A DNA stretch of 64,000 nt, from contig JAOOBR010000004.1 in assembly GCA_028404565.1 (NCBI GenBank), positions 1,827 to 65,826 on the forward strand, given 5' to 3'. This DNA comes from Pseudomonadota bacterium. GTDB taxonomy: Bacteria > Pseudomonadota > Gammaproteobacteria > Magnimaribacterales > D2472. Made by a program: the position numbers and the translations under genes. This document shows positions 1 to 64,000 of this stretch, piece by piece (position 1 is the stretch's first letter; every line of letters starts with the position of its first letter). The notes beneath the pieces are model-generated. The model did no database searches and was not told the DNA's origin. It worked only from the letters and a program-made list of their open reading frames with translations.

Positions 1-862
1 TCCGTCAGATCAGACAATGCTTCATGTTATACCTCAGGAATATACGATTGATGAACAAGATTCAATAAAAGAACCTATTGGTATGACTGGCGTTAGACTA
101 AAATCTAGTGTTCATCTCGTTACGTGTGCATCAAATGCTATCTCAAATATTGAAAAATGTATAAGTTCTTGTGATTTGAATGCAAATGCATTTGTATTAG
201 AGCAACTTGCAAGCTCATATTCAATATTAACTGAGGATGAAAAAGATTTAGGTGTTTGCATTGTTGATATTGGTGGAGGTACCACAGATATTGCAATTCT
301 TAATTCTGGATCAATTATTTTTACAGGCGTAATACCTATTGCAGGTGATCAAGTTACAAGCGATATTGCCGTTGCATTAAGAACACCTACATCACAAGCT
401 GAAGAAATAAAACAAACGCACGGATGCGCAGTTGCTGAATTTACAAATGATGAAGATATGATTGAGGTGCAGGGAGTTGGAGGAAGACCTCCGAGAGAAT
501 TAGCAAGAAGATCACTGGCGGAGATTATTGAACCAAGATATGTTGAACTATTTGAATTGATAAGAGCTGAGATTGAAAGGAATGGATTTGAGCACAAGAT
601 TCCTGCAGGCATAGTTTTAACTGGTGGAACTTCAAAAATGGAAGGTGTTATCGAATTAGCAGAGTCAATCTTTCAGACAAGCGTGAGATTGGGAGTGCCA
701 GAGAAATTTTCAGGCATGGAAAATGTTCTGCGAAATCCAATATATGCAACATCAATAGGTTTATTAGCATATGGCAATGACAGAATTAAAAATGGACTTG
801 TATCAAACTCAGGAGATAGCTTTGTGTCCAAAGCTTGGAGTTGGCTTAAAAATAATTATTGA
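1..862 (+). CDS. ftsA: Cell division protein FtsA, 5'-truncated by the window edge
   Basis: LHVIPQEY, VDIGGGTTD, GIVLTGG motifs and a C-terminal amphipathic helix (SFVSKAWSWLKNNY). The frame is open back to the window start. Confidence 0.96.
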   Translation, partial: PSDQTMLHVIPQEYTIDEQDSIKEPIGMTGVRLKSSVHLVTCASNAISNIEKCISSCDLNANAFVLEQLASSYSILTEDEKDLGVCIVDIGGGTTDIAILNSGSIIFTGVIPIAGDQVTSDIAVALRTPTSQAEEIKQTHGCAVAEFTNDEDMIEVQGVGGRPPRELARRSLAEIIEPRYVELFELIRAEIERNGFEHKIPAGIVLTGGTSKMEGVIELAESIFQTSVRLGVPEKFSGMENVLRNPIYATSIGLLAYGNDRIKNGLVSNSGDSFVSKAWSWLKNNY

Positions 863-892
863 TTAGAAACAAATTTTATATATAATTCATTC

Positions 893-936
893 ACCTTGAT
901 TTAGCAAATAAGTGTTAAGTCTTATAACCATAGGGT
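893..936 (+). promoter_or_regulatory. S6:S18 ribosomal protein autoregulatory leader (rpsF leader)
   Basis: ACCTT(893-897) pairs with AGGGT(932-936, RBS region). GATTTAGC(898-905) pairs with GTTAAGTC(914-921). CCA(928-930) lies in the internal loop, matching the CCR motif. TATAAT at 881-886. Confidence 0.75.
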
Positions 937-940
937 AAAA

Positions 941-1426
941 ATGCAGAATTACGAAATAGCTTTAATAATTAATCCTGACCTTTCGAAGGATATTGATAAG
1001 TTTTTTACTAGTTTTGAAAAACTATTATCAGATAACAATTTTTCCATATCTAGATTAGAGGATGTGGGAAGAAGAAAGCTTGCATACTCAATAGATGACC
1101 ATAACAAAGGCCATTACCTTTTCTATTATGTAGAAGGTACCCCAGAAAATGTTTCTGAAATTGAAAACAAGATAAAGTTTAACGATATGATAATTAGACA
1201 TTTATTCGTAAAAATTAATAATATTCCAGACTTTGAATCTGATCTGAAAGAGGACTCTGCAAAAGAAGAGGATAAACCTAAAAAAGCCACGAAATCAGTT
1301 GAAAAAAAAGATGATGATAAAAAGTCAGATGTATCGAAGGAAAATGCTGATGAAGTTAGCGAAGAGGAAAAAGTAACTGAAAATACAAAAGCTGAGAGTG
1401 AAAAAGAGGAGACTAAAGATGAGTAA
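941..1426 (+). CDS. rpsF: 30S ribosomal protein S6 with long charged C-terminal tail
   Basis: [27 protein letters not shown] motifs; first gene of the rpsF-rpsR-rplI operon. Confidence 0.95.
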
Positions 1427-1610
1427 TCTCGATTCAAAATTTATAAATTATAAAAATATTGATTTACTTAAGAGGTATATAACTGAAACTGGAAAAATCG
1501 TTCCTGGAAGAGTTTCTGGAGTTACCTCTTCTCAGCAAAGGAAAATTACAAAAGCAATTAAGGTTGCTAGATATATGGCTCTATTGCCATATACAGATTC
1601 ACATAAATAA
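1419..1610 (+). CDS. rpsR: 30S ribosomal protein S18 (short, Cys-free)
   Basis: [26 protein letters not shown]...[12 protein letters not shown] at 1419 follows GAGGAG. Confidence 0.95.
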
Positions 1611-1612
1611 AT

Positions 1613-2059
1613 ATGAAAATTATATTGCTAGATAAAATTATTCGCCTAGGTGATATTGGAGATGTTGTTGATGTGAAGTCAGGGTTTGCAAGGAATTACT
1701 TAATACCTCAGAAAAAAGCAATGTTTGCTAACGAAGAGAATATTAAAATAGTTGAAGCAAAAAAAGCAGAATTAGCAGCAGAATCAGAAGATCTTAAAGT
1801 TCAAGCTCAAGCAGCTGCAGATGCTGTATCTGGTAAAGAAGTAGTAATCAAAGTTGCTGTTTCCGAAGAGGGTTCTATGTATGGTTCAATTGGAACTAGA
1901 GAAATAGAAGAAGCATGTCAGTCATCAGATATTCAAATTGATAAAAGCCAAGTTCAACTACCAGAGGGTCCTATTAAGGAAATAGGCGAGCATTCAGTAA
2001 CAATATCCTTCCATCAAGAGATTTCAACAGAAATCATAGTAAAAGTAGAATCAGAGTAG
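1613..2059 (+). CDS. rplI: 50S ribosomal protein L9
   Basis: LGDIGDVVDVKSGFARNYLIP and MYGSIG motifs. Confidence 0.97.
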   Translation: MKIILLDKIIRLGDIGDVVDVKSGFARNYLIPQKKAMFANEENIKIVEAKKAELAAESEDLKVQAQAAADAVSGKEVVIKVAVSEEGSMYGSIGTREIEEACQSSDIQIDKSQVQLPEGPIKEIGEHSVTISFHQEISTEIIVKVESE

Positions 2060-2097
2060 TTGTTTATTTTTGAATATGATGTAAAAATCATAAACCC

Positions 2098-3489
2098 ATG
2101 TCAGAAATAACTAACAATTTTAATCAACAAGCAAGAGAGACAGAGAAAGCTGTCCTAGGTGGACTTATGCTGGAAACTGAAAGATTTGATTCAGTTATCC
2201 TCAAAATTTCTGATAAAGATTTCCATGGCAAAGATCATCAATTAATTTTTGAGAGCATGGGAGAGCTTATTAATGAGAATAAGCCTCTTGATCCACTTAC
2301 AGTTTCTGAAAAGCTTGATAGTAAGAATCTTCTTAATAAAATCGGAGGTAAAGATTATCTAATATCTTTAGCAACCGAGACCCCAACTGCAGCTAACCTC
2401 GAGGCATATGCCGAAATTATCAGGCAAAGGTCCGTAGCAAGACAACTTATGAAAGCAAATTCTGAGATTGCTGAATTAATAAACAACCCTCAAGGAATGG
2501 ATGGTTTTAGTCTTCTTGATGAAGCTGAAAGAAAAATATTTTCTTTAAATGATGAAGCTAACAGGTCTCAGTCAAGCATTCTATCAATGAAGGAATTAAT
2601 ACCAAGATCGATTGATAGACTTCATCAATTGGCTGAAAGCGGCTCTCAACTCCTTGGAAGCTCAACTGGCTTTAAAGCAATAGATAATAAATTGCAGGGA
2701 CTCCAAGATGGAGATCTGATTGTTGTAGCTGGAAGACCGAGCATGGGAAAAACTGCATTTGCAATGAATATAGCTGAAAATGTTTTAGTAGATAACGTTG
2801 AAAACACAGGAGCAGTGCTTGTATTTAGTCTTGAGATGCCCGCAGAATCATTGACCACTAGATTACTTTCAGGAATGTCAAGACTTGACCAACAGGATGT
2901 TCGATCGGGAAAGCTTGATAATAAACAAGTAACTCAGGTTGTTGAGCAAAGCAAAAGGTTGCGTGAACTCCCTCTATACATTGATGATAGTTCTATACTT
3001 TCACCTATGGAGCTTAGAGCCAGAGCAAGAAGAATAAATAGACAAGAGCCAAATGGGCTTTCACTAATTATTGTAGATTATTTACAGTTAATGCAGGTTC
3101 CAGGGTCTCTCGAAAACCGTGTTAATCAGATTTCTGAGATCTCAAGATCTTTAAAGTCTTTGGCTAAAGAGTTAAATGTTCCTGTCATAGCACTATCTCA
3201 GCTAAACAGGGCAGTTGAACAAAGAACAGATAAAAGACCGATGATGGCTGATTTAAGAGATTCAGGAGCAATTGAGCAGGATGCAGATGTTATCTTATTT
3301 ATTTATAGAGACGAAGTTTACAATGAAGATACTGATCAGGGTAACAAAGCTGAGATAATTATTGGAAAACAAAGAAATGGTCCAATTGGAAAAACTTATC
3401 TAACTTTCTTGAAACAGTATGCAAGATTTGAAGACTTTGTTCCTGATGACAGGCTCCCAGAGGAAGGCCTTTACAGTAAGTTTGAATGA
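2098..3489 (+). CDS. dnaB: Replicative DNA helicase DnaB (no intein)
   Basis: Walker A AGRPSMGKT, IVDYLQL, LSQLNR, DLRDSGAIEQDAD, KQRNGP. Confidence 0.98.
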   Translation: MSEITNNFNQQARETEKAVLGGLMLETERFDSVILKISDKDFHGKDHQLIFESMGELINENKPLDPLTVSEKLDSKNLLNKIGGKDYLISLATETPTAANLEAYAEIIRQRSVARQLMKANSEIAELINNPQGMDGFSLLDEAERKIFSLNDEANRSQSSILSMKELIPRSIDRLHQLAESGSQLLGSSTGFKAIDNKLQGLQDGDLIVVAGRPSMGKTAFAMNIAENVLVDNVENTGAVLVFSLEMPAESLTTRLLSGMSRLDQQDVRSGKLDNKQVTQVVEQSKRLRELPLYIDDSSILSPMELRARARRINRQEPNGLSLIIVDYLQLMQVPGSLENRVNQISEISRSLKSLAKELNVPVIALSQLNRAVEQRTDKRPMMADLRDSGAIEQDADVILFIYRDEVYNEDTDQGNKAEIIIGKQRNGPIGKTYLTFLKQYARFEDFVPDDRLPEEGLYSKFE

Positions 3490-4538
3490 CAACTCACTCA
3501 GCTGAGCTAATTGTTGATTGCTCTAAGATTATTAGCAATATTTCTCATCTAAAATCACTTATAAGCACTGAGTCAAAATTTATGTTCATTGTGAAAAGCA
3601 ATGCATATGGACACAGCTTAAAAGAGATTGTAAAAAATCTTGAAAGCTATGTTGATGCTTTTGGTGTCGTTAGAATGGAAGAAGCTATTTTAGTTAGAAA
3701 AGCTTCAAGTAAGCCTATTCTTCTGATGCAAGGTATTTATACAGAGGGTGAAATAAACACAGCTAAAGAAAATAATATACAAGTAGTTATCCATAAAATG
3801 TGCCAGTTTGAGTTAATTGGCAAGAATCATAGTGAGCTTGGTCTTTGGATAAAGATAAATACTGGCATGAATAGATTAGGGCTTTCACAAGAAGAATTAA
3901 AATTAGTCTACAAAAAGGGGATTATAGGTTCAGATTCTGTGCTTATGACACATATGGCATGTGGAGATGATCCGGATGATCCAATGAATAAGATGCAAAT
4001 AAATAACTTTGAAAAAGCTTTTGACTTGGTTGAGAGGAAAACGAAAAGGAGTATTTGCAATAGCGCGTGCTTAATAAATTTTCCTGAACTTTCATTTGAT
4101 TGGGTTAGGTCAGGTATAGCTGCTTATGGTGGAGAATTTAAAAATTTAAACCTTAAAACAGCAATGACATTCAGAGCCCCAATAATTTCGATAAGAAACA
4201 TAAGAAAAGGAGAAAGAGTTGGATATGGTGGAAGAATGAAAGCATCTGAGGATATGAGAATTGCGATAGTCTATGCCGGGTATGCTGACGGAATCCCGCA
4301 GACAACAACAGATGGGACTAAAGTGTTGGTAAATGACAAACAGGCCAAAATTTTTGGGAGAGTGAGTATGGATTTAGTATCAATAGATATCACAAATCTT
4401 TCTCAAGTCTCTGAAAATGATCTTGTTTCATTCTGGTCTGAAGAACTTCCAATCAATGAATTTTCAAACAATAATGGATTGATTTCATATGAGCTTATGA
4501 CTAGAATCAGTAGCAGAGTAAATGTAAAAGTAATTTAA
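3486..4538 (+). CDS. alr: Alanine racemase
   Basis: PLP lysine motif VKSNAYGH, KINTGMNRLG, GYADG, GRVSMD; follows dnaB. Confidence 0.95.
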   Translation: MTTHSAELIVDCSKIISNISHLKSLISTESKFMFIVKSNAYGHSLKEIVKNLESYVDAFGVVRMEEAILVRKASSKPILLMQGIYTEGEINTAKENNIQVVIHKMCQFELIGKNHSELGLWIKINTGMNRLGLSQEELKLVYKKGIIGSDSVLMTHMACGDDPDDPMNKMQINNFEKAFDLVERKTKRSICNSACLINFPELSFDWVRSGIAAYGGEFKNLNLKTAMTFRAPIISIRNIRKGERVGYGGRMKASEDMRIAIVYAGYADGIPQTTTDGTKVLVNDKQAKIFGRVSMDLVSIDITNLSQVSENDLVSFWSEELPINEFSNNNGLISYELMTRISSRVNVKVI

Positions 4539-5630
4539 ATGAAAATTAATTATCTTAATAATACACCCAGAAAGGTAATCGACTCAGACGACTTGCCTGA
4601 CTATATGTCAGCGAATGATGTTACCGATGTTGTTGAAATTTTTAATACGCCTTTGACGGGATCATATAATTGGGACTATACAATTCAAGATAATAGAATA
4701 AAAAAGCTTTACGAGTTAGGGAAAGAGCTTAACTGGAATTCTAATATGGATATTAACTGGGATAGACCCGTGGTTCATTTAGATGAACCACCACCAATCT
4801 TTTGGGATGATTATGAGCCTTATATAAAGATGTCAGATAAAGAAAAATTGAGATTTCTTAGACATAGACAGGCATGGAGCATGAGTCAGTTCCTGCATGG
4901 TGAGCAAGGAGCTTTACTTGTGGCATCCCAGCTAACTAGTTGTGCACCAACTTATAATGCAAAGCTTTATGCAGCTTCACAAACTTTTGATGAAGCTAGA
5001 CATGTGGAAAGCTTTAATAGATATGTTCAATCGAGAATGGAACTCATGTATCCAATTGGCAATGCTCTTAAATCAATTTTAGATAAGATCCTTACAGATC
5101 CAAGATGGGATCTTAAGTTCATTGGGATGCAATTAATTATTGAAGGACTGGCACTAGCAGCTTTTAGAACCTCAAGGGACTTAACACCAGATCCTGTCTT
5201 AAAAGATATGCTTGATTTAATAATCCGAGATGAAGCAAGACATGTTACTTTTGGCATAAATTATTTAGAAGAGTTTGTTACAACTTTATCTGAAAAAGAG
5301 ATTGAAGAAAGAGCTCAGTTTGCCTATGAGGCATGCTACTTAAGTAAAGAAAGACTTGTTTCCATAGAAGTCTATGAACACTTTGGTTGGGACGTTGAAG
5401 ATGCAAGACAATTTCAGCTAAGTTCTGAAATAATGCAAACATTCCAAAAACTTCTGTTTCAAAGGGTTATGCCAAATCTTAAGAGGATTGGACTACTAAC
5501 TGATTCAATTAGACCAAAATTCGAGAAACTCGGTATTCTTGAGTACGAAGATGATGCAAGTGATGCTGACATTGATTGGGCTGATCTATCAAGACCATTA
5601 TTCAAAGAAACTGCAGAGTTAGCACCATAA
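4539..5630 (+). CDS. Ferritin-like diiron-carboxylate protein (AurF-like), function unknown
   Basis: Two E...DExRH units: FLHGEQGA...TFDEARH and IIEGLA...IRDEARH. Confidence 0.8.
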   Translation: MKINYLNNTPRKVIDSDDLPDYMSANDVTDVVEIFNTPLTGSYNWDYTIQDNRIKKLYELGKELNWNSNMDINWDRPVVHLDEPPPIFWDDYEPYIKMSDKEKLRFLRHRQAWSMSQFLHGEQGALLVASQLTSCAPTYNAKLYAASQTFDEARHVESFNRYVQSRMELMYPIGNALKSILDKILTDPRWDLKFIGMQLIIEGLALAAFRTSRDLTPDPVLKDMLDLIIRDEARHVTFGINYLEEFVTTLSEKEIEERAQFAYEACYLSKERLVSIEVYEHFGWDVEDARQFQLSSEIMQTFQKLLFQRVMPNLKRIGLLTDSIRPKFEKLGILEYEDDASDADIDWADLSRPLFKETAELAP

Positions 5631-5678
5631 AGCATTTATATAATCTTTAATATCTGTTATTCTGTTATCCCATCATGA

Positions 5679-8158
<2,480 letters not shown>

Positions 8159-8159
8159 A

Positions 8160-9431
8160 ATGCCCAAAATTGAAAATCTAACCTCCATTCAAGTTCTGGA
8201 TTCAAGAGGACTTCCCACAATTTCTACGGAAATATTGTTAGATGATGGGACTAGATCAGTTGCAATGGTGCCTAGCGGAGCTTCAACTGGCGAAAAAGAA
8301 GCTCTTGAACTTCGGGATGGAGGTCAAGCATTCCTTGGAAAAGGCGTAACAAAAGCCATAGACAATGTTAATGATCGCATAAAGAATTCTCTTATAGGAG
8401 AGAATCCACTTGACCAAGATCATATCGATGAAATCTTAAATAACATTGATGGTACAAGTGACAAATCTAATCTTGGAGCTAATGCAATTCTTTCTGTATC
8501 AATAGCTTCTGCAAAAGCATCATCTAAATCAGAGAATTTAGATTTACATGATTATTTTAACATTTTGCTTGGTAATAAAATGGGCAAAACAATTGATCAA
8601 GTTATTCCAATACCGATGTTAAATATTCTTAACGGTGGTGAGCATGCTGACAACAATATCGATATACAAGAATTCATGATTATTCCAAAAGGAGCTGTTA
8701 ATTTTTCGCAAGCAATGCAGTGGTCTTCTGAGATATATTGGAATCTAAAATCTATTCTTAAAGAAAAAGGGTTATCAACTGCAGTAGGCGATGAAGGTGG
8801 GTTTGCTCCAAATCTCAACACAAATAGAGAAGCTCTTGAGTTAATAGCAAGGGCGGTAGATAAAACTAATCTTAAGTTAGGTTCAGATATCTGTATATCC
8901 TTGGATTGTGCTGCAAGTGAATTTTATGAAAATGGCACTTATCATCTTAAGGGTGAAGATAGAGAGCTTACTAGTTCGGAATTTGCTGAATATTTAGAGG
9001 GTTTGGCAAATGATTTCCCAATAATATCTATTGAAGATGGGATGGATGAAAATGATCTAGAGGGATGGAAACTGCTTACTAAACAAATTGGAGGAAAATG
9101 TCAGCTCGTTGGCGATGATCTTTTTGTTACAAATCCTGAAGTCCTCAAAAAAGGAATTAGTGATGAGATTGCTAATTCAGTTTTAATAAAATATAACCAA
9201 ATTGGAACAATATCAGAAACACTTGAAACGATTTCTATTGCCTTAAATAACGACTATCAAAATATTATTTCGCACAGATCTGGAGAGACTGAGGACTCAT
9301 CAATTTCTGATCTTGCAGTCGGAACAGGAGCCGGTCAAATTAAAACGGGAGCACCATGCAGATCTGAAAGGGTTGCAAAATATAATAGGCTTTATTGGAT
9401 TGATAAGAAAAATAGCTTTTCATATGGCTGA
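8160..9431 (+). CDS. eno: Enolase
   Basis: VPSGASTG, GDEGGFAP, VGDDLFVTN, SHRSGETED, QIKTG. Confidence 0.98.
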   Translation: MPKIENLTSIQVLDSRGLPTISTEILLDDGTRSVAMVPSGASTGEKEALELRDGGQAFLGKGVTKAIDNVNDRIKNSLIGENPLDQDHIDEILNNIDGTSDKSNLGANAILSVSIASAKASSKSENLDLHDYFNILLGNKMGKTIDQVIPIPMLNILNGGEHADNNIDIQEFMIIPKGAVNFSQAMQWSSEIYWNLKSILKEKGLSTAVGDEGGFAPNLNTNREALELIARAVDKTNLKLGSDICISLDCAASEFYENGTYHLKGEDRELTSSEFAEYLEGLANDFPIISIEDGMDENDLEGWKLLTKQIGGKCQLVGDDLFVTNPEVLKKGISDEIANSVLIKYNQIGTISETLETISIALNNDYQNIISHRSGETEDSSISDLAVGTGAGQIKTGAPCRSERVAKYNRLYWIDKKNSFSYG

Positions 9432-9709
9432 TGATGAGATTAGCGCCTTTAATTATTATTTTATTTTTCCTTCTTATTGCAGCTCTTTTGTATTCATTAT
9501 TTTTCAGTGAAAGCAGTATTAATGAGAGAAATATGATTGTTGAGAGCAACAAAGAGTTGCTAGAAGAAAATCAAAGACTAATGGATGAAAATAAAAAGTT
9601 ATCTGAAAGTATTAAACAAGCTCAAGAAAACCCAAATATGCATATTGAAAATATTGCTCGTGAAAAATTTAACCTCACTATGCCTGATGAAGAGTTTATA
9701 GTTTTTTGA
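9431..9709 (+). CDS. ftsB: Cell division protein FtsB
   Basis: N-terminal TM helix, coiled coil, IENIAREKFNL...E motif; sits between eno and ispD. Confidence 0.85.
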   Translation: MMRLAPLIIILFFLLIAALLYSLFFSESSINERNMIVESNKELLEENQRLMDENKKLSESIKQAQENPNMHIENIAREKFNLTMPDEEFIVF

Positions 9710-9723
9710 AGAAGAGGATGAAA

Positions 9724-10857
9724 ATGAATAACAACCTTTTGGTAATTATTCCATGTGCTGGAATAGGTAATAGATTTTCGTCACAAATTGAAAAACAGCA
9801 TGCAAGTTTGGGAGATTTATCAGTTATTGAGACAACTTTAAATACTTTTATGATGTTTAAGCCTGCTTCAAAGATTGTGGTTGTTGTAAAAGATCCAGAA
9901 AGTTTCCAAAAAAAAATAAGTATCAAACTAGATGAAAGATTCTCAATTGTAAGTGGAGGAAATTCTAGGTCAGAATCTGTACTAAACGGAATTAGAAGTG
10001 AAAATATTGAAAAATATGACTATATAATGACCCATGATGGAGTGAGACCATATATTGACCTTGATTCTTTAGAAAAGATATATGCATCTATCCTGGAATC
10101 TGATTATGATTGTATTTTTTATGGGATAAAGCCAAAAGATTCAATTAAAAGATTAGAAGGAGGATCTTGTAAGGTTGAAGAAAGAGATAACTTTATTTTA
10201 GTTCAAACACCTCAAATCTGTGAATCTAAGAAATTAAAGAACGCTCTTGAAGTACTAACTTCCAAAAATATTTATCCTACTGATGAGAGCTCAGCAATGG
10301 AGAACTCTGGATACAGTGTAAATTTTATTGAGGGGTCGCAAAAAAATATAAAAATTACTTTTCAAGAGGATTTAGTAAAAAAGGATATTCTTATTGGGAA
10401 TGGGTTTGATTTACACAGATTTTGTGAGGGAAATTCAATAGTCTTTGGTGGAGTAAAATTTCCATTCGAATTCGGAATTGAAGCAATATCCGATGGTGAT
10501 GTAATTTTACATTCTTTAGCTGACTCAATTTTAGGAGCATTATCTGAAGGCGATATTGGAACTTCTTTTCCAGAAGATGACCCAAATAGTAAAGATTTAG
10601 ATAGTCGAGAAATAATTACACACTGCTTGGGTTTGATGAAAAAGAGGGGATATCATCTAAATAATATAGATATAACAGTTATATCTGAGATCCCAAAAAT
10701 TAGTCCAATTAGGAATCAGATCATAAAATCTTTATCTGAAATTTTTTCAATTGATTCAAGTAAAATAGGTTTGAAAGGCTCAACTATGGAAAAAATTGGA
10801 ACAATTGGAAAAGAGCAGGCTCTTGCAGTAATGACATCTGTAACACTAAAGAGATAA
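9724..10857 (+). CDS. ispDF: Bifunctional IspD/IspF fusion (MEP pathway)
   Basis: IspD motifs AGIGNRF..KQ, THDGVRP, VQTPQ, TDE, NIKIT run in frame into IspF motifs GNGFDLH, SDGDVILH, GDIG.FP, TMEKIG. Start chosen at the ATG after GAGG; the ORF is open from 9706. Confidence 0.92.
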   Translation: MNNNLLVIIPCAGIGNRFSSQIEKQHASLGDLSVIETTLNTFMMFKPASKIVVVVKDPESFQKKISIKLDERFSIVSGGNSRSESVLNGIRSENIEKYDYIMTHDGVRPYIDLDSLEKIYASILESDYDCIFYGIKPKDSIKRLEGGSCKVEERDNFILVQTPQICESKKLKNALEVLTSKNIYPTDESSAMENSGYSVNFIEGSQKNIKITFQEDLVKKDILIGNGFDLHRFCEGNSIVFGGVKFPFEFGIEAISDGDVILHSLADSILGALSEGDIGTSFPEDDPNSKDLDSREIITHCLGLMKKRGYHLNNIDITVISEIPKISPIRNQIIKSLSEIFSIDSSKIGLKGSTMEKIGTIGKEQALAVMTSVTLKR

Positions 10858-10859
10858 AT

Positions 10860-11612
10860 ATGAATATTCTTCTTACAAATGATGATGGTTTTGATGCTGA
10901 TGGAATTAAGGCCATTAGAACTGCATTAGAAAAGAGTCATAATGTCTATGTTGTAGCTCCAGAAAAAAATTGCAGTGGCCTTAGTGCATCTATCTCGTAC
11001 ATGAAAGAAATTGAAATCAAGAAGGAATCAGAAAGACTATACATTGTTAAAGGAACTCCAGCTGATTGCGCATATATTGGCTTATTAAATCTTTTAAATG
11101 ATGAAATAGATGTGCTTGTATCAGGCATCAATCTTGGAGCAAATATTGGGAATGATGTTTTGTATTCTGGGACTGTAGGAGCTGCGCTTGGAGGAAGAAA
11201 GCTGAAGTATCCGCCAATTGCAATTTCTTCATGTGAGTACAAACCTAAATCTCTTGAGTTTATAGCAAATAAGTCATGTGAATTAGTTGAATTAATAACT
11301 TCTTTTGAAAAACAGGAAATTTTAAATAAAGTTGTAAATATAAACTTTCCTGACATTGATCAAAAATCTTACAAGGGCATTAAAGTGGTTCCAATTGCTA
11401 AAAGAGATGTTCCACCAACTCCTGATATTCTAAAAAATAATTCTGACATTCAATCATTTAGGTATGCAGCATCTGGAGCGCCAATAAAGGAAGATTTTCT
11501 TACCGATGCGGAGGCTGTGAAACTTGGGTATGTATCTATATCAATTTTAGATTATGAATTACTAGATCCTAATTTTAATAGTCTTGAGTTTGAGAACTTC
11601 ATAAATGAATAA
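10860..11612 (+). CDS. surE: 5'/3'-nucleotidase SurE
   Basis: ILLTNDDG, GTPADC, SGINLGAN, YSGTVGAA. Confidence 0.96.
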   Translation: MNILLTNDDGFDADGIKAIRTALEKSHNVYVVAPEKNCSGLSASISYMKEIEIKKESERLYIVKGTPADCAYIGLLNLLNDEIDVLVSGINLGANIGNDVLYSGTVGAALGGRKLKYPPIAISSCEYKPKSLEFIANKSCELVELITSFEKQEILNKVVNINFPDIDQKSYKGIKVVPIAKRDVPPTPDILKNNSDIQSFRYAASGAPIKEDFLTDAEAVKLGYVSISILDYELLDPNFNSLEFENFINE

Positions 11613-12270
11613 CCCTAAAGCAATATATGAAAGACCGCTTGAAGAGATGATTGGAAAATTGCTTGAAATGGGCATCAAAGATTTTAGTGTTTTGGATGCA
11701 ATGAGAAGGGTGCCTAGACATATTTTTATTGATGAAGCCTTAAGGTCCAGAGCTTATGAAAATATGTCTTTACCCATTGGCTACAAACAAACCATATCGC
11801 AGCCATATATTGTTGCAAAAATGACAGAACTATTGGTTCGAAATTCAGCAAAACAAAATGAGAAATTTGAAAAGATTCTTGAGATAGGATCTGGTTGTGG
11901 ATACCAATCTGCTGTTCTTTCTTACTTTGCTGACGAGGTGCATTCCGTGGAAAGAATTAAACAATTAGTTAGCAAGTCTCGTGAGAATTTATCAGATTTA
12001 AGAATTCATAATGTCCTAATTAAAAATAGAGATGGCTTTAAAGGTTGGGATGAAGAAATTAAATATGATGGCATTCTTTGTGCAGCAGCACCCCCAGAAA
12101 TACCCAAAAGCCTTTTAGCTTTTTTAAAGGTTGGATGTTGTCTTGTTCTTCCAGTGGGTGGAAGCAAATCTCAGAAATTAAAAATAGTTACTAAAACTAA
12201 AAAGGGTTTTGATGAACAAGAATGCGAAAACGTTTCATTTGTTCCAATGCTAGGCGGTACTTCAAAATGA
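11605..12270 (+). CDS. pcm: Protein-L-isoaspartate O-methyltransferase
   Basis: VPRHIF, QTISQPYIVA, LEIGSGCGYQ, FVPM; follows surE. Confidence 0.96.
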   Translation: MNNPKAIYERPLEEMIGKLLEMGIKDFSVLDAMRRVPRHIFIDEALRSRAYENMSLPIGYKQTISQPYIVAKMTELLVRNSAKQNEKFEKILEIGSGCGYQSAVLSYFADEVHSVERIKQLVSKSRENLSDLRIHNVLIKNRDGFKGWDEEIKYDGILCAAAPPEIPKSLLAFLKVGCCLVLPVGGSKSQKLKIVTKTKKGFDEQECENVSFVPMLGGTSK

Positions 12271-12953
12271 GTATTAGACTCAGATTTCTTTTGGCTGGTT
12301 TTTGTATAGGTCTTGCCGAGTTGCTCCCAGGGATTTCAGGGGCAACAGTAGCCCTGATGTTTGGCATATATAAAAAACTCATTGAATGTATTTCCAAACT
12401 AAAAGATCTAGATCTTCTTGTTCCATTGTTGCTTGGAATGACTGTAAGTGTTTTTGGTTTTTCAAAACTGATAAATTTTTTATTTTTAAATTACACCAAC
12501 TTATTCGAGTTTTTTATTGGAATTCTTATGATTTTCTATGGTGCTTATTTATTCTTAAGCAATATTCAAAAATCTAAAAGAAAAGAACTATTTATCTTTT
12601 CTTTATTATTTGTTATTTCAGTAGCTATTGGAGTCGCAATTGGAAATTTATCTGATTTGGATGCATCTGTTGGAACCTTTCCTTTAGTAATATATGGATT
12701 TATTGCGTTTTCTTTTCTTTTGATACCAGGTATATCCGGGAGCGCTTTTCTGCTAGCAATAGGGATTTATCCATTAATTATTGGATCAGTAGCAGACCTA
12801 AACTTATTAGTACTTCTTCCTTTTGCAATAGGAATGCTTTTTTCATTAATTACTATGCCAAAATTAATAGAAAAGCTTCTATCTAAATTTGATAAGAATA
12901 TCTATATGATTTTTGCAGGTTTTATTCTTGGTGCCGGCTCTTCAATAATTTAA
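12267..12953 (+). CDS. DUF368 family membrane protein (putative undecaprenyl-phosphate translocase)
   Basis: Two PG(I/V)SG repeats ([12 protein letters not shown]; [13 protein letters not shown]). ATG at 12267 overlaps the pcm stop. Confidence 0.85.
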
Positions 12954-13273
12954 TAATCAAGAAGGTGTTTTTTTTCTTTAATGTTTTTCCATTCATCGGC
13001 ATTAGGAAGAGGTTCTTTTGCCTCCGAGATATTTGGATAAACATCAGCTAATTTTGCATTTATTTCTATAAAATCGATTTGATCTTCTGGTAGTTCATCT
13101 TCCGATAAAATTGCATCAATAGGGCACTCTGGCTCACACAAAGCACAGTCAATACATTCATCCGGATGTATGACAAGAAATTCTGGTCCCTCGTAAAAGC
13201 AATCCACAGGACAAACTTCTACACAATCAGTATATTTACACTTTATACAAGCTTCAGTAACTACAAATGCCAT
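12950..13273 (-). CDS. fdxA: 7Fe ferredoxin FdxA
   Basis: [18 protein letters not shown] and [12 protein letters not shown]. Confidence 0.95.
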
Positions 13274-13340
13274 GATTATTTATTAGATAGGGTGATTCTA
13301 GCTAACAACAATGAAAAATTGTATATAAAGTCTTTAAATT

Positions 13341-13377
13341 TTGACATTTTTCTAATATACTGTACAAATATACAGTA
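13341..13377 (+). promoter_or_regulatory. recA promoter with LexA (SOS) box
   Basis: TTGACA at 13341-13346. TACTGTACAAATATACAGTA at 13358-13377 fits the CTG-N10-CAG gammaproteobacterial SOS consensus and covers the expected -10. Confidence 0.92.
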
Positions 13378-13387
13378 GGAGTTAATT

Positions 13388-14392
13388 ATGGCAGAAGATA
13401 AATCAAAGCAACTTAACGAGACTTTAAGTCAGATTGAAAAACAATTTGGTAAGGGAACTGTGATGAGAATGGGCGATAGAGAAGTTGTCGATATTCCCTC
13501 TATCTCTACTGGATCTTTGGGATTAGATATCGCTCTTGGAATTGGGGGAGTACCACAAGGTCGAGTTATTGAGATTTTCGGACCTGAATCATCTGGAAAA
13601 ACAACACTTACTTTGCAAGTGATTGCAGAATGCCAAAAAGCAGGGGGGACAGCAGCTTTTATTGATGCAGAACATGCTTTAGACCCGCTTTATGCAAAAA
13701 AACTTGGAGTTAATGTTGATGAGCTTCTGCTCTCACAACCAGATACTGGCGAACAAGCTCTTGAAGTAGCTGATATGCTTGTTAAATCTAATAGTGTAGA
13801 TCTGTTGGTGGTTGATTCAGTTGCGGCTTTAACGCCAAGAGCAGAAATTGAGGGCGAAATGGGAGATCATCATGTTGGACTTCAAGCCAGACTAATGTCA
13901 CAAGCTTTACGGAAAATTACTGGAAACATTCAAAGATCAAATGCCACTGTAATCTTTATCAATCAAATAAGGATGAAAATAGGAGTTATGTTTGGTAATC
14001 CTGAAACTACCACAGGAGGTAATGCTCTTAAATTCTACTCGTCAGTTAGATTAGATATACGAAGAATTGGTGCAGTAAAAGAAGGAGAAGAAGTCATAGG
14101 TAATGAGACGAGAGTAAAAGTAGTAAAAAATAAAGTCTCTCCACCATTTACAAAAGCAGAGTTCCAAATCTTATATGGAAAGGGAATTAATGTTGAAGGA
14201 GAAATTATCGACTTTGGACAAAAACTAGGCCTCATTGAGAAAGCAGGTTCTTGGTATAGCTACAATGATGAAAAGATTGGTCAGGGCAAAACTAATGCAA
14301 GCAATTTTTTAAGGGAAAATAAAAAAATACGAAATGCTCTTGTAAAACAAATAAAAGCAGCCCACATCAAATCAAAATCAAAGAAAAAATAA
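13388..14392 (+). CDS. recA: Recombinase RecA
   Basis: [37 protein letters not shown]. Confidence 0.99.
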
Positions 14393-14409
14393 TTTAATAT
14401 ATTTGCCTG

Positions 14410-14451
14410 AAAAATGATTGAGTATTAGAATTTACTCAATCATTTTTTTTT
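14410..14451 (+). terminator. 15-bp perfect inverted repeat with U-tract after recA (intrinsic terminator or operator)
   Basis: AAAAATGATTGAGTA(14410-14424), 8-nt loop, TACTCAATCATTTTT(14433-14447), then more Ts. Confidence 0.7.
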
Positions 14452-14460
14452 GGAGTTTTT

Positions 14461-15642
14461 ATGGCAGAAAAAGCATTTATTGTAGAGGCAGTTAGAACTG
14501 CTGGTGGAAAAAGAGATGGAAGATTAAGTTTATGGCATCCTGCAGATTTAGGGGCAAAAGTACTTGATGAGTTAGTTTCTAGACTGGATATGGATCCTGA
14601 GCTAGTAGATGATGTAATCTTTGGTTGTGTTGATCAAGTTGGAGCCCAGTCAGGAAATATTGCAAGGAATGCAGTTCTTTCTTCCTCTTTTCCTGAGTCT
14701 GTTCCTGGTACTTCTGTGGATAGACAATGCGGATCTTCGCAACAAGCAATTCATTTTGCTATTCAGGCAGTAATGTCTGGTACACAGGACATCGTCATAG
14801 GTGGTGGTGTTGAGGTTATGTCAATGGTTCCAATTGGAGCCGCAGTAAAAGACGGTTTTGATGCAGGTCATGGACTCCCATTTGATTCAGAGGGAATGAA
14901 ACAGAGATATCCAGAGATATTCTTTTCACAATTTACTGGTGCTGAACTTGTTGCAGATAAATGGAATCTTTCAAGAGAAGACCTTGATCAATTTGCTCTA
15001 GAAAGTCATCAAAAAGCAGCTAATGCAACAGAATCTAATTTTTTTGATCGTGAAATTCTTCCCGTTAAAGGCAAGAATGCTGAAGGCATTGAAGATATGG
15101 TAATCGCTGATGAGGGAATAAGATTTGATGCAAGCTTTGATAAATTGGCTGGTTTAAAGACTGTTACTGAAGGTGGAGTTATAACCGCTGGTAATGCAAG
15201 CCAAATAACTGATGGAGCTGCAGCAGTTTTAGTTTGCAATGAATCAGGCCTCAAGAAAATTCAAGCAAATCCAAGAGCAGAAATAGTATCAATCTCTGTC
15301 GTAGGAGATGACCCAGTATTTATGCTAACTGGTCCAATTCCTGCTTCAAAAAAAGCATTAGAAGCTGCAAATTTATCAATAGATGATATAGATCTTTATG
15401 AGGTCAATGAAGCATTTGCTCCTGTTCCTCTTGCATGGGCAGCTGAGCTACATGCTGATAAAGAAAAGCTTAATGTAAATGGGGGCGCAATGGCTTTAGG
15501 TCATCCCCTAGGAGCTACGGGCGCAAAACTAATGACTACACTTCTTCATGAAATGGAGAGAAGAGAGTCAAAATATGGTCTCCAAGCAATTTGTGAAGGT
15601 GGCGGAACTGCAAATGCGACCATAATAAAAAGAGTAAGTTAA
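14461..15642 (+). CDS. Thiolase (acetyl-CoA C-acyltransferase)
   Basis: DRQCGSS catalytic Cys, NEAFA, GGAMALGHPLGATG, CEGGG. Confidence 0.95.
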   Translation: MAEKAFIVEAVRTAGGKRDGRLSLWHPADLGAKVLDELVSRLDMDPELVDDVIFGCVDQVGAQSGNIARNAVLSSSFPESVPGTSVDRQCGSSQQAIHFAIQAVMSGTQDIVIGGGVEVMSMVPIGAAVKDGFDAGHGLPFDSEGMKQRYPEIFFSQFTGAELVADKWNLSREDLDQFALESHQKAANATESNFFDREILPVKGKNAEGIEDMVIADEGIRFDASFDKLAGLKTVTEGGVITAGNASQITDGAAAVLVCNESGLKKIQANPRAEIVSISVVGDDPVFMLTGPIPASKKALEAANLSIDDIDLYEVNEAFAPVPLAWAAELHADKEKLNVNGGAMALGHPLGATGAKLMTTLLHEMERRESKYGLQAICEGGGTANATIIKRVS

Positions 15643-15673
15643 AGAAACCCTAAGTAGATACTCTAAAATTGTT

Positions 15674-17116
15674 ATGCAATCAGGCCTTAAGAATTCTTAT
15701 GCCCAGGATTTGCCTGAGTTATCAAAGAAGTGTATTCCTTCTGGATTCCAGAATTCTGAAATAATTCTTAAAAATTATGAACTTGGCGAGGAGCTTGGTT
15801 TTAGTAAAAAGTTCTTAGACTCTGATAAATGTCTAAATGTTTTCAGTGGTAATGTATTACTTAGAGATTCAATGCCTATTGCACAAGCATATTCCGGACA
15901 TCAATTTGGACAATTTAATCCAAATCTTGGTGATGGAAGAGCGATCTTGCTTGGAGAGATTAACAATCTAGATATTCAATTAAAAGGTATTGGACAAACG
16001 CCTTTTTCTAGAAGAGGAGACGGAAAATCTGCTCTTAGTCCTGTATTAAGAGAATACATAATAAGCGAATTCATGAATGCAGCTGGGATACCAACAACTC
16101 GAGCACTTCTTGCTTTAAAAACTAATGAAAGTGTAACAAGAGACACTGAGCTTCCTGGAGGTATTCTTGTAAGAGTTGCTAATAGCCATATAAGAATAGG
16201 TACATTCGAGTTTGCTGCTATGCAAGGTACTCAGATATTAAAAAAGTTAGCAGATTATTCTATTCTTAGACATTACCCTGAATTAAAAAATTCCAATGAC
16301 AGATATATAAAGTTTTTTGCTGCTGTATGTGAAAGTCAGACAAGATTAGTTTCTAAGTGGATGAATATTGGATTTATTCATGGAGTTATGAATACAGATA
16401 ATGTGACTGTTTCTGGAGAAACGATTGACTATGGACCATGCGCTTTTATGGATTATTATGATCCAAAGACAGTTTTTAGCTCAATAGATGTTGCAGGAAG
16501 GTATTGTTATGGAAATCAACCTGCAATTCTTGTTTGGAATCTTTCTAAATTAGCTGAAGCTCTCATCCCCCTCATTGATGATAATGAGCAAAAATCAATT
16601 GAAAAATTAACTGAAGTTCTTCAAGAAGTAATGCCTTCCTTCGAAAAATACTTTTACTCAGAAATGGGAGAAAAGCTAGGTATTGATTCGATAAATCAAA
16701 ACAATATAAATCTTGTAAAAGATTATCTTAAAATATTAGATTCAAATTCAATTGATTTCACTCTGTCCTTTAGAGACTTATCAAAAATACTCAACAAGAC
16801 GAAGAGTATAGAGGATTCAGTTTTTAAAAATTCAGGCGATTTCAAGAAGTGGACTGAAGACTGGATGATAAAAATTATTACAGAAAAGACCAATCCTAAA
16901 GACATTGCAAAGAAAATGGATTTAACTAATCCATGTTATATCCCTAGGAATCATATTATCGAGGATGCGCTTGAAAATGCTGTAAACGGCGACATGAATC
17001 TTATCAATGAAATTCTTAAGCTATATAATAATCCCTTTGATGAGAATGAACATACTGAAACTTTTAAGAAGCCCTCTGAAACAAATACACCATTTGTAAC
17101 ATTTTGTGGTACTTAA
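15674..17116 (+). CDS. selO: Protein adenylyltransferase SelO/YdiU
   Basis: YSGHQFG...LGDGRA, QLKG.G.TPFSRRGDG, HGVMNTDN, IDYGP, C-terminal TFCGT. Confidence 0.93.
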   Translation: MQSGLKNSYAQDLPELSKKCIPSGFQNSEIILKNYELGEELGFSKKFLDSDKCLNVFSGNVLLRDSMPIAQAYSGHQFGQFNPNLGDGRAILLGEINNLDIQLKGIGQTPFSRRGDGKSALSPVLREYIISEFMNAAGIPTTRALLALKTNESVTRDTELPGGILVRVANSHIRIGTFEFAAMQGTQILKKLADYSILRHYPELKNSNDRYIKFFAAVCESQTRLVSKWMNIGFIHGVMNTDNVTVSGETIDYGPCAFMDYYDPKTVFSSIDVAGRYCYGNQPAILVWNLSKLAEALIPLIDDNEQKSIEKLTEVLQEVMPSFEKYFYSEMGEKLGIDSINQNNINLVKDYLKILDSNSIDFTLSFRDLSKILNKTKSIEDSVFKNSGDFKKWTEDWMIKIITEKTNPKDIAKKMDLTNPCYIPRNHIIEDALENAVNGDMNLINEILKLYNNPFDENEHTETFKKPSETNTPFVTFCGT

Positions 17117-17126
17117 AAGTACTAGT

Positions 17127-17648
17127 TTAGTTTTTTATTCTTAGTGTTCCAGCAAAATCAAGTTTACCTATTTCAAGACCCTTAACTCTGAACAGATCAT
17201 ATAATGTTGTAACATGAAAATAGAAATTAGGAAGTGAGAAAGAAAGAATAAAGTCCTCTGCTGTAAAGGACCATTCTATTTGCCCCATTCTAAACATTAC
17301 TTCTTTACCTGAAAGAGAATTTATATCTTCATCAGAAAAATGATTTAATTTTTCCTCAGCATTTTCAAGCATATCAATAAGATCATTGAAACTTAAATTC
17401 TCTGGCATTTTTGGAGGAGCGAATTCACCTGTTTTTAGAGCATCTATAGCACCTACAGAATGATGAACGACACTGAAAACTTGGAAAGTTAATGGAGCCA
17501 TGTCCTCTATCAATCTCATTTCAGCTAGATCATTTAAGTTTGTACCTTCATCAGTAAAATATTTTTCAGCTTTCTTCATAATAGCTAAAGATGCAGGAAG
17601 AAGCTGTTTGTAAGTTTTAAGCGATGCATCGCTGAGCAAAATACTCAT
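17127..17648 (-). CDS. DUF1993 family (DinB-like) protein
   Basis: RLIEDMAPLTFQV, SLPNFYFHVTTLYDLFRVKGLEIGKLDF; AAGGAG RBS upstream. Confidence 0.88.
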   Translation of the reverse strand: MSILLSDASLKTYKQLLPASLAIMKKAEKYFTDEGTNLNDLAEMRLIEDMAPLTFQVFSVVHHSVGAIDALKTGEFAPPKMPENLSFNDLIDMLENAEEKLNHFSDEDINSLSGKEVMFRMGQIEWSFTAEDFILSFSLPNFYFHVTTLYDLFRVKGLEIGKLDFAGTLRIKN

Positions 17649-17661
17649 ATTTTTCTCCTTT

Positions 17662-18927
17662 TTAAATTATTTCCTCTACTTCATTCAAAGCAGAAGCCAC
17701 TTTCTCTCCATTCCTGAAGATAATTTCAACCTTTTTATGATCCGTAAAATTTTTACCAAAAACGATCGATACAGGAACGCCAATTAACTCAGAATCTTTT
17801 ATCTTTTTCCCAAAACCATCATCTCGATCATCCAATACTACCTCGAACCCTTTCTGAGTGAGCTCTTTATAAAGTTTTCTGGATGATGCTTCAATATTTT
17901 TGTCTTTATCAGCCCCGATTGTAATTATATTTAAATCAAAAGGAGAAATAGATTTTGGCCAAATAATTCCCTTATCATCAAAATTTTGTTCAATTGCAGC
18001 CGCGACTATCCTTGAGATACCTATTCCATAACATCCCATGTGCATGTTTTTAGCTTTACCTGAGTCATCTAAAACAGTCGCATTCATATTTTCGCTATAC
18101 AGCTTGCCCAATTGGAATATATGTCCCACTTCAATACCTTTTGTAATTTCCAGCAATCCATTCCCATCAGGTGATTCTTGTCCAACTAGTGATTTTGAAT
18201 CTTGACCATTTTCAAGCAAAAGCTCAGCATTAACCGCATAATCAGATTTATCAGATACTGCAAGAGTATCTTCACCATTTTCTGCAAGTACATGAAATTC
18301 CTCAGATTTATCTCCACCAATTGCGCCTGAGTCTGCTTTTACTATTTTAAAATCTAGCCCTATTCTCTCAAAAATTTTTGAGTAGGCATTTCTCATTATT
18401 TGGTATGTTTCTTCCAAGCTTTCTTCAGAAAGATGAAAGCTGTAAGAATCTTTCATTAAGAATTCTCTACTCCTCATCACTCCATATCTTGGTCTTATTT
18501 CATCTCTAAATTTAGTTTGTATTTGATATATATTCAAAGGAAGCTCTTTATAACTTTTGACATTATTTTTAATTAAATCAGTTATTACTTCTTCATGAGT
18601 AGGACCTAGGCAAAAATCTCTATCGTGACGATCTTTAAATCTAAGCAATTCTGGACCAAATTTATCCCATCTCTTTGATTCATTCCATAAGTCCTTTGGT
18701 TGCACCATCGGCATTAGCACTTCATGCGCTCCCGCATTGTTCATCTCTTCTCTAACAATATTTTCAACCTTATTTAAGACCCTTAAACCAAGCGGAAGCC
18801 AAGTATAAATCCCAGAGGCATTTTTTCTTATCATGCCAGACTTAAGCATGAGGCTATTACTTATAACTTGAGCATCTTCAGAAGCAGTATCTTTTAGCGT
18901 AGGAATGAAATAATTTGACCAAAACAT
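17662..18927 (-). CDS. proS: Proline--tRNA ligase lacking the INS editing domain
   Basis: [37 protein letters not shown]; only 421 aa. Confidence 0.97.
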
Positions 18928-18992
18928 ATCTATTTTATTTTTGCATATAAAAAATACTTATAGTTTATAATTTTATAGTTTTTTTTAGTTAT

Positions 18993-19274
18993 ATGCCCAT
19001 TTATGAATACAAATGCTCAAATTGTGGGCACCAATTTGAAAAAATACAGAAATTTTCGGATGATCCACTAAAAAAATGTCCAAATTGTGATAAAAATGCT
19101 TTAAATAAGTTAATATCCAGCCCATCATTTAGGCTTAAGGGCAGTGGATGGTATGAAACTGACTTTAAAACAGGTAATAAAAAGAACATACTAAATAAGG
19201 AAAAAGATACTAAAGACTCCACAAAGTCTAAAAAAAAGAATAAGGATAGCGGAAAGGTAAGCAATGAGAACTGA
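18993..19274 (+). CDS. FmdB family zinc-ribbon protein
   Basis: [11 protein letters not shown]...CPxC...[11 protein letters not shown]; usual position upstream of aspS. Confidence 0.92.
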
Positions 19275-21027
19275 ATACTGTGGGAATGTAACTAAAGAAC
19301 ATTTAGGAAAAGATGTTTCAATATGTGGTTGGGTCCATCGAAGGCGAGACCATGGTGGCGTTATTTTTCTTGATATAAGAGATCTTGAGGGTATTTGTCA
19401 GGCAGTTATCGATCCATCAAACGAAGAGGCATTTTCCCTTGCAGATAAATGTAGAAGCGAGTTTGTTATTAATATAAAAGGAAGTGTCCGAGAGCGACCT
19501 GAGGGAACTGTTAACTCTAAAATGAAGACTGGGGAGATTGAAATAGAAGTAAGCGAATTAGAGGTTTTAAACTCTGCTGCAACACCAGCATTCCCTCTAG
19601 ATGATTACCAAGATGTTAATGAGGATGTTCGATTAAAAAATAGAATCCTAGATTTAAGAAGACCTGAAATGAATAATAGGATTCTTAAAAGATCTAAAAT
19701 CGTATCTACCATAAGAAATTTTTTAGAAGGCAGAAGTTTCAATGAAATAGAAACTCCAATACTCACAAGAGCAACTCCTGAAGGAGCAAGGGACTATATT
19801 TTGCCAAGCCGTGTTCACCCCGGAAGCTTTTACGCTCTTCCTCAGTCCCCTCAACTTTTCAAGCAAATGCTCATGATGGGAGGAATGGACAGATACTATC
19901 AAGTTGCAAGATGTTTTAGAGATGAAGATCTAAGAGCAGACAGACAGCCTGAATTTACTCAGATTGATATAGAAGCATCTTTTGTTGAGGAGAAAGATAT
20001 CATTGAGCTTGGCTCAAGCTTACTAAAGCTTTTGCTTAAAGATTTTGCAAATCACAACATAGATAATATTGATGAACTTGACTATGCGGATGCTATTAAT
20101 AAATACGGCTCAGACAAACCTGATCTAAGAATACCTCTTGAGTTGATAGAGATTTCTGATGAAGCTAAAAAGGAGGAATTTAAAGTTTTCTCTGATCCTG
20201 CAAAAAATGATGGATCAAGAGTTGTTGCTTTAAAAGTAGATGGAGGAAATAAACTTACAAGATCTCAAATAGATGAATATACAAATTTTGTAGGTAAATT
20301 GGGAGCAAAAGGGCTTGCTTATATAAAAATTAATGATGCTTCTGACATCGAAAATGGACTCCAATCTCCAATTCTTAAGTTCCTTTCTAAAGACTTCATT
20401 ACTGATCTTTTTAACAAGCTGAATCCTGTAGATGATGACTTAATTTTCTTCGGTGCAGGACCTTCTGAGGTAGTTAATTTAAGTATGAGCTCTTTAATAA
20501 AGAAACTTGGAAAAGATTTAGATTTATATCAAAACGATTGGGCGCCATGTTGGATAACTAATTTCCCAATGTTTGAAAGCGATGCAGGTAATTTGAAGGC
20601 GCTCCATCATCCATTTACAAGACCTAAAGAGGATCTAGAAAAATTTAGAAAGGATCCATCTGGTGCTCAAGCTTATGCTTATGATCTAGTTCTCAACGGA
20701 TATGAAATCGGCGGAGGTTCTTTGAGGGTTCATGACTCTAAAATGCAATCGGCTATCTTTGATGCTCTAAATATTTCAAGTGAGGAGGCAAGTCTTAAGT
20801 TTGGATTCTTGCTTGATGCTCTTAAAACTGGATGTCCGCCTCATGGCGGTATAGCTCTAGGTCTTGATAGAATTGTCATGCTGCTAACTGAAACTGAAAA
20901 TATAAGAGATGTAATTGCATTCCCTAAGACTCAAAGCGCATCATGTCTTCTTACAGACGCTCCAAATATTGTTGATGAGTCTCAACTTAACGAACTGCAT
21001 ATTAAAAAAGATCTTGATGAGGAATAA
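19264..21027 (+). CDS. aspS: Aspartate--tRNA ligase, probably non-discriminating (Asp/Asn)
   Basis: [37 protein letters not shown] and RPEG are of the ND type. Confidence 0.97.
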
Positions 21028-21030
21028 ATA

Positions 21031-21774
21031 ATGGCTGGTCATTCCAAATGGGCAAATATAAAACATAGAAAAGCCAGACAAGATGCTAAAAGAGGAAAGA
21101 TATATACTAAATTGATCCGTGAGCTTACCGTTGCAGCAAAAGCAGGTGGCGGTGATCCTAATGATAACCCTAGATTGCGATTGGCTCTTGATAAAGCTAA
21201 TTCTGAAAATATGCCTAAAGATACAATAAATAGGGCTATAGAGCGGGGAACTGGTGCAGGAGAAGCTGGGAACCTTGAGGAAATTACATATGAAGGATAT
21301 GGTCCAGGAGGGGTTGCTGTTTTAGTTGAGGCAATGACTGATAATCGAAATAGAACTGTTGCAGATGTTAGACATGCATTCACAAAATTTGGAGGTAATC
21401 TTGGTACAGATGGTTCCGTTAGTTACTTATTTAACAAAATTGGCCTTGCGATGATTGAAAAAAATCAAGATGAAGATGCAGTAATGGAAATTTTATTGGA
21501 TTTTGATGGTGAAGACCTAGAAGATACTGGAGATAATTTTGTAGCGACAGTGCCATCTCAAAATCTTTCTGCATTTGTAGAGAAGCTAAAGGAACAAGGG
21601 ATAGAAGTTGAAAATGCAGAGGTCACAATGAAAGCTGATACAAGCGTACCTGTTGATCAAGAAATGGGAGAAAAAGTTCTAAGGATTCTTGATTTTTTAG
21701 ATGAAGTAGATGATGTTCAAGAAGTACATTCAAATGCAGAATTTCCTGACGACTTTAAACCTTCGGAGCATTAA
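21031..21774 (+). CDS. yebC: YebC/PmpR family protein
   Basis: MAGHSKWANIKHRK, YEGYGPGG, TDNRNRT. Confidence 0.97.
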   Translation: MAGHSKWANIKHRKARQDAKRGKIYTKLIRELTVAAKAGGGDPNDNPRLRLALDKANSENMPKDTINRAIERGTGAGEAGNLEEITYEGYGPGGVAVLVEAMTDNRNRTVADVRHAFTKFGGNLGTDGSVSYLFNKIGLAMIEKNQDEDAVMEILLDFDGEDLEDTGDNFVATVPSQNLSAFVEKLKEQGIEVENAEVTMKADTSVPVDQEMGEKVLRILDFLDEVDDVQEVHSNAEFPDDFKPSEH

Positions 21775-22199
21775 TGCCAGTTAATTCTAGAGCAAAGGGA
21801 GCTAATTTTGAGAGAGAAATTGGAAACCTTCTTGTAAAAGATTTAGGCTTAAAGAATCCTGTCAAAAGGATTCTTGAACAGACTAGAACGAAAGAATTGC
21901 CCGATCTCATGTTAGGAAGATGGTGTATTGAATGTAAACGTTATGGTGATGGCTCTGAGCCAAGTGCTGATTGGTGGAATCAAGTGCTTATCGCATCAAG
22001 AAATGACAATCAAATACCAGCTTTGGTTTATAAATTTAATAGGAAACCGCTAAAAGTTAGAATTCTGGCATCAAGTATAAATACTAAGATTGAAAATCAA
22101 GATATAACCGTTGATCTATCATGGGAAGATTTCATTTCAATTATTAAAGAATTATTTTTAGAAGATATTGACTTACATGAAAAAAGTTCACAGGTGTAG
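21774..22199 (+). CDS. Putative Hjc-like (archaeal/phage-type) Holliday junction resolvase, PD-(D/E)XK fold
   Basis: N-terminal SRAKGANFERE, PD44 and IE53CK55 match the Hjc catalytic E...D...ExK pattern. Occupies the ruvCAB slot. Confidence 0.8.
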   Translation: MPVNSRAKGANFEREIGNLLVKDLGLKNPVKRILEQTRTKELPDLMLGRWCIECKRYGDGSEPSADWWNQVLIASRNDNQIPALVYKFNRKPLKVRILASSINTKIENQDITVDLSWEDFISIIKELFLEDIDLHEKSSQV

Positions 22200-22593
22200 A
22201 GATTTCAACATTTTTGTTTTTGTTGAGGATACTGATTTTCAGGGAATTGTTTACCACGCAAATTACTTGAAATATTTCGAAAGAGCGCGATCAAGCTGCC
22301 TTAAAGATCTTGATATTTCTCAGAGTGAGGAAATTGTTGCAGGAAAAGTTTTTATCATAAAGACTATAAATATTGAGTTCGTAAAACCAGCTAAGATTGA
22401 GGATAATTTGGTTGTTTCCTCAGAAATTGAATACTCATCTAATGCTCGACTATTCTTTCATCAACAAATCAAAAGGAAAGAAAGTGATGATATTATATGT
22501 AGTGGAAAAGTTGAGGTATGTTTTTACGATCAAAATAAAGATAAACCAGTTGCTTTCCCAAAAAAATTATTAAAAGTCTTTAAAAATGAATGA
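22177..22593 (+). CDS. ybgC: Tol-Pal-associated acyl-CoA thioesterase YbgC
   Basis: EDTDFQGIVYHANYLKYFERAR; precedes tolQ. Confidence 0.93.
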   Translation: MKKVHRCRDFNIFVFVEDTDFQGIVYHANYLKYFERARSSCLKDLDISQSEEIVAGKVFIIKTINIEFVKPAKIEDNLVVSSEIEYSSNARLFFHQQIKRKESDDIICSGKVEVCFYDQNKDKPVAFPKKLLKVFKNE

Positions 22594-23269
22594 AGTATCA
22601 GCTATAGAGTTATTTTTACAAGCAGGAATAGTTGTTAAGTCAGTAATGATTGTTTTGATTTTTGCTTCGATTATTTCATGGATAATTATCTTTGAAAGAT
22701 ACATTTTCTTTAGGAAAGCTAATGAAAATAGATTTATTTTTGAGGATAAATTCTGGTCAGGAACTGATCTAAATGATCTTTATACTGAACTTGATGAATT
22801 AGATGTTGATTTAATTGGCTCAACAAGTGTTTTTAAAAATTCTTTCAAGGAATTTAAAAGGATATCAAACAGGAGCGGACTAACAGATATGGACTTAGAA
22901 GGTCTCAATAGATCTATGAGAGTTTCTATAGCAAGAGATGAAGAGGATATGAATAAAAATTTATCGATACTTGCAAATATAGGTTCAGTGAGTCCTTATA
23001 TTGGCCTATTTGGAACAGTTTGGGGAATTATGGGTTCTTTCCAAGGCCTTTCAGATGCAACACAGGCTACTATTAATGCTGTTGCACCAGGGATATCTGA
23101 GGCTTTAATTGCAACAGCTATGGGTCTTTTTGCAGCTATACCAGCTGTAATAGCTTTTAATAGATTTACTTCAAAAGCAGATTCTTATTTACAGACAACA
23201 ACAATTTTTGCTGAAGAGCTTGCAAGCATCTTCTATAGAGAATCAGTAAAGCAAAAAGATGATCTATAG
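22586..23269 (+). CDS. tolQ: TolQ
   Basis: SPYIGLFGTVWGIM, VAPGISEALIATAMGLFAAIPAV. Confidence 0.96.
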   Translation: MNEVSAIELFLQAGIVVKSVMIVLIFASIISWIIIFERYIFFRKANENRFIFEDKFWSGTDLNDLYTELDELDVDLIGSTSVFKNSFKEFKRISNRSGLTDMDLEGLNRSMRVSIARDEEDMNKNLSILANIGSVSPYIGLFGTVWGIMGSFQGLSDATQATINAVAPGISEALIATAMGLFAAIPAVIAFNRFTSKADSYLQTTTIFAEELASIFYRESVKQKDDL

Positions 23270-23681
23270 AATAGGTCGAAGAAAGAAACTACATGCAGAA
23301 ATTAATGTAGTCCCCTACATTGATGTAATGCTCGTATTACTAATAATCTTTATGGTTTTATCACCACTATTAATACAAGGTATTGATGTTAATCTGCCTA
23401 GAACAGATACAACAAAAATGTCAATTCAGAATGAGCCTTTGGTAGTATCAATCGATAAAAATGGTAATTATTTTCTTAATCTGGGGGAAGAAGAAATTGC
23501 AATTTCGCTTGATGAGCTTAAAGACAAGGCATTTGTTATTTTTGATGCTAATCCAGAAATTGAAGTTGTTTTTAAAGGAGATGAGGCAGCTGATTTTCAA
23601 AGTGTGGCAGCTGCAATGGCGGCAGTTCAAAGTGTTGGCATTGCAAAAATAGGAATTGTAACTTCGGGATATGATGACTAG
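23259..23681 (+). CDS. tolR: TolR
   Basis: EINVVPYIDVMLVLLIIFM. Confidence 0.95.
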   Translation: MIYRIGRRKKLHAEINVVPYIDVMLVLLIIFMVLSPLLIQGIDVNLPRTDTTKMSIQNEPLVVSIDKNGNYFLNLGEEEIAISLDELKDKAFVIFDANPEIEVVFKGDEAADFQSVAAAMAAVQSVGIAKIGIVTSGYDD

Positions 23682-24294
23682 CACTAATATACTTATTGCA
23701 TCCTTTTATTCTTTCTTAATTCATGCAGGCCTGTTTTTAGGATTTTTTGGATATTTTGAACAAACTTCAAAGCCAAACAAAATACTTAGCTCGCCTCTTA
23801 GTGTAAAAATGCTTGTCGAGGAAGTAACTCCAAACACTCAAAAAAAGAACTATGTAAAGATGCAGCCAGATATTTACAAGGAACCTATTATTGAATCAGC
23901 AGAAATAATTCAGGAAGTTATGAAAACAAAATCTTATGCGATATTTGACTCTGGAATAGATTCCTTATTGAGTGAAGAAAAAGATTCTGATAATGCTTAT
24001 GATGACGATATTGTAAGATTTTATAATGCAATAAAGCTTAAGATTGAATCAGCATGGATTAAGCCAAGAAATATTCCATCTAACCTTTCATGTGATCTAA
24101 AAATTACAATTAATCCACAAGGCAGAGTAGTTGGCTTAAATCTTTTAAAAAGTAGTGGGAATATAAGATTTGATAACTCTGCTATGCAGGCGGTAAGAAG
24201 GGTTGAAACTTTTTTTATCTTTAAAGAGATGGAAAGACAAGTTTATGAGGAAACTTTTAAAAACATTATCTTTAGATTTAATCCAACAAAATGA
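23671..24294 (+). CDS. tolA: Short TolA (TM anchor plus C-terminal domain)
   Basis: TM helix with SxxxH motif, C-terminal IESAW..P...SSGNIRFDNSA; lies between tolR and tolB. Confidence 0.82.
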   Translation: MMTSTNILIASFYSFLIHAGLFLGFFGYFEQTSKPNKILSSPLSVKMLVEEVTPNTQKKNYVKMQPDIYKEPIIESAEIIQEVMKTKSYAIFDSGIDSLLSEEKDSDNAYDDDIVRFYNAIKLKIESAWIKPRNIPSNLSCDLKITINPQGRVVGLNLLKSSGNIRFDNSAMQAVRRVETFFIFKEMERQVYEETFKNIIFRFNPTK

Positions 24295-25580
24295 AATTTT
24301 TAAAATACTTTTTGATATTCCCACTTTTCTTGAATGCTGAGCTAGTAATTGAGATTACAAAAGGTTCTGATAATCCATACCGAATAGCATTAATTCCATT
24401 CCAAGGAGAATCTGGTGCAGCAAAACAAGCTAACGAGATTGTGAAGAATGATCTTATTAGAACAGGAGAATTTTATATTTTTGATGAGAAGTCTTTGATT
24501 GCATATCCACCCAGTGAAGAAGAAATTAATTACAGTGACTGGAGACTTATAAACGCTGATTTTCTTCTTCTTACATCAGTTATTGATAGCAATTCAGGTA
24601 TTGAAGCCAGATATGAAATATTTGATGTTAGGAAAAAATCTAAAATTAGAAGCTCAAAGGTTTATGGAGTTACTAATAATGTAAGACAGCTATCGCATTA
24701 TGTAAGTGATGGGATTTATGAAGCAATTACAGGAATCCAAGGCGTCGCATCAACAAAGATACTTTATGTAAGTCAGTCAAATGATGTTGATACCTCATAC
24801 AGGCTTTATGTCGCAGATGCAGACGGAGTTAATGAGCAACTTTTAGTGAAAAGTCCTGAGCCAATAATATCTCCAGCCTGGTCACCTGATTCCAAGAAGG
24901 TCGCTTATGTTTCTTTTGAAACTGGCATTGCAAATGTATACATTCAGGATATTTCAACTGGAGAGAGACAATCAATTATTGAGAAAAGGTGTTTGACATG
25001 CATCTCTAATGAACAAATTAGTTCTCCCTCTTGGTCGCCAGATGGGAAGTATCTGTCATTAACTTTATATCAAGATGGAAATGCTGAGATTTATATTTAT
25101 AACCTCCAAAAAAGAAATCTAACAAGGTTAACAAATCATTATTCCATTGATACAGAATCTCAATGGTCGCCTGATGGGAGGAAACTGATGTTCACTTCAG
25201 GAAGGTCTGGCTCACCACAATTGTATGAGCTAGATTTACGAAAGCTAAACAAAAAGCCAAAACGCTTAACATTTGAAGGAAATTACAACGCAAAAGGTTC
25301 TTATCTTCCAGGTGGAGAGGGCATTGTTTTTGTTCACAGGTCCTCTGATAAATTCCAAATAGCGATAAAATATTTTGAAGACAATTTTGTGATTCCTCTT
25401 ACTGATGCAAAAATGGATGAATCTCCTAGTGTTTCTCCAAATGGTAATGTGATAATCTATGCTATAAGCGAACAAAATAATGACATTTTGGCAGGAGTAA
25501 CTTTAAGTGGAGCCAAGTTCCGTTTACCCTCTGCAAAAGGTCAGGTAAGAGAACCAGCTTGGTCAGGTTTCTTAAAATAA
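24291..25580 (+). CDS. tolB: TolB
   Basis: Signal peptide, ELVIEITKG, repeated PxWSPDG (PD40) units. Confidence 0.94.
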   Translation: MKFLKYFLIFPLFLNAELVIEITKGSDNPYRIALIPFQGESGAAKQANEIVKNDLIRTGEFYIFDEKSLIAYPPSEEEINYSDWRLINADFLLLTSVIDSNSGIEARYEIFDVRKKSKIRSSKVYGVTNNVRQLSHYVSDGIYEAITGIQGVASTKILYVSQSNDVDTSYRLYVADADGVNEQLLVKSPEPIISPAWSPDSKKVAYVSFETGIANVYIQDISTGERQSIIEKRCLTCISNEQISSPSWSPDGKYLSLTLYQDGNAEIYIYNLQKRNLTRLTNHYSIDTESQWSPDGRKLMFTSGRSGSPQLYELDLRKLNKKPKRLTFEGNYNAKGSYLPGGEGIVFVHRSSDKFQIAIKYFEDNFVIPLTDAKMDESPSVSPNGNVIIYAISEQNNDILAGVTLSGAKFRLPSAKGQVREPAWSGFLK

Positions 25581-25592
25581 ATGGGAGATAAA

Positions 25593-26075
25593 ATGCAATT
25601 AATTAAATCTTTTTTCACAATTTCTCTAGTGACAATATTTATTGTTTCATGCAGCTCTGTTCAGGTAACTGAGGAGTCTGTAAGAGAATCAAGTATTGCA
25701 ACTGTAGAGGTATCAACATCTGATACCTATGAAACAAAATCAACGGCTGTATCAACTTCTGCAACAATTTATTTTGATTTTGACAAATACAATCTTACAT
25801 CTAGATCTATTCAAACGTTAAGAGGTGTAATTTCAGCGATGAAAGATAACTCTTCCATAACTCTTGTTCTTGAGGGACACGCAGATGAAAGAGGGACTAG
25901 AGAATATAATTTAGCTCTAGGACAACGAAGAGCTGAGTCTGTTGCTGATTATCTTGAATCAAGAGGAATAAATAGATCAAGACTGGTAATCAAAAGTTAT
26001 GGAGAGGAAAGTCCAGCTGTTTCTGCGTCTAATGAGAGAGCTTGGGCAAGGAATAGAAGAGTAGAAATAAAATAA
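25593..26075 (+). CDS. pal: Peptidoglycan-associated lipoprotein Pal
   Basis: Lipobox IVSC, IYFDFDK, EGHADERGTREYNLALGQRRA, NRRVEI. Confidence 0.96.
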   Translation: MQLIKSFFTISLVTIFIVSCSSVQVTEESVRESSIATVEVSTSDTYETKSTAVSTSATIYFDFDKYNLTSRSIQTLRGVISAMKDNSSITLVLEGHADERGTREYNLALGQRRAESVADYLESRGINRSRLVIKSYGEESPAVSASNERAWARNRRVEIK

Positions 26076-26079
26076 ATTT

Positions 26080-26721
26080 ATGCGATTTGCATTTATTTTC
26101 CTTGCATTAACTTCTTTTCAATCTTTTTCTCAAGGTTTTGAAAATACGGAATCTGATATTTTGTTTCTCAAAATACAAGAGCTTGAACAGGAAATTGCAG
26201 AGCTAAGAAATGAGCTTGAAACACAAGCATATCTTCTTGAAAAGCTTCTCAATGAGTTAAAGTCTATTGGGGACGAATCAGAGGCAGGATCGACAGAGGA
26301 AATTGTCGATGAGGATATTTTTAGATTTGAGGGCATCAATGATTCGCAAAGTATTGATGAGATTTATGATTCTGCGATAAATGCACTTGAGAATGATGAT
26401 TTAGAAAATGCAAAAAGGCTTTTAGATTTTTTTCTGATTAATTTCCCAGATGCCGAACGAATTCCCCTTGTTTTATTTTGGTTAGGAGAGATATCTTTTA
26501 TAAATGGAGATATTGATGATAGCTTTATATATTTTCTAGAACTTGTTTCTAATCATGAAGATCATTGGAGAGCTCCCCAATCACATAAGCGACTTGGTGA
26601 CATTTATCTTTCAAAAGATGATTTAGATAATGCTAAAGCAAAATATAATTTTGTATTAAAAAACTATCCCAATAATTCTGTATCATCAATTGTCTTGCAG
26701 ATATTGGAAAATATGGAATAA
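26080..26721 (+). CDS. cpoB: Tol-Pal periplasmic TPR protein CpoB/YbgF
   Basis: Signal peptide, coiled coil, TPR helices (FWLGE, YPNNS); follows pal. Confidence 0.85.
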   Translation: MRFAFIFLALTSFQSFSQGFENTESDILFLKIQELEQEIAELRNELETQAYLLEKLLNELKSIGDESEAGSTEEIVDEDIFRFEGINDSQSIDEIYDSAINALENDDLENAKRLLDFFLINFPDAERIPLVLFWLGEISFINGDIDDSFIYFLELVSNHEDHWRAPQSHKRLGDIYLSKDDLDNAKAKYNFVLKNYPNNSVSSIVLQILENME

Positions 26722-26744
26722 TCACCATCTTTAGTATTATGAAT

Positions 26745-26820
26745 GGGTCGCTAGCTCAGTTGGTAGAGCAGTTGGCTTTTAACCAATTGGTCACAGGTTC
26801 GAATCCTGTGCGACCCACCA
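26745..26820 (+). tRNA. tRNA-Lys (anticodon UUU)
   Basis: 76-nt cloverleaf GGGTCGCTAGCTCAGTTGGTAGAGCAGTTGGCTTTTAACCAATTGGTCACAGGTTCGAATCCTGTGCGACCCACCA with encoded CCA. Confidence 0.98.
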
Positions 26821-26823
26821 CTT

Positions 26824-28065
26824 ATGAATGATTATCTAGATACATTAAAGCAGTCTTTTTCAAAAGATTCTTTTCTAGCTAGTCTTTTTTTCTTTTTTGT
26901 TCTTTCCTCGTGGTACACATTAAGACCTCTAAGGAATGAGCTAGCCGTTCAGGATATTGATAACATATCTCTACTTTTGGCTATGGTTGGAATCGGAATG
27001 CTATTTGCCAACCTCATTTATTCATGGGTAGCTTCAAAAACAAATCTTAAGCAGCTAATTATTTTTTGCTATCTTTTTCTTGCCAGCAACTTAGTAGTTT
27101 TTATAAATCTTGATTTTTCCTCAAGCGCATGGGTAGGAAGATCCTTCTATGTTTGGTGCAACATTTATAGTTTTTTTGTTGTAGCAATTTTTTGGGTAGT
27201 GGCTATAAATCTATTTCGACAAAACAAAGCAAAAAAATACTTTGGATTTATTTCATTTGGCGGCACTTTAGGAGCAGCTTTTGGTTCAAGATTATCAAAA
27301 TATATTGCTAACAATTTCTCAATTACTCCTATTGACGGTGGTCCTGAAGAAATAAATATCTCAATATTTGCTATTTTTACATTAGGACTTTTGATAATTG
27401 GTTTATTAATTGGTCTATATTGTATTGGTAGAGTCAAAAGCGAGAATATTGCTCTTGGCGGCTCTGCCAAAGATGCATTCAAAAATCTTTTTGATTCTAG
27501 TGATGTCAGACAACTCGCTGTATATATGTTCTTATTTACATCGCTGATGACTATTCATTGGATAACTTCAGCAATTATATTTGAAGAAGCAATAGAAAGC
27601 TCAATCGAGAGGGTAGCACTTTTTGCTGATATTGAGCTAGCAGTTAGCTTAATTGCTGGAATAACACAAATATTTCTTACCTCTTTTATTGTTAAAAGGC
27701 TGGGCATTAAATTTATTTTATTTTCTTATGGAGTAATTTTTTCAATTGTATTTATTGTTTACGCTTTTGCTCCTTTACTAATTTCTGCGATTCTAGTAAC
27801 TATTTTTCTCAGAGTATTCGAGTATTCAATCAATAAACCAAGTAGGGAGATTGTTTTTAGCCACTTATCCAAAAATAAAAGATATAAATCCTCAGTTCTT
27901 GTTGATACTTTTTTTGCCCGCTTAGGAGATTTTAGTGGAAGCATTTTCTTGGGTTTATTTAAAGGAACACAAGTAGCTTTTAGTTTTGCACCAATAATGG
28001 CAATTCCATTTGCTGTAACTATTTCAATAATTGGATCAAGAATCTCAAAAATCTTAAAAAATTAG
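26824..28065 (+). CDS. MFS-fold transporter of the ATP/ADP translocase (NTT/AAA, COG3202-like) family
   Basis: About 12 TM helices; YTLRPLRNE, FYVWCNIYSFFVVAIFW, YSINKPSRE.....RYK....DT...RLGD motifs. Confidence 0.8.
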   Translation: MNDYLDTLKQSFSKDSFLASLFFFFVLSSWYTLRPLRNELAVQDIDNISLLLAMVGIGMLFANLIYSWVASKTNLKQLIIFCYLFLASNLVVFINLDFSSSAWVGRSFYVWCNIYSFFVVAIFWVVAINLFRQNKAKKYFGFISFGGTLGAAFGSRLSKYIANNFSITPIDGGPEEINISIFAIFTLGLLIIGLLIGLYCIGRVKSENIALGGSAKDAFKNLFDSSDVRQLAVYMFLFTSLMTIHWITSAIIFEEAIESSIERVALFADIELAVSLIAGITQIFLTSFIVKRLGIKFILFSYGVIFSIVFIVYAFAPLLISAILVTIFLRVFEYSINKPSREIVFSHLSKNKRYKSSVLVDTFFARLGDFSGSIFLGLFKGTQVAFSFAPIMAIPFAVTISIIGSRISKILKN

Positions 28066-29474
28066 ATTCTTTTATTTAGCTTTTCTCTTAAATTATTTAT
28101 TTTAGTCATTATTATTTCGAATGTTTGGAAATTATCCTGAGATAATTTAAGAGCAAATTGAAGCTCATTAAGAGCTCTTTCGTTTTGACCTAGCAGGATA
28201 AAATATTCCGCTCTGCTTTGGTGATAACCAGCTACATTAAGATTATCTTTTTGAATTTCTGAAAGTAAAAACCACAGGCTTGGATCTGAATTTCTTCTTA
28301 GAAGTGTATCTCGCAGTATTTCCTCTGCAGCTATGGTTTTTTCAAGACCTCTTAACACTCTGGCTTTTTCAATCGTTAGCGGATAGTTTTTGGGTGAAAT
28401 TTCTAATTGCTCATTAACCAAAATAAGAGCTTCCTCATATTTCTTTGATTCTCTTAAGATTTCTATTTTTGTTGTGTTCAAGATAAGATTTTTAGGATAC
28501 ATATCTAAAAGCTGATTTATTTGAATAAGACTTTCTTCGAATCTGCCATTTAAAGATAAGGCTCTTGAGAAGCCATAAATATTTTGTATATTTCTGTTTG
28601 TATTAACTTTATTTTCAAATATTCGGATTGCATTTATTGGTAGCTCTTCATAATCAGCCTCAAGCCTTCCCTTAATTAATCTATAATTGACGCTATTTCT
28701 TACACCTCCGATATCTCCAAGCTGATCTGCTGCATTAAATGCATCACTTACTCTGGTCGAAGAAATTGGGTGGGTTAAAAGAAACTCGGGTATATTATCT
28801 CCATAGAACCTCCTTAATGCAGCCATGTTTTCAAACATTTCGCCCATTGCTTTTGGATCATATCCAGAAGCAACGCAATTCTCAAAACCGAATCTATCTG
28901 CTTCTCTTTCAAATGCTCTGCTGTATCTTAATGATTGTTGTTGAAGAAAAGCAGGTCCAGCAATAAATGCTCCTGGATTATTTGTAGCAATTGCAACTGC
29001 AATTGAAGAAACAAGTATTAAAGCTGAAGCAAGGTTTCTATCTTGAGATCTCAATACATTTCTTTGGAAGTGTCTTTGGCTTAGATGAGCTAATTCATGA
29101 CATAACACAGATGCAAACTGAGACTCATTATCAGCATTTAAAAAAAGGCCTCCGTTTATGCCAACAATACCCCCAGGTGCTGCAAAAGCATTTAAAGACG
29201 GATCATCAATTAAAATAACAGTGAAATCTCTGTCATCAACTAGACTTGTCTCAGACAATCTATAAAGCAGAAGCTCTGAATATTCCTGAATAATTGGATC
29301 TACAATTAAAGCTGCCTGAGAATAGACTTGTTGCAAGAATTGCTCACTTAGAAGCTCAACCTCTGCTTCAGAAATCGCCCCAGATACTCTATCCCCAAGC
29401 TCCGGAAGCTCTATATCTACTTGCGCATTGGCAAAGCTTGATAGTAAAAATAGTGTTATTAATATTTTTTGCAT
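28062..29474 (-). CDS. bepA: M48 metalloprotease BepA/YfgC
   Basis: Signal peptide, LPELGD, NAFAAPGG, HELAH, EREADR, FLLTHP, C-terminal TPRs. Confidence 0.92.
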   Translation of the reverse strand: MQKILITLFLLSSFANAQVDIELPELGDRVSGAISEAEVELLSEQFLQQVYSQAALIVDPIIQEYSELLLYRLSETSLVDDRDFTVILIDDPSLNAFAAPGGIVGINGGLFLNADNESQFASVLCHELAHLSQRHFQRNVLRSQDRNLASALILVSSIAVAIATNNPGAFIAGPAFLQQQSLRYSRAFEREADRFGFENCVASGYDPKAMGEMFENMAALRRFYGDNIPEFLLTHPISSTRVSDAFNAADQLGDIGGVRNSVNYRLIKGRLEADYEELPINAIRIFENKVNTNRNIQNIYGFSRALSLNGRFEESLIQINQLLDMYPKNLILNTTKIEILRESKKYEEALILVNEQLEISPKNYPLTIEKARVLRGLEKTIAAEEILRDTLLRRNSDPSLWFLLSEIQKDNLNVAGYHQSRAEYFILLGQNERALNELQFALKLSQDNFQTFEIIMTKINNLREKLNKRI

Positions 29475-29562
29475 TTTGGTTTAATTTTAGACATAAATCT
29501 AACAATAAAGTTTATTTTGCATTAACATAAAGTTTAGTAAAAGAAAAAATCAATAATTTATT

Positions 29563-30627
29563 ATGTTTGATCAAATAAATACGCTTTTAAATAAAATCTT
29601 TAGTAATGAGGAATCAATAATATTTTCTTTATTAATATTTGCTTTTTTATTGGTTTTATATATTTTTGGAGGGATCTTAACTCCATTTATTGTTAGCTTA
29701 ATATTTGCTTATTTACTTATTGGGTTAAGTAAGAATTTTATCAAATATGGTTTAAGCGAGTTAGCATCTCTTATTATTTCATATGTCATATTCATATTTT
29801 CAGGCTTAGGATTTTTAGTTTGGTTGATACCATTAATTTTCCAACAAACCCAAGCTTTTTTCTTGGAAGTTCCAATTTGGCTTAACAACTTTAGAAGTTA
29901 TGTTGAAAACTTGGTGCAATCAAATCAGGAATTAATCTCTTCCGATCAGATTTCATCATTTTTTACTGAGCTTGTAGGAAGGCTTTCCTCTCTTTCACAA
30001 GGAGTACTTGATGCATCAATTTCAGGTATTCAAGACACTGTAGTCTTCTCAATATATTTAATTATGATCCCAGTCTTAGTATTTTTCTTTTTATTTGATA
30101 AGGAAAGAATTATTAGAGGTTTTCTGATGCTCTTACCAAAGAAAAGAGAAATGCTCTCAGAGGTGTGGATTGAGATGGATGATCAGTTAAGTAATTATGT
30201 TTGGGGGAAAGGAGTAGAAATTCTTATTGTTGGTTTTGCAGCAGCTCTTATATTCGGAATAATGGGCCTTAACTATACTGCATTATTATCAATTATTGTT
30301 GGACTTTCCGTTCTAATCCCATATGTAGGTGCATTTCTCGCAACAATTCCAGTTATAGTTGTCGCTCTTTTACAATTTGGCATTGGTTTTGATTTCTATA
30401 TGATTGTCGGGCTTTATCTTCTTCTTCAAGCTCTAGATGGAAACCTTCTAGTTCCAATCCTATTCTCTGATGCAGTTAAACTTCATCCAGTTGTAATTAT
30501 GCTAGCAGTTTTTGTATTTGGTGGAATTTTTGGTTTTTGGGGAGCATTTTTCTCAATACCTTTGGCTACTTTCATAAAAGCTGTATGGAATTCATGGCCA
30601 AGCACTTCTGCACATAATGATCATTAG
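29563..30627 (+). CDS. perM: AI-2E family transporter (PerM-like)
   Basis: LIPYVGA, QALDGNLLVPILFS.AVKLHP, GFWGAFFSIP; divergent from bepA. Confidence 0.88.
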   Translation: MFDQINTLLNKIFSNEESIIFSLLIFAFLLVLYIFGGILTPFIVSLIFAYLLIGLSKNFIKYGLSELASLIISYVIFIFSGLGFLVWLIPLIFQQTQAFFLEVPIWLNNFRSYVENLVQSNQELISSDQISSFFTELVGRLSSLSQGVLDASISGIQDTVVFSIYLIMIPVLVFFFLFDKERIIRGFLMLLPKKREMLSEVWIEMDDQLSNYVWGKGVEILIVGFAAALIFGIMGLNYTALLSIIVGLSVLIPYVGAFLATIPVIVVALLQFGIGFDFYMIVGLYLLLQALDGNLLVPILFSDAVKLHPVVIMLAVFVFGGIFGFWGAFFSIPLATFIKAVWNSWPSTSAHNDH

Positions 30628-31576
30628 GAGTTTCTTAATAATACTTGCTATGTCATCTTTTCTTCACTCAGAAGAAAGCTTTGGAATAGTTGTTCATGGC
30701 GGAGCTGGAGTCATGTCTGGCCTTTCTCAAGAAAGGCAATGCGAAATTCATCAAAAAATTCAAGAAACAGTGTCTGAAGCTTATGAGATATTAGAAAAAG
30801 GAGGCTCCAGTCTTGATGCTGTAGAGCTGGCTGTATCTATGTTGGAAGATTCACCCTTATTTAATGCTGGAAGGGGATCTGTGTACAACTCAGATGAAGT
30901 TCAAGAAATGGATGCTTCAATTATGGATGGCAAAAATAGATTATCCGGAGCTGTAGCATCAGTTACTACAGTTAAAAATCCAATTAAGTTAGCAAGAAAA
31001 GTTGCTGAAGAAACAAAACATGTTCTTCTTATGGGAGAGGGTGCTGAAAGGTTTGCAAAAGATATTGGCGTTGATATTGTTGAAAAAGATTACTTTTACA
31101 ACGAAGAAAGACTTAAAAGACTTCGCAACTCAAAGAAAAAGATTTCTAAATTAAATGAAAGCACAGACAAAATTGGAACTGTTGGTGCTGTTGCTCTAGA
31201 TAAAAATGGCAATATCTCAGCAGCAACTTCTACAGGAGGCATGACGAACAAAATGCCAGGTAGAGTTGGAGATTCGCCTATTATTGGTTCAGGTACTTGG
31301 GCCCAAAATGGTGTTTGCGGAGTTTCATCAACTGGCCATGGAGAATTCTTCATTAAGTATCAAGTTGCACGCGAGGTTTGTGTTCGCATTGAATACTTAA
31401 ACCAAAATTTAAGTGATTCTGCTGAATCTATTATCAATGAGCTCATGGAACTAGAAGCCTCAGGCGGGTTAATCTCCATTGATCATAAAGGGAACATTTC
31501 TACTCCTTTTAACACCAAAGGCATGATCAGGGGAAGTCAAACAAACAAAACTGATTTAGTATCTAAAATTTATTAA
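30617..31576 (+). CDS. iaaA: Isoaspartyl peptidase / L-asparaginase (Ntn hydrolase)
   Basis: VHGGAG, FNAGRG, EMDASIMDG, GTVGAVA nucleophile Thr, TSTGG, GRVGDSP; possible signal peptide. Confidence 0.92.
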   Translation: MIIRSFLIILAMSSFLHSEESFGIVVHGGAGVMSGLSQERQCEIHQKIQETVSEAYEILEKGGSSLDAVELAVSMLEDSPLFNAGRGSVYNSDEVQEMDASIMDGKNRLSGAVASVTTVKNPIKLARKVAEETKHVLLMGEGAERFAKDIGVDIVEKDYFYNEERLKRLRNSKKKISKLNESTDKIGTVGAVALDKNGNISAATSTGGMTNKMPGRVGDSPIIGSGTWAQNGVCGVSSTGHGEFFIKYQVAREVCVRIEYLNQNLSDSAESIINELMELEASGGLISIDHKGNISTPFNTKGMIRGSQTNKTDLVSKIY

Positions 31577-32034
31577 ATTTCTTTTAGCGCTTGCAATACT
31601 TCCAGAACATGACCCTTAACTTTAACGGATCTCCATTCTTTTTCGACTAAGCCATTTGAATTAATAAGGAATGTGCTTCTATCAACACCAATATATTTCT
31701 TTCCATACATTGATTTTTCTCTCATGACATCAAAAGATTTACACATTACTTCATCAGGATCGGACAATAGTTGAAATGGAAAACTCTGTTTCTCTTTAAA
31801 ATTTTCATGAGATTTTATTGAATCTCTAGAAACGCCTAGTATTTCAGCATTAAGCTTTACAAATTCTTTATGATTATCTCTAAAATCCTGACCCTCTAGG
31901 GTACATCCAGGAGTATTATCTTTAGGGTAGAAAAAGATTATTAAATTTTTACCCTCAAAATCTTTATTAGATAATGAAATTCCACCTGTTGCGTCTCCTG
32001 AAAACTTGGGACATTTTTTCCCTTCTAAGCTCAT
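31573..32034 (-). CDS. bcp: Peroxiredoxin Bcp
   Basis: FYPKDNTPGCT, GVSRD, RSTFLI. Confidence 0.94.
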   Translation of the reverse strand: MSLEGKKCPKFSGDATGGISLSNKDFEGKNLIIFFYPKDNTPGCTLEGQDFRDNHKEFVKLNAEILGVSRDSIKSHENFKEKQSFPFQLLSDPDEVMCKSFDVMREKSMYGKKYIGVDRSTFLINSNGLVEKEWRSVKVKGHVLEVLQALKEI

Positions 32035-32120
32035 AACTACTCCTTTTATAAAAAATAAAAATTTAGCTAAGTTTATCTAAAATTTATTTAAATTACTCTC
32101 TATCAATGTAAAATTATGCA

Positions 32121-33101
32121 ATGAATAAATTAAACTATATCGTTTTAGTACTTTTAGTATCAAGCTGTGCTTCTTTAACTGGACCTGAAGGTGCTTTTCC
32201 CGACACTAAATATGATTTTTTAGATGAAGAGTTATCAGATGATGTTGTAACTACTGATGATCTTGAATTAAATACTGAAGAGGATCATTACCCAATTGAT
32301 ATTGCTTCAAAAGATACTGTCTTCCAAGAAGTTCCAAAGCCTAGACAAATCTTTTCAGCAGGTGGTGCCAGCGAAGTCCAACTTAGAAGATTGGGAGAAT
32401 TACTGTGGATTTATGTTGAAACTCTTCCTTCAACAACCTGGCCAATAACTAGAAGTTATTGGGAAACTTCTGAGTTTGAACTTCTTGATGCTAATCCAGA
32501 GACAGGTGTAATGCTAGTTGATTTTAATGATGAGATTAATTTCAAGATTACAATTGAGCATGGAATTAAGGAATCTTCATCAGAAATATTTTTATCTGGT
32601 GTTCAAAAAGATGAAGAAACCTTAGTTGAGCTTGACCAAGAAGAAATACAGCCTTACCTTGAAGATATAGTTAACTACATTGCAGACTCAGTAGGAACTT
32701 TTTCAGGAACATCTCTTGCAGCTCAATCACTTAATGATAGAAAGAAATCTAGGATTTTCTCAGAAAATGAAAGAACTGTAATTGAGCTTGATTTAAATTT
32801 TGAAAGAGCGTGGTCTACAGTAAGTAGAGCAATAAATTCCTCCCAAATTATTTCTAATGATAGAAATAGGGAAGAGGGTATATTTTATGTCAGCTTGTCT
32901 GCAGAGGAAGAATCAAATGAATCAAGATTTAATCCTTTTTCTTTCTTGAGAAGAAATCCATCAGAACAAATTGCTGATCCAGAATATATAATTTTAGTAT
33001 CTCAATCTGGTTCAAAGACCTTAATTAAGGCTGAAGCTATGACAGGTAATATCCAAGATGCTGAGGATTTGCTTTCAATACTAAATGAATCACTAAGTTA
33101 A
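32121..33101 (+). CDS. bamC: Outer-membrane assembly lipoprotein BamC (NlpB)
   Basis: Lipobox VSSC, VPKPR, FERAWSTV, DRNREEGIFYV; precedes purC. Confidence 0.8.
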   Translation: MNKLNYIVLVLLVSSCASLTGPEGAFPDTKYDFLDEELSDDVVTTDDLELNTEEDHYPIDIASKDTVFQEVPKPRQIFSAGGASEVQLRRLGELLWIYVETLPSTTWPITRSYWETSEFELLDANPETGVMLVDFNDEINFKITIEHGIKESSSEIFLSGVQKDEETLVELDQEEIQPYLEDIVNYIADSVGTFSGTSLAAQSLNDRKKSRIFSENERTVIELDLNFERAWSTVSRAINSSQIISNDRNREEGIFYVSLSAEEESNESRFNPFSFLRRNPSEQIADPEYIILVSQSGSKTLIKAEAMTGNIQDAEDLLSILNESLS

Positions 33102-33110
33102 GGATTTCAA

Positions 33111-33830
33111 ATGGAAAAAGTTAAAGAAATTGCAGCTGGTAAAGCTAAATCAATGTTTACCACCAACAATCCAAATGAATTGATAATGGAGTTCAGAGAT
33201 GATGCTTCTGCATTTGACGGAAAGAAAAGAGCTTCTTTAGCTGGAAAAGGAGCAGTGAACAATCAATTTAATGCATTTATTATGGATTACCTTGGTGATA
33301 ACGGTGTAGATCATCATTTAATTAATCTTATGGATAATACTCATTCTCTTGTGCATAGCCTGGATATGTTTCCTATCGAATGTGTAATAAGGAATAGGGC
33401 TACTGGATCAATATGCAGAAGACTAGGGACAGAAGATGGTTTAATCCTTGAGAAGCCTCTCTTTGAATTCTTCCTAAAAGATGATGATTTAGGTGATCCA
33501 TTAATTAATAGAAATCATATAGTTTCATTTGGATGGGCAAAAGATGATGAGCTAGATGAAATGATCAGTACTTCTCATAAGGTTAATGAACTTTTAACAA
33601 AACTTTTTGCTGATTCAGGAATGATATTAGTTGATTTTAAGCTTGAATTTGGTGTCTCTAGCGGAAAAATCTTGCTAGGCGATGAATTTACTCCAGATGG
33701 TTGCAGATTGTGGGATGATCAAACTCTTGAAAAGCTTGATAAAGATAGATTTAGACAAGATTTAGGAGATGTTATCGAATCCTACCATATGGTTGCACAT
33801 AGATTAGGAATGCAAATAAAAGTTGACTAA
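33111..33830 (+). CDS. purC: SAICAR synthetase
   Basis: GKAK, FRDDASAFDG, VDFKLEFG, DEFTPDGCRLWD, DKDRFR. Confidence 0.97.
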   Translation: MEKVKEIAAGKAKSMFTTNNPNELIMEFRDDASAFDGKKRASLAGKGAVNNQFNAFIMDYLGDNGVDHHLINLMDNTHSLVHSLDMFPIECVIRNRATGSICRRLGTEDGLILEKPLFEFFLKDDDLGDPLINRNHIVSFGWAKDDELDEMISTSHKVNELLTKLFADSGMILVDFKLEFGVSSGKILLGDEFTPDGCRLWDDQTLEKLDKDRFRQDLGDVIESYHMVAHRLGMQIKVD

Positions 33831-33850
33831 TTTAGTCAAGATTCTATAAT
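33819..33850 (+). promoter_or_regulatory. isc promoter with type-1 IscR operator overlapping the purC stop
   Basis: Palindrome TTGACTAA-T-TTAGTCAA (33823-33839) fits the IscR type-1 core GACTRwwwYAGTC. -35 TTGACT at 33823-33828, -10 TATAAT at 33845-33850. Confidence 0.85.
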
Positions 33851-33892
33851 ACATCCCCAATAACACAAGTTATTGGGAAGTATTAAAAAATT

Positions 33893-34327
33893 ATGAAATT
33901 TACTACAAAGAGTAGGTATGCTCTGAATGCTCTTATTGAACTTCATTTGATGGAGATTGATGGACCAGTGAAGGTTTCCAAAATTGCAGATATGCAGTCA
34001 ATTGAAATTACTTATTTGGAGCAACTTTTTAGAAAGTTACGCATTGCTGGTTTGATAGATTCAACTAGAGGAAGAAATGGAGGTTATTTCTTTGCTAAAG
34101 ATCCAACTAAGATCTCCGTTAAAGATATTATGATTGCAGTTGAGGAAGATCTTGATGCAACTAGCTGCTCTGGAGCAAGTGATTGCAGTGATGGTAAAAA
34201 ATGCAGAACTCATACTCTGTGGGCAAGCTTAAATACAGTAGTAGTTAATTACTTAGAAAAAATTACACTCGATACACTTGTTGAAAGCCATGATGATCAC
34301 TATATAAATGTTGTTAATTTACGTTAA
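33893..34327 (+). CDS. iscR: Fe-S cluster regulator IscR
   Basis: Rrf2 HTH ([17 protein letters not shown]) with Cys-x5-Cys-x5-Cys-x2-His ligands. Confidence 0.93.
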
Positions 34328-34335
34328 AGGAAGAA

Positions 34336-35556
34336 ATGAGCAAAAGTAAACCAATTTATCTAGACTATGCATCTACAACTCCTGTTGATGAGAGAGTTGC
34401 TGAAAAGATGTTGGAATATATGACATTCAATAACAACTTTGGAAATGCAGCTTCAAGATCTCATTCATTCGGTTGGCAGGCTGATGAGGCTGTTGAGCTA
34501 GCAAGATCGCATGTAGCAAACCTTGTTAATTGTGATCCTAGAGAAATTGTCTGGACTTCTGGAGCCACTGAAGCAGATAATTTAGCTATAAAAGGAATTG
34601 CTAATTTTTACAAAACAAAAGGCAAACACATCATTACTTCCAAGATAGAACACAAAGCAGTTCTCGATCCTTGCAGACAACTTGAAAGACATGGTTTTGA
34701 TGTTACTTACTTAGAGCCAAATGAGGGAGGAGTTATTACTTCAGATGCTGTAAAAGAGGCTATTAGGGAAGATACTATCCTTGTTTCCATAATGCACATA
34801 AATAATGAATTAGGAACAATTAATGACATTGCTTCTATTGGGGAGTTAACAAGAGATAATGGAATATTTTTCCATGTTGATGCGGCTCAAAGCACTGGGA
34901 AAGTCAATATTGATTTATCAACCTTAAAAGTTGATTTGATGTCATTCTCAGCCCATAAGACATATGGACCAAAAGGTGTCGGCGCTTTATTTGTTAGAAG
35001 AAAACCACGAGTAAGGATTGAAGCTCAGATTCATGGAGGTGGCCATGAAAGAGGTATGAGATCTGGAACGCTTGCAACTCATCAAATTGTTGGGATGGGA
35101 GAAGCTTTTAGGCTTGCAAAAGAAGAAATGAAAAGTGATTCTGAAAAAGTCACTGAATTCCATGAATACTTTTTAGAAGAAGTTAAGAAGATCGACGAAA
35201 TATATATTAATGGAGATATACAAAACAAAGTACCTAATATTTTAAATGTAAGTTTTAATTTTATTGAAGGTGAGTCTTTAATCATGGGATTAAAAGATAT
35301 TGCTGTCTCATCAGGTTCAGCATGTACTTCCGCAAGTCTTGAGCCATCATATGTTTTAAGAGCGTTAGGTAGAAAAGATGAGTTAGCGCACAGCTCAATT
35401 AGATTTTCATTTGGCAGATTTACTACAGAAGATGACGTAAGGAATACCCTCAATCTTCTTTCAAATGTAGTTGAGAGATTAAGGGAGCTATCTCCTCTTT
35501 GGGAGATGCATCTTGATGGAATTGATTTGGATACGGTCGAGTGGCAAGCACACTAA
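34336..35556 (+). CDS. iscS: Cysteine desulfurase IscS
   Basis: [27 protein letters not shown]. Confidence 0.98.
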
Positions 35557-35569
35557 ATGGAGGAAAATA

Positions 35570-35974
35570 ATGGCTTATAGTAAAAAAGTTGTAGACAAGT
35601 TTGAAAATACTTTAAAAAATCCTGAAAAATTCAATGTTGGAAGATTTGATCCAAAAGATGGAGATGTTGGAACAGGGATGGTTGGAGCTCCTGCATGTGG
35701 AGATGTAATGAAATTACAAATAAAGTGCAAACAAGAGGGAAACCAACACATCATTGAGGATGTAAAGTTTAAAACATATGGTTGTGGTTCAGCTATAGCA
35801 TCATCAGCGGAACTTGTTGAAATGTTAATTGGCAAGACTCTTGATGAAGCAAAAGAAATTAAGAATAAAGATTTAGCTGAAGTTCTAGAGTTGCCTCCAA
35901 TTAAGATACATTGCTCGGTCTTAGCTGAAGATTCGATTAAGCAAGCTATTGAGGATTATGAGTCTAAACAATAA
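35570..35974 (+). CDS. iscU: Fe-S scaffold IscU
   Basis: MAYSKKV, GAPACGDVM, YGCGSAIAS, LPPIKIHC; GGAGG RBS. Confidence 0.97.
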   Translation: MAYSKKVVDKFENTLKNPEKFNVGRFDPKDGDVGTGMVGAPACGDVMKLQIKCKQEGNQHIIEDVKFKTYGCGSAIASSAELVEMLIGKTLDEAKEIKNKDLAEVLELPPIKIHCSVLAEDSIKQAIEDYESKQ

Positions 35975-36315
35975 TGCAGAGTTTCAATCCCTCAAGTATT
36001 TCATTTACTGACGCTGCAGTTAACCACTTTAAAAATTCTTTAAATGATAAGCCTGAAAGCTTTGGAATAAGAATTGGTGTCAGGGAAGCAGGTTGCTCCG
36101 GATATGAATATTTCTTCGAATACACAAATGAAGAACAAGAGGGAGATATCTTATTTGATAAATCATCCTTTAAGATCTATGTTGACAGCAATAGTTTTGA
36201 ATTCTTGAAAGGAAGTGAAGTTGATTTTGTATCAACTGGACTTAATCAAGGTATTATTTTCAACAATCCTAACGCAAAAGTTACATGTGGTTGTGGCGAA
36301 AGCTTTAGTATTTGA
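35974..36315 (+). CDS. iscA: A-type Fe-S carrier IscA
   Basis: GCSG and CGCGESF. Confidence 0.93.
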   Translation: MQSFNPSSISFTDAAVNHFKNSLNDKPESFGIRIGVREAGCSGYEYFFEYTNEEQEGDILFDKSSFKIYVDSNSFEFLKGSEVDFVSTGLNQGIIFNNPNAKVTCGCGESFSI

Positions 36316-36316
36316 T

Positions 36317-36655
36317 ATGCCAAAGGTAAAGATCTTACCGCATCCAGAAATTTGTCCTGAGGGCGCAGAATTTGAACTTAATGATGACGAGTCTCTTTGT
36401 GAGGGAGCTCTAAGAAATGGTTTAAAAATTGAACACGCTTGTGAACTATCTTGTGCATGCACAACCTGCCACTGTATTGTAAGAGAGGGTTTTGAGTCAT
36501 TGGAAGAGCCCTCTGAAACTGAGGAGGACATGCTTGATAAAGCTTGGGGATTAGAACCTCAGTCACGTCTAAGTTGTCAGATTTATCCTGGTAAAAAGGA
36601 TCTTGTTGTTGAGCTTCCAAAATATACAGTTAATCAAGTATCGGAAGAAATATGA
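36317..36655 (+). CDS. fdx: ISC 2Fe-2S ferredoxin
   Basis: MPKVKILPH, IEHACELSCACTTCH, SRLSCQ. Confidence 0.95.
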   Translation: MPKVKILPHPEICPEGAEFELNDDESLCEGALRNGLKIEHACELSCACTTCHCIVREGFESLEEPSETEEDMLDKAWGLEPQSRLSCQIYPGKKDLVVELPKYTVNQVSEEI

Positions 36656-36855
36656 AAGATCTATTTTGGCAAGATATAACTGATATAGCTATTGAGTTGA
36701 GTGAAAATTATGAAGAAATAGATCCACAATGGATAAGTTTTCCAGACCTTCATCAAAAAATATGTGATTTAGATTGCTTCAAAGATGATCCCAGCAGATC
36801 AAATGAAAAGATTTTAGAAGCAATTCAGATGGCATGGATAGATGAAACTCAATAA
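36652..36855 (+). CDS. iscX: Fe-S assembly protein IscX
   Basis: WQD..DIAIEL, F.DL, SNEKILEAIQMAWIDE. Confidence 0.94.
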   Translation: MKDLFWQDITDIAIELSENYEEIDPQWISFPDLHQKICDLDCFKDDPSRSNEKILEAIQMAWIDETQ

Positions 36856-36888
36856 ATTCCCTATAATACCGTTTTTTTGGAGAAGAAT

Positions 36889-37299
36889 ATGGCCATTCAG
36901 CGAACACTATCAATAATTAAACCAGATGCCGTTGCTAAAAATGTTATTGGTGAAATTATATCTAGATTTGAAAAAAATAATCTAAAAATTATTGCTGCCA
37001 AATTAATTACTTTGTCTGCTTCTGATGCTGGTGGTTTTTATGCTGAGCATAAGGGTAAGCCTTTTTATGATGATTTAATTGAATTTATGACTTCAGGACC
37101 TGTTTTTATTCAAGTTTTGGAGGGCGAAGATGCAATTAGCAAAAATAGAGAGCTAATGGGAAACACTGATCCATCTAAAGCAGATCTTGGAACAATAAGA
37201 GCAGACTTTGCAAAGACGATTGATGCAAATGCCGTTCATGGATCAGATTCAGAAATAAGCGCTGAAAGAGAAATAGCTTTCTTCTTTAGTGATTTATAA
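36889..37299 (+). CDS. ndk: Nucleoside diphosphate kinase
   Basis: [26 protein letters not shown]. Confidence 0.97.
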
Positions 37300-37302
37300 A
37301 AA

Positions 37303-38397
37303 ATGCCTCAAAAAAATAATCTTTTAGGACTTACTCGTGAAGAACTCCAAGATTATTTGATTTCTCTTGATGAAAAACCATACCGCGGTCTACAAATATT
37401 TGAATGGATTCATAATAGAGGTGTTATAGATTTTGATTCCATGACAAATTTAGGTAGAGATTTAATTAGAAAACTTAACCTCAATTCAGTCATAAAAGTT
37501 CCTGAGGTAGTTAATGTAAGCACTTCGTCAGAGGGCACAAAAAAGTTTCTTTTAAAATTAGATAATGATTCTTTTATTGAAATGGTGAAAATACCTGAAA
37601 AAAAAAGACAAACCCTTTGCATCTCTTCACAAGCAGGTTGTGCCTTGCAATGTACTTTTTGTGCTACTGGGTATCATGGGTTTAAAAGAAACTTAACCTC
37701 TGCAGAAATCATTAGTCAGCTGTGGCTAGCAAATTATTATGAAGATAATTCAGGAAGAATTTCAAATGTAGTCTTCATGGGAATGGGAGAGCCTTTGATG
37801 AATACTGAGAATGTCCTTAAAACTATCAAAATAATGCAAGATCAGAAATGTTACTCTTTATCCAAGAGAAGAATTACTTTAAGTACATCTGGAATAGTTC
37901 CAGAGATAGAAGCTATAACTGGAAAAACAGATGTTTCTTTAGCTATTTCATTGCATGCATCAAATGATGATCTTAGGAATAAGATCGTTCCAATCAATAA
38001 AAAATATCCTATTAAGGATTTATTAGCCAGCTCCAAAAGGTATTTGAACTCACTAAATAGTAAATCCCACATAACAATTGAATATATTCTTATAAATAAT
38101 GTAAATGATTCGATTGAGGATGCGTTTAATTTAGTAAATTTATTGTCAGATTTAAAATGTAAAATAAATCTAATACCATTTAATCCCTTTCCTGAGTCTG
38201 ATTATGAAAGATCAACTAACGAAAAAGTTAAGGCTTTCAAAGATTATCTAATTGAGCATAATTTTATCGCTACAGTAAGAGTCACAAGAGGTGATGAAAT
38301 TGATGGAGCTTGTGGGCAGTTAGTTGGAAAGTTGATAAATCCAATTGGCTCTAAAAAGCTGAAGAATAAGCAAATCATAGCCCAAAACCTCCATTAA
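37303..38397 (+). CDS. rlmN: Dual-specificity RNA methyltransferase RlmN
   Basis: CISSQAGCALQCTFC, MGMGEPL, GACGQL. Confidence 0.96.
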   Translation: MPQKNNLLGLTREELQDYLISLDEKPYRGLQIFEWIHNRGVIDFDSMTNLGRDLIRKLNLNSVIKVPEVVNVSTSSEGTKKFLLKLDNDSFIEMVKIPEKKRQTLCISSQAGCALQCTFCATGYHGFKRNLTSAEIISQLWLANYYEDNSGRISNVVFMGMGEPLMNTENVLKTIKIMQDQKCYSLSKRRITLSTSGIVPEIEAITGKTDVSLAISLHASNDDLRNKIVPINKKYPIKDLLASSKRYLNSLNSKSHITIEYILINNVNDSIEDAFNLVNLLSDLKCKINLIPFNPFPESDYERSTNEKVKAFKDYLIEHNFIATVRVTRGDEIDGACGQLVGKLINPIGSKKLKNKQIIAQNLH

Positions 38398-38464
38398 TTT
38401 TTATCTTATTGCTTCGGATTATTTTGTAACTAACATATACTACTTTTTAAATTTATAAAAAATC

Positions 38465-39562
38465 GTGACTAATTGGATAAAAAGAAAACCTACTAAACTT
38501 GTGACGGTTGGTAATGTTAAAGTTGGGGATTCAAATCCAATTTCCGTGCAGTCCATGACAAACACAAATACATGTGATGTGAATGGAACAATCAATCAAA
38601 TTAATAGTCTTGTTGCGGCTGGAGCAGATATTGTCAGAGTATCGGTACCAGATAAAGATTCGGCATCAGCATTTAAAAAAATTAAAAAAGCTGTATCAAT
38701 TCCTCTTGTCGCTGATATTCATTTTGATTATATGCTTGCTATAGAGGTTGCAGATTCAGCAGATTGTTTAAGGATCAACCCTGGGAATATTGGTAAAGAG
38801 AAAAAGGTGATAGAGGTTATTAATGCTGCAAAGCATAATGGAGTTCCAATAAGGGTTGGTGTAAATGCAGGCTCTCTTGAGAAAGACCTTCAAAAGAAGT
38901 ATGGAGAACCAAACTCAGATGCTTTAGTTGAATCGGCACAAAGGCATATTGATATTCTTGCAAAACACGATTTTGATCACTATAAAATGAGTCTTAAGGC
39001 ATCTAATATTGAAATGACCGTTGATGCATATAGGAAAATATCAAATCTAATAGATCAGCCTCTTCATTTGGGGATTACCGAGGCCGGAAGCTTCAGGGGA
39101 GGAACTGTAAAATCTTCAATTGGTGTTGGAATGTTGTTGTCTGAAGGTATTGGAGACACCATTAGAATATCCCTTGCATCAGATCCCGTTGATGAAATAA
39201 AGGTTGGGTGGGATATTCTAAAAAGTCTTAATCTCAGAAGTAGAGGCGTAAAAATAATTGCTTGCCCAAGCTGCTCTAGGCAGAATTTTAATGTTATTGA
39301 GGTAGTTAATGAGCTTGAATCAAGATTTGAGGATATTTCAGAAGACTTAGAGGTAGCGATAATTGGATGTTATGTAAACGGTCCAGGAGAATCTAAAGCA
39401 GCTGACATAGGTCTCACAGGAGCAAGTCCAAATAATCTTTTGTATATTAATGGGCTACCCTCTAAAAAACTCACAAATGAAGAGCTTGTAGATGAAATAG
39501 AGTCACAGGTAAGAGATAAAATTAATTCATCATCATCTGATACAATTATTGCAAGAGGATAA
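38465..39562 (+). CDS. ispG: HMBPP synthase IspG
   Basis: [33 protein letters not shown]; GTG start. Confidence 0.97.
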
Positions 39563-39563
39563 T

Positions 39564-40811
39564 ATGGATAAAATAAGCTCAATCAGAGGGATGCCTGATG
39601 TTTTCGAATCTGATACAAATTATCTTGCAGAATTAAACGAAGTACTAAGTAAAATATTCCTTTCTCATAATCTTAATGAGGTAAATACTCCAATTTTAGA
39701 ACAAACAGAACTATTTGTTAGATCCACTGGGGTAACATCAGATATTGTAAATAAAGAAATTTACAGTTTTAACGATCGCAATGAACAAAGTCTTTCATTA
39801 AGACCGGAAGGAACAGCTGGTGTAGTAAGATCAATAGTACAAAAGAAACTTGATAATGCTGAGCATAAACTTTGGTATCAAGGCCCAATGTTTAGATATG
39901 AAAGACCACAAAAAGGAAGATTTAGGCAGTTCAATCAAGCTGGAGTTGAATTGCTTGGATTTGAAGAAGGCTCTTCAGATTTAGAGATTATTTCGATAGT
40001 TTGCGATATTTTTATTGAATTAGAGCTTGAAGACGCAGTTTTAAGAATTAATCATCTAGGAGATAAAGATACCAAAGAAAAATTTTTATCAGAACTGCTA
40101 AGGTATTTGAAAAGTTACAAGGGTAATCTTAATGAAAATGATAAAGAAAAACTTAACAAAAATCCCCTGAGATTACTTGATTCAAAAGATGTAGATTTAA
40201 AGGAATTTCTTGATAAAGGCCCAAAAATCATAGATTTTCTCTCGCCCGAACAGCTAAATCTTCTTGATAAGATTCAAAGTATTTTTGGTAAATATGTTGA
40301 AATTGAGTTAGATAGCTCCTTGGTAAGAGGACTTGATTATTATACTGGACTTGTATTTGAGGCAGTCTCTTCAAACCTAGGTGCGCAAGACTCTTTCTTG
40401 GGAGGGGGTAGATATGATGATCTATCAAAAGACCTTGGCGGCAAAGAAATGCCTGCTATCGGCTTTGCTATCGGGCTTGAAAGATTAAATCTCATAAAGA
40501 AGCATAAGAATATCAAATCCAATAAAGTAATTTCTTTTGTCACAACCTCTAGCAAAATGAATGCTTTAGCATTTAAAATAGCACAACTTTTGAGAAGTCA
40601 TAATTATGATATTCGACTTGAAACGAATTTCACTGATGCAAGTCTCAAAGCAAAACTTAGAAAGGCAAGCAAGCTTGGTGCTAAATTTGTATTTATAATG
40701 GGAGAAGAAGAATTTGAATCTGACACTATAACTGTTAAGTCATTTGATGAAGACGGCTACCAAGTAAACATGAGTTTTGATGAGATTCTTGATTTTTATA
40801 AAGATATTTAA
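39564..40811 (+). CDS. hisS: Histidine--tRNA ligase
   Basis: RGMPD, LRPEGTA, FRYERPQKGRFRQF, LVRGLDYY, GGGRYD. Confidence 0.97.
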   Translation: MDKISSIRGMPDVFESDTNYLAELNEVLSKIFLSHNLNEVNTPILEQTELFVRSTGVTSDIVNKEIYSFNDRNEQSLSLRPEGTAGVVRSIVQKKLDNAEHKLWYQGPMFRYERPQKGRFRQFNQAGVELLGFEEGSSDLEIISIVCDIFIELELEDAVLRINHLGDKDTKEKFLSELLRYLKSYKGNLNENDKEKLNKNPLRLLDSKDVDLKEFLDKGPKIIDFLSPEQLNLLDKIQSIFGKYVEIELDSSLVRGLDYYTGLVFEAVSSNLGAQDSFLGGGRYDDLSKDLGGKEMPAIGFAIGLERLNLIKKHKNIKSNKVISFVTTSSKMNALAFKIAQLLRSHNYDIRLETNFTDASLKAKLRKASKLGAKFVFIMGEEEFESDTITVKSFDEDGYQVNMSFDEILDFYKDI

Positions 40812-40822
40812 ATAAATTTAAA

Positions 40823-41455
40823 ATGGTTACAGTTAGAAGCGACGAAGAGAGAGTTCAGTCAATAATTAACTTCTTTAAAGATTATAAGTTTTATATTCTT
40901 GCAGTTATTTTGGTTTCAGCAATTTTAGTTGGCGGATATTTCTTTTCAAAAAGCGTTAAATCAAATCAGATTCAGGCTGCAAAAGTGCTTTATGAGGATT
41001 GGCAGGAAACCCAAGTTGAGGAAGATAGAGAACAACTTTTTCAAAATTTAACTGAAAGCTATTCTGATACAGGCTATTCACATTTAGCTCTGTTAAAAAG
41101 GGGATCTGATCTAGCAAAAGAAAATAATTTGGAGGAAAGTCTAGATATTTTTTATCAACTTAAAGAGAATAGTGATGGTTTTTTTGGCAATAATCTTATG
41201 AATGGTATAGCAAGAACCAATATTGCGCGCATTTCAATTGCTCTAGGAAACTTTGAAGATGCCCTTGCAGTTCTTGAAAAATATTCAAATGACGAAGATG
41301 CTTATACTCATGAGCTTAAAGGTGATGCTCTCAGTGGAGTTGGCAATGACGATTTAGCTCTTCAACAGTATCAGAGCGCATTCGAAAAATATACAGATAA
41401 CGGATTAAGAAATCTCGTAGAATTAAAAATAAATAACCTAAATACAAATGAATAA
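40823..41455 (+). CDS. yfgM: Ancillary SecYEG subunit YfgM
   Basis: N-terminal EE...TM, TPR-like helices, ELKGD; between hisS and bamB. Confidence 0.85.
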   Translation: MVTVRSDEERVQSIINFFKDYKFYILAVILVSAILVGGYFFSKSVKSNQIQAAKVLYEDWQETQVEEDREQLFQNLTESYSDTGYSHLALLKRGSDLAKENNLEESLDIFYQLKENSDGFFGNNLMNGIARTNIARISIALGNFEDALAVLEKYSNDEDAYTHELKGDALSGVGNDDLALQQYQSAFEKYTDNGLRNLVELKINNLNTNE

Positions 41456-42587
41456 AATATTCTCACTAATCTTAATATTATCAATAAGCTCATGTTCTTC
41501 TATTGCCTTTTGGCAATCAGATGAAATTGATCCTGATGAGCCTAGAGAACTTGTAGATTTTAATGAGAGATTTGAGTTTACTGAAAATTGGGAAAAAAAG
41601 TTTAAAGGAGAGAATAATCTAAATAATTTCATACCTGCTTTTTCAGGTGGCAGTTTATTTTTTGTTGACCAAGAGGGCAATGTTTCAAATATGGATATCG
41701 AATCTGGAGAAGTCCTTTGGGAGACCGAACTAGAAACAACAATTAGTGCTGGCATTGTGGCTGGATTTGGTAAATTATTTTTATCTGATGATCAAGGTAA
41801 CTTGATCTCTCTTGATCAAGAAGATGGCTCTATTCTGTGGAAATCTTTTGCAGGCGGGGAAGTTCTGGCTAATGTTGATGTTGATGCTGGCCTGGTTATT
41901 GTAAAAACAGCAAGCGGCTTTTTAAATGCCTTTAATATTGAGACGGGTTCTGAAGTGTGGTCATATAGATCAGTAGCGCCTAATCTTACTGTTAGAGGTA
42001 GCAGCTCCCCAGTTATAAATGACAATATAGTTTATGCAACCTTTGATAATGGAAGAATTGGAGCATTTAATCTTAAAACTGGCTTACCTATATGGGATGG
42101 GGCAATATCTTTCACAGAAGGAGTCTCTGAGTTAGATAACTTAATAGATGCTGACTCATCTCCTGTTCTTGAGGGTAGCAGAATTTATACTGTAAATTTC
42201 CAAGGAAACTTATCAGTTTTCGATGCTGCTCAAAGAAGAATGGTTTGGGAATCTAAAGAGTCATCTTTCTATGAGCCATTTATTCTTAGAGGAGTTCTAG
42301 GAATAATTTCTGCTGACTCAAAAATATCTACCTATTCGTCAAGAACTTTCGAGGACTCTTGGAAGCTTGAAGAATATGTCCTGAGAGAGCTCTCAAATCC
42401 TGAAACATTTAAAGGATATATTCTAGTGGGAGATCTTGAGGGTTATATTCATGCTATAGATCCACTTACTGGTATTACTGTAGCTAGAAAGAAAGTATCT
42501 CGAAACAAAATTACAACTTTAATTAGCCGCTCAGATTCTTTTTATGCAATTGATGAAAAGATGAGACTTTTTAGTCTAAGTTTTTAG
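41448..42587 (+). CDS. bamB: Outer-membrane assembly lipoprotein BamB
   Basis: Lipobox ISSC, PQQ-like beta-propeller repeats (GEVLW, LTVRGSSSP). Confidence 0.9.
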   Translation: MNKIFSLILILSISSCSSIAFWQSDEIDPDEPRELVDFNERFEFTENWEKKFKGENNLNNFIPAFSGGSLFFVDQEGNVSNMDIESGEVLWETELETTISAGIVAGFGKLFLSDDQGNLISLDQEDGSILWKSFAGGEVLANVDVDAGLVIVKTASGFLNAFNIETGSEVWSYRSVAPNLTVRGSSSPVINDNIVYATFDNGRIGAFNLKTGLPIWDGAISFTEGVSELDNLIDADSSPVLEGSRIYTVNFQGNLSVFDAAQRRMVWESKESSFYEPFILRGVLGIISADSKISTYSSRTFEDSWKLEEYVLRELSNPETFKGYILVGDLEGYIHAIDPLTGITVARKKVSRNKITTLISRSDSFYAIDEKMRLFSLSF

Positions 42588-42601
42588 AATGGGTTTCAGT
42601 C

Positions 42602-43993
42602 ATGTTAAATACAGTTGCAATTATTGGCAGGCCAAATGTAGGCAAATCTACTCTTTTTAATAAACTTACTAAATCTAGAAGCGCAATAGTTTCAAACTTC
42701 TCTGGACTAACAAAGGACAGAAATTATGGCTTGTTGTCTATAGGAGATAGCAAAACTTTCTTAATTGATACAGGAGGAATTGACTCTAGCAAAAAAGAAA
42801 GTATTGAGAATGAAATATCTGAGCAAGCATGGATAGCAGTTGATGAGTCTTCCTTAGTTTTATTTGTTATCGATGGATCTGAAGAATTGACTAACCTTGA
42901 CTCAAAAATTTTAGAGAATCTAAGAAAAAGAAATAAAAAATTTATTGCGATTTTAAATAAAAATGACAAAAAAAATGTTTCAAATGCGTCCTTTGATTTA
43001 TCTCAAAAAGGAATAAAGGATTCAATATCGATTAGCGCAGAGCATTCAATTGGACTGGATGAATTAAAAAAGTATTTAAAATCAAATATTGCAGAAAATA
43101 TTTCTGATACTGAAGAGGGCAATTCACCAAAGATTTCGATTATTGGTAGACCAAATGCTGGTAAATCTACTTTAATTAACTCTTTATCGTTAAAAGATAG
43201 AGTAATTGTCTCTCCTTTAGCAGGGACCACAATTGACGCAATCAATGTGCCAATCGAATTTGGCGAAATGAAATATGAACTATTTGATACAGCTGGAATA
43301 AGAAAAGGATATAAAACAAAAACTAATATTGAATATTTCTCTTATGTAAGAGCCATGCATGCTGCTTCTGAATCAGATATAACTATTCTTTTAATAGATG
43401 CTGATTCTGGTCTTGTTGATCAGGATCTAAAAATTTTATCTATGATAGAAAAATTTGGTAAACCAATCATACTTGCCATAAATAAGATCGATTTACTGAG
43501 TAGAAAAAAAATGAAAGAGTTTTTTGATAATAAGAAAATGGAGAAGAGGTTTTTTGAAGATTTGAAGCTTGTAAAAATTTCAGCATTGAAGGGCAAAGGT
43601 TTTAAGAAGCTCTTTAAAGAAATTGATGATACTCTTCAAAAATCAGTAACAAAATTTACAACCTCAAAACTTAATAGGATCTTAAAACGAGTTATTGAGG
43701 AGAGATCGCCACCCTCAGTCTCTGGAAAATCGCTAAAATTTAGATACATACATTTTGCAGGAATTAACCCAACAACATTGGTGATTCATTCATCTCAGGA
43801 TAAAAAGTTACCTGCAAACTATAAGAAATATATTTATAATTCTTTTAAAAAATATCTTGATCTTAAGAGCATTCAACTAAAGATAATATTTAGGAAATCT
43901 GATAATCCATATAAAGGTAAAAATACTCTTACTGAAAGGCAAATTAAGAAACGTAAGAGACTATTATCTTTTGTTAAAAAAGCTAAGAAATAA
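42602..43993 (+). CDS. der: Ribosome biogenesis GTPase Der (EngA)
   Basis: Two G domains (GRPNVGKST, GRPNAGKST) plus KH-like C-terminus. Confidence 0.97.
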   Translation: MLNTVAIIGRPNVGKSTLFNKLTKSRSAIVSNFSGLTKDRNYGLLSIGDSKTFLIDTGGIDSSKKESIENEISEQAWIAVDESSLVLFVIDGSEELTNLDSKILENLRKRNKKFIAILNKNDKKNVSNASFDLSQKGIKDSISISAEHSIGLDELKKYLKSNIAENISDTEEGNSPKISIIGRPNAGKSTLINSLSLKDRVIVSPLAGTTIDAINVPIEFGEMKYELFDTAGIRKGYKTKTNIEYFSYVRAMHAASESDITILLIDADSGLVDQDLKILSMIEKFGKPIILAINKIDLLSRKKMKEFFDNKKMEKRFFEDLKLVKISALKGKGFKKLFKEIDDTLQKSVTKFTTSKLNRILKRVIEERSPPSVSGKSLKFRYIHFAGINPTTLVIHSSQDKKLPANYKKYIYNSFKKYLDLKSIQLKIIFRKSDNPYKGKNTLTERQIKKRKRLLSFVKKAKK

Positions 43994-44065
43994 AGTATTA
44001 ATTTATAGTCTTTTACGTATAATTAATGCATTAAAGGAAAGTATTAGTAAACATTTGTCCACTCT

Positions 44066-44452
44066 ATGAATACAGACCACCGCCCGGTTTATATAGATCT
44101 TCGTAAGATAAATCTCCCTGTCTCTGCTTTAATCTCTATTACGCACAGATTATCTGGTATGTATGTTTTTTTTATAACTTTGCCACTGATGCTTGCATTA
44201 ATATTTTTTTCTACTGAAAGCGAAGATTCATTTAATAACTTGTCATTATTTTTGAAGGATTATAAATTTATTTTAGGTCTAATCGTTTTAAGTTTTTGTA
44301 TTCTCTGGTATCACATTCTTTCGGGAGTAAGGCACTTAATAATGGATGCTCACATAGGAGAATCACTTATTGCTTCAAAGTATTCTGCAATATTTACTAT
44401 TTCCCTATGGATTATTACTACTTCTTTTGTATTTTGGAGAATCTTTTCATGA
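44066..44452 (+). CDS. sdhC: Succinate dehydrogenase cytochrome b556 subunit
   Basis: RPVYIDL, SITHRLSG, YHILSGVRHLIMD. Confidence 0.94.
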   Translation: MNTDHRPVYIDLRKINLPVSALISITHRLSGMYVFFITLPLMLALIFFSTESEDSFNNLSLFLKDYKFILGLIVLSFCILWYHILSGVRHLIMDAHIGESLIASKYSAIFTISLWIITTSFVFWRIFS

Positions 44453-44814
44453 AGGGATCAACAATTTGGTATCTTCAAAGGACTAGTGCAATAATTAATT
44501 TAATTTATATTGTTTATGTTTTTTACTTTATTTGCTCCACAGAATTAACATTCGAGGCTTGGAGTAATTTCTTTTATTCCTCCATTATGATTTTTCTTAC
44601 ATTGTGCTTTTTTGCATCAGTTATTATTCACTCATTTATCGGCCTATGGACTGTTGGAACTGATTACCTTACAAGAAGAACAATTGGATTCTTGAGCTAC
44701 AGAATTTCTAAATATGCTGATACTTTTAGGTCTATTTATACTGTTGTTTTTTCAATATTTGGACTTAGTTATTTAATAGTATCTTTAACAATTATTTTTA
44801 ATAATTTTTTATGA
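44449..44814 (+). CDS. sdhD: Succinate dehydrogenase membrane anchor
   Basis: [22 protein letters not shown]; ATG overlaps the sdhC stop. Confidence 0.9.
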
Positions 44815-46601
44815 ATAAAGTAATTAATATCTCAAAAAAAAATAACATCAAAGAATTTGATGCACTTATTATTGGTGGAGGCGGATCAGGGATGAGAACC
44901 TCCCTTGAACTAGCCAAATCAGGTCTGAATACAGCTGTTATTTCTAAAGTTTTTCCTACCAGGTCTCATACCGTCTCGGCTCAAGGTGGAATTACATGTG
45001 CAATCCAAAGTGCAGATCCAAATGATGATTGGAGATGGCATATGTACGATACCGTAAAAGGCTCTGACTATATTGGTGATCAGGATGCTATTGAGTATAT
45101 GTGCTCAGAGGGACCAAAAGCAGTTTATGAATTAGAGCACATGGGTCTACCATTTTCTCGTTTTGAAAATGGAAGGATTTATCAAAGACCATTTGGTGGA
45201 CAATCTAAAGATTTTGGAAAAGGTGGACAGGCAGCTAGAACTTGTGCAGCAGCAGATAGAACAGGTCATGCACTTCTTCATACTCTCTACCAAAATAATG
45301 TTAAAGAGGGAACAAACTTTCTTAATGAATGGTTTGCTGTTGATCTTGTTAAAAATTCAAAGAATGAGATCACTGGAGTTATAGCTTTTTCTATTGAATC
45401 GGGTGAAGTCTGTTATCTTAAAGCTCAGGCAACGGTTCTAGCTACAGGCGGTGCTGGAAGAATATATGCATCTACAACAAATGCTTTGATTAATACTGGA
45501 GATGGACTTGGAATGACTCTTAGAGCGGGTTTTCCTGCTCAGGATATGGAAATGTGGCAATTTCATCCAACTGGTATTCATGGTGCAGGGTCTCTTGTAA
45601 CTGAGGGTTGCAGAGGTGAAGGTGGATATTTAATTAATGCAGATGGTGAGAGGTTTATGGAAAGATATGCTCCAAATGCTAAGGATCTTGCAGGGAGAGA
45701 TGTTGTTGCTAGATCAATGGTTATGGAAATACTTGAAGGTAGAGGTTGTGGCCCAGAGAAAGATCATGTTTACTTGAAACTCGATCATTTGGGTGCAGAT
45801 GTCCTTAATTCAAAATTACCGGGCATATGCGAGCTTTCAAAAACTTTTGCTCACGTTGATCCTATTAAGGAACCAATTCCTGTTGTTCCTACATGTCATT
45901 ACATGATGGGAGGAACTCCAACAAATATTCATGGTCAAGCATTTAGCAGGAATGATGGAAATGATTTCATGGTTTCAGGGCTTTTCTCTGTTGGGGAGGC
46001 TGCATGTGTATCTGTTCATGGTGCTAACAGACTGGGTGGAAACTCTTTATTAGATTTAGTTGTTTTCGGAAGAGCTGCAGGCAAACATATAAATGAGGAG
46101 CTTAAATCTGGTGGTGGCGTAGAAAATGCTTCCAATGAAGATATTGAATTGGCTATGAGCAGGCTAAACAAATTAAATGAATCTGAATCTGGATACGAGG
46201 TTGCTGATGTTAAAAAACAACTCCAAACATGCATGCAGAACTACTTTGGTGTCTTTAGGCGTGGTGAGTTTATGGAGAAAGGAGTCAAAGAACTTGAGGA
46301 GATAAGAGAGAAATCTGAAAACCTTTACTTAAAGGATAAAAGTATTGCTTTCAACACTAACAGAGTTGAAGCACTCGAGTTACAGAATCTATTAGAGGTC
46401 GCAGAGGCAACAGCTATTTCTGCAATGATGAGAGACGAAAGTAGAGGTGCTCATGCAAGAGATGATTTTCCTGAAAGAGATGATGAGAATTGGTTATGTC
46501 ATTCTTTATATGATCCAGTTGAAAAAAAATTGGGCAAAAGAGATGTTAATTTTGTTCCAAAAGAAGTAGAAGCATTTCCACCTAAAATGAGGTCTTATTA
46601 A
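44811..46601 (+). CDS. sdhA: Succinate dehydrogenase flavoprotein
   Basis: [28 protein letters not shown]. Confidence 0.98.
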
Positions 46602-46602
46602 A

Positions 46603-47340
46603 ATGGAGCTTAGCGTCAGCCTATACAGATATAATCCTGAGCAGGATAAGTTTCCTTATATGAAGAACTATAAGGTTAAAAAGCCTGAAAAAGATATTAT
46701 GGTTCTAGATCTTCTTAATATGCTTAAGGAGGATGATGTAACTATTTCTTATAGACGATCATGCCGAGAAGGTGTGTGCGGATCTGATGGCATGAACATT
46801 AATGGTAAAAATGGGCTGGCATGCATTACTCCTTTGTCAGAAGTCTTAAAAGGAAATAAGCTTGAGTTAAGACCTTTACCTGGTCTTCCTGTTATAAGAG
46901 ATCTTATAGTAGATATGACTCAATTTTACGAGCAGTATGAAAAGATTAAACCATTTTTGCAGTCTGACTCAGAACCACCTGAGCAGGAAAGACTTCAATC
47001 CCCTCAAGATAGAGATAAATTAGATGGCTTATATGAATGTATTCTTTGCGCCTGCTGTTCTACAAGTTGTCCATCCTTTTGGTGGAATCCTGATAAATTT
47101 GTTGGACCAGCTGCACTTCTTCAGGCATATAGATTCCTTGCGGATACAAGAGATACTAAGAAACAAGAGAGATTAGAAGAATTAGGAGACCCTTTTAGTG
47201 TTTATAGGTGTCATGGCATTATGAATTGTGTAAATGTTTGCCCAAAAGGTTTAAATCCAAATAAAGCAATTGGTGAAATTAAATCAATGCTTTTAACTGG
47301 TACTAAAGAGGATAAAATAAAGGTTGTAGGTTTGGAGTGA
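46603..47340 (+). CDS. sdhB: Succinate dehydrogenase Fe-S subunit
   Basis: SCREGVCGSD, CILCACCSTSCP, CHGIMNCVNVCP. Confidence 0.98.
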   Translation: MELSVSLYRYNPEQDKFPYMKNYKVKKPEKDIMVLDLLNMLKEDDVTISYRRSCREGVCGSDGMNINGKNGLACITPLSEVLKGNKLELRPLPGLPVIRDLIVDMTQFYEQYEKIKPFLQSDSEPPEQERLQSPQDRDKLDGLYECILCACCSTSCPSFWWNPDKFVGPAALLQAYRFLADTRDTKKQERLEELGDPFSVYRCHGIMNCVNVCPKGLNPNKAIGEIKSMLLTGTKEDKIKVVGLE

Positions 47341-47344
47341 GCTG

Positions 47345-50167
47345 ATGAAAAAGACAATGTCAGATTATATGAGTGATTCTCATACATCTGGCGGACACCT
47401 CTCATATTTAGAGGATCTATATGAGAGTTATTTACAAGATCCCAATTCTATTTCAGAGGAGTGGAAAACTTACTTCAATGACTTACCCTTTCAAAATGGA
47501 TCCAAAAAAGATAGTTCTCATCTTGATGTAATCAAACACTTTCAAAACACTCCGAGAAGATCAGCAACAAAATTCAAAGCTTCTTCACAAAATAAAAATC
47601 CACTCGAAGCAAAGGTTCAAACTTTAATAAAAGCTTACAGAGACTATGGACATACTGCTGCAGATTTAGATCCTCTTGGAATTGCTGAAAAAGTTATTCA
47701 TTCAGATTTACACAAAACAGAAGGCTTATTTAATCGAGATGAACTTTCAAGCATGATTAATTGTAATTTCCCAATTGGAAGTAATGCTGAATACGAAGTA
47801 AATAATTTAATAAATGAACTAAAAGAAACTTATTGTAAAAATATTGGTATTGAATTTCAGCATATATCAAACAAAAGAGAAAGAAGTTGGATTATTGAAA
47901 AGTTTGAAAACTCAGATCATAAAGTCTCAGATTTAGAAAGAAAAAAAGAGATACTAAAAAGATTAATTTCTGCAAGAGGCTTGGCTCAATTTCTTTCTTC
48001 TAAATATCCAGGTATGAAAAGATTTGGTATTGATGGATGTGAATCGCTTATTCCACTTGTAGATACGCTTATTAAGACGACGTCAAAAAATGGCGCTGAG
48101 CAAATTTGTTTTGGAATGGCTCATAGAGGCAGGCTAAATTTATTGGTTAATGTTTTAGGAAAAGTTTCAAAAGAGCTTTTTGAGGCTTTTGAAGAAGATT
48201 TTGATCTTAAAGGGACAAGTACAGGAGATGTAAAATATCATTTGGGATACTCCTCAAATATTAGAACTGATCATGGAGATGTGCATGTATCCTTAACGAA
48301 TAATCCTTCACATTTGGAAATTGTAAATCCGGTTGTTGTCGGTTCAGTTAGAGCTCGTCAAGATAGGTTAGGAGACACATTTAGAAATAGGGTTGTTCCA
48401 ATTCTTATTCATGGTGATGCAGCATTTTCTGGCCAAGGCGTTGTGATGGAGACGCTCCAAATGTCACAAACCAGAGCATATGGAGTAGGAGGCACTATCC
48501 ATGTAGTTGTCAATAATCAAATAGGATTTACAACAAGTCATATAAGGGACGCCAGGTCAACAAGATACTCAACCGATATTAGTAAATTTATCGAGGCTCC
48601 AATCATTCACGTAAATGCCGATGATCCTGAAGCAGTTGTCTATGTCTCTGAATTGGCATGTGAATATAGAGAGAACTTCAAGAAAGATATTGTTATTGAC
48701 TTAGTTTGTTACAGAAGGAGTGGCCACAATGAAGCCGATGATCCTTCATCAACTCAACCCTTGATGTATAAAGCAATAAAAAGTCACAAAACCGTTTTAG
48801 ATATTTATGAAAAACTTTTAACCGCTGATTCAATAATATCTAATGAAGAAATAAAAGATTTTAAAAAATCATACAGAAAGCAAATTGAAAATGGTGAATC
48901 TGTAACTCCTAACTTAGCTCCAAGATCAAATGATGATCAGTGGTTTGATTGGGAGCCATTCATGAATAGAAAATGGTACGAGCAAGTAACTACTTCTGTT
49001 CCTCAAAAAGAAATTGAAGAAAATGCTTTATCAATCGTTAAGACTCCTGCAGATTTTTCACTTCAGAAAAAAGTACAAAAGATTTTTGATGAAAGAATAA
49101 AAATGTCGCAGGGAGATATAAAGCTAAACTGGGGATTTGCCGAAATGATGGCATATTCAAGCCTGCTTAAGGAAGGTTATCCCATAAGATTTACCGGTCA
49201 GGATGTAAGAAGGGGAACATTTGATCATCGTCATGCTGTTATCTTTGATCAAAAAAATGGAGAAGGATTTCTATCATTAGATTCAATTGCAAAGGAAGGA
49301 AAAACATTAGTTGATATTTATGATTCATTATTATCTGAGGAAGCTGTTCTAGGTTTCGAGTATGGTTACTCGGCAACTTGGCCAAGTGGACTTGTTATTT
49401 GGGAAGCTCAGTTTGGTGATTTTGCTAATGGAGCTCAGGTTGTAATTGATCAATTCATAGTTAGTGCTGAACATAAATGGGAAAGGCTTTCTGGACTAGT
49501 TATGCTCCTTCCGCATGGATTTGAAGGAATGGGTCCTGAGCACAGTAGCGCAAGATTAGAGAGATTTTTACAGCTATGTGCTGCAAATAACATACAAGTT
49601 TGTATGCCAAGCTCCCCATCCCAAATTTTCCATCTTCTCAGAAGGCAGGCAATAAGAAAAATGCGAAGACCTCTTATTGTTATTACTCCAAAGAGTCTTT
49701 TAAGATTACCTGAGGCTGCAAGTGATTTATCTGAACTCACAAATGGGAGTTTTAATTGCATCATTGGAGATGATCTTCCAACGGAAAAAATTAAAAGAGT
49801 AGTGCTTTGCAGTGGAAAAGTTTATTACGATCTTAAGAAGGCTCGAGATGAAAAAGGTATTTCAGATGTCGCATTACTTAGACTTGAACAACTTTATCCT
49901 TTCCCATATTTTGAAGTTGAAGAAATGCTTAAGAATTATTCACATGTTGAGGAGTTTATTTGGGCTCAAGAAGAACCAAGAAATCAAGGAGCATGGTTTA
50001 GTCATCGTCATAGATTAGAAAGGGTTTTAAATAAGCTCAATATAGAGAATTCGTTTAAACCTATTTCAAGGCCTCCTGCTGCTGCACCAGCAGTTGGGTT
50101 AATGAAATTACATCTTCAACAACAACAAGAATTAGTTGATAATGTACTAAAAAGAGATAACAAATGA
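47345..50167 (+). CDS. sucA: 2-oxoglutarate dehydrogenase E1
   Basis: [37 protein letters not shown]. Confidence 0.98.
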
Positions 50168-51360
50168 GTGAAGAAATAAAGTCACCAACCTTCCCAGAGT
50201 CTGTCGCTGACGGAACAATTGCTAACTGGGTTAAAAAAGAGGGTGAAGCTGTATCACAAGATGAGGTGATTGCTGAAATAGAAACTGACAAGGTTGTTCT
50301 AGAGGTGTTAGCTCCTTCAGATGGAAAAATCTCAAAAATTCATAAAAATGAAGGTGATACAGTTTTAAGTGCTGAATTAATTGGTGAATTTATTTCAGGC
50401 GATAGCGAAGAACTAAAAACTCAAACTGTTGAGGAAGAAAAACCTAAAGAAATAGCTACAGATCTTGAATCCTCACAAGACTTGGTAGATAAAAAATCAG
50501 GACCAGCTGCAAAAAGGATAATTGAAGAAAAAGAGCTAAATCCATCTGAGATACAAGGTAGTGGGAAAGATGGAAGGATCACAAAAGCTGATGTAATTAG
50601 CCACGTTGAGAAAGATCCAGCTATTGAAAAATCAGTCAAGAAAACTAATGTTGATCTTGATAGAGAAACAAAAAGAGTTCCAATGACAAGATTGAGATCA
50701 ACAATTGCAAAACGTTTAGTTGAGGTTCAGCAAGAAACAGCGATGTTAACAACCTTCAATGAGGTTGATATGAAGCCTATAAAAGATATTAGATCAAAGT
50801 ATGGAGATGATTTTCTAAAAGAGCATGGTGTTAAGCTTGGCTTTATGGGATTCTTTGTAGCTGCCTCTGTTAATGCCCTCGAAAAGTTTCCTCAAGTTAA
50901 TGCCAGCATTGACGGAACTGATATTGTTTATCATGGCTATAAGGATATTGGCGTAGCTGTTTCTACTGATAGAGGGCTTGTAGTACCTGTAATTAAAGAT
51001 GCTGACATAAAATCAATTTCAGAAATTGAAAAATCAATCTCAGAGTATGCTGAGAAGGCCAGAGATGGAAAATTATCAATTGAGGAGATGCAAGGAGGAA
51101 CTTTTACAGTTTCTAATGGCGGTATATTTGGATCATTGTTATCAACACCAATTCTTAATGCGCCACAGACTGCTATTTTAGGAATGCATAAAATTGAAGA
51201 TAGGCCAGTTGTGGTAGATGGAGAAATTGTTGTTAGACCAATGATGTATTTAGCAATGAGTTATGATCATAGAATGCTCGATGGAAAAGAGGCAGTATCA
51301 TTTCTAGTCTCAATAAAAGAGCAATTAGAGAATCCTGAAAAACTTTTACTAAACCTATAG
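50164..51360 (+). CDS. sucB: 2-oxoglutarate dehydrogenase E2 succinyltransferase
   Basis: Lipoyl ETDKV, E3-binding [21 protein letters not shown]. Confidence 0.97.
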
Positions 51361-51368
51361 GTGTAAAT

Positions 51369-52787
51369 ATGTATGATGTTGTTGTAATTGGAGGCGGTCC
51401 TGCTGGTTATGTTGCAGCGATTAAAGCTTCCCAATTAGGTCTAAATACAGCTTGCGTAGAATTTGCCTCTGATGAAAAAGGAAATCAAAAGTATGGAGGT
51501 ACTTGCCTTAATGTAGGCTGTATTCCATCAAAATCTCTTTTGGATTCATCTCACAAATACTACGAAGCTCAAAAAGATTTTGCATCTCATGGAATAGATC
51601 TAAAAGATTTATCAGTCAATATTCCTTCAATGATGAAAAGAAAGGATGATGTTGTTAATAAACTTACAACTGGAATAACCGGACTGTTTAAAGCAAATGG
51701 TGTTGAAGCAATATCAGGAAGAGGAAGAGTTATTAATGAGAACCTTGTAGAAGTTTCAAATAATGGAGATAAAACAAGCTTGGAGACAAAATTCATAATA
51801 TTAGCAACAGGCTCAAATCCAATTGAAATTCCAATTGCAAAATGGTCTGAAAATATAGTCGATAGCACAGGAGCTCTTAATTTTGAGAGTGTTCCAGAAA
51901 GACTTGGAATAATTGGAGCTGGAGTAATTGGTTTAGAGCTTGGAAGTGTATGGTCAAGACTTGGAGCTGAGGTTACAGTCATAGAGGCTATGGATGATTT
52001 CTTACCTATTGTCGACAAACAAATTTCTAAAGAATGCCATCGAGAGTTTAAAAAACAAGGTTTAGATATACATTTAGGATCAAAACTTACCTCAGCTAAA
52101 GATAATGGTAAAGATGTTGAAATTTCTTATGAATCAAAAGGTGAGGAGCATAAAGCCTCTTTTGATAAATTGATTGTGGCTGTAGGGAGAAAACCTAATA
52201 CAGCTGATATCTCAGATGAGTCATTTCCAATAGAGTTAGATGAATTAGGAAGAGTCCAAGTTGATGATTTTTGTAAAACAAATTATGAAAATATTTATGC
52301 TGTTGGTGATATTGTTAGAGGACCAATGCTTGCTCACAAAGGTTCAGAGGAAGGAGTAATGGTTGCTGAGAGAATTGCAGGCAAAAAGGCTAGAATGAAT
52401 TATGAACTTGTACCTAACGTTATTTATACTCATCCTGAAGTCGCTTGGGTCGGAAAGACTCAGCAAGAGCTCGAAGATCATGGTGTGGAGTTTAAGATTG
52501 GAAGTTTTCCATTTGCTGCAAGTGGAAGAGCTTTAGCTGCAGCTGATTCAGTCGGTTCTGTGAAGGTTTTAGCTGATAAGAAAGATGACACAATATTAGG
52601 AGTTCATGTATTTGGTCCTTCTGCCGCAGATATTGTCCAACAAGCAGTTATAGCAATGGAGTTTGGATCTAGTGCTGAAGATATAGGCCTAACTGTGTTT
52701 AGCCATCCAACAGTTAGTGAAGCATTTCATGAAGCTGCATTAGCTGCAAATAATTCTGCAATTCATATAGGCAATAAAAGAAAATGA
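51369..52787 (+). CDS. lpdA: Dihydrolipoamide dehydrogenase
   Basis: [28 protein letters not shown]. Confidence 0.97.
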
Positions 52788-53941
52788 ACTTACATGAGTA
52801 TCAAGGCAAAGAAATTTTTGCACAATATGATTTACCCGTTTCAAAAGGAAAAGTTGTCACAAGCCTTGATGAGGTTGAACAAGCATGTACTGATATTGGA
52901 GGAAGTAGATGGGTAGCAAAAGCACAGGTTCATGCAGGCGGTAGAGGTAAATCAGGAGGTGTTGCTTTATGTGACACCATTGAGGAGGTAGCGAATTTTA
53001 CAAAAAAATGGCTAGGTAAAAGACTTGTAACATATCAAACTGATAAAGAGGGGCAGCTGGTAAGCTGTATTCTTGTTGAGGAATGTACCAATATCGCTGA
53101 CGAACTTTACTATAGTGCAGTTGTTGATAGATCTTCACGTGAGGTTGCAATAATTGCATCCTCGGAGGGAGGAGTAAATATAGAAAAAGTTGCCGAGGAA
53201 ACTCCTGAAAAGATCGCCTCCATATCACTTAATGGTAAAGATGTATCACAAGGCGATATTGAAAAGATATGTAGCACACTCAAGCTGAATGACACTCAAT
53301 CCTCTCAGATGGAGCATATTGTAAGAAAAACAGTTTCAATGTTCTTTGAATGTGACCTTAGCCTTTTGGAAATTAACCCACTTGTAATAAAAGATGATGG
53401 TAATTTGCATTGTTTAGATGCAAAGATAAATATTGATTCAAATGCACTTTTTAGACAAAAAGAGTTACAAGAAATGCATGATCCAACTCAAGAAGATCCG
53501 AGAGAATCTGAAGCATCAAAATACGATCTAAGTTATGTTTCATTGGATGGAAATATTGGATGCATGGTAAATGGAGCTGGATTAGCAATGGGCACCATGG
53601 ATACAATAAAGTTTTTCAAAGGGAATCCTGCGAACTTTCTTGATGTTGGAGGCACAGCTACTCAAGAAAGGGTAGCAAAAGCTTTTAAAATAATTTTGGA
53701 TGATCCAGAAGTAAAAGTAGTACTTGTAAATATTTTTGGAGGCATTGTTAGATGTGATTTAATTGCACAAGGTATAGTTGCAGCAATTGATGAAGTAGGA
53801 GTTGAAATACCTGTTGTTGTTAGGCTGGAAGGCAATAGTGCAGAAAAAGGACTATCAATCCTTTCTAATTCGTCCTCAAAAATACAAAGTAAGAATAGTT
53901 TGGAAGATGCAGCTAGAACTGCTGTGGAGCTTGCAAAATGA
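52784..53941 (+). CDS. sucC: Succinyl-CoA synthetase beta subunit
   Basis: [35 protein letters not shown]. Confidence 0.98.
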
Positions 53942-54807
53942 GTATCCTAATTGACAAAGATACAAGAGTGCTTGTTCAGGGTTTTACTGGGTCTCAAGGA
54001 ACGCTTCATTCATCTCAATCTATAGAATATGGAACTAATGTTGTGGGTGGAGTAACTCCTGGAAAAGGTGGAACCTCACACTTAGATTTACCTGTTTTTA
54101 ATTCAGTTAACGAGGCGGTTGAACAAGTGCAACCAAACGCATCATTAATATTTGTTCCAGCACCCTTTTGTAAAGGTGCAATTCTCGAAGCCGCAGAAGC
54201 TGGAATAAAGTTTATTGTTTGTATAACAGAAGGTGTTCCAACTTTGGATATGTTAGAAGTAAAAAAGATTGTTGATGGCTTAGGCATTACTCTTATTGGC
54301 CCTAACTGTCCGGGTGTTATCACCCCTGGAGTAGGGAAAATGGGAATTATGCCTGGTGAGATTCATCTTCCTGGAAGAGTTGGAATTATATCTAGATCAG
54401 GAACACTTACCTATGAAGCGGTGAAGCAAACTACTGATTTAGGTCTGGGGCAATCTAGTTGTGTTGGAATAGGCGGAGACCCAATTCCTGGCTCTTCTTT
54501 TATTGATATTTTGGAACTTTTTGAAGCTGATGATCGAACAGACGCAATCGTCATGGTTGGAGAGATTGGAGGAAGTGCTGAAGAGGAAGCTGCTGAATTC
54601 ATTTCACAGAATGTCACTAAACCAGTTGTTTCATATATTGCTGGTCAGACTGCACCACCGGGCAAAAGAATGGGCCATGCAGGTGCAATAATTTCTGGAG
54701 GTAAGGGTACGGCAGAGGATAAAATAAAAAAACTAAATGAGAGCGGTGTTGTTGTTGCAAAAAATCTTCTTGAAATAGGCTCTACTATAAAGTCACTGAT
54801 GTCTTGA
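53938..54807 (+). CDS. sucD: Succinyl-CoA synthetase alpha subunit
   Basis: [22 protein letters not shown]. Confidence 0.98.
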
Positions 54808-56143
54808 GGTTTGCGCCTACAACCTTTTTCAATCGTAAAATTCCAAGCAAACAAAATACTGTAAGGCCTAAAATCATACCAATCCACATTCCTGCAGCTC
54901 CCAATTTGGGACCAATAATCCCGTAAGTCATTACAAATCCAGCAGGAAGAGCAATAATCCAATATGAAATTAATATTAATATCATTGGTACAAAAGTATC
55001 CTTAAAACCTCTCAAGCTTCCAACTGCTGACATCTGAACTCCATCAGGTATTTGAAAAATAGCTGCATACAATAATAAACTCACTCCAAGAGCAATGACC
55101 TGCGGATCATTTGTATAAAGAGAAACCAAGAACTCTCTGAAGGTATAGATGGTAATAGTTGTAATTATTGCAATTACAAAACACAGCAAAAGAGAACTTC
55201 TGGTTGAAAACTCAGCATCCAGCAATCTTTGTTCCCCAATAAGATTACCAACTCGCGTAGCTGTTGCAAGACCAAATGCTAATGGAAGCATGAAAAATAC
55301 ACTCGTTATATTGATTGCTATTGTATGACTAGCTATTACTCCTACACCCAGAGCACTGATTATCAAAGCAGCACCACTAAACATACTTAGCTCTATAAAA
55401 ATACCAAAACCTATGGGGATACCAAGCTTAAAAACTTCTTTAAAGGTTTCTAATTTAGGTAAAGTAATCGATTTAAAGATTCTCACGTCCTTATAAAGTT
55501 TTGATTTCATGATAAGAATAGATATCGCTAAAGTTTGGAAAATAGCTATTAAAGAAGTTGCATAACCACATCCCACTCCACCAAGTTTAGGAAAACCAAA
55601 TAAACCATTTACCAAGATAATATCTAGCGGGATATTGATTAGCATCCCAGTAAAAGCAACATAAAAAACAGGAAGTGTTAAGGTCATCCCTTCACTAAAA
55701 CATCTAAGACACGTAAATAAACCCATAAAAACAGCACCTATCGCGATAGCCCTCAAATATTCGCTTGTAATGACTGAAACCTCTAAATCAATGGGAAGTA
55801 GTTTTATTATTGGACCAATATTTATAAGTATTAAAGATAATGCTAAGCCAACCATTAAAGCCATCCACAATATTTGCCTAACCTTATCTTCAATCTGATT
55901 AAATTTTTTCGCTCCAAATAATTGCGCAACAATAGGTGTCACTGCAAATAGGACACCACTTAGTGCAAACCAAAGCGGATTGAAGATTGAGTTTCCTATT
56001 GCTAGAGCAGCAAGGTCTGTTGTATTGGCTCTTCCTGCAACTATCGTATCCGTAACTCCCATAAGCATGTATGAGGTTTGCGAACCAAATATTGGCAATC
56101 CTATAATTACAATACTTTTAATTTCAGAGATATATTTATTCAC
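54785..56143 (-). CDS. MATE family efflux transporter (NorM-like)
   Basis: TDTIVAGR...[34 protein letters not shown]...GSLRG.KDT. Probable GTG start at 56143; the ORF track extends to 56266. Confidence 0.9.
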
Positions 56144-56207
56144 AAAAGACCACAAATAATTTTCATGTACTTTATCATATAGATTGATATTTAAAAGGAG
56201 ATAAAAA

Positions 56208-56927
56208 ATCAGAAAAGACAACAGACCATACTGGCTTAAAAAACTTTCTAAAAAGCTTGTAAACATGTATGTGAAACACTATCTTCGTCCTCAATTTAAA
56301 CAGCTTGGCAATGGAGGGGCGTTCTTTAAACCTCAATATCTAAAACTTTTTGGTTCTCATATTAGTGTTGATGACTTTCCCACAATTATTGGAGCACGGG
56401 ATGCAAATGTTCAACTTACCAGCTGGAATATTGGAGATTGGAAAGGAGAATTGAAAATTGGTAAATATTGTCTAATTACTCCCGGAGTTAGAATCATGGC
56501 AGCTGAATCAATTGAAATAGGCGATGCTTGCATGTTTGCTCATGGAGCATATATATCAGATGCTGATTGGCATGGCATTTATGACAGAAGTGAGCCAGTT
56601 GGAAATACTAAACCAATTATTTTAAAAGATAATGTTTGGATTGGAGACAGCGCAATTGTGTGTAAGGGAGTCACAATTGGTAAAAATTCAATAATAGGGG
56701 CAGGTGCAGTAGTCACTAAAAATATTCCTGCAAATGTAGTTGCAGCTGGTAATCCAGCAAAAGTAGTAAAAAATCTTGACCAAGGAGATTTTATTTCTAG
56801 AAAAGACTTCTATAAAGATCCTATTCAACTAGCAAAAGATTTTGATAATCTTGATAAATTTAATCTTAAAGATAACACTTTCATAGGATGGCTTAGGAGT
56901 ATTTTTGCCCCATCTAAAGATAATTAA
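56208..56927 (+). CDS. Hexapeptide-repeat (LbH) acyltransferase, probable ATC start
   Basis: IGKYCLI, IGDACM, ISDADWH, NVWIG, IGKNSIIGAGAVV, GNPAK. The first ATG is at 56265, but the RBS points to an in-frame ATC at 56208. Confidence 0.85.
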   Translation: MRKDNRPYWLKKLSKKLVNMYVKHYLRPQFKQLGNGGAFFKPQYLKLFGSHISVDDFPTIIGARDANVQLTSWNIGDWKGELKIGKYCLITPGVRIMAAESIEIGDACMFAHGAYISDADWHGIYDRSEPVGNTKPIILKDNVWIGDSAIVCKGVTIGKNSIIGAGAVVTKNIPANVVAAGNPAKVVKNLDQGDFISRKDFYKDPIQLAKDFDNLDKFNLKDNTFIGWLRSIFAPSKDN

Positions 56928-58015
56928 TGAAATTATTGGTAGATAATAAAATACCTTTCTTTAGGGAGTATCTAAAAAAAATTAAAAATCATGATCAATT
57001 CATTATTAAATATTTTGATGATAATAATCTTGAGAATGATGATTGTTTGAATGCAGATGCATTATTCATAAGGTCTACAACAAGAGTTAATTCAGAACTT
57101 CTTTCAAACTCACCAATAAAATTTATAGGTTCAGCTACTTCTGGATATGATCATTTTGATAATGATATTTTAAATAATTCAAAATATTCTTCATATGTAG
57201 CTTCAGGATGCAATGCATCAGCAGTTGTGAATTGGGTACTTTCATGTATTGGTCTTCTGGTTTTTAAGAAAGTGATTTCAAGAAATAGAATGTTGGGAAT
57301 AATTGGTTACGGAAATGTTGGAAAACTCTTATCAAATATTTTAGAGAATCTAAATATAAAACATAAGATTTATGATCCTTATTTAGATCTTGGAAATATT
57401 AATGATATAAAAGATTGTGAGGTTGTATCGATTCATGCATCCTATTCCAAAACCGGTAAATTCCCTTCACATGAATTTATAAATTCTGATTTTTTAGATA
57501 GCGCATCGGCAAAAGTGATAATCAATTCTGCCAGAGGTGAAATCATTGATGAAGACTCTATTCTAAATAGTGATATTTTTTATTTATCAGATGTCTTTAA
57601 GGGTGAGCCATTACCAAATACAGAACTTATTTCTAAATGTTTTATAGCAACTCCTCACATAGCAGGATACAGCATAGAGGCAAAACATAACGGAACTATA
57701 ATGATTCTAAAAAATTTTTGTGAAGCCAAAAATTTAGATAATGATTTGATGGATTTATCTAAAGTCATGGAAATTAAAAATCTTCAACCATTAGAAGATG
57801 ACTACATATCAAATGGATACCCGGTGAGTTTCTTTAAAAATCTAATTGATGTTGAGCAAATCTCTATCGATTTCAAAGAATCATTTTTGAAGAAGGGTAT
57901 TCCTTTCAACAATATAAGGAATAACTATGAACTTAGGAATGATTTTTTAGGAATTAAAAGAACCTCTGAAACTAATAAACTCTCTTTATTTAGTAATTTA
58001 TATAAAAATATTTAG
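56927..58015 (+). CDS. pdxB: Erythronate-4-phosphate dehydrogenase PdxB-like
   Basis: [52 protein letters not shown]. Confidence 0.85.
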
Positions 58016-58038
58016 TTTCTGTTAGTTATAATTTAAAA

Positions 58039-58434
58039 ATGGCAAAGGAAGATTTAAAAAATAAAGACTGGAAGTCAATTCTTGACGAGGATGCTTATCA
58101 AGTTACAAGATGTTTTGCTACAGAGGCACCTTACTCTGGTAAATTTCTTGATAACAAGAGAGAAGGAACCTATATTTGTATTTGTTGTAAAAAGGAGCTT
58201 TTTTCTTCTTCCACAAAATATAATTCAGGTTGTGGATGGCCAAGTTTTTTTCAGCCAATTGATGAAGCATGCATCACAGAATATAAAGATTCATCCCATG
58301 GGATGATAAGAACAGAAGTAAGATGTTCTGATTGTGACTCACATTTGGGGCATGTTTTTGATGATGGGCCGCCGCCGACATTTTTAAGATATTGTATAAA
58401 CTCTCTTTCTTTAGATTTTAATGAGCGCAAATAA
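58039..58434 (+). CDS. msrB: Methionine-R-sulfoxide reductase MsrB
   Basis: [24 protein letters not shown], two CxxC Zn motifs. Confidence 0.96.
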
Positions 58435-59992
58435 AGAGCCTTCAGAACAAAACTTTTTAAGCTCAATAAAAGTAAGTTTCTGGACCTTCTCCTCTAGGAT
58501 TTTTGGTTTGCTTAGAGATATATCTACAACAAATCTTTTTGGTGCATCTCTGTATCATGACATTTTCGTTGTTGTACTAAGAATACCTAATCTTTTCAGA
58601 AGATTCTTCGCAGAAGGGGCTTTTAATCAAGCTTTTGTTCCAATCTTATCAGACATAGAAAAAACAAAAGATCCAATACAAGTAAAAGACTTCATAGACA
58701 GCTTAGCGGGAATTTTAATTTCAACTTTATTTGTTTTTACTATTATTTGTTTATTATTTGCTCCATTCGTGATTTTTATTTTTGCACCTGGGTTTTATTT
58801 CGATTCTGAGAAGCAAGACCTTGCGGTAAATGTATTAAGGATTATGTTTCCATATTTAGCACTGATATCTTTGGTTGCATTTGCAGCTGGAATTCAAAAT
58901 ACTCATTCAAGATTTTCATTGCCTGCAGCTACACCAATTATTTTTAACTTAACTTTAATAATCTTTGCATTGCTAATTGCCCCAAGAATGAGTACGCCTT
59001 TGATTTCTCTTTCATGGGGTGTCTTCCTTGCAGGTGTCCTGCAGCTTATTATTCAATTTGCTCCTTTAAAAGCTATTGATAGACTGCCAGTTCCTAAAGT
59101 AAATCTTAATAATTCAGATATTCCAAGATTCTTTAAGTTAATAGTTCCAGCAGTTTTAGCTGGAGGAGTTACACAGATAAATTTATTGATAGATACGATA
59201 TTTGCTTCGTTGCTTGAGACAGGTAGCCCAACTTGGCTATATATATCTGATAGATTGATACAATTTCCTTTGGGAATATTTGCTATTGCTATAGGAACTG
59301 TTCTTTTACCTTCATTATCACGTTCGGCAGCGAATAAAAATAATAGTCAGTTTAAGGCCTCCCTAGATAACAGCTTTAGATTAGTAATTTTTATAGCTAT
59401 ACCTTCTCTTATTGGCTTAATATATTTTGCTGAGCCTATTATTGCTTCATTGTTTTATAGAGGTGAATTTTCTGAATTTGACGTTATTAAATCATCTTAC
59501 AGCCTTGTATTCTTTTGTTATGGTTTACCATTCTTTATGTTAATGAAAGTCTTAACACCCGCATTTTTTTCTAGACAGGACACAAAGACACCATTTTATG
59601 TTGCAATATTTAGCCTCTTTCTCAATGCAATCCTCAACTATATTTTTGCCTTTAAGCTTGGGTATGGTCATGCTGGACTTGCCATTGGAAGCTCTCTTGC
59701 TGTTCTAGCAAGCTCATGCATATTATTTTTTGTTTTAATGAAACAAAACCTTCTAAGTTTAAGTATTATTTTTCACAAAACCAATTTTGCCGCAATTTTT
59801 TCTTCATTAATTATGTTTTTTGCATTTGATTATTTCGTGGGTATTGATTCTGAATGGATGTCAAAATTTTATGAATACTCAGGACTAGTCAGAATTTCTC
59901 TTGTCACAGTTATTGTTATACTTAGCTGTCTTTTTTATTTTTTTATCTCTAAGTGGGTTTTTAGAGTCTCAAATAAAGATTTTTATTTATAA
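58421..59992 (+). CDS. murJ: Lipid II flippase MurJ
   Basis: [42 protein letters not shown]. Confidence 0.96.
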
Positions 59993-59994
59993 AC

Positions 59995-60936
59995 ATGTAT
60001 CTGATAAGAGGCCAAAATAATATTAAGCTTTTTAAGAAAAGATTTCCTGAGATTTCTTTGAGTGCAACAATTGGAAACTTTGATGGAATGCATCTTGGTC
60101 ATAAAGCAATTCTAGAAAAAGTGAAGAAAAATGCTAAAGAAAAAAATCTTTCTACCTTGGTTATATTTACCGAGCCTCATGCCGCCGAGTATTTCTCTAA
60201 AGTTAATAATACTTCTCCACCGCCAAGAATAATACCTTGGAGAGACAAGCTAAGGCTTATATCTGAAAATGGCATAGATTTTTGTATGCTACTAAGGTTT
60301 GATGAATCTCTTAAATCGATGACGCCAGAGCAATTTACAGAAAAAATATTAGAGGAACTCCAAATTAAGTCTCTTACGATAGGTGATGATTTTAAATTTG
60401 GAAAGGATAGAAAAGGTGATTATCAATTTTTGAAGAACTGGGGCGAATCAATGAGCATTGAGATTGATAAAACAGATACCATAAAAGTTGATGATCAAAG
60501 GGTAAGTAGTACAAGAATTAGAGAAGCTTTGATTTCTAATAATTTTAAAAATGCTAACGCTATGCTTGATTGGCATTACAGCTACTCTGGAAAAGTAGTT
60601 TATGGAAATCAGCTTGGAAGAGAGATTGGTGTGCCTACTGCAAATATATGGATACCTAAACAAAAACTTCCCATTTCTGGTGTATATGCTGTTAGATGCT
60701 TAGTTGATCATGCAAAATATTTAGGTATTGCGAATATGGGAATTCGGCCAACAGTTGGAGGCACTAGACCTGTTCTCGAAACACATATTTTTGATTTTGA
60801 AAAAGATATTTATGGAAGACGTATTACTGTACAATTCATTGAAAAAATAAGGGAAGAGGTTAAATTTGATAGCATTGATCTTTTAAAATCCCAGATTAAA
60901 AAAGATATTGAAGATGCAAAGAAAATCTTAGATTAA
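59995..60936 (+). CDS. ribF: Bifunctional riboflavin kinase / FAD synthetase
   Basis: IGNFDGMHLGH, SSTRIR, GREIGVPTAN, G.RPT, LETHIFDF. Confidence 0.96.
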   Translation: MYLIRGQNNIKLFKKRFPEISLSATIGNFDGMHLGHKAILEKVKKNAKEKNLSTLVIFTEPHAAEYFSKVNNTSPPPRIIPWRDKLRLISENGIDFCMLLRFDESLKSMTPEQFTEKILEELQIKSLTIGDDFKFGKDRKGDYQFLKNWGESMSIEIDKTDTIKVDDQRVSSTRIREALISNNFKNANAMLDWHYSYSGKVVYGNQLGREIGVPTANIWIPKQKLPISGVYAVRCLVDHAKYLGIANMGIRPTVGGTRPVLETHIFDFEKDIYGRRITVQFIEKIREEVKFDSIDLLKSQIKKDIEDAKKILD

Positions 60937-60940
60937 ACAA

Positions 60941-63715
60941 ATGGAAAAAGATTACAAAAATACCTTAAATCTGCCAAAAACAGATTTACCTATGAAAGCT
61001 GGTTTGCCAAATAAGGAACCAGAGATTCTTTCTTTTTGGGATTCAATCAATCTTTATAATTTAATTAGAGAAGAAAATGCTAAAAAAGATAAATTTATTC
61101 TTCACGATGGCCCGCCATATGCAAATGGCGATATTCATCTTGGCCACTCAGTAAATAAAATACTTAAAGATATTGTAATTAAGACTAAGACTTTGCAAGG
61201 CTTTGATGCACCTTATGTTCCTGGCTGGGATTGTCATGGATTACCAATAGAACTGAACGTTGAGAAAAAGTTTGGAAGAGATAGTGATACTGTAAAAGAT
61301 AAATCAAAATTTATAAGTGCCTGTCGTGAATATGCTCTTTCTCAAATAGAAAATCAAAAGAAAGATTTCATACGTCTTGGAGTCTTGGGTGATTGGGAAA
61401 ATTCATATAAGTCCCTTGATTCATCATTTGAAGCAGATACCGTCAGGTCTTTAGGCAGAATAGTTACAAACGGCCATCTTCAAAAAGGGGAGAAGCCTGT
61501 CCATTTTTGTTATGACTGCAAATCAGCCCTAGCAGAAGCAGAGGTTGAATATGAAGACAAAGTTTCTAAATCTATTGATGTAGGTTTTAAAGTAAAAAAA
61601 GATTCACTCATTAAGTTAAGCGCAGCATTTTCAAAAGAAATAGATAGTTGCAGCTTTGTAATTTGGACTACTACACCATGGACAATTCCAGCAAATGCTG
61701 CTGTCTCAATTGGTCCAGAATTAAAATATACCTTATGTAGTTCTAAATTTGGAAACTTAATATTAGCTAGTGATCTCATTGATCAATGTTCAGAACGCTG
61801 GGATGAGGATTTAGAGAAGATCAGCGAGGCTAAAGGCAGTGATATTAAAGACGTAGTTCTAGAACACCCTTATCTAAAAAGAGATTCTATTTTAGTTCAT
61901 GGAGATCATGTCACTACAGAAACTGGAACAGGTTGTGTTCACACTGCTCCAGCTCATGGTGTCGATGACCATAATATATGTAAAAAATTTAATATTGAGA
62001 CAATTCATGCTCTGGACGGTAATGGATTTTTTGATGCAGAATATGAAGGCTTAGCTGGTCTCCCTGCAATTAAAGCTGACAAGATTGTAATTGATATTCT
62101 CAATGATTCAGGAGCTTTAATACATGTTGAAGATTTTCATCATTCATATCCATACTGCTGGAGACATAAAACTCCTCTAATTTTTGCATCGACCCCTCAA
62201 TGGTTTATCTCAATGGATAAATCAGGTTTGTTAGAAGGATCCATCCAAGCGGTTAAGGATGTTGAGTGGGAGCCTTCATGGGGATATGAAAGAATTAAAT
62301 CTATGCTTGAGGGAAGGCCAGATTGGTGTATTTCTAGGCAAAGAAGCTGGGGAGTTCCAATTCCTTTAATCATTAACAAAAAAACTGGAGAAATACACCC
62401 AAAACAAAACCTCTTATTCAACGAAATTGCTGATCGTATCGATGAGCAGGGTTTAGAAGCTTGGGATAAAGCTAATTTAGAAGATTTAATTGATGATCAT
62501 GACGAATACATAAAGGCTACTGATACTCTTGATGTATGGTTTGATTCAGGCTCAACACATTTCTGTGTTCTGGATAAGCTATATGGAAAAGACTTAATAG
62601 CAGACTTATACCTTGAGGGGTCAGACCAGCATAGGGGTTGGTTTCAATCTTCTTTATTAACTGGAATAGCTATAAATGGAAAAGCTCCTTACAAAGCTGT
62701 TTTAACTCATGGATTTGTTGTAGATGAAAATGGTAGAAAGCAATCTAAATCACTAGGAAATGTAGTTTCTCCTCAAAAAGTTTGTAATAACTTGGGCGCT
62801 GATATTCTCAGACTATGGGTAGCATCTACGGATTTTAGAAGCGAGATGGTCGCAACTGATGAAATTTTGAAACAAGTTGCGGATCAATACAGAAGAATCA
62901 GAAATACTTTTAGATTTATGATGGGTAACTTAAATGACTTTAATGACGATTCAAAAAATATTAATCAAAATGATTTAGTTGAAATCGACAAGTGGATAAT
63001 TAGTGCTGCAATTAAGCTTGATGAGGAAGTAAAAAATTTAAATGATAGTTATGCGTATCATCATGTTGTTCAAAAGATTCATAATTTTTGTGTTCATGAG
63101 CTTGGTGGTATTTATTTGGACATCATCAAGGATAGAATGTATGTAACAAAAAGCGACTCGCATGCAAGAAATTCTGCTCAATTCGCGCTTTTTGAAGTTG
63201 CAGATATTTTAATTAGACTCATTTCACCAATCTTAGTCTTTACAGCTGAAGAAATTTGGCAATCTCATGATCTTTTTAAAAAACAATCTAAGTCAGTATT
63301 TCTGTGCCCAAAAAAATCACTTAATAAGATTGAAAGTTCAATATCTGATGATGATTGGAAAGAAATTTTTGCTGTAAAAGATTCAGTAAATCAAAACATC
63401 GAAAAAGCAAGAGCTGATTCTGTTATCAAAGGATCGCTCGATGCAAAAATAAAAATTTCTTGCAGCTCTGAAATCTATGGTGCGCTCAAAAAGATTGAAA
63501 ACGAGCTTAAATTTGTCTTTATTGCATCAGAGGTAGAGCTTATTGAGGATTCAAATACAAAATTAAGTATTGATATAACTAATTATGATCAAAAGAAATG
63601 TATAAGGTGCTGGAACAAATGTGAATCCATTGGATCGCATGAAGATGATCCTGAGATTTGTTCAAGGTGTCATACAAATGTTTATGGCGATGGTGAAGTT
63701 AGAAAATTTGTCTAA
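60941..63715 (+). CDS. ileS: Isoleucine--tRNA ligase (type 1)
   Basis: GPPYANGDIHLGH, WTTTPWT, DWCISRQR, KQSKS, C-terminal Zn finger. Confidence 0.98.
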   Translation: MEKDYKNTLNLPKTDLPMKAGLPNKEPEILSFWDSINLYNLIREENAKKDKFILHDGPPYANGDIHLGHSVNKILKDIVIKTKTLQGFDAPYVPGWDCHGLPIELNVEKKFGRDSDTVKDKSKFISACREYALSQIENQKKDFIRLGVLGDWENSYKSLDSSFEADTVRSLGRIVTNGHLQKGEKPVHFCYDCKSALAEAEVEYEDKVSKSIDVGFKVKKDSLIKLSAAFSKEIDSCSFVIWTTTPWTIPANAAVSIGPELKYTLCSSKFGNLILASDLIDQCSERWDEDLEKISEAKGSDIKDVVLEHPYLKRDSILVHGDHVTTETGTGCVHTAPAHGVDDHNICKKFNIETIHALDGNGFFDAEYEGLAGLPAIKADKIVIDILNDSGALIHVEDFHHSYPYCWRHKTPLIFASTPQWFISMDKSGLLEGSIQAVKDVEWEPSWGYERIKSMLEGRPDWCISRQRSWGVPIPLIINKKTGEIHPKQNLLFNEIADRIDEQGLEAWDKANLEDLIDDHDEYIKATDTLDVWFDSGSTHFCVLDKLYGKDLIADLYLEGSDQHRGWFQSSLLTGIAINGKAPYKAVLTHGFVVDENGRKQSKSLGNVVSPQKVCNNLGADILRLWVASTDFRSEMVATDEILKQVADQYRRIRNTFRFMMGNLNDFNDDSKNINQNDLVEIDKWIISAAIKLDEEVKNLNDSYAYHHVVQKIHNFCVHELGGIYLDIIKDRMYVTKSDSHARNSAQFALFEVADILIRLISPILVFTAEEIWQSHDLFKKQSKSVFLCPKKSLNKIESSISDDDWKEIFAVKDSVNQNIEKARADSVIKGSLDAKIKISCSSEIYGALKKIENELKFVFIASEVELIEDSNTKLSIDITNYDQKKCIRCWNKCESIGSHEDDPEICSRCHTNVYGDGEVRKFV

Positions 63716-64000
63716 AGGATATTTAGTCACCTTATGTTTTCTTTTATTCATTGATTACTTATCAAAAATAATTGCTTTAAATTATATTGAAGTTCTTCAA
63801 CAAAATGACTTCCTTCCATTGATAGATTTCATAATAGTTTTTAATTCTGGTATTGCGTTTAGTTTTCTAGATTTAAATAACTTTGTTTCCAGATATATCC
63901 TATTAATAATTGTCTTTCTTATAACAATGTATTTTTTAAAGATTTTTTTGGATGAAAAAGATAATTTGAAAAAGAAATCTTTTTTACTAATTATAGCTGG
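63708..64000 (+). CDS. lspA: Lipoprotein signal peptidase II, 3'-truncated by the window edge
   Basis: TTG start overlapping the ileS end; manual translation gives IDYLSK and VFNSGIAFSFL motifs. Not in the ORF track. Confidence 0.9.
   Translation, partial: MSKGYLVTLCFLLFIDYLSKIIALNYIEVLQQNDFLPLIDFIIVFNSGIAFSFLDLNNFVSRYILLIIVFLITMYFLKIFLDEKDNLKKKSFLLIIA

Follow-up and report, generated by a model that had tools for sequence, protein, structure and literature searches.

RuvAB and RuvC/RecU are usually counted among the nearly universal core components of recombination in bacteria, and SAR86 bacteria are among the most abundant free-living bacteria of the surface ocean. The stretch of 64,000 nucleotides analyzed here, referred to as the window, belongs to a genome of the SAR86 cluster that is 79% complete and divided into 31 contigs. 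The slot of ruvC, ruvA, and ruvB in the window is occupied by a single short open reading frame (ORF). This arrangement raises the question of whether one small protein has taken over the job of RuvC, and how recombination would proceed in bacteria that carry it.

The ORF is a candidate Holliday-junction resolvase gene of the family PF24608 (PDDEXK_15, phrog_244). It encodes 141 amino acids, starts with ATG, and is located at positions 21774–22199 of the forward strand. The upstream gene, yebC (21031–21774, forward strand), encodes TACO1/YebC domains recognized by Pfam with 179.8 and 119.1 bits. The stop codon of yebC, TAA (21772–21774), and the start codon of the ORF share one A, which results in the sequence TAATG and an overlap of 1 nt. 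On the other side, the 3' end of the ORF overlaps ybgC (22177–22593, forward strand), a 4HBT thioesterase gene with Pfam matches to 4HBT_2 and 4HBT. The overlap is 23 nt long when ybgC starts from the ATG at 22177 and 32 nt when it starts from the alternative TTG at 22168. The tolQ-tolR-tolA-tolB-pal-cpoB cluster follows downstream (22586–26721, forward strand), and its order is kept in SAR86 and the outgroups, as determined by tblastn. The identity of tolQ is backed by Pfam MotA_ExbB, whereas proS, aspS, tolR, tolA, tolB, pal, and cpoB were named from translations and synteny and are presumed to be correct. The original prediction of a 141-residue ORF between yebC and ybgC-tolQRAB-pal, with a TAATG junction and a 23-nt overlap, is therefore borne out, with yebC, ybgC, and tolQ identified by Pfam and the 23 nt applying to the ATG start at 22177. 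The recA gene, delimited by the extent of its Pfam RecA match (479.2 bits), is located 7.6 kb upstream of the ORF at 13406–14191 of the forward strand (15232–16017 of the contig).

All neighbours of the ORF are conserved housekeeping genes. The repeats in the region 19000–25000 are short, imperfect, and present in only two copies (16–28 nt, 71–88% identical to the reference copy), and none of those found by the repeat scan of this region brackets the ORF. The sole tRNA gene within 15000–29000 is tRNA-Lys at 26745–26820. Nothing at the ORF points to a mobile element, in agreement with the earlier claim that phage genes, integrases, and repeats are missing from its vicinity. The scan for promoters and terminators showed no enrichment (17 promoter-like sites versus 31 expected, and 4 terminator-like sites versus 4.1) and is uninformative about transcription units.

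The ORF family is present in 58 of 61 relatives, which represent four families and 19 genera, and the three misses are explained by contigs that break off at yebC or beside it, or by an unassembled locus. The distribution of the gene is therefore not patchy or strain-specific. The order yebC-ORF-(ybgC)-tolQ was found in all 15 loci examined, which come from the four families, and in 79 of the 80 named loci. The spacing from yebC to the ORF ranges from -1 to +3 nt in all 80 named SAR86 loci, and the ORF overlaps ybgC in each of the 79 loci that were scored, with an identical overlap length in 78 of them. A YebC-PDDEXK_15 fusion of 368 residues, seen as a single read-through in one contig, is probably an artefact, because yebC and the ORF are separated by only 0–3 nt. 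In the outgroups, 16 of 18 loci have yebC and RuvC no more than 1 kb apart, and the slot has a spacing of about 2.3 kb in 12 of 18. One outgroup locus (L079) was resolved by Pfam into yebC-RuvC-RuvA-RuvB-ybgC, with a ybgC-type gene directly after ruvB. Many of the genomes are incomplete assemblies from metagenomes or single cells (MAGs and SAGs), and those composed of one or two contigs agree with the rest. The comparison of yebC-RuvC-RuvA-RuvB-ybgC in the outgroups with yebC-ORF-ybgC in SAR86 shows well that ruvC-ruvA-ruvB was displaced in situ by the ORF in the ancestor of the SAR86 order, as had been proposed. A genome of 1.1 Mb from the class sample was considered as a second case and rejected: its PF24608 match is below the cut-off and outside the slot, and RuvC is kept.

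Since the displacement, the ORF has descended vertically and behaves as a core gene, tightly packed between its neighbours and subject to strong purifying selection. Its dN/dS ratio is 0.053, compared to 0.03–0.06 for aspS, yebC, and tolQ, and its GC content of 0.336 and codon index of 0.704 are close to the genome values of 0.341 and 0.707. The tree of the ORF and that of the flanking genes have no supported conflict. Contigs from RNA libraries of four studies cover the locus and bridge both gene junctions; such contigs may derive in part from DNA, and neither the strand nor the expression level can be read from them. In one RNA-library run (X4), bins of low depth are located inside the ORF.

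According to its sequence, the ORF product is a predicted small PD-(D/E)XK endonuclease of the tailed-phage family PDDEXK_15/phrog_244. Pfam PF24608, which is described as a phage putative PD-(D/E)XK endonuclease, matches the ORF with a score of 38.5 bits (cut-off 27; E 1.4e-9) and also matches all 49 aligned family members. The phrog_244 profile matches the ORF with 55 bits (E 2.4e-14). The label "RusA-like" attached to phrog_244 is wrong about the family, since the ORF protein has no match to Pfam RusA (PF05866). The protein also has no match to Pfam RecU (PF03838), Mrr_cat (PF04471), or RuvC (PF02075), which has an RNase H-like fold; the earlier statement that a RuvC signature is missing holds both for the protein and for the six-frame translation of the genome. 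The ORF is more than a chance reading frame, because it has 356 homologous representatives at E<=1e-3, invariant residues, and a dN/dS of 0.05.

The ORF protein contains the catalytic residues of the PD-(D/E)XK superfamily in the order E ... (P/G)D ... (D/E)xK. Glu13, which is the first acidic position in the motif, belongs together with Arg14 (codons 21810–21815, forward strand) to the segment SRAKGANFE13R14E. The "PD" motif is formed by Pro43 and Asp44 (21900–21905, forward strand), and the "ExK" motif by Glu53, Cys54, and Lys55 (21930–21938, forward strand), preceded by Ile52. In the alignment of 49 sequences, Gly9, Glu13, Arg32, Asp44, Glu53, Lys55, and Pro82 are invariant. In the alignment of 108 sequences, Asp44 and Lys55 are invariant, and Glu13 and Glu53 are at least 90% conserved. 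Pro43 is restricted to the SAR86 clade, and the wider family mostly has glycine in this position. The family is further characterized by a WW-x-Q block and a conserved region around Arg32 and Gln36, and the SAR86 members share a conserved C-terminal tail, …ELFxxDIxxHE…, that is specific to them. The motif read in the original prediction is thus present, its catalytic set is conserved throughout the family, and the Pfam assignment is to PD-(D/E)XK.

Three profiles of the family each had the archaeal resolvase Hjc (PDB: 1gef) as the top PDB match, weakly, with E-values of 0.013, 0.091, and 0.032, and Hje (PDB: 1ob8) and another Hjc (PDB: 4tkd) were also among the matches. A larger profile did not improve the E-value for Hjc (0.091 versus 0.013), and a PDB search with the single ORF sequence matched no chain. 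Pfam Hjc (PF01870) matched neither the ORF nor any of five genomes searched in six frames, and it is the commonest secondary match among the family members (3 of 49, weak, best E 0.047). The nearest named clusters in the ESM Atlas, with the family itself excluded, are Hjc (0.87), RecU (0.85), and Hjc/RecU (0.81). Seven residues of Pyrococcus furiosus Hjc are described as essential in PMC10956419: Glu9, Arg10, Arg25, Asp33, Glu46, Lys48, and Lys81. In the weak profile alignment (E 0.013), they correspond to the identical residues Glu13, Arg14, Arg32, Asp44, Glu53, Lys55, and Lys87 of the ORF, each of which is at least 97% conserved among 35 SAR86 sequences. The nearest named relatives of the ORF family thus appear, weakly and at sub-significant scores, to be junction resolvases of the Hjc/RecU type. 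The earlier description "Hjc-like" stands in the sense of the nearest named relative, at a sub-significant best E-value of 0.013, and fails in the sense of membership in Pfam Hjc.

The relatives of the ORF outside SAR86 are genes of phage recombination modules, which have 26–40% sequence identity to it and equal length and motif. The modules contain genes for a RecE-like exonuclease or exonuclease VIII, a Sak-like annealing protein, SSB, and a primase/helicase. The homologues from phage contigs and prophages match phrog_244 as well. In one lambdoid prophage, a PF24608 homologue is located directly after a gene with a YbcO domain, which is the position of rusA in the prophage DLP12 of E. coli. 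The phage PDDEXK_15/phrog_244 copies are sporadic in cellular genomes (PF24608 in 2 of 297 genomes of the class from outside the order and in 9 of 400 genomes of the phylum), whereas the SAR86 copy is order-wide, has a host-like composition, and is embedded in a housekeeping operon. The closest pair of sequences from phage contigs (P0128 and L228) branches basally in one tree and takes a nested position in another. The monophyly of SAR86 is neither rejected nor demonstrated (p-AU 0.46), and the P0128 phage lineage may have been either the donor or the recipient. The P0128 sequence had no match in the genome contigs searched. Judging by its homologues, the ORF is of phage-type origin, as was expected from the proposed domestication of a phage-type resolvase.

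The ORF product is probably a resolvase that does RuvC's job in SAR86, most likely alone. A competing explanation, which we consider unlikely, is that the protein is a PD-(D/E)XK nuclease with another role, such as repair or the processing of flaps, forks, or nicks, and that junctions are processed by RuvX/YqgF, dissolved by a helicase and a topoisomerase, or mostly avoided. The occupancy of the slot could then be an accident of one insertion-deletion event and not a functional replacement. RuvX/YqgF was found in all five genomes tested, and a back-up resolvase function has been proposed for it (PMC1193525); however, the same source notes that most genomes encode YqgF together with RuvC/RecU, and that the two are no simple analogues of each other. 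The resemblance to Hjc is marginal, but the three lines of remote similarity lead to Hjc, Hje, and RecU and not to other PD-(D/E)XK families, and the catalytic and DNA-binding residues of Hjc are kept in the ORF. A role other than that of RuvC would also be consistent with the typical promiscuity of phage resolvases on branched DNA described in PMC3864405. In the same direction point sub-threshold matches of ribosomal protein L25 over ORF residues 75–136, which were also the only matches from NCBIfam, and our literature search, which found no publication on any PF24608 member and no characterized member. Against this stands the lambdoid prophage, in which the family independently holds the position of RusA.

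It is highly improbable that the ORF encodes a selfish or defence nuclease (restriction, Mrr-like, or toxin) hitch-hiking in a conserved operon. The idea is suggested by the automatic name "Restriction endonuclease (type IV Mrr)" of some relatives and by weak Mrr_cat matches in 2 of the 49 members (best E 0.0059). However, no methyltransferase or other partner gene adjoins the ORF, which, in 79 of 80 loci, is flanked by yebC and ybgC. Searches with PADLOC gave only matches of 13–15 bits to unrelated models, and none for five of the seven proteins. Defence genes are typically patchy, whereas the ORF is fixed in the whole order, descends vertically, and has a dN/dS at the level of housekeeping genes.

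The recombination genes missing from SAR86 were searched for in six frames. RuvC was found in none of the 61 relatives and in none of the 104 genomes of the order, 57 of which are at least 90% complete. The same search detected RuvC in 293 of 301 Gammaproteobacteria genomes, including those of 0.3–0.4 Mb. Neither ruvA nor ruvB was found above the model cut-off in any of the 61 relatives, and RadA, RusA, and RecU are each absent from all 61; the source genome itself has no match to RusA. RecG is absent from all 24 genomes of the subclade to which the window belongs. Weak RuvB-like and RecG-like matches proved to be ClpX and Mfd and not diverged Ruv or RecG proteins, and weak matches to the ruvA model, in ORFs of about 200 residues near dnaX-sized ORFs, are tentatively read as helix-hairpin-helix motifs of RecR. 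RecA was found in all five genomes tested and is encoded about 5–11 kb from the ORF in four closed relatives. XerD is kept in five of five genomes, and XerC/D are present.

That RuvABC is present but unassembled or too divergent, so that the ORF is an addition and not a replacement, is an idea invited by the incompleteness of the source genome and of many relatives, but we give it almost no credence, given the sensitivity of the six-frame search, the several single-contig genomes among those lacking RuvC, of which one is labelled as a chromosome, the empty tblastn searches of the source genome with outgroup RuvC, RuvA, and RuvB, and the ancestral slot, which is physically filled with no room left. 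No intact ruvABC was thus found elsewhere in the genome. The original prediction that the resolvase possibly works without the RuvAB motor has become firmer than first guessed, because RadA is missing from the whole order, in addition to RuvA and RuvB, and RecG is missing from the subclade of the window. According to PMC3403352, fewer than 2% of bacteria are without RuvA and RuvB, and these are mostly parasites with reduced genomes. In the survey of PMC1193525, RuvAB is missing in only two genomes that contain RecA, both of which keep RecG. SAR86 is a whole free-living order without RuvA, RuvB, RuvC, and RadA, one subclade of which is also without RecG, and it keeps RecA and XerCD. We found no report in print of the replacement of ruvCAB in SAR86, and the lack of the ruv genes may already be recorded in the SAR86 genome papers or in Table S1 of PMC3403352, which lists organisms without RuvAB.

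If the ORF product is a resolvase, recombination in SAR86 would start with RecA, which would produce joint molecules as well as four-way junctions. The protein would bind to the structure of the junction as a homodimer, and a Mg2+ site formed by Glu13, Asp44, Glu53, and Lys55 would introduce paired nicks into opposing strands, as in Hjc and phage resolvases. The cleavage would not need RuvAB as a scanning motor, and chromosome dimers arising from crossovers would be resolved by XerC/D. Where RecG survives, it would be responsible for branch migration, whereas in the subclade of the window, which is without RuvAB, RecG, and RadA, branch migration would be driven by RecA or be spontaneous. We tentatively propose a broader scheme, which may well prove incorrect, in which RecA recombination in SAR86 is phage-style and motor-free. 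A single structure-specific PD-(D/E)XK dimer would have replaced RuvABC at the base of the order, from which RadA/Sms is also missing, and the later loss of RecG would have deprived the subclade of the window of the last of the three branch-migration motors known from bacteria. The C-terminal tail of the SAR86 proteins may be a newly evolved motif that docks the nuclease to a host partner, in analogy to the PIP motif that couples Hjc to PCNA.

The candidate resolvase shares features with several known systems. Archaeal Hjc and Hje (PDB: 1GEF, 1OB8, 4TKD; PF01870) are, like the ORF protein, about 120–140 residues long and contain the motif E...(P)D...ExK. Hjc works without RuvAB, as the ORF protein would, and an archaeal Hjc is described in PMC10956419 as restoring repair in E. 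coli lacking RuvC. Unlike Hjc, the ORF protein is outside the Pfam Hjc family, to which its similarity is at E-values of about 0.01–0.1, and it has the WW-x-Q block, the Arg32/Gln36 region, and the SAR86 tail. Its host is bacterial and its predicted origin is from phages, in contrast to the archaeal proteins. The displacement in SAR86 resembles that of RuvC by RecU in Firmicutes and Mollicutes, which is the classic example of a lineage-wide, non-orthologous displacement by a resolvase of the PD-(D/E)XK superfamily (PMC3403352, PMC1193525), and a RecU cluster is among the named ESM clusters nearest to the ORF. However, lineages with RecU keep RuvAB, and their recU is far from ruvAB, as reported in PMC3403352, whereas SAR86 lost RuvA and RuvB and has the new gene in the ruv slot.

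RusA of DLP12 is a phage-borne resolvase able to serve its host, a role that the ORF family may share. The activation of RusA suppresses ruv mutants of E. coli. The fold and family of RusA are unrelated to those of the ORF protein, and in E. coli it is the product of a cryptic prophage gene that coexists with an intact RuvABC system, whereas in SAR86 the gene is fixed and part of the chromosomal core. T7 endonuclease I, which is a domain-swapped dimer, had no sequence similarity to the ORF in any search. According to PMC10956419, this phage enzyme resolves junctions and belongs to the nuclease (restriction-enzyme-like) superfamily.

SAR86 genomes are not expected to contain ruv or radA genes. 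Therefore, marker-based estimates of the completeness of SAR86 genomes may be biased where the marker sets include them. If the ORF product is a resolvase, PDDEXK_15/phrog_244, an uncharacterized family that is frequent among marine and enterobacterial phages, would gain a predicted function. SAR86 would then provide a natural case in which a machine of three genes was swapped for one phage gene during genome streamlining, and the limits of recombination without a dedicated branch-migration motor would become directly testable.

The 141-aa ORF starts with an ATG and occupies positions 21774–22199 of the plus strand, between yebC upstream and ybgC downstream, the latter being followed by tolQ. 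Pfam identifies YebC, the 4HBT thioesterase encoded by ybgC, and TolQ, whereas the surrounding genes are taken to be aspS, proS, tolR, tolA, tolB, pal, and cpoB from their translations and synteny. As originally predicted, the TAA stop codon of yebC shares one base with the ATG of the ORF (TAATG). The ybgC gene starts at ATG 22177 or TTG 22168, which corresponds to an overlap with the ORF of 23 or 32 nt, and the predicted 23-nt overlap holds if the ATG is used. Repeats around the ORF are short, imperfect, and at chance level, and none brackets it; the sole tRNA gene nearby is that of tRNA-Lys (26745–26820). A 93-aa zinc-ribbon ORF with a CxxC…CxxC motif is located between proS and aspS (18993–19274), and its end runs into the beginning of aspS. 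Its position is kept across the SAR86 order, and it is also found upstream of aspS in several outgroups.

Four RNA libraries, each from a different study, have contigs that cover the region 20900–23300. One contig of 2,483 nt spans yebC, the ORF, ybgC, and tolQ, both junctions of the ORF with its neighbours are crossed by contigs of two further runs, and 0.40–0.48 of the sampled words of the locus are present in eleven RNA-labelled runs. Because such libraries may include DNA and their contigs give no information on strand or level of expression, the coverage is consistent with the co-transcription of yebC, the ORF, and ybgC but does not prove it.

The host genome (SAR86 cluster; 1.08 Mb, 31 contigs, 79% complete) was compared with 60 relatives, and the resulting set of 61 genomes represents four families (f1–f4) and 19 genera, with 43 genomes of high quality. 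An ORF homologue with 46–98% identity is present in 58 of the 61, which speaks against a strain-specific, patchy gene. The three misses are accounted for: the contig of G006 stops 29 nt past yebC, that of G031 stops within yebC, and in G007 yebC is undetected too. In all 15 loci compared, which represent the four families, the gene order is proS, zinc-ribbon ORF, aspS, yebC, ORF, (ybgC), tolQRAB, pal, and cpoB. The two f4 loci that reach past the ORF (L067 of G045 and L074 of G057) have no detected ybgC and about 25–30 nt between the ORF and tolQ matches, which suggests that this family has lost or relocated ybgC. In the third f4 locus, from G042, a genome with withheld bases, no gene was detected beyond the ORF. 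Among 80 named SAR86 loci, which are the most similar ones and chiefly from f1, yebC, ORF, ybgC, and tolQ follow each other in 79, and the last one extends only from yebC to the ORF. In each of the 80, yebC and the ORF are −1 to +3 nt apart, and the ORF overlaps ybgC in 79/79 scored loci, with equal length in 78.

The outgroup set consists of 18 loci centred on a RuvC match from closed or large-contig genomes of the class. RuvC lies within 1 kb of yebC in 16 of them, and in 12 yebC is followed by ybgC or tolQ after a gap of about 2.3–3.0 kb, which in one locus contains, according to Pfam, RuvC, RuvA, and RuvB, followed by a 4HBT thioesterase. Therefore, the ORF is positioned exactly as proposed, in the ruvC-ruvA-ruvB slot, and fills with 0.43 kb the place where outgroups have about 2.3 kb of ruv genes.

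The ORF protein belongs to a phage family of PD-(D/E)XK nucleases. Its score against Pfam PF24608 (PDDEXK_15, phage putative PDDEXK endonuclease) is 38.5 bits, above the cut-off of 27, and it matches phrog_244 with an E-value of 2.4e-14, whereas an NCBIfam scan gave nothing meaningful. HMMER identified 356 relatives at E ≤ 1e-3 among 1.84 billion representatives. Of the 150 listed representatives, 48 with near-full-length matches were picked and aligned with the ORF (A1). This alignment has invariant G9, E13, R32, D44, E53, K55, and P82 and almost invariant R6, K8, Q36, W67, W68, and Q70. In a second alignment of 108 sequences (A2), D44 and K55 are invariant and E13 and E53 are conserved in at least 90%. 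The predicted motif residues E13, P43-D44, and E53-x-K55 are all found in the protein, and the lack of a RuvC signature is borne out by Pfam, which gives no RuvC signal. Outside the SAR86 order the family is sporadic. It occurs in 2 of 297 genomes of the class, both RuvC-positive, once below the cut-off among housekeeping genes and once in a prophage, and in 9 of 400 other genomes of the phylum, from nine different families and all of 2.9–4.9 Mb.

Residues 75–136 of the ORF (21996–22181) recurrently match ribosomal protein L25 below threshold (Pfam PF01386, E 0.0028, 18.5 bits, cut-off 23.6; NCBIfam L25 models; PDB L25 chains, E 0.04), which may reflect a shared beta-rich segment or chance. 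The C-terminal tail of SAR86 proteins (22110–22196) carries a conserved …DLxWxDF…ELFxxDIxxHE… pattern, with conservation of at least 97% for D114, L115, F120, and D131, and may serve host adaptation or the binding of a partner. Residues specific to SAR86 relative to the wider family include L26, I33, T37, P43, G48, G58, and P63. In a viral subgroup (L122–L128, IMG/VR contigs), the proteins have 199–201 aa and about 60 additional C-terminal residues. P0351, a 368-aa protein from one 7,491-nt contig, has YebC domains fused to a PDDEXK_15 domain 69% identical to the ORF; because the spacing between yebC and the ORF is only 0–3 nt, the fusion probably reflects read-through or an artefact of sequencing.

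No PDB chain was matched by the single ORF sequence. Pyrococcus furiosus Hjc (1gef) is the top PDB match of A1 (E 0.013), A2 (E 0.091), and A3, an alignment of 29 divergent family members (E 0.032), and the profile searches also found Hje 1ob8 (E 0.22) and Hjc 4tkd (E 0.53); none of these matches is individually significant. In the A1–1gef profile alignment (E 0.013), E13, D44, E53, R14, R32, K55, and K87 of the ORF have as identical partners E9, D33, E46, R10, R25, K48, and K81, residues listed as essential for P. furiosus Hjc in a review (PMC10956419). All seven are at least 97% conserved in 35 SAR86 sequences, a set that was extracted by pattern and includes just 17 of the 80 named loci. 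Hjc is also the commonest secondary Pfam family among the 49 A1 members (three members, best E 0.047), ahead of Mrr_cat (two members). The nearest named ESM-Atlas clusters, with PF24608 excluded, are Hjc (0.87), RecU (0.85), and Hjc/RecU (0.81); none reaches the 0.9 level, so they serve as leads only. The Pfam and ESM-Atlas matches agree weakly with a link to Hjc.

Homologues with 26–35% identity were detected by tblastn in 62 phage records, including those of Roseobacter CRP phages, in which they are annotated as putative PDDEXK endonucleases, Pseudomonas phages, and Rosemountvirus-type phages of Salmonella and Escherichia, in which they are labelled RusA-like Holliday junction resolvases. 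The nearest non-SAR86 representatives are from IMG/VR contigs, the longest of which has about 54 kb. The phage homologues are surrounded by recombination and replication genes: a RecE-like exonuclease, Sak-like annealing protein, replication initiator, and primase/helicase in one case; SSB, a second PD-(D/E)XK nuclease, and a primase/helicase in another; a DNA primase in a third; and a Sak-like protein, SSB, and replication initiator in a fourth. Exonuclease VIII is encoded directly upstream of the homologue in the contig of representative P0128. In the prophage of G272, the family gene comes after genes for a replication initiator, P-like loader, dUTPase, and YbcO-domain protein, just as rusA comes after ybcO in Escherichia coli DLP12; this is thus a second, independent case in which a family member takes the place of a known resolvase.

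In a tree of 147 rows calculated by a quick method and restricted to representatives of 118–175 aa, all 18 in-slot SAR86 proteins and nine unnamed representatives form one clade (SH-aLRT 99), and viral rows are scattered outside it. A careful tree of 63 rows includes 30 of 107 representatives and omits six near-duplicate viral rows, G246, and G272. In it, the 18 SAR86 rows and a pair from phage contigs, P0128/L228, form a clade with 100/100 support. The pair has a long branch; the quick tree puts it in a basal position, and the careful tree makes it the sister of f1 (91/73). SAR86 monophyly is not rejected by the AU test (p 0.46). The nearest relative of the SAR86 ORFs is therefore a phage lineage, and either of the two may have been the donor. 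The phage records of the family uphold the predicted phage-type origin.

The ORF tree recovers f1, f2, and f4 as monophyletic groups, branching within f1 agrees with a tree of flanking genes (aspS, yebC, tolQ, and tolB; 1,483 columns; G042 excluded), and no strongly supported conflict was found between the two trees. This pattern fits one capture at or before the ancestor of the order with vertical descent thereafter. The ORF is fixed across the order in the ruv slot and vertically inherited. Its GC, GC3, and codon index are like those of the host genome. The dN/dS ratio (NG86, nine close SAR86 sequences, gap-free full-length matches, pairs with dS 0.02–2) is 0.053 for the ORF, 0.063 for aspS, 0.032 for yebC, 0.029 for tolQ, and 0.176 for ybgC. 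Genome G022 encodes a second PF24608 copy (L076:6017–6433, G022:C4; 36–38% identity, 42.8 bits) adjoining a 628-aa Toprim/AAA_25 primase-helicase, which is probably an independent mobile copy in a small integrated element or phage remnant.

The ORF probably encodes the Holliday junction resolvase of SAR86. As a homodimer of the Hjc type, the protein would recognise the junction structure and make paired nicks, and resolution would proceed without a RuvAB partner. The main rival explanation, which we consider doubtful, is that the protein has another DNA-processing role and that junctions are handled by RuvX or by dissolution; RuvX is present in 5/5 genomes tested, as are RecA and XerD with a second Xer-type recombinase. 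A defence nuclease is unlikely, since PADLOC models gave only chance-level matches to family proteins. It is likewise unlikely that RuvABC is present and was missed, given that RuvC is found in 0/104 genomes of the order at ≥85% completeness (own genome included; 57 of high quality) and in 293/301 evenly drawn genomes of the class, 0.3–0.4-Mb genomes among them (290/298 without the unpublished-flagged, RuvC-positive G099, G200, and G354).

Genome searches support the predicted replacement of all three ruv genes. RuvC, RusA, and RecU are found in 0/61 genomes, and in none do ruvB (TIGR00635; best 29.5 bits, cut-off 299) and ruvA (TIGR00084; best 26.5 bits, cut-off 85) exceed their cut-offs. The own genome has no match to RuvC, RuvA_N, or RusA; its RuvB_N matches are weak AAA+ ones, the best being ClpX according to Pfam, and a tblastn search of all its contigs with RuvC, RuvA, and RuvB from outgroups gave just a ClpX cross-match. 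Three of the eight RuvC-negative genomes in the class sample are SAR86-order members. G192, a non-SAR86 gammaproteobacterium (2.4 Mb, 99% complete), matches neither RuvC nor PF24608 and may hold another resolvase solution. RadA/Sms (TIGR00416, E ≤ 1e-30) is also absent order-wide (0/61; 10/10 bacterial control genomes match), and RadA is described as present in almost all eubacteria (PMC4786428).

RecG is full-length in 24/24 genomes of f2, f3, and f4 and present in 13/13 from five f1 genera, one cut by a contig end, and is absent from the f1 genera g1, g2, g4, g5, and g6 (0/24, including the own genome and the one- or two-contig G011, G036, G014, and G034). Because the flank-gene tree unites the sampled members of the RecG-less genera in a single clade (99/99), the loss looks like one later event. 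The best RecG-model match in RecG-less f1, tested in the closed genome G011, is Mfd. Segment 47950–49266 of own-genome contig C29 was cited with the RecG absence in f1 (G000–G036).

Earlier surveys report RuvAB missing from fewer than 2% of bacteria, mainly parasites (PMC3403352), and from only two RecA-containing genomes among 117, both of which retain RecG, and remark that prophage proteins might stand in for resolvases (PMC1193525). Our literature search, which covered sources other than subscription journals and supplements, found nothing relevant by title or abstract on SAR86 with ruvC, Holliday junction, or resolvase, and nothing on PDDEXK_15 or PF24608. The replacement of RuvC by RecU is an already known event of the same kind, a non-orthologous resolvase displacement. 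Three features set the SAR86 case apart: the in situ replacement concerns the entire RuvABC unit, the gene that took its place is from an uncharacterised phage family, and the host lineage is free-living and globally abundant.
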